Assembly (NCBI GenBank): GCA_036172245.1
Contig: JAYWIR010000001.1
Location: 62,001-126,000 of the forward strand
Length of the DNA stretch: 64,000 nt
Origin: Raillietiella orientalis
Lineage: Eukaryota
Reading direction: 5' to 3'
This document shows positions 1 through 64,000 of this stretch, piece after piece. Numbering within the stretch: position 1 is the stretch's first letter; each line of letters starts with the position of its first letter. Under the pieces are notes generated by a model, which was given only the letters and a program-made list of their open reading frames with translations, did not search any database and had not been told where the DNA came from. A program made the translations under genes and the position numbers.

Positions 1-229
1 TTCTTTGCTACTTCTTTGGCATCTTTTGCTTCAATAGGTCTTTTCAAGCTTCCTGCCTTATCAGCATCCTGCTTGGGAACCTTCAGAGATAATAATGCCT
101 TTTTCTAAAAAAACAAAATAGGAAAAAGCCATACAAATGTAAACATACCTTTCTTTTGAGTTTCTGATATTTTGCTTGTAGCATCAGTTCTTCTTCTGTA
201 TAATTTGTTGGGAAATGCAAATAAACCAT
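1..229 (-). CDS. NELFE: Negative elongation factor E, 5' exons (229-149, 104-1); continues beyond window start
   Basis: Spliced translation MVYLHFPTNYTEEELMLQAKYQKLKRK|KKALLSLKVPKQDADKAGSLKRPIEAKDAKEVAK matches the arthropod NELF-E N-terminus; 44-nt GT-AG intron at 148-105. Confidence 0.9.
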
Positions 230-1649
230 TGTTTGCCTGCTGCAACGATAGCATTTAGAAAACACATACCTGACAAACACAATTTCATATATTATCAACA
301 TATAATTTATATCCCATGATTCCTTAATGTTGAGAGTAACCAAAAATACATGAATGTAATACATATTACACAACACAGTATAAAATAACTGGGGTATAAG
401 CTAAATTTCTAAGCACTTACTCTGCAGAAGCACCCTGAAATTTGCACTAAGTATATAGGGCTCCAGATAAGGGTCCAGAAAAACAATCTGCGGTGAAGAT
501 GCGATGAAGATGATGTCACTTATCTTCAAAATAACTGTGCACAACGGCTACAGAGACGCTCACAACTGCCGACTAGAATACATTGCAAACGCGTACTTCC
601 AGGTAAAGAAGGCCCTGCAGGTCGCGCTTCGAAATTTCGTAAACAATTAGTAATCACATTGGAGCTATTAATGCTCTTCCACTGCCAACTGATAAATCAC
701 ATCAACAACATATTGCCATAAGAATTTGTCGACTTTCAGCAGCCTTTCATTAATTTGAAAACACTGCACAACTTGCACCATTCTACGGTCGAAGGAACAC
801 TACGGATGACTTGGCATCCTATGTCAACAACAACACCACTCTCCTACGAAAGGAAAGGGGTGCCCGTGCAAACGAAGATGGCATGATTTTTATTTGGTTT
901 TGCACGAAATGGGAAGGCTTATTATTAGGAAGTACTGAATAATATTGTGCGAAACGGAAAAAAGATTAGCCTTACTAATGAGTGTAGTAACTTGCAAACA
1001 AGTCAAGAAGAGTATGCACAGTTCTTGCTGTAAATTTTCAAAAGCTTGCAAAAAACACACAAGCCAATATTCGAAAATTTCAGGAATCTCTACGCTTTTT
1101 CGAAAGACTTATCAATACATAGCAATTTTACTTCACAAATTAAGCAAAGGAGACACGTTTCCTAAAATATTTAATTTCCATCTGCCTGTCTCTGTTGCCA
1201 ATCAGCATAATCCGAAGCTTGATTAAATTGCCAAAACTTTGTTAAAAACCATCAACAAGAATACAGCAGTAGTTAGATTCTTAATTTGAGACTATTGGTC
1301 CGTAGATGTGACTCCACTGATCTTGAGAGTAGTGACAGCTGTGGTACCTAAACCAAAGAAAAATAATAGATGGTGCATCTAATGACAAAAAATATTTACA
1401 GTTTCTGTGACATTATAAATATATAGAATGTCTTAAATGTTCACTGCAATATTGAAGTTTAACATTGGCATTTGAAATTTTCCTTTTCCTTAAAAGTCAA
1501 GAAAGGCAGAAATTGGTTAAATTCAGTTGAGACTGAATCAGACATGTGCATGAAAATGTGTAGTATTCAGAAAATGGTTTCACTTCGAAATGAATGAAAT
1601 ATGTAAGAAACCTCGGTAAAGTTTTTCAGTGAAGAAAACATCGTGATCC

Positions 1650-3420
1650 TTCTTCATTCAGTGCCATGACAATTTTTTTTGTCAAAATCGCGTTTTTAAA
1701 AAAGGTTCTGTAAATTCCGTTCCGTATGATCCGAGACTGTAAGTCTTTCGGTGGTGTTTCAAACACGCATTCCATATTATGTTCATTTAAATTGGAATTT
1801 CAGCGGAATCGAAACATTTGGTATAACCTCCAGTTTACAAATAGCTCGGTACTACTTACTCTACCTCCATGTTGATGCAAAATTAAGAAATGATTTAATC
1901 ACTTGCTATCCGCATTATTGAATTTTCTCTCTTGTTATATAAGGATGGCGGATACATTTGAAAGTCGTTACGTATTTTTCATTTAACATCCGTTTCAATT
2001 TGAGTTTTAATCTAGTAATCATCTCTGTCTGCAGAAGTGCCTGTTCCGAGGATCATCAAAGTTTATTTGCATTTACAAGTTTTTCTTTACGAATGCTTTC
2101 TAGATACATTGTACTTTTTATTGATCTCTTGTTCTTAAGGAGAAGTTATGTGTGCATATTCGAGAATTGAACAAAATAAAAACAAATGAGTGAATGTTTA
2201 TCTAAATTTAAACAAATAAAAAATAATCTAATAAGATAGTTCGAAATGTTTTTTAATTAATAATTCTGTCAATAAATGTATGACTAGTTTTGCTCTCCTA
2301 ATTTTCCATCTTCCAATCCTTAAAGACAAAAATAAATATTTATCATATTTACAGCTGTTATGGAAACTCGAGCAATCCTCAGCTGATTTTCTCAAGATCA
2401 TTTCTTTTGTGTAGCACTTTGATATGCAAAATTTGTTTTCAAGCTCTTCGAGGATTCCGAAAAGCACATTCTATTTTCAAGGTAGATTATTTTTTTGAGC
2501 ATCCCGATGAATGTTGTTGGATGACACCTCATTTGAGCATTAAAAGTATCGACTTGTAACAAAGTATGGGGACCAAATATCGAGAATAATTGGTAGGCAA
2601 TTAAAGCGACGTGGATATTGTTTGAACTAGGATATTATTCTTTTGTGATTCGTTATACATAGAATGTATTTATGGTAATGGTATCACAATTTGTTTGAGG
2701 GGGAATGAATTCCAAATACCCTGTCTACTTGATAAAAGAATTTCGAACTCTCTAAACATTAAGAATATGAGTAAAATAATGATAACAGTAGTAGTGGTTA
2801 AGAATGGTTTTTCACTCTTCAAACGCTTAAAATCTGAAATTCCAGAACTCAATGCAGAGTGAATTTGGCTCTTTAAAAACTAACTCAAAATGTAAAAATG
2901 CAACGAAAACAGAATTCCTGTGAGCTTCAGCTCCCAGGAAATTTCCAGGAAATAATTCTGTAATTTTCCCTATTCCCTCCATGATCCAGTTCCTTGAAAT
3001 AACCCGTATTAAACGTCTTGCCATTTAGGTATTCTTCCTCCTTTAGGTTTTCACGATTCAATTATCACTCGAACCCTTATCCGGGAGTTCTGTTCTCTGT
3101 TGATCATCCTAGTTCCCATTATCCTAGAACTTAATTGTGGAACACTAAGCTGAACTCTCCAAGTTTTGGTCGGACTGCTCTTTTGTGTTTTTTTCCCTGC
3201 CCTTTTTTTCCCATTTGCTGAACATCAATTACTATTTATTTTTGTGTGCTCTTTAGGTTTTGAAGATCAGTACAGTTTCCCTGACATTCCTTTTTAATCC
3301 ATTATTTGATGTCCATAGTTGCATCAAACATGGTTGATTTCCTTAATTTATGTACAAAGTTGCGAAAATAATCTGTCGTTATTTTGAAATCGTTGTTGGT
3401 TTGAGAATTACTATAAAAAC
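1650..3420 (-). mobile_element. Possible highly decayed gag/integrase-type element remnant
   Basis: Broken frames give LFSIFGPHTLLQVD (~2590-2545) and VFETPPKDLQS/YGTEF (~1770-1715), resembling the rve integrase FGxPxxLQSDNGxEF motif, and GLKRNVRETV (~3300), which is gag-like. Many stops; by-eye resemblance only. Confidence 0.25.
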
Positions 3421-4015
3421 TGTTCTTAACGGCTACATGAGCCTTTTGCTTTTCTTGTCCGTATTACGCTGCTTCACTTCTAGTGGTGCACGAAATTAAA
3501 GTGTTGCTTAAAGAGTGGTACTTCTGGTCTCTCCTAAACCGGTTTGAAATTTTTTGCATGTTGCAATTACTTCAAACTGGAAGATCGGAAACCACTGCTT
3601 GCGACCATGTGTGCAAACCAGAAAACAACAATAATAATAATAACCCAGAAATTAGCAGGCCGATTTCTAAGCCATTTTGGTCTTGACTGTGGTGAGAATT
3701 ACAATGGGTTGAACAAACATTGGTACTAAATGAACAATAAGCAAAAAGTGAACTTTTTGTGCAGTACTTTTATCAATTTGTTACACTGAATATAAGATCC
3801 ATTTTCCTTTCTGCTACACCTTTACAATTTTTATTGCAATAAATATGCAGGGGATTTGGGGTACACAGTATGCACAAATTTAAAACATTACAAGTATGTT
3901 TAATGCTACCTTTTGGAAACATGATGATATCAAAATCATTTATTGAAAGCTGTTTTTTGCATTAGCAAATCTCACTAGGCAAAAAAAAAAAGTTCAATAA
4001 TTTGTTCATGGTTGC

Positions 4016-7000
4016 TTATTTCGTATCCAAAGTGGATCTAACTGATCCAAAGGATCACTGGAATCTCGATTTGTACCGATACTTGACTTCGGATTAAGAA
4101 ATTTTTCTTTGGTAAATTTTATTTTTTTAGATTGCTGATCCTGGGCTTCAAGATGGAATGTATTGGGATTAAGGCAGGCCAACACTCTAGATACAGAGGC
4201 ATCCTCTGTTGCTGGCTTTGGCTCACAAGATTGGGCACAATACCTGCCTGATTCGGGTGAAGCATCTATGGTACTACTAATTAGGATTCTATGATAAACA
4301 GCTTACCACCATCATGTAGAGTCACACCACCATATTCCTGGGTGCTGGTAACAACTTCACTACGCTCAGCCTGCTGAGCACTTTTGTGTTTAGACACAGT
4401 GGTGCTAATGACATGTTGCACATATGCCCAGTATGCCTGATAACAGAAATGCAGCTGACTACTATCTTGAAGCATGGCTCGTCGCTGACTGCTCATTGAG
4501 AGTGCAAGCTGCATCAAGTCTGCAAGTCCATGTCCAGTATGGATCTCATTGGTAGCTGCAGTTAGCAAGCAGAATATCCCAGATTTTCCCACTCCGGAAA
4601 GGCAATGAACCACAATGGGATGTTGGCTACTGCGTTGTTTTCCATAATAATTCAAGACAAGATCCACGAAAAGCATGAGCTGAACAGAATTCCTACATTC
4701 ATTATTACCAAGATGCCTGCAATTTACTAGCCAATTACCTATTGGGCCAGTTTAAAAACTGAAGATGCAGAACAACCTGAGACACTTTGCCTTCCCGCAT
4801 GCTGACAGTGAGAATGCGTTCAAAGCAGCCTGCATTTGTCTTTTGACTTTGTAACTGCACACTCACTGCTCCAAATTCTCTGGTTGCACCTCGACTACTT
4901 GGCCAGTACTCTAAGCCATGCATCTGCACTGTAATCAGCTGTGTTCCATCAAATAACACAAACCTCTTCTTCTCCCAGTAAACAAACAATTACTTCAACC
5001 TGTTCTTGCAAAACCATGCTCCAAAAATCTTGATAAGTGGATGGTAGTGGGCACTGGGTTGCTATAAATTCAGGAGAATGGGGGCTCAGCTTCTGAATAA
5101 ATCTATTCATAAGCACAGAAAAATACAATTTACGCTCTACCTACTCGAATGTACGAAGCATTAATGTAATCATCTTTGGTTATTGGAAGTTGAACACGAC
5201 TGAAATCATATGGCAAAATATCTGGGAAACGATTTTTCATGGGATAACAGCGTGCTACTGAAATGCTAGAACGCCGTCCAACTGATTCCTACACAGAACA
5301 CGTACTCCACCCTTGCTGTTTAATCCTGCTTTTTACCTGCTGCTCAACATATTCCTTCCATCTGAGTTCCAGATGAGTGATCCCATTTAAAGTTTTTTTT
5401 TCTAGACTTTCAACAAGCTTGCCAAATTTCTCCCCATCTATGCATAGTTTTTCCAAAACTTCAGTCTGACTCAGTGGACTTATGTTTTTGGACACCTCTT
5501 GACTCTGAGCTGATGGTGGTACATTGGTTACCTACATGACAACTGATATGCAGTACTATAATGAACCCTCAAATCTACCTTTGGAGGCTGAGAAAAACAA
5601 TCTCTGTCAGTAGACAGATCCTGAAATTTGGTCTCCAACGTCGATAATTCAGGATCTGGGGTGGGCTGATAAAATACCGTGGCTAACAAATCAACATTGG
5701 ACATAGGTGCCACCTTAACAGTTGATTTGGCTGGGAACAGATCTTCCTGATGGCTGCACTGAGGGGGCATAGGATTATTTGATACAGGCAACACAGATGG
5801 AAAAGTAGCAACATCAGTATGGCTACTGACAGTTAAAGGAGAGGGTATCACAGAGGTAGAAGGTGGCAATGGAGAAACACTAGAATAATCAACAGGGAGA
5901 GGAGACACATTACAATTAAAAGGGAAATTCTGGGTGGTGGGAATATTCTGCATCACAGATATATTAGGCTGACTTGTAGAGACATTTCTAACTCCTGAGG
6001 ATGCTATATGGGATAAAGTACTGTTTGTATGGACAGCAGTTAACAAAGAAGAACACAAAGAAGGATTATTTGCCGAGATGAAGGAACCATCTGAATGAGG
6101 CACACAGTGTGATGGCATTGAACTGCAATTAGGAATGTTCACTGGTACTTGATTCCAAATTTCCCCTGTTGGTTTTCTTGAAGAACTATAAGAATTATAT
6201 GGTGTTGCAACTACATTGAACAAATTCTGATTATTTTTAGTAGAGCATCCATCAGCTGGAAACGCAGTTCTGGAAGCAGCATTATAACCAAACTCAACAC
6301 TCATGAAAGGCGGAGTTTCATGGGAAATATCAACAGGTCTATATGCACTGGCTTCAATATGCATTTGGTGGAATAATGGTGGACGGTACTGAGTAATTGG
6401 AGATGGAAAAGCATGGAAAGGTAAAGAATTCTGTGGCGTGCCATACAAAGCTGATTGTGGATAGGGAACAGAATAGTTTGGAGTAATATTTTCAAATTTT
6501 GTTGAACATGATGCAGGAAGATTGCCACTATTTATAGAATAAGGATGAGACAAATTTGGCTCATGTGGTAAAAAACCATGACTCATGATTTCATGTCTTC
6601 GGGAAGTCGTTGATTCCGGCAATTGTGACTTAATAGACTTGTATTCAGGATTTTGAATTGGCTGACAAATCTTATTAGAAGGGACAAAGGTAGATTTACG
6701 GCCAGTAGCTGAACTACCATGAATTTCTGGTGCAGGTATTTGGTCCATAGAGGATTCATATGATTTGATGTTCGCACTTTGGTATGCAGGATTCTCCATG
6801 AACGCTGATGAACTAAAGCATATGTCACTAAGTGGCACAGGAAATGGTTTTACTGATTCTCCTATGCATCCATTCAGCACAGGTCCAGGAAGATGATGAG
6901 TCTGAAGTGAAACTGAATTTGACTTCTGACTTGGTATGTGATGAACTTTGTCACTATTATCTACAAGTCTTTCTGACTGTCTCTTTCCCAAATAATCTGT

Positions 7001-9813
7001 TAAGACTGGCTGCTGCATGCTATTGGCTTTTTGCTGCCTCTTTTGATCTTGTTCTTGGCAAGAGGCACGCAGTTTAGTAAATATTTCAATGATGCTCTTT
7101 TCTAATTTCCCATAAAAATCGATTCCATCTTGTTCTTTTTTAAGAATTTCCTTACAGTTGTCAAATGAACTAATAAGACTCTGAATTGTTGCTTCTCTTT
7201 GCTTAAGTACGTCAATGATCATTTTTCTCATGTGACCATATTTTGCATTGGCCTCCACTAATGCAGAAGTCAGATTATCTTGTGCCAATAGATTTTGTTC
7301 CAAAAGTGCAATGTGAGTACTGTGCTTTTTTAATTCTTCTGCGAACAGTTCCTGTGATTGCTGATCTTGTGAAAGAATCAACAACTTTACTGTGATATCA
7401 TCTGCTTCCAGATTTGCATATAGTTCAGATTCCAGAGTTTCACGCTGTACTTTCATCTCATCCACTTTATTAAGCAATCGCTGGATATCATGGAAAGCAG
7501 CCAATCCTTCTGGGTCTATTGATGAAGTATAATGCTGAGGTAGTTGCCAAGAGCTATCTTAGTTTAAATCTCACCAGTGACTGATGAAACTGAAGGGATG
7601 TGATGTTGTTGCAATTCTTTTAAGGGCAGCATTAACAAGCGTGCATTCTCTAGATAGAAGGATGCTGCTTTATGGAGAGCACAGTTAGATGCTTCTGCTT
7701 TCTGGTGGGCATCTTGGCAATGGGCTATCTCCTGGGCCAGCTCTGCAATCAGAGTAGATGGTGCACGTTTCCCAAATGTTGCTTGAAATAATGCCTCTTT
7801 TTTTTCTTCTTCCTAAACAATAAAGAAAGTAAATTACACACGATGGCAACATAGTCTGATGGATTAATATCGCAATACTACCAGGAAATCCTAAATGGAT
7901 AAAAAGGAAAAAACTAATTTTTTGAACCAAAAAAGAAATGCATTTAACAGTCACCTGAAGCAATGTGCGTGCTTCTTCCAAATGTGCCTCAACTTCATGG
8001 TATAAGCCAGATAACTCTCTAATAGCATCAACAACTTGTTGCACTATGGACTGGTTAACACTCAACTCAGCACACTGATCAATTAGAGTCTGTGGTAATG
8101 AATCGCCTTTCTTATGAGCTTCCAGTTGCTCCAAATGCAGAGAGCCTAACAAAATATCCAATTCTTGATTCTTCTCCTGCACAAGTTGAGAATATTTCCT
8201 ACGTACTTTGGCCTTCTCTTCACTATGAGGAAGCACATTCTATCTAATTCTCCATGGAAGTATTGATTTACCTGTAAACAGATGCCAACTTGTGAATCTG
8301 CATAGGGATTACACATGCAAAGATATCAGGGCCAGCAACTTCATCATCCTCACAACTAAATGATATACCTTTGACTAAAGAGGCACCTTTCAGAGGGGGT
8401 AAAGTTTCAATTTCAGGAACTTTTTCATGATAAATAAAATCATTTTCTTGATTAGCTTCCTTTAAAAAAGCAGTCACAGTCTCCTCAACGTGATCAAGGG
8501 TATTCTTTAACTCCTTGAAAGACAACTGATGAAGTCATCTTCAAGCTTATAGTAGCTTACAGTATTGGAATCCAGCATTTTTGAAGCTCTTTTGGCTTCC
8601 TTGATTTTTGAAGAAGCCTGCTGAAAATAAGCTACTCTAGCACCCATGCGTTTAAATTCTGCGGCCTGCAATCCCTGACATAAATTACAAAGAGCTCCAA
8701 AGAGTGGTAGCTTGAAATTGATGTTTCGTAACCACTTCTAAAAAATCTTCATAACCATGCACACAAATGAAAAACTAACTTGGCACAACTTCGATCTGAG
8801 AGTAGACATTGATGGTCCTTTAATTATTTGGCTGAGCTCTTGCTCCAGATCTGTATAAAATTCAATAAGCTGAGCAGCTACTTTGGCTACCACCTCAATT
8901 ATTGAACAGAAAGGGAGGAAATTTTAGCAACTCACCTATAATAATACTTTTACGATGATCTCTGATGCTTTTCCATAAAATACACTCCTGTGCTTGAGCT
9001 AACATTAACTTAGCATAAAATGTCAATAAATCTTTGGCCATATCTGAAGGCAAAGATGACGACCAAGTATCATAGAGATGCTATAAGAACATTTATCCCA
9101 GCTTTTCTTATTTGTAAACTCACCTGAAATGCCCAAGCAGCACATTGGAAATGAGTACAAGATAATTTCATATCTTCAGAACCATAAATATTACCAGACT
9201 CGCCCAGTTGGGAATGAAGTGCACCTATGTTATACAGAATGCAAGCCATTTCGAAATTCAGATCAGCCTTTTCATAAATATCTTCCCGATTTGCATGTTT
9301 CCTGTGATCATGTTGATAACATTAAAACATGATTGTTTACAAGATAAACATACATACCAAGAAAACAGTGGAGCTTTTTTGTCATCTGTTCCTAAATATG
9401 GGAATTTTTTCTTAACCAATTGGAGCTGGCAATAATAACGTTTCATTATGTTACATCCTGCAATACTAAAAGGAGGATGCGTTGCAGAAATTCTCAGTGC
9501 TTCTAACTGCATGACTTCATCTGTGAGAGTCACCGGATTTTCTTCATAGGAATTTTTTACATACTAAAGACAACATTGTAAGCCATCGTTCAAGCTTTCT
9601 TATTGCAATACATATTTGGAAATGTATACATAAATTTGTTGCCGTTACCCACTAAATGAAACTTATCGCTTTGCAATGCATAAAAATCACTGAGGATACA
9701 GTAACACAAAAACTTGCCTCGGTTATTGATGCTGAGAAATCCGCAGTATTTACAGCTTGCTTTAAAGATAAACTTAGCATGGGAAGTAAGGGAAGAGATT
9801 CCAAATTCTGCAT
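4016..9813 (-). CDS. PTPN23: Tyrosine-protein phosphatase non-receptor type 23 (HD-PTP/Myopic): Bro1, V/coiled-coil, Pro/Ser-rich region, PTP-like domain; multi-exon
   Basis: N-terminus MQNLESLPLLPMLSLSLK|YVKNSYEENP..GCNIMKRYYCQL; FEMACILYNIGALHSQLG; ENDFIYHEKVP; YSEEKAK; KNRFPDILPYD; DDYINAS; VHCLSGVGKSG; C-terminus DPLDQLDPLWIRK* (stop 4018-4016). Confidence 0.95.
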
Positions 9814-12800
9814 GTCTGAAGGATAACTTGGTTTCTAGCAGTTACTTATTCGAAAACACTGATTGCTTTTAATAGTCAAAAAGCCTCATTAAGTCTGCTT
9901 TTGTTTTCATTACTCACGAAAGCAAAACGAAAAACAGGGCTAGAAGCAAACAGCACGAGTAACATCAATATGCACAACTACATGCATTGCAATCTCATCG
10001 CATGGTGTATTCAGGTGCGCAGTTTAAAAAAAATACGGAAATTGTAGCGATGGATGGAGCACTTCTTGTTTTTGCAATAAGGAAACATGAAATACTCCCT
10101 CTATTGTCTGTTAACAACGGAATGATTAACCTCAATGATATGATGTAAAATTAGGGTGCAGTTGCATTATCCATTCATCTTGTCTTGCATTTAAAATTCC
10201 CTGTATTTTAATCATATCAAAACCAAGCAAGTTCAGATCAAACATGCTCATTTTGAAGCTGATTGTGATAAACTTTAATATACTATGCCAATATTTTGTA
10301 GAATCCCGGAAATAACTGCTACCCCTAGCTCAAAGACTTAATTAGTAATGAATTTCCGATTTAAGCTAAGGAATGCCAACTCACTTTATATCTGACATTG
10401 TGCAGGAATAGCCGTCATCTATTTAAAAAGCAAAAGCATTTGCAAAATTATCGTATCGTCGCATGAACTATAGATTAGTTGATTTCGTCAATTCAGGGCA
10501 TTGAAATTCCAATGAGTTTCTGTAATCGTGTGTTTAGAAGTATGAATCAAAAATTTTAATTAAATGACCAATTTACAACTGCTTATGAATGTTACCTAGC
10601 ATGAGCTTAATTGTTAATAGATTTATATCCGTTTGGAATCATGGAGACTTTTTAATGGTAGGAATGGGCAGATAAGAAAGCGCCCGTACTCTGAGACTGA
10701 GGTTTGAGACATCATCCCTCAATTGTATTCATATTCAACTTTTAATGCATTCACTTTTATGCAAGCAGTTGCATTTTTTGAATCATTCTAATGTTCTACT
10801 AGTTGCTATGCACTTCTGTTTTTAAATATCTTTAAATAAATTGCTTTGTATCGAATTTTGGGTATAAAGTTCTAGATTAGAGTGCAAGCATTTGATCGAT
10901 TACTCTTGTAGATGGTGTCGAGATGAAACAATTATAATGATTTTCTTGTATTTATAAGTCAACATTTTCTGTTATGGTGTTTGTAATCTTTTATATAGTT
11001 ACATGGGCTTTCTAATGAACTGAGTTTTTGAAAATTCTTCATACTATCTAGAAGTTTCCATCTTCATAGATTCAAGTAACTGTACAACTTTTTTTTTCCC
11101 TTCTTTCCCTTTTTTGACAGTTTGAGCTTGTATTCTAAACATAGATATCTAAATAGTTTTAGCTTGCTCCCTCTTTTACTCGGAAAAAATTACCTCTTCG
11201 ACTTCATATATGGTCAGTTTATTGATCCTTGCGGAAAAAACTCAATTCAAAAAAAACTTTTATCCCTCATCATCGAGAATTGTTTTGAGAATGAAACGGG
11301 TATTTTTCCATCGAGGATCGTTTGCATCTTTTTTTTTTTTTCTTTTCAAAAAAAAAGAGAATGCTGAAATGCCCGACATTTTTGTGAATGATTCAAACAG
11401 CCACAGAAGTGCTGATCTTGAAGTGGCTCGTGCATTAATTGAAATTTTTTCTTCAAATCGCGCATCTATAAAGTGTCATTAGAACTGATAAGCGCAGTGA
11501 TATAAACGCAATTCAGTTAGGCCATCTCCCTGACAGAGCTCCATATAAACTTGAGAAGGATGCATACTGTAACTTACCTGAGATTTTGTTCGGTATTAGC
11601 AAAATAAAATATGGAATAGTTTTGTAGGCATATTGTGTCCATATGATGAAATTGCATGCATTTCTTATCTCATCGCTACAATGAATCTGGTAGAATAAGG
11701 AAAACACAAAATATTTCGAAAAGAAACAGAATTGTGGGGGGGGGGGGGGGATCAAGAAAGATCTTCAAACGTATACATAGTTATGTGTGTGTTTGAAGAT
11801 TTTCTTTTCTTGATTGTCAAAAGTGTGCAACCTTCAAATATTGTAATGACTGCATCACTGAAGGACTAGTTGCACGGGTTCACTTGCGTAAGCAAACGAT
11901 CCCTGCGAAGTAATATTTCTGAAGTCACTCACACATGCCAAACAAATCACAAGATCAGGAGTTGTGTTACACTCGTTTGGTTTCAAGAAAATGATTTCAT
12001 TTATAAATCCATTCTAATCCCTCGGACTTATCTATGCAGAAGGACTTGTGTGGTCAAATTTTCAAGAGAATAGCAACGGAGATGGCAACAAGGCCAATTT
12101 TATGGAGCGAATGCGATGCAATACAGACTCCTTTTCGTCGCTAAAGAAATCTGTGCCCAGAATGATGGACTGTCTTTCAAAAAAGGATGAAAATCCCGCG
12201 AACGGAAATTGAGGATGGGCTGGCACCATTCAATTTGAAGCGGTTACAATTTTCTTGCAGAGGCATCAGTTTCGGATAGGCGACAAAACACTGATGTGAG
12301 GCTACCAATTGCCAACTTACAAAGTGGCAAATTTCGCTCGACTCCCTCCAGCACGACCCGTGTACCTTCTGCAAAGTGGCATGGACGAAACGGCTACCAG
12401 AAATCTGCTGCTACAGAAATGTGCTCAAACATTGCATCCGACTCGCTCCGCACGTCAATCGGAAATGACAGATAACGCAAACAAACGTTATTTGCTGAAA
12501 GCACTAAATATGCTCGAATAGTGACGCACCCATTTCATTTGTTGTTACCATTGTGTGTTCTTGGGGTCCGCGGCCTTCTTGCACGATGCTGCTGCTTTTA
12601 TTTTCCCTGTTTCAATTTTATCTCTCGTTCTGAGGGAATATGAAAAAGGAATCATAAAAACATACATACTAACGATGTTAACAACAAACCCGTCTAATTA
12701 AGAATTTATGATCACAAATGGATTCGACATAAATACAGCATCCTCTTGTTACCAAGCGGAAATCCTCTGTTATATTCACATAAACTGGTGTTTGGAGGCA

Positions 12801-13049
12801 TCTTGGAAAATTCCATGGTTCCCTTCAGATTCTGTCCACCCCGTGCATCGATTTGGTCAGTTCGATTCGATTCGTTCTTCAGCTGAAGAAGTAGAATCCT
12901 CTAAAGAAAAATCTGCTAATCTGCAAGTCATTATCAGTGGGATGGCATGAGGCTCCAGCAATTAACGAGCATCCCTAAAATACTAAAGGAAAGTCATTAT
13001 TGCAGCTGTTATCAAGCGGAAGGAGAGCACGAGAAGCAAGGAAGTCTGC

Positions 13050-16000
13050 TAACCACGGGGAGGAGAAGCAGAAACAGAAATCCAGGTTCATGCTCGAATT
13101 TCATGGACTGGGATCCATGCTTCATTTCCGTTTTCATCTGCGGACTGATTGTCCACTCATGCAGGAAGCCAGGTTTCCCTCTCTTGGTTGCCGAGTCTGC
13201 CGTCAGAGTGCGACAATGGCTGACGCAGCGTTCCGCAACTACGTCACGCTCAGAAGGACGCCCCCTCGTTTCCTGATGATGAATTTTCGGACCACGTGCG
13301 GTTTTCCTGTTGCCCATCTCCTGTCTCTGAAGCTGAATTTGTTTTCCCAGGTGGCCACGGAAGCATTCGATGGGAAACTGCTTGGGAGCGATGGTTCCGA
13401 GGCATCACCGAGTTCACGGCCAGGCGCGCGAAGAAAACGTGAGAAGAAGACGAACACATGAGAAAACACTGCATCGGTTCCGAAACACACAGCAGCCTCA
13501 AACGGGCGATACGGAAAGCGCACACGCTTTCACCAAGCCTGGTCAGCGTTTCAGTAAGCTCGCCTACTCACCATGTGGTGACGTATCCGGCGACCATTCC
13601 CTGAGGGAAAGGTATCTGCCCTCGACGTGTCAGGCAGCGAGAAGCTGCTGGGCACCCATCCAACCACGTGAGCCCGCCCTGCGATGATGGCCTGCGAAGC
13701 GTTGCTGTGACGAAACGCTAGATCTGTTCTCTGGGAACATCGAATCGCCCCGCCGATTTCCAGAGGACATAAGCTTCCCAAGCAAATGTTCCGCATCCAT
13801 CTTCTTCATTACAGATGCGTTCACTCGACTTCGGTTTCGTCTCAGGGGACGAGGGACACTAGTGCAGCAGTCAACCTCCGTTTCCAAGTACGTTAGCCTT
13901 CGAAGAAATAACACACGTCCCTGCACAATCTACGAAATGCCGAAGCGTGCCTGTAGTCCCCAGAGCGCATCTCCGGCACGCGACCCTCCCCGCTGGTGGC
14001 ACGTAGCCTTCAAGTAAGCCTTCAGCGAGAAGCCGAAAGTAAGCTTTCGCGTGTGCCAGGAGTGGGGAAGCTCTAAAGTGGTTCGACCCACGAAGAACCC
14101 ATGTTCATCCTGGTTGGGGCCGTCTTTAGCTATTCTTCCGAAGCGGCCTCCTCCTCGGAAAGTGCACCAAGGTTGCCAGTAGCAGAGCAAGAACTCGCAA
14201 CTCGCACAGGAGGTGCCAGCACCCCAAAACTGTTTCACATCCGAGTTGGCTGGAGATGGGGATTGCAGTTTCGACTGCGGTTTCGAACCCTCCGTCTCTG
14301 ACCCGCGTACACGACCGCAAATGCTTCCCTTAGGCCTGACTGACCATTGCAGTTTCTTCAGGAATGCAAGCAGACTCTGGTTGTCATTCCCAAGGTTCAC
14401 CATCTGGTCCATGAAGATCTTCCGGAAGATCTAACATGCGACCTTAAGATCACTCGGGACAGCGAACGGGATGCGGATGCTATCTAGAATGGGATTTTGT
14501 ATTTCCCAAGCAGGAAATCGGAATGACGTAATTTCTTACCATGTACGAGTATGACCGAAATGTCGTCCCTGCGTCTGCACGTTGTCCTCTTAGAGACAAA
14601 GCGCCCTCATTAAATAAAGAATCCATGCGTTGATAACACGCCGTGTTATTAGTCGATAAGCGGGCGTTGTGCAAAGCAGGAAGTTTGAGCCATTGGAAAA
14701 CTTTCCGAAAGTATAGAGAGAAGATCGCATGCATTTGTGTGCCAACTGGTGGGTTTCCCAAAGATTGCTCAAAGGCAAAATCACCAAGGCAGTGAGAAAA
14801 AACATTTACCAAAAAGCAGATGCAAAAGAAAAACCCTCGGCTTTTCGAAGTGGCTCAGGAAATGCTGGAAAGGTGATTTTTGATCATCTTCCTACACCCT
14901 GGACGTCTTCTCGTGTCAACACGAGAAGATATCCACTGCTATAGGATGCTCACCGGAACTGGAAACAATCCAGGCTAGATATGGAGTGATTGTGGAAATA
15001 CTGTGGGTATCAGGTATGGTCAACGATCTGATAAAGATGGGCATGCCGACGTATACGTTAAAAAAAAAAAAAAAAAAACTTTCCATGAAGCAGAGTTCAC
15101 CGACCGTCTCTTTGCTCGGCTTGAGAAATGGCAGTCGAAGGATTTGGGCGCTTTGTAGTGGCGGTTAAAGAAAAGAACGTTGGTTCTCACAAAACTCCAG
15201 TACTCTCGCAACGAAAAGAGGAGACAACGCTAAAGGAAAGCACGGGATTTTTGTCTCGCTTGAAGATTGTACGAAGGTGCCATGAAGCTTTTGGAAGATG
15301 CGAAGCGAGGACCGGACAAGGGAGACATCGCGTTCTTGGACATGGCAATGTTTCAGTTGGGAATTTCTTACTTTTTTCTGTTTTGAATACTTACTTTTCA
15401 AGCCACCTTAGTATGCACAACCTAATAATACACGAGTATGAGGTGGTTCTCATGAGAACGAGTTTGCGCTTTTTTTTTTATATATATATACACAATATTT
15501 ATTGAATTGTACTAGAACGATCTCGAGACTCTCGATGGCATGCCATTATCAAAAAAGGAAGGGAGGAAACCAAAGGGTGTTGCTGGAAATTATCGAGGTC
15601 AAACACCGAAGTTCCTTCAACAACGGGAAGCCGGAAATTCCGCGGGAAGAGGTTTTCGAACGTACAGACAGGATTCCTCATCCGAAGAGCTGCCTCTGCT
15701 CCCCGGAAAGCTTCCTTAGCAAAGAATCCTTCCACGGGGCCGTCGGAAAAAAAGAGCGACCAGTGAAACGGGGCGGACAGTGGTCACATACTCAGGGATA
15801 AAAGCATCCAGTGGGCTGAAAGATATGCCGCCTTGAAGATCGTTCTGTTATGCAAGTCATACTTCCTATAGAAGCTGTACGAAAAGGATTCGTCCTCCTT
15901 GATGTAACGTGAAAATGAAAACAATGCTTAAAAGGAAAGCGGAGAGGAATTTGGTAACCATGGCAGAGTGGTGATGGAAATCCTTTTGTTCTTCAGATTT

Positions 16001-17400
16001 CGCTGCTTTCCTTCCAGCTTTTTCTTCTTCTTCTTTGGTTCGTCAAGTGCTGAAGAACCGTTCGTCTCCTTAGGGGGGGGCTCACGAAGCCCTTTAACAC
16101 TGCTCACCCACGCCACCCGACGGTGCATGTCACTCTACTCAAGTTGTAAGGGGTAACCCGGGGTTGTAGGGGGACCAACCCATGAATTCAGGAGGACTCC
16201 ACAGGAAGGAGTCCGTTGTTCTTACGCCTGGGAGGGAACCCCGAGGGGAACCACCTCTTCCTTGTTCTCTCCGGATGAGGGATCCCTCCTGGTTTGTGGA
16301 GGCCACCCCTAGTTTCTTCTTAGAAGGGAACCTGCAAGGGGAAGTGCTCCATGTGTGCTCCTCCTCTGAAGAGAACCTCCAAGGGAGCAGCGCGTTTCCT
16401 GATACTCTGGAGAGGCCCCCGAGGGGGGTATCTACCAGCCCCATGGTAAGCAGTGGAGGGTCCATCCTCCCGACAGGAGGGGAGACCGGAAGGACTCCTT
16501 GATTCCTGGAAGGATCCCGGAGGATTGTCAACTTCCGGGGCCCGGCCAGCCAAGGATGGCATATCCGACTTCCACCAGTGCCGCACCCGAATATGCCAAC
16601 CAGCTTCATCTTTCCAGGGGGGGGGGGGACACGAAGCCTCCTCTCCCCCTTCCCATTTCTCGGCGTCGATCCTTCCCTAGGTGGGATTCGTACCCGCGAC
16701 GCTTGGTAAGGCGCGCGGCGACCGGAGCCTCACGGCCGCCAGCGTGAGAGAGATACAGAGAAACGCTTGGCTGATCGGAGCAGATGCCTGTGACCTCGTC
16801 TGCAGTCGATTCTCCGCTTGCTAATTTCATCGCTTCCTCGATTTCCTGATTATCTCTGTAACAAGCGAAATATTCAACCTCCGATCCTCACCCCTTCGCA
16901 AAAATGAGGTATGCAGCCCGTTGCGCGAAGAACCACACTGTGGCTGTGTGGTTCTTAGCTCCGTCATTTCTCCTCCCTGTCCTTTCCCACCTCGGCTGCT
17001 GAGCCCATGGGGATATTGAATTCGAGTAAGAGGAGAGTTTTCAAGTGTCTAAACCATGCAATAATGTCTTATTTGCTCCTCTTTCTGTTTAAGTTCTCAA
17101 CCACATCTCGCATCGTTGCCTCAGGCCGCCAGCCTCTATAACCATGATCTACGGTGTTGAGTGGTCTCTTGGTGGTTAGAGGCGGATGTGCTGATTGATT
17201 ACAACGTTGCTGGGTTGGGTTTCTCCTCCCTCCTCTCTCAACTTTCATTTCAATCGGGCCAATTCTTTGATTTCTCATCTGCTCACTCACATTGCATCCC
17301 GTCGTCTGCTGACTTACCATGTCTTTTGAAAAACTTGCATCCCTCTTTTGACATTTAAAGTGAACTTTTGTTTCGCAAGAATCTCGGTGCACTTTTTTGT
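13050..17400 (-). mobile_element. Decayed L1/Tx1-like non-LTR retrotransposon (boundaries approximate)
   Basis: GC-richer block with degenerate ORF2 motifs in the correct order on the minus strand: RNYVIPISCLGNTK (~NxRPISLLNxDYK, ~14520), IFMDQ..LLAFLKKLQW (~FLDQEKAFD, ~14410), VRGSETEGSKPQSKLQSPSP (~G-RQGCPLSP, ~14290), LWKSAG..TATLRRPSSQGGL (~13760-13670), and a Cys-rich tail (~13520-13460). Many stops and frameshifts. Confidence 0.5.
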
Positions 17401-17599
17401 TCTCCTTTTGCAGTGCGGCCCTTCGAAATGCTTCGACTCGATTTTTGCTTCGCAAAAGATTTTACTCACGCATTCTCTGAACGCCACATCCGATTTGGGG
17501 GGAAAAAAAGGAAGGGGGGGGGGAGCGTAGGAAGAACTTCCATATCTTCAAGGATTAATGGAACGGGGACGCTACTGCTTTGCGAATGCAATTAAAGAA

Positions 17600-17890
17600 C
17601 ACCATATTTCTCGTATAGCAACACACATACAACATACTCTTTGGGGTGTTCTCAATTCTTCCTTGGAACGCTATATCTGGAGTTCATGAGATCGTCTCTC
17701 TCCATCTCTCGAATTCATGCCTAGTGATCACTATCAAAACTATTTCGGCTACTGTTGAGTCCAGTGATCAGGAAGAATTCATGCTCACGTTTAAACTGTC
17801 AAAAACCATCATTACATCAGTACACAAGTTCCCCCTCACCCCACGTTTGATCAAACACAAGTTCATTATCTTAGAAAGTAAGCTTTGAGT
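17600..17890 (+). mobile_element. Possible LINE AP-endonuclease fragment
   Basis: EFMLTFKLSKTIITSVHKFP resembles the LINE APE motif IEILTxEL..ITSVYKPP; short and isolated. Confidence 0.2.
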
Positions 17891-19996
17891 TCTTATTGTC
17901 TTATTGTATGCCTGTCAACTTACATTGAAATTCAAAGTTTGTAGTCCTGCATTAATTTAAGAAATATTCCTCTATAATATCCATGTACAACGATTACCTG
18001 TAATAATTCAAGGAGAATTTGGGGAGAGCACCGGACGATGTTAGAAAGCGACTTCCGTTTTCATCCTGAGAAATGGTAGGCTATGAAAACTATTCTTCTC
18101 GTTTTCTCTGAGGTTACAAAATTTATCTTTTATCACCATGCTGCAATCGGAGTTTGTTTATTCGAACTATAATTACAGCTTTTATAAAATTTAAACCAAA
18201 CTTTAGCATTTGGGTTTTATACTCTTGAATTGCATAAGAAATACTCATCAGTGCCTGGAAACAGCGCTTGGGCTAGGAGACTTTGTGGACTTTGGTTCAA
18301 GTTGCCTTTATATTTGCTGTACATCATTACGCCATAAATGTTTTCTCTTTTCTGTCTGTTCCACCATATTTCACTATGTCATTTAAATTATTAAAGAATC
18401 TACTTGATTCGTAATGATCCTCTTCAGTTTTGGGCCGATTCGCTATAAGCTGGAATTTTTTTTGTTTTTTTGTTCCTCCATGTCCTTCATAGCTGGCAAT
18501 TCTCAAGACCAGTCCAATATGTGGCAAAACAGGGACCAATACATACAACTAAAAACCTAAAGTAAATGGTGCGGGCTGCTGGAATGAATTCTTTTAGAGG
18601 ATTGGGAACGAAAACAGCACATATTCATTATTGGTTTTTCTTATTTTCACGCCTGCTCCTTTAGCATTCATCATGCAGTATTCATTTGGTTTTCTTCTCG
18701 ATTCCGAAAATATTCGAGGATCTTTTTGATGCAAAAGGCTACTACTAAATTTGTGTCAACAAAAGAGAAAATCGTGCCTTAACTCGTAAACTTGCAGTTT
18801 GAGTATCTTTTTTTTGAGTGTGTTGAAAAGGAGGTAGGAAAGGGCAAAATAACTAAACATGAAAGATAGGACACGGCAAATGAAACACATTGAAAGCGTG
18901 AAATTTCAAGAAATGGAATGGCTCATCTAAACGACTCAAATGAGAAGGCACGGTTAGGTAAACCAGAGGAATGCATCGTAAACAGTGTTCTCTCCTTCGG
19001 TAGATGCCTTCCCCCCCCCCCCCCCCCCTTTTCAGAATAAGATTAGCGTGGAAAAAACATCTTCAGCATTCGACGGCATCGCATTTCTCCGATGGAATGA
19101 TAAACAAAATTTCACCGTTTAAAAGGTGAATATTACCAGTTTAGAAAGTATTGAACTTAATGAGATCAATTAGGTTGAAAATCAACTCACATAACGGCCC
19201 AGCGATTAGAGCTACATCCATCTAGACAATTCCTAAAATTCTTGGGTATCACGCAAATACACAAAAAATACATAAATATGGGTGTCATCAGATACATGCA
19301 AAATGTATGGGAACAGCTGTCAAACTTTCAATTTTTTTCATAACCTTAATAAGTCTGCTCCTGTGTACACCTACACTGACAAAAAAATTAACACCTGTTA
19401 TCCGCTGACTTCAAGAAATGGAGAAATGATTAGGAATGCTAAACGTTTCCAGCGGACGAAACGATTTTGCCTTCATTTGAAAGGTTTTCAAATACAGACT
19501 CAGATAATTTGAAAGCACAGGAATTCAAAGTTCATTCGAAATCGGATGTGAAGATGCGGGGATGTATCATTCATAAACTGTAAGAAACGCAACAGATTAC
19601 AAAATCCCCGCTATTTAAGCAGAACTTTATCATTCTCGAAATGATTCGCTCCTGTGAATAAAGTTTTGAAGATCACGAAAACAGGAAATGAAAATTTCTT
19701 TAAGTCAATCTGTAATAAAACAGTATTACGATGAATCGAGAGAGATATATATCTCCCCTTTTTTGGATTATTCTTCGCAAACACAGCGTTCTCGGTTACA
19801 CGCATTGAATTAATTCGGAACGGGAAAAAAAAAAAAAGAATAGAAAATGGAAATATTGCAACCCACACAGATTTCAAGTCCCATCGTACAAAAGGCGGCA
19901 TCGAGGTCATTGTTTGCCTGGAGCTGTTAGGAGTGGTAGCGTAGTGCGGTGGTGCTTCCCTTCCGTGCAAAGTTCTCATCGGATTATCTCAACAAA

Positions 19997-21682
<1,686 letters not shown>

Positions 21683-22020
21683 ACATTTTACTGTGTACGC
21701 CCTGTTTACTTTCTACTTAATACTAGGGATTTGACTTGGTTATAAATAAAATACGTTTTGATATAATGGTTTTGAGTTTATTTGGTGCACAAAGTGGTTT
21801 GTCTTGAAATAGTGTGATTCCCTGAATTGTTTAGAATGTGTACTGCTTGAATGAGAAGGAAACTTGAGAGCAACTTCTTTTTGAGTCCTTGTCGCTGACC
21901 GTTTTCATTTTGATTCGTTGGTGCGAAAGCGGAGAACGTAGTGTGCCATCCTTAGCTGGAGTGTGAAGCTCCAAACAAGGATGAGATGTTGAGTTGTCGC
22001 GTGGTTGTTTTCCCTGTGAC
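21683..22020. repeat. Near-identical 3' flank shared by tubulin copies 1 and 2 (partner ~26002-26340)
   Basis: Direct comparison; includes the AATAAA at ~21745 and ~26064. Confidence 0.95.
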
Positions 22021-22974
22021 TGTTTGTGGTGAATGGTACTGCATCTCATCATTGAGAGGCTTGTGTAAGATTTCAAATTAATATCCAGTTCCTTTAATAC
22101 TCGACTTGCAACAGGCCTTTTGACGGCAAATCAATGGATCTCGGGGTTTGTTCAAGGACGAGAGTTTTGACATGGTAATGAGTTTCATTCTCATGCCACG
22201 ATTATTCCCAATTAAGGTATGTGTATTTATTAGAAATCACTGCAGTCGTTAATCATTTTAAAGTAATTTTTCCAAATTCACCATTTACTAATTTCATGGA
22301 AAAATGTCTGATAGCCCCTGGTCTAAACACTGCTCCTGCTGACTTGATGTTTACGTTTTTGTGCTGATAATCGCGTTTACATCCTGCCATTCGTGCTGCC
22401 GTCAAGGAAAGCTTGGATTTTTCAAAAGTGTGTCTAGTACAATATCATTCTCAAATCCATAAGTGCGCCAACCTGTAAATAAGCATACTGTTTTGCGTAA
22501 AAGTTCCAACTGCTAACAAATTCATGATCCGTTAATTAATACGTGATATTTAAATCAGAACCTTCACCTAGCACTTTTTCAGCCGAGCAAAAGTCCTGCA
22601 TGAAGGCTGTGAATCATCAGGACCCTGCTCCATCATAATATGACGATCAAAATCACAGTATTCCTAATGTAGCTTCCCAACAAGTCTCTCTGTTTGGGAT
22701 TTCTCAGAAAAACCGATAAGATTTTCACATCACTACCGATGTTTAAGAAGTATACTTATATAAATCCGCGATAAATAAGTGCATACGTTAATTTCTTTGT
22801 CATGCCTTGTTCTACACACCCTACGAATACAAAACTTTTGCGAATAGTAATGAATGGAGTGACAACATCCACATGCTTTCTCAGCAACAAAAAGTGTTTA
22901 GAAGTTTCTTTCAAAAAAAACAATGAAATTGAAGTAGTCCAGGCGTTTATGACAACCAATCTGACGATTGCGTG

Positions 22975-24305
22975 GCTCATACAATCCTTTCCAAAGTCTC
23001 GTAGCAGTCCGATCGTCATGATTCTGCCCCCATTAACTTTGAAGTACTTCACCTGCCCAATCATTCGTTTTGAGAAAGGAACTAGGCTCGCAAAACAGCC
23101 TTGCAGAAATGAACGTGGTCTTTCCATTCGGAATCACGATGTTACCTTGCAAAAACTCCTCCGCAGTATTGGCGGAAAAGTGCAACTACTTGCACAGACG
23201 ATTGCCAAAACTGCTCCGAACTTTCCTAGAGTCCACAAAAGGAATGCGACATATGCTCACAGCAAGACCTATTTCCAATTCCCAATCAAGCACTCGAGGG
23301 AGCCTGCACGATGTGTTTGGAAACACACCGTGAAAGGAAATAATGATTTGGTTAGTAGGTCCCGAACATTGCAAGCCTTCAAAAGTTATTCGGCAACAGT
23401 TAAGTTCGTTTGTCAGCTGATGTCGAATTCATGAAATGATGGCAGTTCAAAACAAATTCTTGTCTTTTGCTTCCACCTCGAAGAAAAAAGAAACGAAGAA
23501 AACAAGTGTACTGTATCGAAATTCATGCAAGTTCTCGCGTTTGTTTGGATTCATTCGAAATAATTCCCCAGTATAAACAAAATGGGAAAACCGAACGCTT
23601 CATCGAGGTTGGAGAAAGGGAGGGATGGGGATGGGAGTGAAGCAAAAGAAAAAAGAATGCAGTTCTTCGTTCATCGAATTGCCACAAGCTCCTTTAGTTC
23701 TCAGTCGTTTGCGAGAGTTTCAGATTTAATGAATTCAAAGGATGCAATTGAAATGCAACTACACCACGAAGATAGCCTAACGCCACTTCGGGTTAAGCTG
23801 TCTCAGCAACAAAAAGTGTTTAGAAGTTTCTTTCAAAAAAAACAATGAAATTGAAGTAGTCCAGGCGTTTATGACAACCAATCTGACGATTGCGTGGCTC
23901 ATACAATCCTTTCCAAAGTCTCGTAGCAGTCCGATCGTCATGATTCTGCCCCCATTAACTTTGAAGTACTTCACCTGCCCAATCATTCGTTTTGAGAAAG
24001 GAACTAGGCTCGCAAAACAGCCTTGCAGAAATGAACGTGGTCTTTCCATTCGGAATCCATGAGTAAAATTAATATGTTTTCGATGAGGAGTTCTCGATAG
24101 TTGTGTGAGTGAAGAACGTACTTAACTGGGAGCAGCATTTCGGAATTTTGTTAGGGAAAAAGAGATGGGCAACCTTGGCAACTCCAGCGGTTCAAATTGC
24201 GGCCGTTGCGGGAAACTCGTAACGAAAGTCTCGTTTGAGGAGCGTCGGGGAACCGTGCAAGTTGTTTGAAAGCCGTGCGGAAGTCGTTAGCCCCTTCCAG
24301 CAAAA
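22975..24305. repeat. Near-identical 5' flank shared by tubulin copies 2 and 3 (partner ~30375-31390), differing by indels
   Basis: Direct comparison; the same spurious ORFs recur in both (e.g. MGKPNASSRLEKG.. at 23582 and 30924). Confidence 0.95.
23804..24057 (+). repeat. ~255-bp local duplicate of ~22882-23135
   Basis: CAGCAACAAAAAGTG..CATTCGGAATC occurs twice; the paralogous site at ~31141 (TGTCTGAGTAAAA) is uninterrupted. Confidence 0.92.
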
Positions 24306-26001
<1,696 letters not shown>

Positions 26002-26749
26002 ACATTTTACTGTGTACGCCCTGTTTACTTTCTACTTAATACTAGGGATTTGACTTGGTTATAAATAAAATACGTTTTGATATAATGGTTTTGAGTTTAT
26101 TTGGTGCACAAAGTGGTTTGTCTTGAAATAGTGTGATTCCTTGAATTGTTTAGAATGTGTACTGCTTGAATGAGAAGGAAACTTGAGAGCAACTTCTTTT
26201 TGAGTCCTTGTCGCTGACCGTTTTCATTTTGATTCGTTGGTGCGAAAGCGGAGAACGTAGTGTGCCATCCTTAGCTGGAGTGTGAAGCTCCAAACAAGGA
26301 TGAGATGTTGAGTTGTCGCGTGGTTGTTTTCCCTATGACTGTTTATTATTGATCATAGTGCGTCTCTTTATTAGCATATGTGTACATTCGTGTTGGGATT
26401 GCTTTTGTATTGGAGTAATAGGTTTGCAGTTTGCTGCTAATTGGTGTCTTGGAATGTGAGAACTATCATTGGCATGTGTTCCTTTGTATGGTTTATCTTT
26501 TCGTTGTGCAGGATTTGTTCTCCCGATTAAAGAAAGGTGTTCGATGTAATTGTGAGATTGAAATACATAATGGGCATGAAGATTTACTTTTTTTGAATTT
26601 TGTGTTTGTTTGTTTTGCAGGAAATCGTGTTTAACTGTATTCTGAAGTAATTACAGATCCCATTTCTGTCTTATGCTGTGTTCTTAGTGAGAGGTTTTAT
26701 GTGAGCATTTTATTAATTTTTATCTCTCTTAAAGATTAGAGTGCAATTT

Positions 26750-28200
26750 TCCTGAAGTTTGAACATTTGATTTATGTTGTTCTGGAAATGCCATGCTGCG
26801 TTTTTCTGATTCTCGAGTATTTTTTCCTTTTCTAGCAATTCTTTGGCAACCACGGTTTTGTAATGTTTGTTTGCGAGATCCGTTACGTTTGCTTTGGAAA
26901 GTGTTGATTGTTCTTTCATCTGTTCCCGTTATATGATCCCGTTTGCAGTGCTCGCCGTAGATAAACCAGAGCTAGTTGGAATGCAGTTTTTTTTTTATGA
27001 ATTTCAGGTGTTATTTCGTGGACTGCCAGTCGAACAACATATATTGGCGCTAGCGACTGCTTTATTATAGAACGTTATTATGGATATTTAAGACTTGAAG
27101 GTTTCTTCCCATAGCAATGATTCCGGTGGTTTCCTTATGTGGTTTTGGCTTTCGTTTGCTGTCGCTTCGGTGTTCCTCTGGTTCTCAATGCACAAGGCCT
27201 GGTTACACTACACACGCTGCTAAGCAACGTATGTCATGTGGGAATGCACCTCAGCTACGTTACATCTGGAAGGCTACAGCTTTATGGACGTCAAGCTTTA
27301 AAGTTAAATCTTTGCCTAAGCGTTTGTTTAGATGTTTGGGCAAATGTTCAGGAAAAGTACGAAGGAAGTTCCACTGAAATAATCTTTTGTGTTTCGAGTG
27401 TTTAGATAAAGCTGTATATTCAATATTGTGGGCGTTGCGTAAGCGGAAAGAGCGCTTCGATGGGTCGGCAATACGAGAAAGTGATGCCAATTCAACATGA
27501 TTTCGATACCTCCTTGAAGCCTTCGTCCCTAGGATATGTGAATATATAGGTTCTAGTGCTAGTTTAAAGTGCAAGTTTAATAATTTGCATTGAATGCATG
27601 TAAAATCATAAATGTGCCTACATTTTATGTAATCCAGGAATGGAAACGTTAGTAAAATGTATGCATGCACCTTCGAGTTAATGGAAGATCAGTACATATT
27701 TTTCGGTATATACGTTTTGGTATAGGTTTCTTGTCTCGAATCAACCCGGAACATATGTGTTTTCTTTCATTGCGTTTTTACAAGCTCTTCTTTGCTTGAT
27801 ATTTCCTATCTGTTCCGAAACTGTGATCCACCTATGTGCTCAGAATTTATTCTTACAGTAATGACGATCAACATAAAAGTGTCCGGATCACTGCTCTCCG
27901 AGCTTATTTCCAGAATTGCCATACTCTTCTGCGATACCGTGAGGACCTCAATTGCCGTGCGATTGATTACCTCAATTAATTACCTCAATTAATGGATAGG
28001 ATCGGGAAACACAACTGTTTCAGCATACTAGTGTGATTCCGTGATGTGTCCTTATTACAAGCCCTTTTTTCAATCGCTGTAATCTGATGAATTTTCAGCG
28101 TTGGAATAACATTGAACGATTCTTTCTTCCTCTCTTTTTTCCCTAGCTGAAGGTCGGCTTCCAATTTATGCATAGCATTTGAAATATTATATTCTTTAAC
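26750..28200 (-). mobile_element. Possible decayed RTE-like LINE reverse-transcriptase remnant
   Basis: Broken minus-strand frames give GPHGIAEEY (~PGPDGIPAEFY, ~27940) and FIYGEHC..TGTDERTINTFQSK (~LLYGxETW..ERKLNTFxxK, ~26960-26890); this would account for part of the extra length of the second tubulin spacer. Confidence 0.3.
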
Positions 28201-31200
28201 TACGTACTTCCATCTGATTCCTTGAAAATGAAAGTATTACACTTGGAAATGGATATATGATGAACTAATAGTCCAGTATTAAAGGCAAATAAAAGTTAAC
28301 AACATTGGAGTGTTTCACCGTTGGAGAAACTTTCCTTCCATTTCCCCCACGTACTGATCAGTTTCACATGAAGTGTTCACATTTGAGTCGCTTAAGACAA
28401 GAAATGAGAATGGAAGGTAGTTATTCGCAGCATTTAAGTGTTGATTACTATGTTTCTATTTTTTAGCAAGCAGCTGTGTCATTGGAACGAAACACTATCG
28501 TAGATTCCATGCTACTCATGCATTCATTAAAGATGTATATTTCTAATTATCATCAGTCGTTTACGTGCCACTTTAAGTTTTCCGCATTTGTTTAATTATC
28601 ACTCAGATTCATTCTGTTCGTTTTAAAAAAAATTTTTTGTTCACTCATTTTGTCCTGTGTTTTTTACAGTGCAGTGAGGAGGATCTTACTGACACTTCCA
28701 ACGCCGTGGAAGAAGGAGCATTAAAATGGCTGATTCCCAAAGTACAACTAAAACTTTTCATTTCCCACACGCACTTTCAATCCTTTGCCACTGGCATTAC
28801 ATTTATTTACAATATGAGTTTGATTTTAAGTTTGAATACATGATTTCGATCGATGGAACTCTTCAGACAATCCCTATTTCATACATTCAAGTCTTCTGAA
28901 CCAATCAGTTCACATATGTATAATAGTTTCACTTATTTGATCCTTCAATGCAAAATCGGAATCTCACCGTGTGGTGTAAATTTAAATTGCGAATCACATG
29001 CTCATGTGCTCAGTGTGTGATTGCGAAATGGTTTTTCTCCTATCAGAACTTGAATCTGAGTTTATTATTTTCTGAGTTTCTGTCAAAGGGAAACCCTCAA
29101 AAATCAAATTCTAATATAAATTATTTCTGCGTGCTGATGTCGCTCACCACTCTTCTGGTAATTTAATCGAATTTATCGGCAATTTCTGAGCTCGAAAAAT
29201 CTTTCACAAAGTAGAAAAACCAAAAGCGTTTCCTAATGAGTACGTTTCTTTTTAATACACGCAGAATAGGGAAAGTCTCTTCATACCACATCCGGTGCCA
29301 AATCTAGAATATGGTACTCACGTTTACCAACCTCATGATGAGTTTCAATTTAGAAAAGTTTCTATTCAACTACAATCTTGGAGTTCTGAAACAAATGAAA
29401 CTCCTGCAATCCTTCTATGTCATTTTCTCAATCTATCACCATTATTCCTTTCGAATTTTCCCTGAACAGATATGTAAGCATTTAGACAACGGTTCGTTGT
29501 TGTTCTTCTGTTAATAAATTCACAATTTGTAATTATTTTGTTTTCTCTGTTGGAATGCTCCTTCGATTTGCATATCAACTCTATAGTGAGAATCCCTCCT
29601 TGAACTGCACCAGTCTAAAATTTCTACCCTGCATTTTGGTAATTTTTATTGAAAATGCACCGTACAACATTTTATACCCTAACACACTCGAAAGGATCAA
29701 CATCCCTGATTAGGAGTGACAGTACATTGTTTTCTTCAGGTTTCCTTTTTTTTTAAATCCGAACCGCATTGCTGTCAATACATACACACAAACAGAACTA
29801 AAAAAGGAAAAAACTACAATCAGAATGAGCGAGATTTGCTGCCAATGAAACAGGTGTGCCTCATAAGGCACATGTCATCAACTTATCCAAACCACTTCAA
29901 TAAAGGTCACCATTGCTTCAGGAATGAAAAAAAAATGCGAATATTCAGTAATATGCAAGAAAGATGTTATCATTAGTAAATTGTTAAAATCAATAAACAC
30001 TCAAAAACTTGTGTCTAAAGCATAAGGGGATTGTTAATAAATCGAGACGCCTATTGCTTTGCATCTTCAGAATATATGACTCATTGTCTTCAAAATGGTA
30101 ATGGATTTGAAGTAATTAACACCTTACAATAATAAAAAATTCCTAAAGAAGTACATCTAAATATTCTAGAACAATTTATGAGATTTTAAGTCTTTTCCCT
30201 TTAATCAAACTTTGTCTATTATATACAAAAAAGAAATTTAGTAGTTTGCTTCAAAGAAAACAATGGAAGTGAAGTAAATTGGGCATTTCTGACCACCAGG
30301 TCCTTGATATGATCATCCTGCAAGTAGGTAGTAGTTTCAAGGAGACTTTAAGAATTCATCCACACGCATGCATCGCTCATACAATCCTTTCCAAAGTCTC
30401 GTAGCAGTCCAATCGTCATGATTCTGCCCCCATTAACTTTGAAGTACTTCACCTGCCCAATCATTCGTCTTGAGAAAGGAACTAGGCTCGCAAAACAGCC
30501 TTGCAGAAATGAACGTGGTCTTTCCATTCCGAATCACGATGTTACCTTGCAAAAACTCCTCCGCAGTATTGCCAAAACTGCTCCGAACTTTCCTAGAGTC
30601 CACAAAAGGAATGCGACATATGCTCACAGCAAGACCTATTTCCAATTCCCAATCAAGCACTCGAGGGAGCCTGCAAAGGAAATAATGATTTGGTTAGTAG
30701 GTCCCGAACATTGCAAGCCTTCAAAAGTTATTCGGCAACAGTTAAGTTCGTTTGTCAGCTGATGTCGAATTCTTGAAATGATGGCAGTTCAAAACAAATT
30801 CTTGTCTTTTGCTTCCATCTCGAAGAAAAAAGAAACGAAGAAAACAAGTGTACTGTATCGAAATTCATGCAAGTTCTCGCGTTTGTTTGGATTCATTCGA
30901 AATAATTCCCCAGTATAAACAAAATGGGAAAACCGAACGCTTCATCGAGGTTGGAGAAAGGGAGGGATGGGGATGGGAGTGAAGCAAAAGAAAAAAGAAT
31001 GCAGTTCTTCGTTCATCGAATTGCCACAAGCTCCTTTAGTTCTCAGTCGTTTGCGAGAGTTTCAGATTTAATGAATTCAAAGGATGCAATTGAAATGCAA
31101 CTACACCACGAAGATAGCCTAACGCCACTTCGGGTTAAGCTGTCTGAGTAAAATTAATATGTTTTCGATGAGGAGTTCTCGATAGTTGTGTGAGTGAAGA

Positions 31201-31390
31201 ACGTACTTAACTGGGAGCAGCATTTCGGAATTTTGTTAGGGAAAAAGAGATGGGCAACCTTGGCAACTCCAGCGGTTCAAATTGCGGCCGTTGCGGGAAA
31301 CTCGTAACGAAAGTCTCGTTTGAGGAGCGTCGGGGAACCGTGCAAGTTGTTTGAAAGCCGTGCGGAAGTCGTTTGCCCCCTCCAGCAAAA

Positions 31391-33086
<1,696 letters not shown>

Positions 33087-34003
33087 TTGATGTAAAGTGA
33101 CTGTACACTTCAAAGCAATTTGTATGCATATCCATGACATGCATTTAGTTTTGTGTGACTGAATTGGAAATATAGTGATTTGAGGTTGTGCGAGTATTGC
33201 CTGTTTTTATGCATGCAGTGTTTTTTTTTATAAAATCAGGGGTAAATCACTGATATTCATTTCTTGAATGCACTTTTTTGTGGTTTGTGTTTTTTGGGTG
33301 CTCAATTTCTCGTGGTGAGGTTTGATTTGCATTGAATTTGTAGTTTTGCGCTGTTCTTGTGGTATTTGTTGGTCAGAAGTGTGAGCCGATTCTGCTTGTG
33401 TAACCGGTTTTCCCCCCTGAAGTTGCCTTTGCTGTGACTCATGACTAAAGTACGTAACCGTAGTATTCCAGTGTACCCAAAACACGTCGTTGCTTTGGTC
33501 TGCCCGCCATTCTCGAGGAGGGGCGATGGTTGCCACAAAAGATTGTTTTCGGAATTTGAGTCCTACTAAGTTCATTTGGAAAACGCATTCCGAATGCTTC
33601 CTTTATTTCTAAAAATTCTGAGGGGGCCCGTGTTTCTAAGGGCTTGTAAGTTTTTTTTTTTGCTGGCTGCCAAATTTTTGAAACTTTACATTCACTGGGT
33701 TAGTGAATATTGAACGTGACGTGTGAGTGGACTTTTTTTTGTATGCGTTTGGCTGGAAACTTTTGGTTTCTTTTAGACGGTTGGAGTGTTGAAAAACATT
33801 TTCTTTTGCGTCTTTCCTGTAATTAACTGCAAAGGTTTATTATTATTGATTTCTATGTATGGAGGCGCTTGCCCGTTGCTTAGATATGAAGAAATCAAAA
33901 ATTTTTCAGAAAGTTCTGCACACTTCTATAAGCTGCTTTCCAATTTCCCTATTTCCTTCTCTTTTAAATCTACTTAATGTGAACTTATCGTTTTTGAATA
34001 ATT

Positions 34004-34450
34004 ATGGAAGATGAAGAGGCTGGAACTGAGTTTCCCGAAGAAGCACCGAAGCAGGAAGAGGCCCCAGCAGCAGAAGATTCGGGAGGTGTATTTGCCGTGC
34101 TCCGAAGACCGATAACATTTCTGGCCGAAGCAGTAAAGAGGCAGCTGAACGAAATTTGTCCGGACTGTAATTGGCTGGAAATCGGAATAGCCATTTTGTC
34201 CTTAGTCTTCCTATTGTGGCTTTTGTGCGTCCTTTCAAAGATTTTTTGGAGGCGCATGAAAGAGTGGAAATGTTCCAAAAGGCACATCCGCAGTTTCCAG
34301 ACGAAGATGTGCTCTGTTTTCGAGGAGTGGTGTGTTTGCTTCCCAAGGAAAAAAAAGGAAACTTTCAATTATTTAGTGTTCTCACCTGGACTATCTAAGG
34401 AAACTACAAATTCCTCTTGCTGCCTCGGCGATAATTCTCTGCTCAAGTAG
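34004..34450 (+). CDS. Hypothetical 148-aa single-pass membrane protein
   Basis: ATG-started ORF with an acidic N-terminus (MEDEEAGTEFPEEAPKQEE), one hydrophobic run (IGIAILSLVFLLWLLCVLSKIFW) and a basic/Cys-rich tail; no family recognised. Confidence 0.5.
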   Translation: MEDEEAGTEFPEEAPKQEEAPAAEDSGGVFAVLRRPITFLAEAVKRQLNEICPDCNWLEIGIAILSLVFLLWLLCVLSKIFWRRMKEWKCSKRHIRSFQTKMCSVFEEWCVCFPRKKKETFNYLVFSPGLSKETTNSSCCLGDNSLLK

Positions 34451-34459
34451 GTGTTAAGC

Positions 34460-34496
<37 letters not shown>

Positions 34497-36974
34497 GCCT
34501 TTTAACATTGATTTCTCAAATGCTCCAAATGCCTTGTTTCATGTGGATTGCTCCCTACTTTGATAGAACGTCCAAATCGTGTGTGGCATGTTGAGATTAA
34601 TGCCGTTTTATGTGTTCCCATTCGTTGTGAGATCGAAAGTGATGGCATAAAACCGGGAAGGAAAGTTTTAGCGATTCTTTTTTTTTTTTTTTCTGCTGTT
34701 TTTTCGGTTGCAGTTTTTAAGCGCCTTCAACCGAGAAGTCTTTGATGGACCTCAGTGCAGTCTTCGGTGCCAACCACCTGTCGTGCTGAGTCTGTTTTGT
34801 GTAGTTGAGTGTTCCGGCGGGAATGTTGAAAGGATGGTCTGAAACAAGAGTGGCTTTTGGCTGCATTTGTCCTTCCGGCACCTACGAACTCCAGGCGCTG
34901 CTTCCCTCGAGACTGGCTGCAGCGTTGTTGGCAAGGGTGGTCCGTTTCCGGTTCATCACCATCCAGAAATTTAGCCATTCTCAAATGAGTGGTTTTGTAA
35001 TGAGTGGCCACAGAAATAGGGCTGTCTAGAGAAAGCTAAAAAGGGAAAACACCAAGCGGTACTCTGGCTAGCAGCATTAAAAGTCAGTCATTTTGCAATT
35101 TACATACTGTCCAACTTGACAGCAAAAAAACAGTTTGACGACGAGTGGCCACGGTATCACATGGTTTTCCCATGTGCCTGCTGAAAATTCCTCAACAAAC
35201 TAGGAAACGCATTTTGTTTCTGATAAGAGAAATCATCTTTCGCGTAATTGGCAATGTTTTTTTCGTGATGCATCCATGCTGTGTTCTTCAGCTCAAGTGT
35301 CAATTCAAGGACAAGGTCGAGCGAGTTCAAGCAATGGGAGGTTCCTATGGAGGATGGGAGTCATCTGTCCGAAGGAAGCATTTCTTCCTGAGAAAGAAAG
35401 CGCACACAGAAAGGCATCGTGAGGATAGCCGGAAAGCCTTTTCGTAAATTAACTTTGTGCAGAGCACATGTGGAACGCTGCGAGCAAATGGGAAGTGGGC
35501 TAGAGGGAGCAAAACGAGTGGGTGGGATGCAGCTGAGGTACGTGAATTCTCAGCCCAGGCAGGGCTGGATAACCTGGGAGGTTCGCTCCTTTGCATTTCA
35601 TGTGGTGGTGTGACGCGCAAAGCAAAGCGAACGGGGGGGGGCGTGGCCCGTGGGTTTGTCGAGGCGCGACCTCAGCGCTGGTGGCCTCTTCTTCTTCGAA
35701 ACCTTGGGGTTGCTTCCGGTTCGTCTCGGAGATGATCCGTGCCGAAGAACTTCTGCCCGTTCTTAATGCGGAATCCAGAGAAATGAGAAGCAGCCCGGTG
35801 GCTGGTGATACCCACGTCCCCTGCACAGATCCGCATCTTTCCCTTATTTCTCGAGGAAGTCGCACGTGCCTGCGGTTCGGACTTTGGAATTGGGATGAAC
35901 TTTTCCTTCGGAGTGTTTCGTTTTCACACCCGGGTGCTCCGGGGCGTTTCTTTTTCCGAAAAAAAAAAACAAACGAGCACGTGTAGGGCCATTGCCCCTA
36001 CGGCGTCCGATAAAAAATACTTTGAACTGCCGAGTTGCCAGCGCGCAGGCCGGCGAGTTCGACTCGACGCGGAGGGGGAAGGGGCCAAAAAGAAAAAAAG
36101 AGTGAGTGTTTCGTGGTGAAATCAGGTGGACACGCAAAAATTATGGCCTCCCGGTCGGGGGGGGGGGGGGAATGCATTCAGATTGCCCAGTTCGATCCTT
36201 GTCCCCTACACTATTTCGAACATTTCGTGTTCCTTTGGATTTAAAATCAATTTGATAACTTCATGATAGCCCGAAAGGAAGGCATTTTGATTTGAGAGAT
36301 GACTCTCTCATTTGCTGCAATAAGAGAAGTTGCAACAGTTGATGAAAGGGATTTTATGAGTTTCAAACAAAAAAGCTGAAAGCACGTGTTGAGACGAATT
36401 TCACGAATGACTCAGTCACTTTCCGGCACTCTTTTATTTTTCTTAAAAAATGAACACTTCCAGTTATTTAAATGAAGGTGTTCCCATTGGAATTATTAAG
36501 CAGGGTCCAGAGGAAAATTTAGAGGTTCCTCAGGTTTCCTCTGGAGACTTGAAATTTAGAGAAAACGAAAGGCAGCAGTGTGGTCAGGGCAATCTCCGAA
36601 CACGAGCTTTTCATTGCAAAAGAAGAGACCTCAAAACGGCGGTAGAATAGGTCGATCGGGACTGCCGCATATTTGACCTCGGCAAAAGGATGTCAAAAGA
36701 TGGGTATCAGAAATTCTGCCATTCCTCAGTCAAGGCATCTTTTTTTTATTTTCACAAACGCAGAACTTTCCGGTACGGGACTGTAAGAAACGGAGCTTCT
36801 TCCGTTCCCAGTAATCCCGCACTGAAAAAATTGTTTTGTGCTCAAGTTAAAGTGGAAACATCAGTGCGGTCTTTTTGACACAGGAAAGGAAAACCGGACG
36901 TTATCCCGCGGGATCGGGTTCGAAACGAAGGTCGCAGTTAAAACTCTATCGCCATTCTAACTCTTTTCTACAGA

Positions 36975-37757
36975 ATGATGGCACACTTTCAGCCGCGTTG
37001 GATGCCATCAAGTGGGGCGCAGGCCACTGCTTTTTGTTCATGCGAGGAGGTGTCTTCAACTCTTGCATTTGTGGATGGTCTCGTGCTTTTAAAAATAGGG
37101 GTGGCACCTGCGATCGCCGCAGGATCGCCCTGGGGTCGTAGGATGCTGTTTTCTGATCCAAAAAACAGCACGTCAGGCATGCATTCGTTGTTTTTAAACG
37201 CCCCCAATCATTTTGCAGTTCGGATCATTTTATTTCAGGCATCCTACAAAAACGAAAAAAGGTACAAAAAGGGTCCTTTCTTTAATGCATTTTGAAACAG
37301 TGGATTAAAATTTGCGGTTCTTCCCACGCGTAGCTTACTGAGGAGCTGCATACATGCAACCAGAAGAAACATTCAGATCTGCATGTTCGTGATGACATCT
37401 CCAGAACTCACTGAGCTACTCATAGAGGCAGCGCAATGTGGAATCGATGTTTGTTTGATCACAGACTGTCGCATGGCTTTCGCCTTCCGAGACAACATAC
37501 AGAGGATGAAATCTTCAGGTGAAAACTCTTCGGTTATAATACCAGTAAGCTATAGCACGAGTCTCTTCGCAGGGGTAGAGATTTTTATCAACAGCTCTCC
37601 ATACCTGATGCATCACAAATTCCTCGTTCTCGATGAAACTGTGGCCATAAACGGGTCCTTGAATTGGACAAAGGCGGGACTATCAGGTAACGCAGCCATA
37701 AGTGGCTGTTCCAACAGAGCACTTTTCATAAAATTGGATTTTCACCCGCCATTTTGA
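36975..37757 (+). CDS. PLD6: PLD6/MitoPLD/zucchini-like phospholipase D-family protein; 5' and 3' ends uncertain, possibly disrupted
   Basis: LLRSCIHATRRNIQICMFVMTSPELTELL..GIDVCLITD..|GVEIFINSSPYLMHHKFLVLDETVAINGSLNWTKAGLSGN contains the single HxKxxxxD..GSxNW motif; GT-AG intron at ~37519-37572. Confidence 0.8.
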
Positions 37758-38750
37758 TTCACAATCCCTCATTCCATTAGCTTACAAAGAATGCCTGATT
37801 TACGCGGTGGGTCCTTAGCAAAGATTCCCATTTCCTCCAGCGCCCATCAGTCGCGAATGCATTCGTTCGCAGAATCTGTTCACACGACGCGACCATCCGT
37901 TTACTACTCTACAGGCCGTTTCCGTCAAAGTTTCTTGCAAGCACTACATGTTCGGCCGTGCTCCAGAAAGTTCCGATCCCACTCCCTCGTAGCATTCCGC
38001 AGCACCGACTCCCTACTCGTGATTCAAGCTCGTGGCCATCCTCGAACACCTCAACGTTCGTGCCTGTCGGGGCATGAAGGACCTTGCACCTTACATCCCA
38101 AACCACAAATCAGCACTCCTCCCCGTGTTCTCCTTTCTCATTCCAAAATTGGAATTGTCCCTTGGCTGGGTCCTCAGTCACGTCCGCGGGAGTTGCTTAA
38201 GAATCGGAGTGATCCTCGAAACTTGTCGAACTTCTCGACTACATTCCATGAAGAAGCGTCATCTCCGATTCACGTTGCGTTTCGAGAGGTTGCAGCGCTT
38301 CTTTTTTATATTCCCGGAAGCTGTGTGTCGAAATAAGCTGTGTACCGTTTGTGTACAAGGCAGATGCTCTTTCGAAAATGGTGGTAGAGGCGAGTGCAAT
38401 CAAACGCAACCGTTCTGGACCTTTGCGGTTTCTCAACCATATTTGCTTAGCGACAGAAATTTCGAATGATAGTAGTCCCATGGGGTATGGAAAACATACT
38501 GAAGAAGGGGTGATTTAGGGATCCTAGCTTTCGGAAAAGGGCTGCGACCACAGCTACTTTCTGAGAAGCCACCATCTCCGAATTCTGCAGGTGCAGGAAA
38601 ACGATACCGTCCAGGGATCTCAGTAACTTTAGCTTTGCGGGGAGAACGAGCGAGATCCGTGGAAAGCCTGAACGCACAGCGCTATATGTTTCCAAGGGAA
38701 CTAGGAAATCTCCACACTCATCCTCAATTTAGAATTCCATGTGGCAAACG
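37750..38750 (-). mobile_element. Possible decayed LINE 3' (Cys-rich) fragment
   Basis: GC-richer block; minus-strand KKRCNLSK..RFFMECSREVRQV (~38300-38220) resembles the CxxC..HxFxxC tail of L1-type ORF2; many stops. Confidence 0.25.
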
Positions 38751-39751
38751 AAAGTGAACTCAGGACCAGGAACTCCATTAAGCTGCCGAAATGCTAACCT
38801 GTGAAATGCTATCTCTCATCATGCTTCTGTGGGAAGCTGCATCAGAGTATCACTGCGCTGATTTCATCGATTATACTAGTGAGAGCATTATTACATTGGA
38901 TTACAACCTTTATTTACTCATGAATTCATTTATTTATGAATTCGTAAACTCCTCTAATGGTCTTGTCGCTGCCAAATCACGCGAGGCCCCTCCATCAACT
39001 TTCGTTCTTCCATCACGTATACTTTTATTTTACAATAACGTACTGTGTATAACATCTACATATAAAGGCTAAACTTTTTTTTTTAACAGATAGGAAATGT
39101 TGGCTCAAATTTAACTGTGTTTAACGCAACTGCTGGCACATAATTAGCAAAGTTTTCGAATAATCAAGTCATTTCCGATATTGGGAATCAAATACTATCG
39201 TAGTCTCTCTTGGAATTATTTTATATATTATGTCATAAAGTCTGAAGATTCGACGTTAAAATTATTCGTAATGGCCTCGAAATGATTTCATGCTAAATTT
39301 GATGCGTTGTTTCGGTCATATCAGGGAACTCTATGTTAATCAAGAAAATTTCTTTTGCTCTCAACCAAACTTCTTTTCGGGGAAGCCAAGTTTGGTCCAC
39401 TTTGGTTTATCAAGCATGCTCAGAAACAAATTCAGATTATTAAATAAGTAGATCTTCAGCAATTTTCAACTATGCACGACTACAGCACACCTCACACCAT
39501 TCCTAAGTTATTTCACGCCATTCCTTAATTAGGAAGGACTTACAACTGTCATTATTTTCCATTCACGAATAATGCCAGCACATCATTGTTGTGATGTATC
39601 AGTTCAATATATTGTATACATATTGTATTGTATCAATATATCATCGGTTATTAGCATCATTATTGTCACCGACATGTAGGTAGTAGCGTGTCGCAATTAA
39701 GCTTTTAACTTTCCTTTGCGAGGATGTATTTTTAATAATTTCATAGGTATT

Positions 39752-40900
39752 TCATGCATCCGATATTGAAGGCACATTATAGTAATAATGCGCATCATTA
39801 ATTATGTCAATACTTTCATCCTTTACTAATTGTTCCCATTGCTTCCAAGTGTCTTCATGTTCTTCTAAAAAGTTGAAAGCAAGGTTATTTTGATCATGGA
39901 GTTCATTTGGAAACATGAAGCAAGGTCTCTTTGGAATTATTTCTGAAGGTTTCCTTCCTTTCATTAATAATAATAATAAAAGGCGTTATATGAACAACAT
40001 TTGGGGCCAGATGCTAACTTGCCACTTGCACTGTGCACGTACACTGCATTTATTTCATGCTATATGCTTGTGGATTTTGTTCAGTTGTGCTTTCCATTGA
40101 TTTCTTGGAAATAGCATTCGGAAGTCAAGACACTGTGAAACATAAGGCTACCTTGGATCATTGAATCGCCATTCAAAATTATACTAACAAATTCAGTAGG
40201 AGCCAAAGAAAGAAAGAAACCCTCGGATCATTATAATAACTTAAAGTGCATTCAAACAAGTTCAAATTATTCACTTTAAAGACATCTGTTTTTGCATCCA
40301 AAAAGAGGGACAATAACCTCCCAACCTTGCTCCAAGTATGTATAAAGTGCATTTCTCCCTCGCACATTATTACAGCACTTTGTTGAAAGTGCTGTAATAA
40401 TGTGTTCTCTGAGAAACAGTAAATTGTTTAACACTTAGCGTTGGGAACTGAGAATGAGTTTTGAGCCGAAATGTCCGTTCCTACATGAGCACGTATGTGT
40501 GCAGATATGTCTGTTTGATGAAAATCTCATCCAAGCTATCATTAGGTTTTCCCGTCAACATTACATACTTCATTGCGTTTTCCAGCAAAGTTATGAAAAT
40601 GCATATGTGCATCACGTAACGTAACTGTTGTGGTGATTTTAAAAAATTCTATGAATTTTTTTTTATCTATCGGAAGATTTTTTGTAGATTTAAGTGGTAA
40701 ACATGCGAATGAATATTCTGCTTTCGACAGATGTATAACTAAAAGTGTTTCATAATAGCACCATTCTTCAGAAGTAACTAAGAGGTGTGTAATATTCTTC
40801 TCCTTTTTAGAAAATCGTGAGAATCTGTTGTTTACCAATGATCCGTGGTTGGTGTCACACTTCCAGAGCGAATTCTGCAATCTTTTGCAGAATAGTAGCT
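39752..40900 (-). CDS. Candidate unrecognised multi-exon gene (or pseudogene) head-to-head with METTL4
   Basis: Successive protein-like minus-strand frames (40880-40570 ending NE|GTATGT; ~40410-40220 ending PR|GTTTCT; 39964-39752 FLEEHEDTWKQWEQLVKDE..*). A complete model could not be closed. Confidence 0.3.
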
Positions 40901-41005
40901 CCTCTTACGAAGGGGATTCATGCCACCATCAATCTTGAAAGCCCAAGCATTTTAATGTATATCATGGGTGCTCTGTAATAAATTTAAAGGTGATCATTTG
41001 TGAAT

Positions 41006-42294
41006 ATGAGTATTATATTTGGCACGGAGAATGGTTGGATCCTCGATTCTCGTCAGTCGCTTTGCTTCACCGTCGGACATGGTAAAAGTATTTCGTTTAT
41101 CTAGAAATCGTTTTAAACATAGAATAAGCAGATGAAAAGTACATCTTCCGCAAGCTTGCATTTGATTTGAGGACCCCATTTAAAATGGATACAGAAGCGT
41201 CAAAATGCACTTATGAAACAAATCTTTCAAGGAGTAGAAAAAGGAAAAAAAGTGTATGCAATGTTTTTCGAATTTGCAGTAGGAAGTGAGAGCGTATTTT
41301 AGGAGGGGAAAAACCAGGGAGATATGCCAGGGTTTCTGGATCTCGTAAAACATGCTAAAACTCATGGTATTTTTGAAGTGGAAAATATGTGTGTAGAAGA
41401 TGGAAATAACTTGCAGTCACGCAATTTCGCCAATAATTGTTTAAAGTCTTCATTTGGTAATTTGCTTCGAGATCAGGGCATACAAGGTGCAAATTTCCTT
41501 CCCAATGCTGTCATCACAAAGTGCGTGGAATGTGAAATCCTACTCCCACCTTTCTGTAGATTTATTAATGGAGATATTAATGCACTGAAAATATTAGTGG
41601 AAGAAAATAAAGTGTTTGATTTGATTGTAATGGATCCACCTTGGCCCAATAAATTTATAAAGAGAATTTGCCCAAGCAAAAGGTATTTTAGAAATATTAG
41701 ATTTGATAATGTTCTGCAGTTATAGCACAATGAAACCAGAAATTTTACTTACACTACCCATTGAAAAATTATTGGCATCTGGTGGTCTGTGTATTGTTTG
41801 GTGTACTGGTAACAAACAACATCAGGAGTATTTGTTATCTACCTTACTACCTGCTTGGCAGTGCAAACTGCTGGCTGTTTGGAAATGGGTTAAAGTAAGT
41901 CAAAAGACTTTGACATGTGAATGGATTCTTGCAAATAGGTTACAGTAACAGGGGAACTGATAAAGCAGCGGAACTTTTTGGAATATTTATTTGTAACTCA
42001 AAGGGATGGCAATGGTTCTGTACAGTTTCCAGTTGGATGGAAGTCAGAGAAACTGATAGTTAGTGTACCAAGTGCTATTCACTCTCACAAACCACCTTTA
42101 GCAGGTAACATTTGAAAATTCCGTTAGTTTGTATATTTCGTGCAGAAATTTTCCAGCCATGTTTTCCTAATTATTCTCCATATTGTTTGGAGTTATTTGC
42201 CCGCAACTTATTTCCTCACTGGGTTTCTTGGGGTAATCAGGTACTCATGTTGCAGCAGCTAATGTTATATGATAAAGTGGAGACCTTAAAATAA
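41006..42294 (+). CDS. METTL4: METTL4, MT-A70-family N6-adenine methyltransferase; multi-exon
   Basis: MSIIFGTENGWILDS N-terminus; FDLIVMDPPWPNK catalytic motif; LCIVWCT; WKWVK|VT; LIVSVPSAIHSHKPPL; CLELFARNL..WVSWGNQVL. Confidence 0.93.
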
Positions 42295-42377
42295 GCAAAC
42301 TTGCACTTAATGTAGATGTACAGTTGTTTTGCCATTGCAGCTGTGATCATCTTTTAACAAAAAAAGTCTTATTCATT

Positions 42378-43839
42378 ATGACTGCTTTAAAAACTGGAGT
42401 GTTCATTGTGGCTGCAAGGAGAACTCCTTTTGGCGCTTTTGGGGGTAAATTTGTGGATAAAACATGTACTGATCTTCAAGAAGTAGCTAGTAAGGCTGTG
42501 TTATCTGATAGTAATGTAAATCCTGAGAAAGTGGATTCTGTCATCATTGGCAATGTGATCAGTGTAAGTCACTGTCAAAAATGAATTCTTCATCTTGAGC
42601 ACACAGGCATCAGCCACAGATGCTACATACTTGGCACGGCATGTGGCTTTGCGCTGTAATTTGCCAGTTCATATTCCCTGCCTAGCAGTCAACAGGCTGT
42701 GTGGATCTGGTATGCAGTCAGTGATCAGTGGAGTTCTAGTATGTGATTGATATTGTTCACAGACACACTTGCACTGTAAATTAGGAAGTGTTAACAGGAT
42801 GCAGCCAGATAATACTAACAGGGGGAACTGAAAATATGAGTCAGTCTCCTTTTGCCTTGAGAGACATGCGCTTTGGAACACGCCTAGGAACAGACCTGAA
42901 AATTGAAGACAGTCTTTGGTCAGCACTAACAGACAAACACATCAATACACCCATGGGACTAACTGCAGAAAACCTTGCAGAAAAATTCAATATTACCAGA
43001 GAAGATTCAGAACAATTTAGTCTGCAGTCACAGCTACGCTGGAAACAAGGCATCACTTGTGTCCAACATTAATATTTTCTAATGTGCTTTTAATAGCTCA
43101 TGATGAAGGTAGATTCAAAGCAGAAATCTGTCCTGTAAAGATTCAGGCAAAAAAGCTGGATGTTATTGTGGACTGTGATGAGCATCCTCGCCCTAACACA
43201 ACTCTAGAAGGTTTATCAAAGTTACCTGCAGTTTTCAAAAAAGGTGGAACAGTGACAGCAGGCACTGCATCGGTAGAAACTTAGTGGGAACATAACCAAG
43301 TACAAACTATTTGTAGGGTATCTGCGATGGAGCTGGTGCTCAGCTGATTGCAGATGAAGAAGCATGTGCTCAAAATCAGCTGGTTCCTCTGGCCAGAATA
43401 GTAGGATTTTCTGTAGTTGGTTGTGATCCCAACATAATGGGTATTGGACCAGTCACAGCAATCCAAAAGCTTTTAAAAGCTGTCAATTTGCCACTGCACA
43501 ACATAGACTTGATTGAGGTAAGAGGAAATTGGTGAAGAATGCTACGTTCTCTAGATTAATGAGGCTTTTGCATCCCAAACTATTTCCTGCCAACGGGAGT
43601 TGGGAATAGACTCAAATCAGTTAAATGTAAATGGTGGTGCTATTGCTCTAGGTCATCCTCTTGCTGCTTCAGGGTCTCGAATCATTACGCACTTAGTACA
43701 TGAATTACGGTAATGTTATGTATGCCAACAAAGAGAATTTCCCGAATTCTTTTGTAGGCGCCAAAAAAAACGATATGGTCTCGGGAGTGCTTGTATAGGA
43801 GGTGGCCAGGGAATAGCAATGCTTTTGGAAAGTTGTTAA
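42378..43839 (+). CDS. ACAA2: Mitochondrial 3-ketoacyl-CoA thiolase; exons 42378-42563, 42607-42738, 42785-43049, 43097-43272, 43317-43517, 43555-43709, 43758-43839
   Basis: [79 protein letters not shown]. Confidence 0.96.
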
Positions 43840-46557
43840 CTTGGCTGCAAAGCCATATAGAGCTTGGTGACTACTGTGTGGACAATCTGTTGGATGTGCT
43901 CATCTTCATTACAGATGACGGTCAAAGTAGAAAGATCAATATGAGCAGTTTTGCCATCTATCACCACATACACATGCTCTCCTTTGTACAGTTTTGGTAC
44001 AGATTCCTCACCAAACATTTCTTGCAGTGTTTCTATTACACATTCCTGTGGGGCAATGAAAATATTCTGCATATTTTTCTTACCTTGAAATGGGTACGGT
44101 CGATGCGGGAAATTGGTGGGACTGTGAAAGGCACAGATTGCTGGGTTTGCTTCTCAGCTTGTAATACCACTGTCAGTACAGCATCAGCATACATATCATT
44201 GATAGGACCTGCTTCCCACTAATAAACAGGTTTGATTGACAATATGCAATTTGAAGCAAACCTCCAGAATCACTAGGTTCTTCTCAAGAACCAGCTTTAT
44301 GGCTCCAAAAATTCTGATGCCCTTCTTATTGTCTTCTTGCAAGCACTCCAGTTGTCCTGATAATTGTGATAATAAATACTGAAGCAACTGTATATTTCCT
44401 GAGAAGTATACACTCTGACGCTGTGTGACCACACTTGTTGTCATATTGGTATACTCTTATGGTGGCTGATATATTCTGCAACCATAACACCCTACTTACT
44501 TCCCAAATCTGTTGGTGAGAGTAAATGATACGTAAAATTCCGTTTCACCAGAATACCAGACAGTTTAAGGTCATCCTTTGGAGGCTCCATGGCCAATGTC
44601 CCCATAACCTACCTCAAACATAAAACTTACATTAGTAAACTAGATGGCTCACCTTAGCTGTCTTTTCACCACGGAAGTACAATTCTACACTCTGTGTGTT
44701 CCGTGGATTGTGAACCTGAATAGCAGCACTACTGTCATCCTCATATTCACGAACAAGTGCTGCTTTCAACCGATTCATCTCATTCTGCTCACCATGCACC
44801 AACACCTTTAACAGATTTTTAATGCCAGTACACTTGTATGGGAGATATGCTAACCACATGTGGAGGCTTCAGTGCTCTAATAAACTCAGAGGTCTGCTTG
44901 TAATCTGTATGTGCACTGAAAGAGATGTAATGCACAGACATGCGCAATGGTAGCTTTTGACCAGTCATTGTAATAATTTCCTCTGGCTCTGATAAAATGT
45001 GCTTGGCCAGAGTTCCTTCAACACAATATCCTAATAAACTGTTTTAATTCCTTAAATGAGCATGAATATCTAACCTGCTATAATTACACCATTTTTAGGA
45101 TCAATGCACCATGATTCAAACAGTTCTCTAGACAACCCACTTTGCATCATTCCCGGAGAGGCCATAATAACACAGGGACCTATATCATCAAAGTGATCAA
45201 TGCCCTGCATGCAAATTATTAGAAATGCAACAAATTCATCATTCCTACTTTTAAATTCGAAATATGCCGAAAGACAAAGGGATTGCTAATGGCAATCTGA
45301 CGCTTGATACGCTCATTCATAGCATTTATATATGTCTGATAAACAGCCATACATTTCTTGGCCAAGGAAGATGCGTAGTATATGGGAATATCATGGAGCT
45401 CTGGATGGTTTGCCCAATATTCATCTTACAAGACAATATTTAACATGAATCACATGTTAGACAAACCAAGAATAAGCAGCAGCTCTTGTGCACGTCCTAA
45501 AGCAAAAACAGGAATAAGGCAGCGCCCACCACGAAACACAATGTCATGCACCAATCCCGTGAAACGATTCTCACGATCTTCACGTTTCTCATGAATGTGA
45601 GTTCCATAAGTAGATTCCTAAACAAAAGTGAAAAGCTATCAGTATAGTACACATACTGTTATTAATATATCAGGAGAAATCGTGGGTATCTCAGCAGCCA
45701 TTAAATGTCTATCTTCTTCACGTGAAAAGTCTCCAGTGTATAAAACCTATATCAATTATCTAAACCTATTCATTTTGTCATACTTTAACTCCAGCAATCT
45801 CTATCATAAACATAGCTGCCCCAAGTACATGTCCAGCATTGTAAGCCCAAAATTTAATACCATGTACTATTTTTTCTTCATGAAAATTGATAGTCTCGAT
45901 TTTCTCCATGCTAGCTTCTAAATCAGCATCTGTGTAAAGCATTTGTTCAGTTGCAATGTTGCTGTAACACATTATTATCCTATGTGGATATTTTCATGCT
46001 TCCACTTACCTGACTTTGATATAATCTGAAAGAAGCCATCTATAAATTGCCTTTGTAGCATGTGTCATGAAACAACGACCTTTAAAAGTTGTTTTCATAA
46101 GAAACCAAGGTAAGGCACCACAATGGTCAAGGTGAAAACTGAAGATTTATGAAGACATTGTAAATACATGCCCATACATTGATCACTTAAAGAGAAATAA
46201 ATACTAACTGACTAACTAGGAGAAGATCTAATTCATCAGCTTCAATAAGATCAACAAACGGCAATGCATCCATTCCAGATAGACCTGGATGTATACCACA
46301 GTCCAACTACAGACATACTATAAACATCGTTATATTCCTAAAATACTTCACCATTATTTTTTTTCCTTTAAACTCCAACATGATGCATGACCGACCCACC
46401 TCTTGACCAGCACCTCTGAAATTCAAAGATTAATTGGTATTTATCAGCATTTGTTAATTTATGAAGTAGGTTCATAGTTGAGTTGAACTCACAATGGGCG
46501 AATTGTTAATAAATCAGTCTCTTCTAAAGGTATTTCGTGTCGTTTTTTAACTTCCAT
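43836..46557 (-). CDS. CPSF3: Cleavage and polyadenylation specificity factor 73 kDa endonuclease; multi-exon
   Basis: [84 protein letters not shown]-terminus KLYMALQPS*. Confidence 0.97.
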
Positions 46558-49500
46558 TCTAGGCACTACGGGAGCAAAAACATTACACCGGCTTAAAAAC
46601 GCATGGAATTAAAACAAATAAACAAATCTGAGGATCATGAGTAGATCACATACAACAGTGATCATGTACCTAAAATTTTACAATGTTTTTATTATGAAAC
46701 ATCAACTGATCATTATCAAGGAGGTTTCAGACAGCTTCAACAATTACTTCGTACTATCTTTATGCCTTTGAATGGTGCTTCCACTTGGGACATGTTTGAA
46801 CAGAATTACCAAACATTAGAAATACTTCATATAGATTCTGGTATTCTTCTCCCCAAGGGAAAAAATGAACGAAACTAAATCTCCACCTTCTGGGACGAAG
46901 GTGCTGTCAAAGACGTGTTTTGCTCAATATTTTAAAAATGTTTTCTGGATGAGATAATTAATTGTCATCAAAAACATTTCGCTTCGGTCAAAACTGAAGT
47001 CCTACATTAAAAAAAATACGAAGGGGTTTTTGAGTTGTACAGGACGATGGGCACTGAAAAACCGTTGTGTAACAATCATGGAAACAAACTTAATTATTCC
47101 TTTATCTTGATGACCGTCGTTTTCCCATTATCTGGAGGTTAAATACCTCCAGATAATGGGAAATATCTGGAGGTTAATTATATCTGAAGCTTAAGTAAGC
47201 TTCCTTAAGGAAGAATTCTGAAATTCTCGATAACTAAAGAGGATTTTCTCAATCTGTAGAGAAATTACATATCAGTATAATGGATAAATGAGAAAGACAT
47301 CATCAGTATAATGATACAGTGCTTTCCTTTATACAATGCAAAGTGTCCTTTTTATGAAGTGGCCATAAATGCAATTGGAATTGTAACTGTCAAGCAGGCA
47401 CTGGAATCGTATTTATTCTATTCTTTCTCTAGCAAATAAGAATTCATATAATTTAAATCCTCAGAATGATCCTCAGAATGGTAAATAGTAACAGTGGGAT
47501 GAAAGAAAATCTACAGTTGACCGACCGCGATCTTATCCGAGTGTTGGCCACGGTCCATGTTCTGTGAAAAAAGTCAAACTATGCAAAGGAGTTCGAGACT
47601 ATGCATAGCGGGCGCGCTGCGACACGAGTCACAGTGGTGGACAAGAGATCGATGCACCAATCACTGTGGATGACAGGCACCGTTGTTCACTTGTGGAATA
47701 TGGGCATACGTCGTGTATGTGGTAACTGTGAGGAGGGGCAGACATTGAGCAAGCACTCCTCCATTGAATTCCGCCGCAGCAATCAATGCGAGCACACAAA
47801 ACTAATGCTCCCGAACTGGTAAATGCAGAAACATATGCACACATACAAACTGTATATGGTGCGAAAACCCTCGTCCAAGTCTGCGAAAACAATAAAGTCC
47901 TTGGTGTTAAGGCGGTAAACTTTTTCGCAGGCCTGAAAATCGATAGCTTTTGAGAGACCATTAGCTACTTCGGCGGAAATATAGAAGCTCCCGTTTTGCA
48001 ACTGGGAAAGTTTCTGGCGGTGAGAATGAAGGCTGGACGATGGTGAAGAATGCGACATGGTGACAAAACGAAGAGCGGAAAGAAGATTTAAGCTCTCAGA
48101 GAAAGGTACGTAAAGAGATACCTGTTCCCCAGAAGTGCACTGTCGTACTCAAACGGTTCGAGGCTGTTGCTGTTGTCTGAGCAAGAAACGAGGCTCGATA
48201 GGAACAGAGGCAAGTAAGACGATGTAGCCGACGACAAGCAGAATGCCTATCAAACGCGAGACAGTGGGTATTCGAACAGAAGTCCAACTCAGTAGGGACG
48301 GACCATAATCTATCCGCGTTAAAACGGAGATGCCATCCCAAAATGTGCAGGCACCAGTGATGGCCGGTAGTGGCGAAAGCCTTGCTTGAGGGTGGGGGAA
48401 ATGATTTTTGCTTCCGAGTGATGGAAACGGTGCAGCATGGAGAAAGGAAGACGTGCTGCCTCTTCCGAATCACGCGTGCTGCCGGAGGACCCCTCACTGA
48501 GCGAGGCAAGGAATCCGCTGCCATCTTCTCAGCGTTCATGAAGGGAATAGCTTCTTCTCGTCTTAGTGTGGCTCCTTAGGAAGAGACTGATGTTCAGCGG
48601 ACGGCGCGGCGACGAGCATAGGAGTATTGTAAGTATTGCGCTGTGCCGTTTTGACTTGACAGTACTCCTGGAATGTCTCGGAACAGGAGGTTTGTAGAGG
48701 TCGAGAGGGAAGCGAGGCTCCGCACGATCAGAGTCAGTTTCCTCACGAAGGCAATGGAGTTCTTCGGAGCACCTGCATGCTCCACAGACTGGCCTCCAGA
48801 ATACCTCATCTCATCTCAAAGGACTTCGACATCCACTTTCTGTCGACTGAAAGTACAGTCTTACCACAGTACTGGACGGTGTCGGAATTCGTCAAACTCA
48901 GTACTCTTCTCATTTTGACGAGAAAAAAAAAATGTTTCGGCACTCAGAGCATGCTCGGAACTCTTGACACCACCCCACTCTCATGATGGAACAAGTGAAC
49001 ACTTGAGTCTCGTGAACAGTGCCGAACACTTCCATAGAATGCCTCCCTGATCTACATTATGAGTACATGCAACCCACATAATTGCAAACTATAGCATAAA
49101 TTGTTTCAGCCACCATGGTTAGTATTTTATTCGAGATAAGTGACAACCAGAAATATAATTTTGCAAAGTACTTTTGTTACAACCAGACAAACACTAGGTT
49201 GCTATTCGCAACTTGAACCAAACATATACCTCATCTTGCTACAAACATTCGTTAAGAGATTACAAGTTTTCTATTCATTTGAAGGAAATGCCAGTTAATT
49301 AAATAATTCCTAGATATCAAATGACCTAGTCGTCCTTAGTGTTACCATAGAAATGGAAATCAGTAAAACAATATTCTGTTCGCGACACAGGTTTGAGAAT
49401 GCAAGCAATTCTACAGAAAACATCGGATTCACGATAGACTGAAAACACAATGTACAAAATGCCAACTAATCAGAAGAAAGCATTAGAATTCTTTAGAAGG

Positions 49501-52500
49501 AAAAATTCGTTAGAGAAACATGTTTAACACACACACCGTTTGACCTATTCTTGCATTTAAATCTACCGGAGTGCACTAAATGATGTGGAATTAGATGCAT
49601 ATAGTCAGTGGGATGACGAGCATCTTTTTTGTATCTTCCAATCCATAAAAACACTTGCTGGATGCCTCTGCAGTACTCTCCATTGATCCGACGATATCGA
49701 GTCGACAGTCAGTTTTGGTCTATGCTGATTAAAACCTTGTAGATGATCCAGCAAAATGGAATCACCGCAATGTGCAAGTCGCAGCATCTTTTTGCACATG
49801 TCTTTTGCATACATCACTGCAGAAACAAGTTAGCAGTGGTGACATTCATGTCCGAGTTATCATTAAGCCATCTTCCAAAAAAAGCAGGGACATGCTCCAA
49901 AAAAACAAAAGGAACCAGTTTCTGGACTCTGCCTCCTTAAAACACAGTGCATGTTCATTTCTTGGATACATGCTGACGCAAAAGCTGTTTCCGCATAGCA
50001 GCCTGAAAACACCACATGGTCGTTGCAGGTTGGATAGAACCGAAAACTGAGAGCCACGTGGCATTGGTTCTTAAAGGACTCCTGTACGTTCCTCTGGGAT
50101 CAGTTCCGATGGCCCATACTCGCTTGCTGCTGTGATGGTCAGCTCGTTTCAATCCGCTGAGGTTGCTTCGCAACACCATCCTTCAAAATGTTGTCACTTG
50201 TGCGACATTCAGCACGCAAAGCTGCCAAGTGAAAAAAATCCTTTCCCCGCCTCCTCGCCCCCGCACAGTCTACGCTTTTTGAAGCTCCCGGGATTCACGT
50301 TGGCTTTATGCCGTCATATAACTAAAAAACGGAGAGGATGCAGACTGCTCTTCTAGAAGAAAGAAACGCCTGCAAATGATTCCAGATGTTTGGGGATTAA
50401 TGGTTGTCCGCATGACTGCAAAAGAAATAAAATGAGTGAGAAGAGAATCATACATCCGGGAGAAATGACAATTAATACTACTCCGGAAATCTAATTGAAG
50501 GTGGATGCTAAAACCACACCATCTTGAAATCTATGGTAAAAGAGAGACCTTCAAACCGAGTCCGTTTAGAAAATTCATCCAGCCAAAGTGATGTTTCTTG
50601 CAAGCAAAAAGCAAAAAATGAATGATGACATCTTTATCTACAGTTTTGGAGCAGCAGAAACAATGAGCGATTATTTCTATTAGAAAGAATAGAAGAAGGG
50701 AGTGTGTGCATCTCAAACTTTCAGTTGGGATTCTAAGTGCAAGGGTTTGTGAGAAATACAATAAATGCGGGAATGTGATGCAAGCCCGAAGACAATTAGG
50801 ACTTTCTCCTGCAGAAAAAAGCACACAAAAGTAGGGATGCCTTTTTTGTCTGCACTGGGATCAAAAGATAACACTGAAGAACGCCTTCAGACAAAAGGAA
50901 GCATGAAGTAAGGACATAGTAATGCTTCCATTAAATAAGGACTTATCCCATATTTCCTTCTTGTATTTTATTTTTTCCCCCGGGAAAGACTCGTTGATCA
51001 TCCAGCCAGAAGAAATTCATTTGCAGCCGAACGAATGCCCAATGACGATGGCGTCATTTCTACGCCTTGCAACCGTTTCCTTTGCAGATGGAAAACCGAT
51101 TCCAGGTCTGCTTTACGCGTTGCCAGGTTCGCAAGTTTTCCATTTCCTCGATTAGAAATTCTTCAAATTCTGCCACTCAGTTTGCAAAATTCACTGCTTC
51201 TCTTTCATTTCCTGGTCAACAGTTTGTTACAAACAAAGGTACACTATTCACTTTTGCAGGTTGCTTTTCTACATAAAAAGTATAGTTTTTTTCGATGATG
51301 TCTTCGAAAATTGTCTCTTTCGAGAAAGATCTTTTACTGATACGAAAATTTAGCATGAGATGAAACTTATGAACATTCATATGGAAAGACTTTTCAATAG
51401 ATGCAGGTGATCATTTTCATGCTTCCCTGCAGAAATTCTACTATGGTTAACTTCAGTACTGCTGAAATTTTTTTACTTGAATGCGAAAAGGAGTACAGTC
51501 TTCTTGATGTTTTTTGGCTTTCCTCGACGTATTTCTTTTCAAATCGTACACTAAACTCTAGTTGGAATCTTTTCCCAACTTCTGAAGGAATTTATAAGCA
51601 AATCTGTGTAATAAAGTATAAGCGATGTATGAGGGGATGCATGCTTCCCCCCTCCCCTCCCCAAATTTATTTTTTTATACTCATTGACTATGAAGACTGT
51701 CCTTGTTAGGTAAAACACCGTTTCTTTTTCCCTTCAAGTTAAGTTAAAAGTATATTGCTAAAATAAATCATGCATGTTCGAGTACATTTAGAACGCGAAG
51801 TGTTACTAAGATATCGAAAGTTTTTTTTTTTTTTTAAGTTATTCGCATTTTTATCCGAAGAATGTTCCCTTTGCCATAACTCTTAATCTTCCTATCCAGA
51901 TAACTTCATGTGGAGAAATCTAATAAAGTGGTGGTTTCTTTTTGCTTCGATGATCTTTGAGTTATGTCATGAACGGTTTTAAAACACCAGACTTGATGCA
52001 CTGCAAATGAAGGGACAATAACCTCTGTACGAACCATTTGTAGTTGCATCGTCCCGGTTCGGTTTCCTAATCGAGTAAGAACTTTGTTCTGCTGTTTTAA
52101 TGAATATCTGATGACACATAGCAGAATTCCTTTATTTCTTTTTTCTTCAGTCAGAGTTACACAGGTTGGAATTTTGTTTCCAAAGTCTAGTTCATCGTTT
52201 GTAAGGATGAGAAACCGATTCCGTCTTCACACATTGCGTTCCAAGACTGCTTTCTGACCCATGGGGTCTCGAAAAAACTCCCACTTCTTGAGTTTTATGT
52301 ATTCAGGCAACCAAATTACACAAAATTCCTTGGAAGGCAACAAAGAAAGCTGTTTTCGTCTTCTGGATATTGTTTTAGGAAAGAATTACTTGTTACCTCC
52401 TCCGAATTTGCGGTTTGTGTTCCTCTAATGATTTCCTACGAAAGTCGCAGAGGAAACTCTCATCCATAAACATGGAAGATTATTATAGACTATTTATTGC

Positions 52501-52599
52501 GTTTTGGATGATTCCTTTGTTTTCTAATTTCAGGATTTTTTTTTTTTATATCGAACTGCACGATCTAGAAATTTGATAGACAAAAGCTTAGAAGATGCG

Positions 52600-52940
52600 T
52601 AATAGGAAGGAATCATTTTCCAAAATAATAATAATTTGATAATAATTTTCCAAATTTTTCATCTATTTGAGTTATGTGGCGCCAAACTTTTGCATGAATC
52701 ACAATTTACAAACCCACTGAACATTTTATTGGAAACTCGGAGGCAGGTCTCTGCGCGGAGAATCACGGTTATCAATTTGGAGGTTTCCCCTCTAGATCTG
52801 TAGTTTTGGGAAACCCATCTAGAGGCTAAAAGTATATTGTGTTGCCAAGCGGGAATTCTAGCGGTTTTTTAATCACTGACCGTCGAAGTTTACGGGTTTT
52901 TCATGGTTTCAAAGAAAATTTTCAATTATAGATGTCAAAT
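52600..52940 (+). mobile_element. Possible Tc1/mariner transposase C-terminal relic
   Basis: EVSPLDL*FWETHLEAK (~52780-52830) resembles SPDLxPLDFFLWGxLKxKVY; no terminal inverted repeats seen. Confidence 0.25.
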
Positions 52941-55030
52941 AGAATTCTGGATATTTTATCCACCCCTGTTTCAATCTTGGCGGATGTGGAGTCTCATTTA
53001 TTGTGTTGTTGATAAAGATTGTCGAGGAAAATGAATTCCCAATTATCCCAAGATATTTTGATATTTCAATTGTGATTCTTGTAGAGCAGCGGAAACTAGT
53101 GTGAGTATTCCATTACAATTTACAGACTGTTCAATTGGAAAAAACCGAAACGAGGACCTTCTCCGTGCGACGCAGGGTGAAGCAAGGATGTCCCCCAAGC
53201 TCACTCCTGTTTATCATCTCAATAGGACCCACCCTGCGCTCAATGAGACATAACTAAGGGGACGACGTGACATTAGCTTACGCCGACGACATCGTCATAC
53301 TATGAAAGGACGAAGCGAAAGTCCATGAAATGATGGCACATTTCCAGAAATTAGTCGAGCAAGCCTCCTTATCCATCAACCCGGCGAGGTGCGCGATATG
53401 CTACAGCGGGAAAATTCCGAAAGGTACAAGGGACTTGGAAATCCGGGTGAAGGAAGGGAAAACCCCTTGTATTGCCTTATCACAGGCATACGAGTACTTG
53501 GGAAAACCCTTCAGTGTAAAGGTATTCTATACACAACCATCCAAGGAGGACATCTGCCAGAAGGCGAGAGTGAGCTCTCAGGATGGTAGAAAATAGACGC
53601 TTTGAATACCTTCTTCTACTCCAGCCTAGTTCATTACGAGGGGCTGGGAACTCACCGAAAGATGTTGACGAAGAAATTAGGAAGAAAATAAAGAAAAGCC
53701 TTACACCTACCATCCTGAGCAGCCAATGAATATTTGTACGGAGACAGGAGCAAAGGCTGCCAAGGACTAATGAATCTAGCTGGAGAATCCGACCTCTTCA
53801 TCATGGACAGCTGCTTCAAACTGCTTACGTCACCAGACAACGCGGTAAGAAAGTTAGCACAACAGACCCTGGAGGAAATCGCCCCAAAACGTAACCATGA
53901 AGTCTCGACAGATGAGAATCTCTAGGAATTCATGACGGGCAAGACCGCTAAGCCCAGAAAAGATAGAGAGAGCCCCTGGACGAAAGGAAGGAAGGCCTCT
54001 AGAAGAATTAAACCCCACTAGGAGTTTCAACAAGGAGAATCCTGCATAATAGTTGATGGCGTAATCTTCACTAGCAGTACAAGAAGAGGGCTCGTCTCCT
54101 CCGTGAAAGCATTGCAGCGGGAACACGCATGGCAATCCCTAATTCGAAACCACATTAGTAAAGGGAAGGTCATGCAGTGTGGGGGCATGCATCACTCCTC
54201 AAGCTTCTTCCACACGAACAGAATCCACTTAAGATTTCAGGACTACAAGCTCATCCATGTTGCAAAACTCAACTTACTTCCAGTCAACGCTGGGCCAACA
54301 AAAAAAGGACACGAAAGAGTACGTCGGCGTTTCGGAACGGAGGACGAAACTCTATTCCACGTATTAAATAGAGAGTCGTCAGAGAGTCGTGCTTCTTAAA
54401 TAGATGCAAGAAGCACGACTCTCTGACGATGCAGCGCCGTGATGCCATTCAAGAAATCATCAGAAAGGCCGCAGCGGATGAAGCGAAGTGGAGTCTTGTG
54501 TCCAGCAATCGCAGAGTACCAGGAACCACCTCCAGCCTAAAACCAGAGCTGGTTTTAGAAAAAAGAGATAGAATAAGTTCACTGGACATCTCCTGCCCAT
54601 ACGAGAATGGGAAGGAGACGCTCACCACAGCTAGGAAACCTAAAGAAGGAAAATACCAAGATATCGCAATGCAACTCGGAAACAGTGGACAACACACAAA
54701 AGTGCAAGCGATCATTGTCGGCTCACTTGGAGCATGTGATCCTGGAAATGAAGTACTACAATACCTAGGAATACCAAAAACGAAGCTTGTGAAGCTAAGA
54801 TAACGGTTGGGGCCACCTGCATCCGTTATCCAAGTAGCATATATGCAACCCACTTAAGAAGGGAAAACGCAGCCCAACGCGATGATCTGGATAATGATCT
54901 ACCTCCGGAAGAAATCCAGCAAAGCAGCGAAGAACCGTGAAGGACAGGGGGAAAACAACAATCGCGGAAGATTCTCCAGAGCCGTTCCAGGAATAGCTTT
55001 GTAAGAACTTAAAATGAATAATAAAGTTTT
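52940..55030 (+). mobile_element. 5'-truncated, inactivated non-LTR retrotransposon with restriction-like endonuclease (NeSL/Utopia/R2 group)
   Basis: RVKQGCP, LAYADDIVIL, YEYLG, YLYGDRSKGCQG, ETLFHVLN, KPELVLEK..LDISCPYENG..KEGKY..IIVGSLGACDPGN; several in-frame stops and frameshifts; AATAAA at ~55020 marks the likely 3' end. Confidence 0.88.
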
Positions 55031-55272
55031 AACTATAGGTAATAAGACTGTCAGTGCGGTGCTCCCCTTACAAACGTACGAACACGTGCAGCAGTGGCTT
55101 CATAACATGAATTTCAAGTGGTCAACAATTAATTGTTAGTTTGCATTTCATTTTCGTACTATTGAATCTGAAGATTAAATGACATCAAATGGTTAGATAA
55201 TAATAGTCATAGATTCCGGGGTATTAAAATCTAGATATTTTTTTTTTTTTGGAAAATCGAGGGTTTTCGAAG

Positions 55273-55284
55273 GCCATCTAGCGG
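55273..55284. promoter_or_regulatory. CTCF-like motif upstream of citrate synthase
   Basis: GCCATCTAGCGG matches the core of the arthropod CTCF consensus (GCGCCATCTAGYGG) by eye. Confidence 0.3.
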
Positions 55285-55525
55285 GGTTCCATTAAATTCT
55301 GTTGGCAACCCTGCTTGGAATGGACTTGGAGGAGGATGAACACGGAACCCGCTGTGTGCTTGGGGTGGAATGAAAGTCACGTTGTTGGGTTGTTCCTGTG
55401 ACAGGTGTAGGGAAATTCGGTCATTTCAGGACGATTTGTGGGTGGAAGCAGATGCGAAAGGGAAATGATTTCTGCTTTCTTGTATTTCAGATTTTAAAGG
55501 TTTGAAAACTTGTGTTCACTGAAAA

Positions 55526-58500
55526 ATGACTATTTTAAAAAGTTTTCAACGATTACCATGGAAGCAAATTGCGAGGGTGAGATCTGCGACACACATAGAA
55601 GCTCATGTACTTACTTGTAAACTCATACATAAATACTTCCAGTAATGGTAGAAGCGCCCTATATTGGGTCTACACATTGTACACACAATATGCGGTCTTT
55701 ATTTTGAAATCTAGTATTTAGAATAATGCAATTTGAATAATTAGTGTGGATTGCGGATGGACAGATTTGCACAGGATTATTATTTGTTTCTGTAGAACAA
55801 CGAGGCTTTCTCGTTTACTCGCACACTGTCTACCGAGAACACCAATTTGAAAGAAATATTGGCTGGTAAAATTGAAGCTCATGTCAAGGATGTCAAAGAA
55901 TTCAGAGAAAAACATGGATCCACCAAAGTGGGGGAGGTTACAATAGATATGGTATGAAAACTGAAGCATTTGTTTTTTGCCACGAATGATGTCTTCATAT
56001 AGATCTATGGAGGAATGCGAGGAATCAAGGCATTAGTAACAGAAACTTCAGTTCTCGATCCGGAACTAGGAATCGAATTTAGGAACTATACTATCCCTGA
56101 AGTGCAAAGGTTACTTCCTAAAGCATCAGGAGGTATTGAACCTTTACCTGAAGGATTGTTTTGGTTATTATGCACAGGAGATATCCCAACAGAAAAGCAG
56201 GAAAGTATTGTTCTTAACCTCATGTCATTAATTTTAGATTTTCAATTTGGAATTTGTTAATGGATAGATCTCATTTTTAATGAATGTTTCCAATGAAAAT
56301 AGTTGAACTTCAAGGCAAAACATTTGTTCTCCCAGTACTTTTACTGATGCTTGAATGCTTGCATGTGTTGTTACTATCTGTATGTTCATGTCATACTCAA
56401 GTTTATGAAATGTCTGCAGTTGCTTTGATGAAACATTTTAATTTGTATGTGTTCTTTGTTGCTTTTCACTTGTTGTGAAGATTACATATTTCATTCATTA
56501 CTATGAAAATTAGCTTGATTCTTATTTTCTACTGTACTTTTATCTGAGTCAAATCAGCCTATGAATTCAATTTGTTGTTGGTCTTTAAATTTGCATGTAT
56601 AAAAAATCAACCTAACAGTGTCATATAGAGTAATAGACTCCTTAAAACGAGAGTGTGTATTAATCTCCTATGCAATTATCAAATTGCAATGAGTACATAA
56701 AATAACTCAATGTGGTTAGTTCTTTTGATCAAAATTAATATCGGAAAAATTCAGTTAGTTGTGATTTTCGTTTTTGATATCTTTAATAATCCAGTTTAAA
56801 TAATTCATTACAATATTACTATAAGTGAATATTATTATATTTTCAGTGTATATGTATGATACTTGTAGTTCTTGTATTGTATTTCATATTATTTTATTTT
56901 TATTTGGTTATAGAGCTCTTAAACAAGATCTTACACCCATGCTGCAGTTGTGAATCCTGCACACCTATGTTGTAAACTTTATGCCATTATTACTGCAAAT
57001 TTTGTATTTCAAAAGCATTTTACCATCTTACATGAAGTCATGCATGTGTTTGCTGGCAATTAAATCCACCTTGTTAGGGTAAACTACATTCTATTTAAAA
57101 CTATTCTTTGGCAATGTTTCAATGCATGCCAAAGTTTTGGCAAACTGTTGCTCTTTCCCCTCTTCCTCATGAAATTCCAATTAATTTGTTGTCTGGATTT
57201 TTAATTCTTCGGTCATCTTATGATTTAATGAAGCTAGACAGTAAATAAGATTATATTTTTCAGTTTTTCCAGCATAATCTTTAATATCTAGAATTGAAGG
57301 AGCAACAACACTTGTTTAAAGATGCTGATACGTTGCTTCTACTGCTCATTGATAACACTCAATCATTATTTCAAAATCATAAAGTTATATGTATTTACTA
57401 GACATTTTATTACAATTCCTTCATTGAATGTTTTGTATGTACTATATGAAAATGATGAAAGTAATACTTAAGTGAAGTTATTTTATGTGAATATAATGGT
57501 GTAAAGTTGTTATGATTCTCATCTCAGATAGTAAAATATCTGGTATATGATATGCACTTGATATCTATATGCAAAATTCAAAAGACCATGACCAAGTATT
57601 TCAGCTTGGCATTTTTAGCATCTTGTTTCTGTGAGCATGTGTATGTGGTTTGTAATTATTTCATAAAATTTTAAAACTAATAAGTAGTTAAAGCGTATAA
57701 TATTAAAAAAATGAATTTTAATCCAAATTTCTCTAAGGGATATCTTTAATATCTGTGTAATTAATTTTAGTCAATCACCTTTTGCTTTTTGGTACTTTAT
57801 AGAATTTTTTTTCATTGCATTCACAATAATAAGTGTTACACCTTTTAATATTTGGCATGTATTGTCCAAAAATCTTCATGTTATTCTTTAACATATATAT
57901 ATAATTGTGATTTTAAGATGTTGATATGATATCTTTAAGCTAGATTAGCAATGCTGCTGGTAAATATTATTTATCCTTGTGGTTTGTATTTGGAATATAT
58001 GTGATAACCTCCAAATATTAATTAATACGTTCTATGTACAGGTGAGAACTCTTTCCAAAGAATTGGCAAAGAGGGCAGATCTTCCACCCCATGTTGTTGC
58101 TTTAGTAAACACATTTCCTCCACATCTTCATCCTATGGCCCAATTTACTTCAGCTATTGCCAGTCTTTCAACAGAAACTAAATTTGGGAAAGCTTTTACA
58201 GCAGGAGTCCCAAGAAAACAATATTGGGAGGTAAGATAGGAACATGAATATTGTTATTGCTAATTATATAGCTAAAGTTCACTTAGTTTCTGGTATAATG
58301 TGCTGTTTCCCCTTTAATGTAACTTGTTTTCTTAATTACATGATGTTTTAAATTACCATTTTATAAATGAAATTCAGTTTTTTCGAGAAAAGAAAAACAT
58401 GGAATTAATACAAGTATATTTGATGTATTATTGTATTTATTTGATATACAGTGTTTTCCAAGTTGAACTGAGTGCTTCAAAAATGAATGCTTGACCATTT

Positions 58501-60930
58501 TTAATCGAGTTCTTTCAAATGCTGTGCTTATTTTACATATGTTTTGTCTACATACTGTTCTTGAACTGTAATTAAAAAATTCACAGCCTTCCACAGTTTC
58601 ATTACAATATTTCTTTGTTATGGGTCATGGTAATTAATTCATGGATTCTTGAAGTTTTCACATCTGTCCGAACAAGGATTCTAAAGATTGTCAAGAAAAC
58701 AATTTGAATCAGATGGCTATTTTTAGTTGTAGTACAGCACAAAAAAAAAATTGTAGAATAAGATCAGTTTTGCATAATTTTCACATTTCAAGATCTTGAA
58801 AGAACAGAATACAAATACTAAAAATTGAATCAGATGAATAAGAATTTTAGCTTTTAGCTAAGGTTGGGAGCATTTTAGCTGATAGATTGTGAACACTACT
58901 TTCTGATCTCTACTGAGGCTGTAGTTTGTAGCAAAACTTATAATTGTGAGTTTGCATAGCATCTCCACAGCATGCATTGTACGGAAAAAAGAAAAACTGC
59001 TTGCAATATTGAGTGTATGCACAGGTTCCTTTTGATTATTGTTGATATAATGCAACTCTGGTGACAGTATGTGTTCTTTGGTCAACAAGAATGCCTTTTT
59101 ATATTATGCCAAAGTATAATCAGTTTTTGTATGTGCGGTAGAAGTTTTGCTGCCAACTTTCTGAGTGTATAAAGAAGCTCTTTTGCCCTTTTTTATCCAA
59201 GATTGCTTTCAGTTTATTTTATTGCAAAGCCTTTATTGAATTTAAAACCAATGTGTGCTATAACAGACTTTGAATAACCCTTGTTATCATATGTAGTTTT
59301 AAATTCCAAATTTACGATTCGTATTTTCCGATCCTTTTCAGAGTTAGACTTTTGGATGTTTTCCTTTGTTTTCGAATTAAAGAATCAGACCAATTGTGTA
59401 TGCTTGCCATATTCTAATGTCAATTTTATTTTAACAGTCGCTTATTTTTTTGTATCAGCTCCAAACAAACTTTATCATTACTGTTTGCAAAGTTTTTGAA
59501 AGCATTGATCATGGAGATTAAAAAAGCGTTGTTTTATAGTTTGTTTATGAAGATGCACTTGACCTCATAGCAAAAGTGGCTACATTGGCAGCAAGCATTT
59601 TTCGAAATTTGTATCGTGATGGCACTAGCATTGGAGCAGTAGATCTAGATAAAGATTATAGTGCTAATTTTTCTTCAATGCTGGGATTCGATGATCCGCT
59701 GTTCACAGAACTTATGAGATTGTATTTAACACTTCACAGGTAAGAAGCCTATGCATGCATGTAGTTTTCTCATGCAGTCTGACATGATATTAGCAACTTG
59801 ATCTCTTGAATTTCAAGAAAGTTTTCCGAACTTGGAAATTTTTTCTTGAAATTCTGGTGTGTTCGTGGTTATGGCACATTTTACTAAATATAAAGTTAGG
59901 AACTATTTTACGATTTCCATAACTTATAAAAAGTATCTGACATCAGATGTTTTTTGTCTTTCATTAGGTGACAACAAAATTTGGAAGGTAATTTAGAATG
60001 TGCATGTGATTATAGTTTTTCGTAGTTTTCACACCACATTATTCACATTTTCAAGTGCAAGTTGTGCTTGTCTATTTCTAGAATTTTTTTTTTTGTTGGT
60101 TGTCGGAATGTAATTTCTTTAGTGATCACGAAGGAGGTAATGTCAGTGCTCATGCAGTGCATCTGGTATCATCAGCTCTATCCAATCCGTACCTTGCATT
60201 TTCGGCCGGCATGGCTGGACTTGCTGGACCTCTTCATGGACTTGCCAACCAAGAGGCCAGTAACAGCACCAAATTCCTTCATATTTCTTGTTACAGGTTC
60301 TTGTGTGGTTGACAAAATTGCAAAAGGAATTGGGTGACAATGTTACAAAGGAAGCAGTTAAAGATTTCATTTGGAAGACATTGAATTCTGGTCAAGTGGT
60401 TCCAGGATTTGGACATGCAGTGTTGAGAGTCACAGATCCAAGGTACATCAGCTTGAGGGAGTTCGCACTAAAATATTTGCCAGACAACAAACTGGTCAAG
60501 GTATAAAAAATTTGTTGGATTGAAGCTTGATAACCAATTTCAGCTTGCAGCAATAGTGTATGAAGAGACAACACCGATCTTGTTGCAACTTGGGAAAGTG
60601 AAAAACCCATATGCAAATGTTGATGCACATTCTGGAGTTCTTCTTCAGGTGAGTTTTAAGCTGTGTTGGGAATGTTTTCATTTTGTAGGAATTACTTATG
60701 ACATGTAAATGTCCTGCTTGCAGTCATGACACTTGTGGTCTTACAGTGCCATTGTTTTTCAGCATTTTGGCATAGATATGGGGTATTACACTGTCCTGTT
60801 TGGTGTGTCAAGGGCGTTGGGAACTATGGCTTCGTTAATATGGGATAGAGCAATGGAAATGCCTATTGAACGACCAAAATCTCATTCTACTGAAGGCTAC
60901 AAAAAGCTAGTGAAACAGTTAGGAAAGTAA
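55526..60930 (+). CDS. CS: Mitochondrial citrate synthase; exons approx. 55526-55576, 55796-55951, 56003-56200, 58042-58230, 59539-59739, 60123-60255, 60297-60500, 60544-60648, 60763-60930
   Basis: [102 protein letters not shown]. Confidence 0.97.
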
Positions 60931-61144
60931 ACCGAGCTAGCAAATCTCTGCAGAAGATACCAGAAATAAAATATTTAATTGAGAATTTCCTATGGCAATT
61001 ATTTGCAAAAAATTCCGTGCTCTTCAACCTCATCCGGACATTAACTCGACCGTAACAAATGAATGCGAGGCAAATTTGTCAAATTCTTTATATTATAGTT
61101 ATCGCTCAGCTGAAATTCAAATCGCTTTCAATCCGTAACTTCAG

Positions 61145-61564
61145 CTAGTTTGATTTGAATTTCCCAAGCAAGTCACTGTCTCTAAACAGGAAGTATTCTT
61201 TGTCGTCCAGCACAACTTTTGTCCCTCCGTATTCGGGAAGTAAAACTTCATCTCCGACGGTTACCGACGGAGGTGTTACTTCTCCCTTCTGGGAATGATT
61301 TGCGTAAAGAGAGAAGAAAGTGGGAAGCAAGAATACCTCGTTCCGGGAACCATTTCCAATCGCGACGACCGTCGCGTTAAGTACCTTTTGCTGGGCTTTT
61401 TCAGGAATCATAATTCCCCCTTTCGTTTTCGTCTCCGCGATCGCCTTCTCAACCAGGACTCGGTCGAACAGGGGGACAAACCTCCGAAGGGCGGCAGAAG
61501 CCTGCAAAGATCACCATCACTCTTTCCTGCACTTTTTTCTTTCTTGCCATCCCATACACACCAT
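61145..61564 (-). CDS. HSPE1: 10 kDa mitochondrial chaperonin; exons 61564-61562 (ATG), 61501-61337, 61288-61145
   Basis: M|ASAALRRFVPLFDRVLVEK..TKGGIMIPEKAQ..|KGEVTPPSVTVGDEVLLPEYGGTKV..LFRDSDLLGK. Confidence 0.96.
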
Positions 61565-62063
61565 AGTGCGCAGCGCTCACTCCACCTCCGCAACCGGAAA
61601 CGACACAGGGCTCACTGCTAGGCAACGGGCTGCACGGCGGCGGTTTATACGTGCGCAACCAAGCGGCAAGCAAGAGTGCCCCATTGGCAAAGCAACAGGG
61701 GATTGCCCTGGCCGAATTCGCCCGGGGGGTCGCCACCGAGCCCGGTCCAGCCGGGAGGGCGAATTACCGGCCGGTTCCGTTCGGGTGGATTCGCAACCTC
61801 CCAGCAGCCTGCTGGGAGGTTGCGGAAATTTCTAGAAATCTATAAATCGGAAATTTCTAGAAAGGTCTGGTAGACCAAGATCGCGCGAGCACATGGCCTC
61901 CGCCGGAAGCTGCGTGTGCGTTTCGGGAAGCGGCAGTCGCAGTTTTCGCCGAGGTACCTGCGGAGCGGGTCGCATTATCCGTGTCGCGTGGAAACAGCGC
62001 GCATCGCTGCTTCGTGTGTTCCCCGTGTGTCGTCGTCGTCGTCCAGCAGGAACGTCCGCCAAG
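61565..62063. promoter_or_regulatory. Bidirectional HSP10/HSP60 promoter
   Basis: 499 nt of GC/CpG-rich DNA between divergent ATGs; contains two HSEs, TATAAA at 61841-61846 and a 16-bp palindrome. Confidence 0.9.
61824..61863. promoter_or_regulatory. Two three-unit heat-shock elements (61824-61838, 61849-61863)
   Basis: gGAAatTTCtaGAAa occurs twice, matching nGAAnnTTCnnGAAn. Confidence 0.85.

Positions 62064-64000
<1,937 letters not shown>

Follow-up and report, generated by a model that had tools for sequence, protein, structure and literature searches.

The window, a stretch of 64,000 nucleotides, carries two intact and unrelated genes on the same strand, a METTL4-like gene and an ACAA2-like gene, whose facing stop and start codons (TAA at 42292-42294, ATG at 42378) are only 83 nt apart. 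On re-reading, this distance and all of the coordinates quoted for the pair in the original prediction were correct, and the 83-nt same-strand spacing of two intact genes is the sturdiest element of the observation. The features of the locus are collected in Table 1.

Table 1. Features of the METTL4-ACAA2 locus (positions are those of the window; slashes mark exon-intron boundaries).
Feature	Position	Strand	Details
METTL4 5'UTR intron	40785..40890	+	106 nt, gag/GTGTGTA ... TCTTTTGCAG/a; PWM
Candidate donor of the original prediction	40987..40996	+	AAG/GTGATCA, GT at 40990; 16 nt before the METTL4 ATG (41006), inside the 5'UTR exon
METTL4-like gene	41006..42294	+	355 codons, 6 coding exons; built model, recovered by PWM-guided search
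METTL4 coding exons	41006-41081, 41132-41253, 41303-41682, 41720-41894, 41939-42104, 42146-42294	+	
Continuous CpG-depleted domain	41500..46300	.	METTL4 body, all of ACAA2 and CPSF73 body; 100-nt bins, approximate bounds
Candidate ACAA2 5'UTR intron	42241..42340	+	100 nt; donor cag/GTACTC in the METTL4 last coding exon
Non-canonical hexamers at the METTL4 stop	42271..42295	+	GATAAA (42271-42276), AATAAG (42290-42295); read directly
Gap from METTL4 stop to ACAA2 ATG	42295..42377	+	83 nt
Acceptor-like GTTGTTTTGCCATTGCAG	42323..42340	+	PWM 2.1 bits; alternatively a U/GU-rich downstream element
ACAA2-like mitochondrial 3-ketoacyl-CoA thiolase gene	42378..43839	+	398 codons, 7 exons; model, Pfam, PDB
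ACAA2 exons	42378-42563, 42607-42738, 42785-43049, 43097-43272, 43317-43517, 43555-43709, 43758-43839	+	
Last coding exon of the convergent CPSF73 gene	43836..44045	-	Pfam CPSF73-100_C, matched to the profile end
First canonical AATAAA past the METTL4 stop	44221..44226	+	382 nt beyond the ACAA2 stop

The coding introns of the METTL4-like model measure 50, 49, 37, 44, and 41 nt. Exon 3 carries a DPPW motif (DPPWPNK) and exon 4 matched Pfam MT-A70 (E 2.2e-9). The sole PDB match of the model, a weak one, was 7cv6 ("Methyltransferase-like protein 2", E 2.7e-4), a plant METTL4 orthologue; searched alone, exon 3 found no relative among longer proteins and none in the PDB. The MT-A70 domain, the DPPW motif, and a closer match to METTL4-type than to METTL3/14-type structures together point to the METTL4 clade of MT-A70 methyltransferases. 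Splice sites were scored with position weight matrices (PWMs) trained on 26 curated coding introns of the window (37-77 nt, median 44). The top donor and acceptor pair upstream of the METTL4 ATG delimits a 5'UTR intron with a total of 19.7 bits, matched in a fraction of 0.001 of 3000 random windows; the donor at 40785 scored 8.83 bits (about one per 4000 nt) and the acceptor at 40890 scored 10.84 bits (about one per 10667 nt). This is the only statistically solid intron among the candidates of about 100 nt that precede start codons, and it is followed by a 5'UTR exon of 115 nt (40891-41005). No credible gene was found on either strand between 38800 and 41000, and the ORFs there gave no Pfam match.

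The ACAA2 model has introns of 43, 46, 47 (GC-AG), 44, 37, and 48 nt and contains Pfam Thiolase_N (PF00108) and Thiolase_C (PF02803) as well as NRLCGSG and CIGGGQG, the catalytic cysteine motifs that were looked for. Its top PDB match was the human mitochondrial 3-ketoacyl-CoA thiolase (4c2j, E 8.6e-30; runner-up 1.4e-16), and its best database matches are annotated as mitochondrial 3-ketoacyl-CoA thiolase. Domains, motifs, and closest structure thus all indicate an ACAA2-type enzyme. Fused METTL4-thiolase proteins were not found: the 120 best of the 2161 thiolase matches all lack MT-A70. A metagenome scan with the window's protein returned four loci, and the upstream ends of three were read; two mRNA-like contigs among them had ordinary leaders of 194 and 145 nt, no METTL4 ORF, and no common leader. 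These contigs are 66% identical to the window's protein and are therefore uninformative on this organism.

Downstream, the ACAA2 stop codon (43837-43839, plus strand) overlaps that of CPSF73 (43836-43838, minus strand) within a TTAA. The source animal is probably an arthropod with a very compact genome, as judged from protein relationships: the ACAA2 sequence fell in a clade (98/90) with decapods, an ostracod, and a springtail, and seven of the eight matches of the window's PTPN23 were arthropods. None of its database relatives is close. A PTPN23 exon searched in the ESM Atlas gave ALIX-domain clusters only, all of them sub-threshold.

The gap between the two genes lacks AATAAA, as had been claimed; ATTAAA is absent too, and neither canonical hexamer occurs on the plus strand from 42150 to 44221. 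AATAAG at 42290, which overlaps the METTL4 stop, was the sole hexamer near the gap in our poly(A)-hexamer listing, and both it and GATAAA may act as poly(A) signals. The claim that the gap has no donor also holds, because its GT dinucleotides (42312, 42318, 42323, and 42326) all sit less than 30 nt before the acceptor-like site. Core-promoter motifs were not recognisable between 42100 and 42377 except for one GTATATTT at 42131. Rfam gave no match at E ≤ 1 in 40500-44500, the gap included, and at the gathering threshold no family in the whole window, where tRNAs were not found either. The predicted fold of 42241-42400 was not unusual (z -0.79).

Gene bodies in the window show a CpG depletion typical of gene-body methylation, and GpC is not depleted. 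Of the window's 10 gene starts, only that of ACAA2 lacked a CpG-retaining 5' zone. From -300 to +300 of the ATG, its CpG observed/expected ratio was 0.27, against 0.56-1.18 at the nine other starts; the probability of six or fewer CpGs was 8.7e-5 when the rate was pooled and 0.039 when the lowest rate of any other start was taken. The first 400 nt of the gene held three CpGs against 17.6 expected (ratio 0.17; 0.54-1.06 at the other nine starts), a depletion of the same degree as in gene interiors, which argues against a normal promoter there, with the limit that this footprint is a proxy for germ-line methylation and differs from a measurement of transcription starts. CpG is retained around the depleted domain only at the 5' ends of METTL4 and CPSF73. 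The original prediction had held that there is little room for a promoter of ACAA2; this gains indirect support from the missing 5' zone and from a plus strand free of canonical poly(A) hexamers between the METTL4 stop and 44221. The same two features favour co-transcription of METTL4 and ACAA2 by a slight balance, and we lean, again slightly and over all models, towards an ACAA2 gene that, in the germ line at the least, lacks its own promoter.

The splice-like motifs named in the original prediction exist where it placed them, and neither is more than chance would supply. GTTGTTTTGCCATTGCAG does end at 42340; its 2.1 bits place it at the 19th percentile among true acceptors, and an equally good site comes up every 72 nt or so. 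Generic acceptors, taken as at least 8 of 12 pyrimidines followed by YAG, numbered 986 in 128,000 strand-nt, or about 0.64 expected per 83 nt. The donor with its GT at 40990 does lie upstream of the METTL4 ATG, within the 5'UTR exon because METTL4 has a 5'UTR intron of its own, and its strength (6.06 bits, 42nd percentile of true donors) is unremarkable: chance alone would supply an equally good donor every 406 nt or so, and one in a 115-nt exon (about 0.28 expected) therefore calls for no explanation. An 8-mer common to the sites after 40989 and 42340, GTGATCAT, was rejected as chance (six copies in the window, 2.85 expected; 7 of 100 shuffles reached six), and TGATCA occurs at its expected frequency. 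Overlooked in the original prediction were the METTL4 5'UTR intron, a donor CAG/GTACTC at 42241, and the alternative reading of the T-rich tract before 42340 as part of a poly(A) site.

The donor at 42241 lies exactly 100 nt upstream of the 42340 acceptor. The enclosed candidate intron runs from the last 17 codons of METTL4 through the stop codon and 46 nt into the gap. It contains five upstream ATGs (counted over 102 nt), with none in the 79 nt before it and none in the 37 nt after it, at a window-wide density of 0.021 ATG per nt. Similar candidate introns of about 90-105 nt seem to precede the ATGs of other genes in the window as well. Six of nine loci had a pyrimidine-rich acceptor no more than 45 nt from the ATG, and four (ACAA2, HSP60, CPSF73, and citrate synthase) had an AG/GTR donor 86-104 nt upstream of it, against 64 of 986 acceptors (6.5%) in the empirical null. 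The binomial probability of this recurrent spacing was 0.0017 for an 85-115-nt window, picked post hoc with the data already seen, and 0.055 for a 60-160-nt window. An unbiased PWM pair scan selected neither 42241-42340 nor the hand-picked introns in HSP60, CPSF73, PTPN23, and citrate synthase, and the best-pair scores at those loci lay within the null (fractions 0.24-0.78). The donor itself scored 1.37 bits (8th percentile of true donors, about one per 51 nt by chance), and it has a C at +4, a base that the curated set of 26 coding introns never shows there. AGGTAC was also considered as a general donor or motif and rejected (17 copies in the window against 14.3 expected): the citrate synthase and HSP10 copies are coding, and those at 20761, 25080, and 32165 fall within long alpha-tubulin reading frames.

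Taken together, METTL4 and ACAA2 probably overlap or are jointly transcribed. The reading that we tentatively prefer, at somewhat below an even chance, is that these intact genes of a very compact genome have physically overlapping transcription units, with 42241-42340 serving as a 5'UTR intron of ACAA2. The 42340 acceptor would be the 3' end of this intron, its donor would lie in the last coding exon of METTL4, and the first, non-coding exon of ACAA2 would be METTL4 coding sequence. Splicing would discard the end of the METTL4 reading frame with its stop, the weak poly(A)-like signals, and the five upstream ATGs, and the mature leader would read ...GGTAATCAG joined to CTGTGATC...ATG. Because the coding introns are 37-77 nt long, splice sites may be expected to pair at short range, which favours a partner for 42340 at 100 nt over one 1351 nt away. 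We counted the 100-nt geometry, the solid 5'UTR intron of METTL4, the recurrent architecture, the distribution of upstream ATGs, and the intron size in favour of this candidate, together with the CpG footprint and the missing poly(A) hexamer as signs of overlap or co-transcription, and the scores of its donor and acceptor, the PWM pair scan, the post-hoc window, and the coding copies of AGGTAC against it. The non-coding exon could be reached in two ways, each of which we regard as improbable taken singly. From an internal promoter in the last exons of METTL4, the absence of a CpG-retaining zone would be unexpected; by read-through from the METTL4 promoter, the resulting two-ORF RNA would carry a 339-codon upstream ORF and ACAA2 should be poorly translated.

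It is also conceivable, if somewhat unlikely, that no splicing takes place at 42340. The acceptor-like sequence would then be a chance match, as sites of such quality occur about once per 72-130 nt, or would belong to a METTL4 poly(A) site as its U/GU-rich downstream element. ACAA2 would be expressed either from a minimal promoter, placed in the METTL4 3' end or the gap and leaving a very short 5'UTR, or from an unspliced RNA in which it forms the second ORF, dicistronic mRNAs being known in insects. GATAAA (42271) and AATAAG (42290), followed after about 25 nt by GTTGTTTTG (42323-42331), may form a poly(A)-site layout. Weak poly(A) signals are possibly normal in such genomes, since only around half of the cDNAs from copepods had AAUAAA in the part of PMC4664967 used here. 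The depleted start of ACAA2 and the near-absence of recognisable core-promoter motifs between 42100 and 42377 speak against a promoter; an unspliced leader begun before 42310 would contain two upstream ATGs, and a second ORF after 355 codons would be poorly translated.

An operon resolved by a spliced leader (SL) appears unlikely. One transcript from the METTL4 promoter would be cleaved after the METTL4 stop, and a leader added at 42340 would yield a capped monocistronic ACAA2 mRNA. SL trans-splicing is the only known route to efficient translation of promoterless downstream genes in animals. The missing CpG-retaining zone, an intergenic stretch with no canonical poly(A) signal, and the six loci with an ATG-proximal acceptor all suit it, and the 83-nt spacing and the 46 nt from stop to acceptor are within the range of known operons, whose median intercistronic distance is given in the available part of PMC7986045 as about 100 bp for C. 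elegans and as 1-33 bp for Ciona and Oikopleura. Against it stands the arthropod affinity of the ACAA2 and PTPN23 proteins, as the same part of that source names only copepods and amphipods as trans-splicing arthropods and describes operons as unreported in them (PMC7986045). Trans-splicing would not be needed for such acceptors, because four of them have a donor-like site about 100 nt upstream and METTL4 has a solid cis-spliced 5'UTR intron; moreover, the 42340 acceptor is no better than chance, and Rfam found no SL RNA or other family in the window, although an SL gene could sit elsewhere. More broadly, we consider it doubtful that this arthropod-like animal, with gene-body methylation retained, has here a polycistronic unit with a promoterless ACAA2 that is resolved through a spliced leader as yet undescribed or without any SL.

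Least probable, and quite unlikely, is a shared promoter and non-coding first exon, with the 40990 or 40785 donor joined to 42340 so that ACAA2's first intron would enclose all METTL4 coding exons and a transcript could yield only one of the two mRNAs: the respectable 40990 donor, the shareable 5'UTR exon with its strong exon-1 donor, the CpG footprint and missing poly(A) signal, and the VAChT/ChAT loci as precedent would fit it, but it requires an intron of 1351 or 1556 nt, against 26 coding introns of 37-77 nt, that skips five good acceptors and the very strong one at 40890, with a nearer donor available at 42241 and an unremarkable one at 40990.

The original observation was partly confirmed and its interpretation partly supported. 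Its proposed coupling of adenine methylation to beta-oxidation has adjacency as its only basis and found no support; whichever reading is true, adjacency alone is no reason to connect the two. If the ACAA2 transcript does begin at or inside METTL4, the pair would clearly exemplify unrelated genes that share a promoter or reuse a coding exon, in a lineage without known operons. A polycistronic unit would be the first operon shown in that part of the animal tree, and a missing CpG "promoter footprint" could then flag operons from DNA sequence alone; as a test of whether each gene start keeps its CpGs, it could be run genome-wide to count promoterless downstream genes without RNA data. If the arrangement is merely tight packing with an embedded promoter, it would be an ordinary trait of a compact genome.

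Four known systems invite comparison. Like the SL-resolved operons of C. elegans, Ciona, Oikopleura, and chaetognaths, METTL4 and ACAA2 are on the same strand, less than 100 nt apart, and unrelated in function, with an acceptor-like site just before the downstream ATG and a downstream gene without a promoter-like footprint. Unlike them, the pair has a possible cis donor 100 nt upstream, and its host is probably an arthropod, a phylum without reported operons as far as the part of PMC7986045 used here extends. In the chaetognath P. gotoi, methylation is on transposons and not on gene bodies, according to the portion of PMC12460157 available. The gene bodies of the window, in contrast, are CpG-depleted as in gene-body methylation.

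In the cholinergic locus, VAChT is nested in the first intron of ChAT, and the geometry here would be alike if the 40990 or 40785 donor were joined to 42340. However, the skipped METTL4 has five short introns with good sites, and the required intron would exceed the local median length about 30-fold. Insects have dicistronic mRNAs, for example Adh/Adhr and stoned, which share with this locus two same-strand ORFs, a short spacer, and, between the ORFs, the lack of a canonical poly(A) signal. The METTL4 ORF differs in its 355 codons with many AUGs, which make leaky scanning implausible, and the spacer has no IRES-like structure or Rfam match. In overlapping tandem or "conjoined" read-through genes, found in Drosophila and human annotation, a 5' non-coding exon of the downstream gene lies inside the last exon of the upstream gene. 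Whereas the candidate overlap of METTL4 and ACAA2 would be coding sequence instead of 3'UTR and comes without a separate promoter footprint, the likeness is in the layout: the candidate exon-1 donor lies within the last coding exon of METTL4, and the putative 3'-end signals of METTL4 would fall in the first intron of ACAA2.

The METTL4-ACAA2 locus stands out for its spacing: 83 nt separate two intact genes on the same strand. The window is eukaryotic, with a GC content of ~0.40, and tRNA and Rfam searches of it gave no matches. Models of the METTL4-like adenine methyltransferase gene and the mitochondrial 3-ketoacyl-CoA thiolase-like gene ACAA2 were made by hand and by script, and an exon search guided by position weight matrices (PWMs) gave both back unchanged. 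METTL4 has introns of 50, 49, 37, 44, and 41 nt, and its protein carries a DPPW motif and a Pfam MT-A70 match, with 7cv6 as the sole PDB match. The ACAA2 introns measure 43, 46, 47, 44, 37, and 48 nt; the protein contains the thiolase N and C domains (Pfam), and its closest solved relative is by far 4c2j, the human mitochondrial 3-ketoacyl-CoA thiolase. The third ACAA2 intron (43050-43096) is of the GC-AG type, aag|GCATCACT ... TTTTAATAG, and is required by the reading frame. The METTL4 stop codon (TAA, 42292-42294) and the ACAA2 ATG (42378) bear out the gap length of the original prediction, and neither AATAAA nor ATTAAA lies between them.

Features of the METTL4-ACAA2 locus and the alpha-tubulin copies
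Feature	Position	Strand	Description
METTL4-like gene	41006-42294	+	six coding exons, 355 codons
METTL4 5'UTR intron	40785-40890	+	106 nt; donor 8.83 bits, acceptor 10.84 bits (PWM)
ACAA2-like gene	42378-43839	+	seven exons, 398 codons
Alpha-tubulin, three copies	20334-21679, 24653-25998, 31738-33083		94-95% alike over first 300 nt

We scored splice sites with donor and acceptor matrices from 26 curated coding introns of METTL4, ACAA2, CPSF73, HSP60, and HSP10. These introns (41082-46492) are very short and uniform (37-77 nt, median 44) with weak pyrimidine tracts; the candidate 5'UTR introns, at 86-106 nt, are about twice as long. The original prediction had placed a good 3' splice site in the gap and a donor, AAG|GTGATC, just upstream of METTL4. 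Both positions were confirmed (string ending at 42340, GT at 40990), but the acceptor's strength did not hold up: at 2.1 bits it falls at the 19th percentile of true acceptors scored by leave-one-out, and sites at least as good turn up about every 72 nt. Generic pyrimidine-tract acceptors number 986 in 128,000 strand-nt. The donor at 40990 reaches 6.06 bits (42nd percentile, ~1 per 406 nt), and neither site is unusual by itself. The pair score of the METTL4 5'UTR intron, by comparison, was matched in a fraction of just 0.001 of 3000 random windows. METTL4 transcription therefore starts upstream of 40784, and 40990 sits within a METTL4 5'UTR exon.

Our leading, still tentative, reading is that ACAA2 has a cis-spliced 5'UTR intron of 100 nt whose donor lies within the last coding exon of METTL4. 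The donor CAG|GTACTC (GT at 42241), of the AG|GTA type, would be joined to the acceptor exactly 100 nt downstream at 42340, spanning the 3' coding end of METTL4. The exon so defined might be reached from an internal promoter or by read-through from the METTL4 promoter, to which we give equal shares of our confidence in the intron. Donor-acceptor pairs also lie upstream of the ATGs of HSP60 (96 nt), CPSF73 (104 nt), and citrate synthase (86 nt), and at PTPN23 a donor, GTGAGT or GTAATG, lies at 102 or 98 nt. A script holding fixed definitions found a pyrimidine-rich acceptor within 45 nt of the ATG in six of nine loci. An AG|GTR donor 85-115 nt upstream of such an acceptor occurred in 4/9 (empirical null 6.5% per acceptor, P 0.0017), with P 0.055 when the window was 60-160 nt. 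Five ATGs fall within the candidate intron (102 nt in this count), against none in the 79 nt before it and the 37 nt after it. Against it, the donor scores only 1.37 bits, its C at +4 occurs in 0/26 coding introns, AGGTAC copies elsewhere are mostly coding, and an unbiased PWM pair scan of gene starts supported the METTL4 5'UTR intron alone and not this one. Joining 42240 to 42341 would read ...GNQ-L-stop, so a METTL4-ACAA2 fusion protein would not be made. Rfam gave no match to the spacer, its RNA structure is unremarkable, and mRNA-like metagenome contigs of distant ACAA2 relatives carry ordinary leaders.

Strong CpG depletion in gene bodies is what germ-line gene-body methylation usually leaves behind, and the mosaic pattern of the window indicates such methylation. 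CpG observed/expected (o/e) is 0.29-0.5 in gene bodies and 0.8-1.0 in repeats and intergenic DNA, with normal GpC. Low values mark housekeeping gene bodies (e.g., 4284-9813, 42378-46557, 55780-60700), stretches such as 12000-17600, 33200-36300, and 47500-55400 are undepleted, and gene 5' ends are near 1. Those three stretches are GC-richer (0.45-0.50), with long ORFs in multiple frames and repeated peptides, and are probably transposable elements. A PLD6/Zucchini-like gene (36975-37754, +; PLDc_2, HKD motif) is undepleted (0.81), unlike its neighbours. From -300 to +300 of the ATG, nine other gene starts gave 0.56-1.18 (pooled 0.98, omitting one near-duplicate tubulin), whereas the ACAA2 start had 6 CpGs against 22.0 expected (o/e 0.27; Poisson P 8.7e-5 against the pooled rate and 0.039 against the lowest rate among the other starts); the test covers ten starts and would miss a soma-only or CpG-poor promoter. 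An unbroken depleted domain runs from ~41500 to ~46300 through the METTL4 body, ACAA2, and the convergent CPSF73 gene, and in this neighbourhood CpGs are retained solely at the METTL4 and CPSF73 5' ends. The first canonical + strand AATAAA past the METTL4 stop is at 44221, downstream of ACAA2. Because of this footprint and the absent canonical poly(A) signal, we somewhat favour the view that, in the germ line at least, transcription of the ACAA2 5' end begins upstream. A caveat is that the variant hexamers GATAAA (42271) and AATAAG (42290), with GTTGTTTTG ~25 nt further on, may act together as a poly(A) site for METTL4.

It is rather unlikely that the 42340 string goes unspliced, as a chance match or a poly(A) downstream element, with ACAA2 either driven by a minimal promoter or carried on a dicistronic RNA that stays unspliced. 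An operon resolved by spliced-leader (SL) trans-splicing is improbable. It agrees with the CpG and poly(A) footprints and is the sole efficient route known for expressing a promoter-less downstream gene, but ATG-proximal acceptors in the window show evidence of cis donors, and the probable taxon counts against it. Among the best 120 of 2161 thiolase hits, the top relatives are just 66% identical and come from an ostracod, crinoids, decapods, and molluscs. A tree of the protein with 27 of these 120 (18 named rows, nine unnamed and hand-picked) placed it on a long branch (0.41) within a clade (98/90) that also holds decapods, an ostracod, and a springtail. A 676-residue PTPN23 exon had eight relatives at 28-42% identity, seven from arthropods; METTL4 exon 3 as a query returned zero. 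The host is thus probably a fast-evolving arthropod whose close relatives are missing from the databases, a lead drawn from two genes. As excerpted, one source lists SL trans-splicing for copepods and amphipods and reports operons in neither (PMC7986045); another, likewise in excerpt, has the copepod leader present in calanoid and absent from cyclopoid/harpacticoid data (PMC4664967). The first exon common to both genes that the original prediction proposed is very unlikely: the geometry is possible, with a stronger shared donor at 40785, but a 1351-1556-nt intron would have to pass five good acceptors where local introns are ~44 nt.

Other features of the window were recorded alongside. The stop codons of ACAA2 (+) and CPSF73 (-) overlap in TTAA (43836-43839), and canonical poly(A) hexamers lie hundreds of bases beyond (44221 on +; the ATTAAA complement at 43089 on -); the two 3'UTRs probably run antisense into one another's coding exons. 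Alpha-tubulin copies 2 and 3 lie within a 7085-nt direct duplication with 99% identical flanks, and the first exon of every copy ends in ATG, with a GC donor in copy 1 (ATG|GCAAGT). A perfect 16+16-nt palindrome (61792-61824; CGCAACCTCCCAGCAG / CTGCTGGGAGGTTGCG, arms 1 nt apart) sits midway in the CpG-rich bidirectional HSP10/HSP60 promoter.

The CpG anomaly at the ACAA2 start makes the operon question directly testable. We consider the locus of moderate interest because a true operon would be new for an arthropod-like, gene-body-methylated genome. Every candidate arrangement (tight tandem pair, overlapping units, dicistronic RNA, or operon) already has precedents, and the METTL4-ACAA2 pair is a putative new case of one of these kinds.

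Follow-up and report, generated by a model that had tools for sequence, protein, structure and literature searches.

How do two protein-coding genes form the 3' ends of their mRNAs when their stop codons occupy the same four bases, and is such an arrangement a regulatory device or simply what remains when genes are packed closely? This is the question raised by one junction in the 64-kb stretch of DNA analysed here (the window), at which an ACAA2-like thiolase gene on the plus strand converges on CPSF3, which encodes CPSF73, on the minus strand.

Two convergent genes that end in one TTAA

On the plus strand the thiolase frame closes with GAA AGT TGT TAA, its stop lying at 43837-43839, and on the minus strand CPSF3 closes with CAG CCA AGT TAA, its stop running from 43838 to 43836. 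The two coding sequences overlap by 4 nt, leaving no DNA between the genes, which confirms the claim of the initial annotation that the convergent stops overlap in a TTAA. This tetranucleotide is enclosed in a 6-nt palindrome, GTTAAC (43835-43840). The significance of the junction lies in the fact that two full-length proteins of canonical length end exactly there, not in the chance of having four bases in common. All features are collected in Table 1.

Table 1. Features of the two genes and of their junction, in window coordinates
Feature	Position	Strand	Basis
TTAA common to both stops	43836..43839	both	read from sequence
ACAA2-like mitochondrial 3-ketoacyl-CoA thiolase gene, 398 aa, 7 exons	42378..43839	+	exon model, Pfam, homologues, PDB 4c2j
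ACAA2 exons	42378-42563, 42607-42738, 42785-43049, 43097-43272, 43317-43517, 43555-43709, 43758-43839	+	
ACAA2 introns: 43, 46, 47, 44, 37, 48 nt		+	
ACAA2 last exon	43758..43839	+	Thiolase_C, 4c2j, homologue tails
CPSF3 (CPSF73) gene, 685 aa, 15 exons	43836..46557	-	exon model, Pfam, PDB
CPSF3 exons 1-8	46557-46493, 46415-46352, 46306-46209, 46138-46010, 45961-45784, 45746-45657, 45617-45467, 45424-45249	-	
CPSF3 exons 9-15	45204-45075, 45030-44855, 44805-44653, 44608-44500, 44455-44262, 44218-44084, 44045-43836	-	
CPSF3 last exon, ends KLYMALQPS*	43836..44045	-	CPSF73-100_C, human CPSF3, homologues
AATAAA, candidate ACAA2 poly(A) signal, first canonical after the stop (382 nt)	44221..44226	+	hexamer scan
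ATTAAA, candidate, first strong hexamer after the CPSF3 stop (742 nt), ACAA2 intron 3	43089..43094	-	hexamer scan

The identity of the plus-strand gene is indicated by several independent matches. Exons 1 and 3 match Thiolase_N, and exons 6 and 7 match Thiolase_C; the last exon reaches profile position 122 of 123. Its score of 23.4 bits misses the 27-bit cut-off, a consequence of the short length (41 aa) of the piece compared. In the PDB, exons 6 and 7 find their best match in the human mitochondrial 3-ketoacyl-CoA thiolase (4c2j), to which the last exon aligns as far as residue 415 of 417. The top named homologues are called '3-ketoacyl-CoA thiolase, mitochondrial' or 'acetyl-CoA acyltransferase 2', with identities of at most 66% in exon 3 and of about 65% along the full protein; the best of them (65-66% identical) are scattered over crustaceans, crinoids, molluscs and vertebrates. 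At 398 aa the model falls among its homologues, which have 395-401 aa. The spliced model contains both NRLCGSG and SACIGGGQG, so that the predicted catalytic motifs are intact; we take NRLCGSG to hold the N-terminal nucleophilic cysteine and CxGGGxG the C-terminal catalytic cysteine of thiolases. As judged by these matches, the gene is an ACAA2-like thiolase, nearer to ACAA2 than to other thiolases.

For the minus-strand gene, CPSF73-100_C (PF11718) was matched on exon 14 (profile positions 91-117, E 8.4e-07) and on exon 15 (positions 148-215 of 215, E 2.1e-13). Human CPSF3 provided the only PDB matches of the last exon, which aligns to residue 682 of 684 in 6v4x. The open reading frame piece that carries exon 5 scored 92 bits against human CPSF3 chains, 59 bits against yeast Ysh1 and 24 bits against INTS11, and the possibility that the gene encodes the paralogue INTS11 was ruled out on this comparison with CPSF3. 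The spliced model also contains HFHLDH, presumably the HxHxDH motif of metallo-beta-lactamases. A word-index search with the last exon gave one match among six candidates; this homologue (P0001) has beta-CASP and RMMBL Pfam domains on its own record and aligns along the CPSF3 gene. Sequence comparison thus identifies the gene as the CPSF3 orthologue, and the identities originally proposed for the two genes agree with the domain, structural and paralogue comparisons.

Canonical protein ends in a compact gene island

Are the two stops the natural ends of these proteins? In these alignments both are canonical, each C-terminus extending to the end of both its Pfam domain and the human protein. The thiolase motif C[IVLM]GGG[QM]G was found in 109 of 120 homologues, among the matches listed, and is followed by a tail of 8 aa in 71 of them, 9 aa in 36 and 10 aa in 2; the tail of the window protein, at 8 aa, has the shortest and also the commonest length among the 109. 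For the C-terminus of CPSF3 we compared 99 homologues. The alignments of 42 of them reach at least query residue 62; of these, 38 extend 1-32 residues past the window protein while 4 stop 2-6 residues sooner. Because the ACAA2 tail is the shortest seen and 38 of the 42 CPSF3 homologues are longer, both proteins appear to be trimmed to about the minimum among their homologues.

The four common nucleotides impose very little constraint on either gene. A plus-strand TAG in place of TAA leaves the CPSF3 protein unaltered (Ser AGT to AGC), and a change of TGT to TGC turns the minus-strand CPSF3 stop into TAG. That stop is lost only when plus-strand TAA becomes TGA or TGT becomes TGA or TGG, which adds about 40 residues.

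There would be no obligate mRNA overlap if only one of the genes were expressed in this form, the other being a silent duplicate or using an alternative 3' exon. We think this unlikely. Both spliced frames (398 and 685 codons for amino acids) are open and uninterrupted, their introns have the splice-site pairs GT-AG (all 14 in CPSF3, 5 in ACAA2) or GC-AG (1 in ACAA2), the predicted catalytic motifs are intact, and the last exons carry conserved ends that the proteins cannot dispense with. The donor-like GT just before each stop lies in a poor context (GTTGTT and GTTAAC), and splicing past the CPSF3 stop gave a model with a lower score and with unrelated sequence appended.

The pair lies in an island of compact genes. 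Of its 20 introns (37-77 nt, a range also spanned by the 14 of CPSF3), 18 measure 37-49 nt and the remaining two 70 and 77 nt. Only 83 nt separate the stop of an upstream MT-A70 gene from the ACAA2 start codon, and citrate synthase and HSP10, which form the second convergent pair of the window, have 214 nt between their stops. A PTPN23-like gene was also noted, with best homologues 28-42% identical. The compaction is local: large parts of the 64-kb window are non-coding or repeat-rich, and therefore the genome overall is not under extreme compaction.

An assembly artefact, in which a chimeric join had brought together two genes that are not truly adjacent, would also place their ends side by side. 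Such a misjoin is highly improbable, as it would have had to hit one 4-nt palindrome and leave both proteins with ends of normal length. Moreover, the window contains no N bases, its repeats are short matches at chance level with none at or near the junction, and mini-introns of the same size and composition are found on either side of the TTAA.

Poly(A) hexamers and the 3' ends of the two mRNAs

We scanned 1.5 kb downstream of each stop for 16 poly(A) hexamer variants. None occurs within 215 nt of the ACAA2 stop on the plus strand or within 358 nt of the CPSF3 stop on the minus strand. The AATAAA previously pointed out in a CPSF3 intron is indeed present; it lies in intron 13 (44219-44261) and is complementary to the TTTATTAG 3' splice site of that intron. 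On the minus strand, AATAAA is absent within 1.5 kb of the CPSF3 stop. Upstream of the stops, none of the 16 hexamers occurs in the final 80 nt of the ACAA2 coding sequence, and the final 80 nt of CPSF3 hold one, a weak AATGAA at -75. The argument, made when the locus was first annotated, that the 3' UTR and cleavage site of either gene have to fall within its partner is logically sound, there being no hexamer but this weak one just before the stops.

Four neighbouring genes have a hexamer within about 65 nt of the stop: citrate synthase (AATAAA at +35), both tubulins (AATAAA at about +63) and HSP10 (AATATA and TATAAA at +51 and +53). In the MT-A70 gene, AATAAG spans the stop. The ACAA2/CPSF3 pair, unlike these neighbours, has no hexamer close to its stops and thus appears to be forced into atypical 3' ends. 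We also considered whether the gap might be a signal in itself, a depletion of hexamers near the stops, and rejected this: at 12 (plus) and 9 (minus) hexamers per 1.5 kb, a hexamer-free stretch of 215-358 nt is, by a rough estimate, not significant.

The explanation that we favour, with a probability of about 0.7, is that two intact convergent housekeeping genes have reached the tightest tail-to-tail packing possible without common sense codons, most likely as a passive end-point. Non-coding DNA would have been lost locally, within a compact island, until the stops of the two genes interlocked, with no purpose-built device involved; the TTAA palindrome would simply give a TAA to each strand. 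Because neither gene would have room for a 3' UTR of its own, RNA polymerase II would have to run into the last exon or exons and introns of the partner before reaching a cleavage/polyadenylation site. As a result, the two 3' UTRs would make the ACAA2 and CPSF3 mRNAs complementary to each other along a total of probably several hundred nucleotides. What the sequence shows directly is the coding overlap, the two gene models, the canonical ends of the proteins and the compaction of this region; we infer from it the transcript overlap, its length and the neutral origin of the arrangement, as the most likely state of affairs.

The same geometry could instead form part of a functional sense-antisense module, in which the amount of CPSF73 sets the depth of read-in in both directions and the resulting interference or double-stranded RNA feeds back on CPSF3. 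Mutual read-in is unavoidable in this geometry, and both genes are without a nearby poly(A) hexamer. There is also a precedent: in the available parts of Kamieniarz-Gdula et al. 2019 (PMC6458999), the 3'-end processing factor PCF11 is described as autoregulated and as depending on poly(A) site use for its own expression, weakened termination as leading to transcriptional interference in convergent neighbours, and the close convergent neighbours MFSD12/FZR1 as down-regulated on PCF11 depletion. According to the same parts, however, it is an intronic poly(A) site of the PCF11 gene itself, and not an antisense partner, that mediates this regulation.

The window itself offers no circuit-specific sequence. 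RNA structure at the junction is nothing unusual (z -0.47 and +1.29), and Rfam and tRNA scans of the whole 64-kb window gave no match. Nor does the one related locus speak for a module. A metagenome scan with the last CPSF3 exon found no relative with both genes and a single locus (L001; 2612 nt, 61% GC) with an intronless, transcript-like CPSF3 frame of 683 codons and 58% identity over the last exon. No antisense thiolase is present in the 474 nt beyond its CPSF3 stop (tblastn best E 8.6), and therefore the pairing is not general to CPSF3, although this locus is too distant to inform on the lineage. A module of this kind seems improbable. Feedback of CPSF73 on its own expression could be inferred purely by analogy with PCF11, its one backing, and we would give it little credence. 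Still more doubtful, to the point of being very unlikely, is a homeostatic antisense circuit in which CPSF3 senses the CPSF73 level and couples its output to a gene of fatty-acid oxidation.

Comparison with known overlapping genes

Close packing of this kind has counterparts outside the animals. In bacteria, archaea and phages, convergent genes are found whose stops overlap in TTAA or CTAG. The geometry is identical to that described here, one palindromic tetranucleotide giving the closest packing of convergent frames. Prokaryotic genes, however, can do without a 3' UTR and a poly(A) signal, whereas the animal overlap would force each mRNA 3' end into the partner. A literature search for overlapping stop codons in convergent genes returned a bacterial plasmid case only, and one for CPSF3 together with ACAA2 returned, among the papers listed, nothing on gene overlap in titles and abstract openings.

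In Metazoa, the available text of Sanna et al. 2008 (PMC2335118) gives convergent pairs as the commonest opposite-strand overlaps (281 of 615 in human, 268 of 497 in mouse) and coding overlap as rare, though not without examples (51 of 615 and 28 of 497, respectively). ACAA2 and CPSF3, which point their 3' ends at each other from opposite strands and overlap in the genome, have the geometry of such a convergent pair. With coding sequence in common as well, they resemble the convergent pairs with overlapping coding sequences, a class described as known, rare and thought to be counter-selected in the parts available of that paper and of Solda et al. 2008 (PMC2330155). The latter, as far as its available text goes, reports that in five metazoans overlaps between coding sequences are under-represented and that selection is believed to act against them, which means that a wholly neutral origin cannot be taken for granted. 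Most published metazoan cases, as these sources present them, involve extended UTRs; here, in contrast, the stops are only interlocked, no sense codon is common, there are no separate 3' UTR exons, and the overlap is one of gene models.

A further parallel is provided by Arabidopsis convergent gene pairs with a common polyadenylation region (PMC3032780, available text). They resemble our pair in having sense and antisense transcripts that overlap at their 3' regions, which is a prediction in the present case. They differ in being from plants, in overlapping by their UTRs rather than their stop codons and, according to the same text, in having been mapped experimentally.

The ACAA2/CPSF3 junction belongs, then, to a known, rare class of overlap, and so far nothing sets it mechanistically apart. 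If both genes are expressed as modelled, it would provide a clean natural case of two essential animal mRNAs that have no private DNA for their 3' UTRs. Such a case would reveal the way in which cleavage/polyadenylation signals are located within the exons and mini-introns of a partner gene, and the extent of antisense overlap that housekeeping genes can tolerate. Because one partner encodes the 3'-end endonuclease itself, the junction may also serve as a convenient locus at which to test termination and interference in the host species.

Stop codons within one tetranucleotide

The + strand coding region of the ACAA2-like thiolase gene ends in GAA AGT TGT TAA, with its stop codon at 43837-43839, and the - strand coding region of CPSF3 ends in CAG CCA AGT TAA, with its stop at 43838-43836. 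The junction had been reported in the initial annotation with just these letters and coordinates. Because a single TTAA (43836-43839) holds both stops, the two frames have exactly four bases in common and no intergenic DNA between them. The only GT dinucleotides just 5' of the stops lie in GTTGTT and GTTAAC, both poor donor contexts. We conclude, with a probability of about 0.72, that two convergent genes, both intact, are packed here as closely as possible. The alternative that the junction is a chimeric join made during assembly is most improbable: to keep both protein ends normal, the join would have to fall inside one tetranucleotide. Moreover, the window contains no N, no repeat was found at the junction, and introns are alike in size and composition on either side of it (exons 41% GC, introns 32% GC).

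The two genes and their protein ends

The ACAA2 model was built from the sequence, tblastn with a crayfish homologue, and a script. In Pfam, exons 1 and 3 match Thiolase_N, and exons 6 and 7 match Thiolase_C; the match of the last exon, a short piece scoring 23.4 bits against a cut-off of 27, extends to position 122 of the 123 in the profile. Among solved structures, both C-terminal exons match human mitochondrial 3-ketoacyl-CoA thiolase best (PDB 4c2j), with an alignment that extends to residue 415 in a chain of 417. When exon 3 was used as the query, 2159 of 2319 candidate proteins had E <= 0.001. Those named among the best 120 of the 2159 are mitochondrial 3-ketoacyl-CoA thiolase or acetyl-CoA acyltransferase 2 from crustaceans, crinoids, molluscs, lampreys and mammals, at 66% identity or less, the best homologues being only 65-66% identical. 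Within the same best 120, a C-terminal cysteine motif is present in 109 and is followed by 8 amino acids in 71, 9 in 36 and 10 in 2, so that no tail is shorter, and none more frequent, than the 8 residues of the window protein. Intron 3 (43050-43096) seems to be of the GC-AG type, with GCATCA as an unusual donor; splicing from the closest GT, at 43059, would insert three residues, which all 25 of the homologues inspected (out of 40 aligned) lack.

The last two exons of CPSF3 match Pfam CPSF73-100_C, the final one to profile position 215 of 215, and the sole PDB match of the last exon is human CPSF3, with an alignment that runs to residue 682 of 684. An internal exon reaches 92 bits with human CPSF3, compared with 59 for yeast Ysh1 and 24 for the paralogue INTS11; by these sequence scores the - strand gene is that for CPSF73, set apart from INTS11. 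A model with splicing beyond the CPSF3 stop scored lower and brought in unrelated sequence. The last exon was compared with 99 homologues, comprising 97 representatives, the homologous protein P0001 and the frame of a metagenome contig, L001. Forty-two of the 99 align to query residue 62 or farther; 38 of these run 1-32 residues beyond the end of the window protein and the other 4 stop 2-6 residues before it. L001 (1-2612; 61% GC) has an unbroken CPSF3 frame of 683 codons, followed after its stop by about 470 nt, and has the appearance of a transcript, or of a gene lacking introns, from a distant eukaryote.

The tail lengths of both families imply that the two proteins stop at or close to the family minimum. 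Judged by these alignments, both stops are canonical ends and no open-frame accidents, and we consider it quite improbable that one partner is silent or has a different 3' exon.

Poly(A) signals and the predicted antisense overlap

We scanned for 16 variants of the poly(A) hexamer. The ACAA2 coding region has none in its final 80 nt, and towards the end of the CPSF3 coding region the one instance is a weak AATGAA at -75. Past the ACAA2 stop, the first variant is AATGAA at 216 nt, and the first AATAAA follows at 382 nt. This AATAAA (44221-44226, +), a candidate signal in the initial annotation, is indeed in a CPSF3 intron, intron 13, as the complement of that intron's TTTATTAG 3' splice site. 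Past the CPSF3 stop, the first variant is TTTAAA at 359 nt and the first strong hexamer, at 742 nt, is ATTAAA (43094-43089) within ACAA2 intron 3; there is no AATAAA within 1.5 kb. Neighbouring genes have closer hexamers: AATAAA 35 nt past the stop of citrate synthase and about 63 nt past that of both tubulins, AATATA/TATAAA 51-53 nt past that of HSP10, and AATAAG spanning the stop of the MT-A70-family gene. From the citrate synthase and HSP10 hexamers, short 3' UTRs seem normal in the window. Since ACAA2 and CPSF3, unlike these neighbours, have no hexamers nearby, we infer that each would be transcribed well into its partner, with 3' UTRs that either exceed the length usual in this genome or are formed with non-canonical signals.

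It had also been proposed that CPSF73 might feed back on its own expression through the overlap. There is an analogy in PCF11, which is autoregulated by poly(A) site choice and whose depletion lowers the expression of convergent genes that lie close together, for example MFSD12/FZR1 (PMC6458999). Nevertheless, such feedback is very unlikely here: we found no RNA structure at the junction, no Rfam match, and no antisense thiolase past the CPSF3 stop of L001, the sole CPSF3 transcript-like contig found.

A compact gene island and a rare class of overlaps

Features in the window
Feature	Position	Strand	Remarks
PTPN23/myopic-like	4284-9563	-	ALIX V-domain and tyrosine phosphatase
Alpha-tubulin, two tandem copies	20309-21679 and 24655-25998		nearly identical, apparently intronless, ~4.3 kb apart
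PLD-like ORF	37296-37754	+	PLDc_2, E 1.8e-17
MT-A70-family methyltransferase	stop (TAA) 42292-42294	+	presumably METTL4-like
ACAA2	42378-43839	+	7 exons, 398 aa; introns 43, 46, 47, 44, 37, 48 nt
CPSF3	46557 (ATG) to 43836 (stop)	-	15 exons, 685 aa; 14 introns, all GT-AG, 37-77 nt
Citrate synthase	stop 60928-60930	+
HSP10 (Cpn10)	61145-61510, stop 61147-61145	-
HSP60 (Cpn60)	62557 onward	+	head to head with HSP10, as is usual in animals

The pair belongs to a compact island of genes. Of the 20 introns in ACAA2 and CPSF3, 18 measure 37-49 nt, the remaining two 70 and 77 nt, and the ACAA2 ATG lies just 83 nt beyond the MT-A70-family stop. A strong acceptor-like site, a pyrimidine run plus CAG at about 42326-42341, lies 37 nt 5' of this ATG; it could be the end of a 5'-UTR intron or the trans-splice acceptor of an operon-like pair. 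Much of the window is non-coding or repeat-like, so compaction is local, not genome-wide. Citrate synthase, unlike the mini-intron genes, has gaps of >1.5 kb between coding pieces; together with HSP10 it makes up another convergent pair, the stops of which are separated by 214 nt. That the two alpha-tubulin copies have identical antisense ORFs, and AATAAA at one and the same distance past the stop, points to a recent tandem duplication; an open frame of ~115-125 amino acids present twice between them (22759-23133 and 23780-24121) probably represents a repeat or mobile element. The best database homologues of the PTPN23-like gene are only 28-42% identical, implying that the lineage is poorly sampled.

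Among the papers listed by a literature search on both gene names, none deals with an ACAA2/CPSF3 overlap, judged by title and start of abstract, and the only match on convergent overlapping stop codons concerned a bacterial plasmid. Prokaryotes and phages are well known to have this TTAA stop geometry. Among opposite-strand overlaps, convergent pairs are reported as the commonest (281 of 615 in human, 268 of 497 in mouse) and overlap of coding regions as rare (51 of 615 in human, 28 of 497 in mouse) (PMC2335118); CDS/CDS overlaps are fewer than in a random model in five metazoans (PMC2330155). The locus belongs to a known, rare class, from whose other members it differs solely in having the 3'-end endonuclease as a partner.

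Under closest packing, non-coding DNA between the genes would have been lost until the stops interlocked in a palindrome, which would be the last state without residue loss for either protein. Antisense overlap of the mRNAs would then be obligatory and may lead to double-stranded RNA or a degree of interference, but there is no sign that it is put to use. The mutual constraint at the junction is slight. Changing the + strand TAA to TAG is silent in CPSF3, and changing TGT to TGC makes the - strand stop TAG; extension of CPSF3 requires loss of its TAA and would add about 40 residues (frame 43716-43835).

Follow-up and report, generated by a model that had tools for sequence, protein, structure and literature searches.

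The window analysed here, a stretch of DNA of 64,000 nt, contains what is, judged by its matches and its open exons, an intact, multi-exon, mitochondrial-type citrate synthase gene that clusters with HSP10 and HSP60 (Table 1). Five full-length homologs map to its exons between 55817 and 60927 (tblastn), four exons match the PF00285 profile with E-values from 8.6e-4 to 3.1e-12 (Pfam; single exons are short), and single exons match the solved pig, chicken and human citrate synthases with E-values from 1e-6 to 1e-28. The spliced model comprises 443 codons with 0 stops; 425 of its residues align to the homolog P0004 with one single-residue gap, and identity to the best full-length homologs is ~67-72%. 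His, His and Asp are kept at the positions aligned to pig His274, His320 and Asp375, which we take to be the catalytic residues of the enzyme. Presequences are not conserved, so the putative first coding exon has no reference support. A preceding sequence-only reading had placed the intron discussed below in an essential gene, citrate synthase, and the matches to PF00285 and to the three solved enzymes, together with the open model, sustain that identification and the intactness of the gene. Among predicted proteins of two ostracods, P0161 fuses citrate synthase to HSP60, and P0002 is an over-long citrate synthase model.

Table 1 Features of the citrate synthase gene in the window; a slash in a splice-site sequence marks the exon-intron boundary.
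Feature	Position	Strand	Remarks
Putative first coding exon (ATG, 17 codons, basic presequence-like), donor AGG/GTGAGA	55526..55576	+	placed from sequence/ORF alone; not among the 35 introns
Exon ending ...VTIDM, donor ATG/GTATGA	55796..55951	+	followed by a 51-nt GT-AG intron
Exon IYGGMRG...GDIPTEKQ	56003..56200	+	aligns to pig 2cts_A residues 41-106
Donor site CAG/GAAAGT	56198..56206	+	flank score 6.82 bits
GA...AG intron	56201..58041	+	1841 nt
Rival in-frame donor ATT/GTTCTT	56207..56215	+	exon end 56209, would insert ESI; -7.57 bits
Intron 3' end: TTAAT-type candidate branch region (inferred), pyrimidine-rich stretch, acceptor TGTACAG/	58018..58041	+	
Exon ending ...QYWE	58042..58230	+	residues 4-63 align to 2cts_A 110-169
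Exon preceded by a 1309-nt GT-AG intron, donor GAG/GTAAGA	59540..59739	+	
Exon with His aligned to pig 274	60123..60255	+	followed by a 41-nt GC-AG intron, GAG/GCCAGT
Exon with His aligned to pig 320	60297..60500	+	
Exon with Asp aligned to pig 375	60544..60648	+	
Last coding exon, stop TAA	60763..60930	+	

One intron of this gene has the ends GA...AG. The exon upstream of it ends with ...CCA ACA GAA AAG CAG at 56200 (translation ...GDIPTEKQ), and the downstream exon opens with GTG AGA ACT CTT TCC AAA GAA at 58042, V being its first residue. The AT-rich intron between them (56201-58041, 1841 nt) begins with GAAAGTATTGTTC from 56201, base 56202 being A, and closes with CGTTCTATGTACAG, the last base lying at 58041 (TGTACAG/). 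On re-reading of the sequence, the exon ends, the TACAG acceptor and the intron length given earlier all proved correct. Compared with CAG/GTAAGT, the donor CAG/GAAAGT is identical at seven of seven flank positions and has A for T at +2, in line with its earlier description as a U1 consensus save for the +2 base. The context is U2-like in that the exon's last two bases are AG and +3 is A. The consensus of U12-type donors is RTATCCTT, and this motif is absent at the intron start, where the donor reads GAAAGT. Since CAG stands before both intron ends, an identical mRNA results when the junction is moved by -1 to -4 or by +1. These equivalents of 56200/58042 have the termini GG-CA, AG-AC, CA-TA, GC-GT and AA-GG, and only the GA-AG register among them all pairs an AG acceptor with a U1-like donor. 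The GT at 56205-56206, 4 nt beyond the exon end, is out of frame, as had been claimed; the GT at 56210 (ATT/GTTCTT) is the sole in-frame GT ahead of a stop at 56258 and would add ESI to the protein. At gathering scores no Rfam RNA gene was found in the window, nor was any found in 56100-59600 at E-values up to 1. The intron has neither terminal inverted repeats nor tandem repeats, and its short repeats are at chance level, on which grounds a transposon or introner origin was dropped. A stwintron-like split donor was dropped as well, the bases after CAG being GAAAGT and not GGT, as was A-to-I editing of the donor, which would yield GG.

Comparison with homologs places the junction to the residue. 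Alignments to five full-length homologs reach Q (56200) and restart at V (58042) without a gap. In pig 2cts_A the residues matched by the two exons are contiguous at 106|107, the upstream exon covering 41-106 and residues 4-63 of the downstream exon covering 110-169; PF00285 is likewise contiguous, with profile positions 1-56 in the upstream exon and 59-104 from residue 3 of the downstream exon. In a MAFFT alignment of the 120 homologs listed, 118 span the junction, none of these has an insertion or a gap there, and 108 read Q-V. The colinearity with a conserved PTxxQVxxLSKE motif that the sequence-only reading had pointed out thus extends, free of indels, to 118/118 homologs as well as to the pig enzyme and the Pfam profile. 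None of the 120 homologs listed is a fragment ending at the junction, which we used as a proxy for intron position, and no match in the protein collection exceeds 85% identity to the exon, so that neither the window's organism nor a close relative seems to be represented there. Scoring junctions by protein similarity alone misplaces them in poorly conserved stretches, and junctions misplaced in this way, for instance those of the 60501-60543 intron and of thiolase introns, were settled by reading the sequence.

We also enumerated canonical splice-site pairs (GT-AG, GC-AG and AT-AC) with donors in 56100-56419 and acceptors in 57700-58139. Open, in-frame products result from 64 of the 913 pairs, the 129-residue collinear product from none of them; the nearest alternatives add ESI, lose QVR, replace VRTLSKE by EK or replace DIPTEKQ by E. 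With conserved residues defining the exon ends and no canonical pair giving a collinear product, a GA donor is required: on the sequence as given, the mRNA would have to join 56200 to 58042, a conclusion that is as firm as comparative evidence allows.

To set this donor among others of the same window, we mapped 35 introns, seven in citrate synthase, seven in HSP60, 14 in CPSF3, six in thiolase and one in HSP10 (the last by eye). Direct inspection of the sequence also fixed two junctions in HSP60, one in CPSF3 and the GC junction in thiolase. The tally leaves out the PTPN23-like gene and the tubulin genes, for which no reference proteins were among the matches used. The 35 introns comprise 32 GT-AG, two GC-AG (one ambiguous), one GA-AG and no GG introns. 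The four spliced models (414 + 678 + 391 + 443 = 1,926 codons) contain no stop and no frameshift and, small gaps in variable regions aside, match their reference proteins collinearly. The CPSF3 protein is ~78-85% identical to insect and tick proteins, and its best protein matches make the organism look arthropod-like. A weight matrix was built from seven flanking positions of the 32 GT donors, and each real donor was scored leave-one-out. At the GA site the flanks reach 6.82 bits, exceeding 31 of the 32 real GT donors, and CAG/G.AAGT is matched at all seven flank positions by one real donor in 32. The GT at 56205 scores -0.37 bits, within the range of real donors. The GT at 56210 scores -7.57 bits, under all 32 of them (the lowest being -1.82), and is without G at +5, a base that most real donors have; its earlier characterization as in frame, very weak and inserting ESI is confirmed in every part. 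The long introns of the window tend to have near-consensus donors (GAG/GTAAGA, CAG/GTAAGA and AAG/GTAACG), so that the perfect flanks of the GA site say less than the raw 1/32 would imply.

The position of the intron is old, as judged from related sequences. Scanning metagenome contigs with the upstream exon gave 80 related loci, many of them transcript-like contigs, and the frame continues across Q-V in 75 of the 80 (70 by a pattern test and five with the downstream exon at the next base). Four of the 80 loci have a GT-AG intron at the identical phase-0 position and carry the downstream exon on its far side: L029 (156 nt, CAG/GTCAGT), L044 (60 nt, CAA/GTATGA), L045 (89 nt, CAG/GTTAGC) and L057 (60 nt, CAG/GTAATT). 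A further locus, L052, is interrupted at the same point with CAG/GTATGA and has no downstream exon within the contig. The five donors match four to six of the seven flank positions, compared with seven of seven in the window, and further intron positions are common to the window's gene and some of the related contigs. The exact 29-nt exon string was not found in the metagenome contigs. Since the same position carries GT donors in related contigs, the GA site would be a changed ancient donor and not a newly gained intron of the Eurytemora type; this suggests a T-to-A change at +2 of an ancestral GT donor, apparently directly from GT.

We propose that the 1841-nt intron belongs to the U2 type, with a donor reading GA in place of GT, and that its mitochondrial-type citrate synthase gene is functional. 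A functional GA-AG intron of this kind, predicted from sequence, is the explanation we favor, with confidence somewhat better than even, and it would be a probable further member of a known rare class. In our model, a T-to-A change at +2 turned the ancestral GT donor of an old intron into GA, and the seven other donor positions (CAG/G.AAGT) would pair with the 5' end of U1 snRNA so that the site is still found and used. Recognition would involve eight of nine U1 base pairs followed by ordinary U2-type chemistry, as suggested by the sequence together with published cases, and the mature mRNA would join 56200 to 58042. We infer that the base call at 56202 is right, that the intron is removed at 56200/58042 and that the donor is recognized by extended U1 pairing. 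Several considerations weigh against a functional GA donor. Only one in 35 introns has GA, and there is no sign of a spliceosome adapted to GA; in ordinary genomes GA donors account for just ~0.006-0.03% of introns; and GT in all five related contigs would also be the look of a base error or a fresh mutation in a normal strong GT donor. In addition, a U-to-A change at donor +2 is usually described as blocking the second step of splicing, and a 2003 paper by Brackenridge reportedly uses the word 'dead-end' in its title.

The main rival reading has a true GT at the donor, with the A at 56202 being an assembly or base-calling error or belonging to a rare defective allele whose normal counterpart is CAG/GTAAGT; we regard this as unlikely, if plausible enough to deserve weight. 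A single T-to-A in a strong donor reproduces the exact pattern, GT is present in all five related contigs that are interrupted here, and no other GA occurs among the 35 introns. Against it stand the absence of stops and frameshifts from the 1,926 codons of four models, which indicates that errors are rare here, the location of 56202 outside any long homopolymer, and the expected rarity of null alleles in a gene for a core enzyme. A match at seven of seven flanks, present in one of 32 donors, is expected if only such donors tolerate GA and would be a coincidence if the A were an error. The perfect flanks speak more for a GA that is tolerated than for an error that struck some donor at random, an argument weakened by the near-consensus donors of the long introns. 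In an ordinary genome a true GA-AG intron has a prior of about 1e-4 per intron, which is of the same order as, or above, the probability that any single position is miscalled in an assembly without a lesion in 1,926 checked codons.

Three further readings, which concern the fate of the gene or the choice of splice sites, together carry a minor share of the probability. That this copy of citrate synthase is a paralog that is decaying or was recently disabled, with the donor mutation as its first lesion and another copy doing the work, is very unlikely: identity to homologs is only ~67-72%, compared with ~78-85% for CPSF3, and homolog names show that animals often have two citrate synthase genes, but no mapped exon has lost its open frame or its collinearity, usable splice sites remain at the six other introns mapped, the His, His and Asp positions are kept, and the gene lies in a cluster with HSP10 and HSP60 (compare the ostracod models P0161 and P0002). 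Splicing from the in-frame GT at 56210 to the same acceptor, with a gain of ESI, would use the sole GT-AG pair to leave the two conserved ends of the exons in frame, and GTT-type donors do occur in the window; yet at -7.57 bits it falls beneath all 32 real donors, it has no G at +5, and an insertion is seen in 0/118 homologs, and we consider its use highly improbable. More improbable still is another canonical pair that shortens the protein, of which there are three candidates: GT 56205 with AG 58059-58060 (VRTLSKE becomes EK), GC 56197 with AG 58045-58046 (QVR is lost), and a U12-like AT-AC pair of ATATCC at 56181 with AC 58038-58039 (DIPTEKQ becomes E). All three give an open product in frame, the GT at 56205 lies inside the real-donor range with -0.37 bits, and in the U12-like pair a TTAATTAAT stretch lies 13 nt ahead of the AC; ATATCC is the core of the U12-type donor. 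Each pair, however, removes residues that are gapless in 118/118 homologs, the bases that would become intron encode conserved motifs in frame, for which chance is no explanation, and in the related contigs this intron starts with an ordinary GT donor of the U2 type. A U12-type AT-AC intron in particular, with its motifs at 56181 and 58018-58039, was rejected for a product that loses DIPTEKQ, which is kept in 118/118 homologs.

It is tempting to speculate that the organism reads the +2 base of donors loosely, with G-non-T donors (GC and GA) making up several per cent of its introns, ancient housekeeping introns included; it would then represent a further animal lineage of this kind besides Eurytemora and Oikopleura. 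Three of the 35 donors are G-non-T, namely two GC, one of them ambiguous, and one GA, which is the case for which the window was selected. Because one GC is ambiguous and the GA case was pre-selected, we hold both the loose reading and the further lineage to be improbable.

If the GA-AG intron is true, an ancient constitutive intron of an essential enzyme would have switched from GT to GA and would still work with its other donor positions at consensus, which bears on how much weight the +2 base has once U1 pairing is maximal. It would also mean that GA donors can arise apparently straight from GT, the route in Trema having been from GC, and the intron would differ both from the copepod class, being ancient and accompanied by no sign of frequent GA, and from the FGFR case, having no GT 6 nt upstream. 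There would be a practical consequence as well. Because a GA donor is not accepted by standard gene predictors or RNA-seq aligners, this citrate synthase would be annotated as split or truncated, or would gain a spurious ESI in its predicted protein. Comparable annotation errors have been documented for ITPR1 in human (PMC4176328) and for genes of Eurytemora (PMC5714493). Were the A at 56202 a base error, the finding would instead be a flag for assembly polishing.

Among donors that deviate at +2, GC is the accepted second class and is taken by annotation tools, and GA is not taken by most of them. Like GC-AG introns, of which the window has two (one ambiguous), the citrate synthase intron would be a +2 variant of a U2-type donor that relies on good flanks. 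GC donors make up ~0.5-1.5% of introns in the genomes tabulated in one survey (PMC10668435) and GA donors ~0.006-0.03% in ordinary genomes (PMC5714493, PMC10668435), with GA-AG at about 0.01% in five plants (PMC10668435) and 14 GA donors among 222,263 human introns (quoted in PMC5714493). Frey and Pucker 2020 (PMC7072748) name only Eurytemora affinis and Oikopleura dioica as having unusually frequent GA-AG introns. In curated genes of E. affinis, Robertson 2017 (PMC5714493) counted GA/GG donors in 36/297 and 64/623 introns (10-12%), with AG obligate before the site and A nearly always at +3; GA/GG donors make up 3.2% of RNA-supported junctions there, and these introns are described as recent lineage-specific gains that are constitutive and needed for the frame (PMC5714493, PMC7072748). 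The parallel with a copepod implied in the sequence-only reading is weak. The GA donor here shares with those of Eurytemora (and of O. dioica) the AG at the exon end and the A at +3, and its intron would likewise be constitutive and needed for the frame. Compared with 10-12% GA/GG donors in Eurytemora, the window has one GA and no GG among 35 introns, a small sample that includes the selected case and does not show GA use of the copepod kind, and the position is no lineage-specific gain, being common to GT-using organisms (four introns and one interruption among 80 loci).

Closer counterparts are found among isolated cases. Parada 2014 (PMC4176328) cites conserved GA-AG introns in FGFR genes and reports a GA-AG intron of ITPR1 validated by RT-PCR, together with the misannotation of such introns, and the account of SYMRK intron 12 in Trema orientalis (PMC10668435) describes a working GA donor that arose from GC. 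As in human FGFR1-3, ITPR1 and Trema SYMRK, a single U2-like GA...AG intron would here be needed for the full-length protein; the FGFR, ITPR1 and Trema cases rest on RNA or genetic proof, in contrast to the citrate synthase intron, which is known from DNA. The GA site of FGFR reportedly needs a canonical GT located 6 nt upstream of it (PMC7072748, PMC4176328). Unlike that site, the citrate synthase donor has no GT in the GAAAAGCAG upstream of it, the nearest GT being 4 nt downstream. With Trema SYMRK it would share an origin by a one-base change of an older donor, the ancestor having been GC in Trema and, as the related contigs suggest, GT in the citrate synthase gene described here.

The citrate synthase gene with the candidate GA-AG intron also contains a GC-AG intron (see table), and no other in-frame canonical pair than this GC-AG pair yields the conserved GLANQE|VLVWL; residues 280|281 of the pig enzyme are contiguous across it. 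A second GC-AG intron is probable in a thiolase gene, where splicing at this site would keep the protein collinear with its reference sequences. The alternative donor here, a GT at 43059, would leave the product off by +3 or -1 residues, and it scores lower than each of the 32 real GT donors mapped in the window.

Features located in the window (positions in window coordinates)
Feature	Position	Strand	Size	Remarks
GC-AG intron, citrate synthase gene with the GA-AG candidate	60256-60296		41 nt	GAG|GCCAGT ... TTACAG|
Probable GC-AG intron, thiolase gene	43050-43096		47 nt	AAG|GCATCA
Alpha-tubulin ORF	20309-21679	+	~450 codons	
Alpha-tubulin ORF	24655-25998	+	~450 codons	
Alpha-tubulin ORF	31740-33083	+	~450 codons	
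Multi-exon gene	4009-9563	-		Includes a 676-codon exon; ORFs judged by eye

Around the GA-AG candidate itself, a U12-like donor core, ATATCC, lies within the upstream citrate synthase exon (56181-56188, in the D-I-P codons), and at the other end, within 58018-58039, the stretch TTAATTAAT is placed 13 nt upstream of an AC at 58038-58039, with which the ATATCC donor makes an in-frame pair. Because splicing there would remove seven conserved residues, these U12-like motifs are probably a chance product of coding sequence. Among the metagenome citrate synthase loci, L070, L072, L055, L051, L053, L048 and L080 form a second group with an apparent exon break not at Q|V but about 6 codons downstream of it, around residue 117 in the model built from the window, which could reflect intron sliding or an independent gain.

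The CPSF3 (43839-46536, - strand) and thiolase (42399-43836, + strand) introns are all very short (37-77 nt), as are six of the seven HSP60 introns (44-63 nt), the remaining one measuring 331 nt; citrate synthase has two long AT-rich introns of 1841 and 1309 nt.

Elsewhere in the window, the three alpha-tubulin ORFs look like a tandem array, and flanking ORFs are repeated around them. Since each begins with RECISIH, the ATG is probably in a tiny upstream exon. By eye, the ORFs of the multi-exon gene look PTPN23-like, similar to a protein tyrosine phosphatase with a BRO1 domain.

Citrate synthase (+), HSP10 (-) and HSP60 (+, 62118-63998) adjoin one another at 55526-64000. In two ostracods, single predicted proteins comprise a citrate synthase fused to HSP60 (P0161, 1043 aa) and an over-long citrate synthase model (P0002, 811 aa), which suggests that these two ostracods have the same neighbourhood together with merged gene models.
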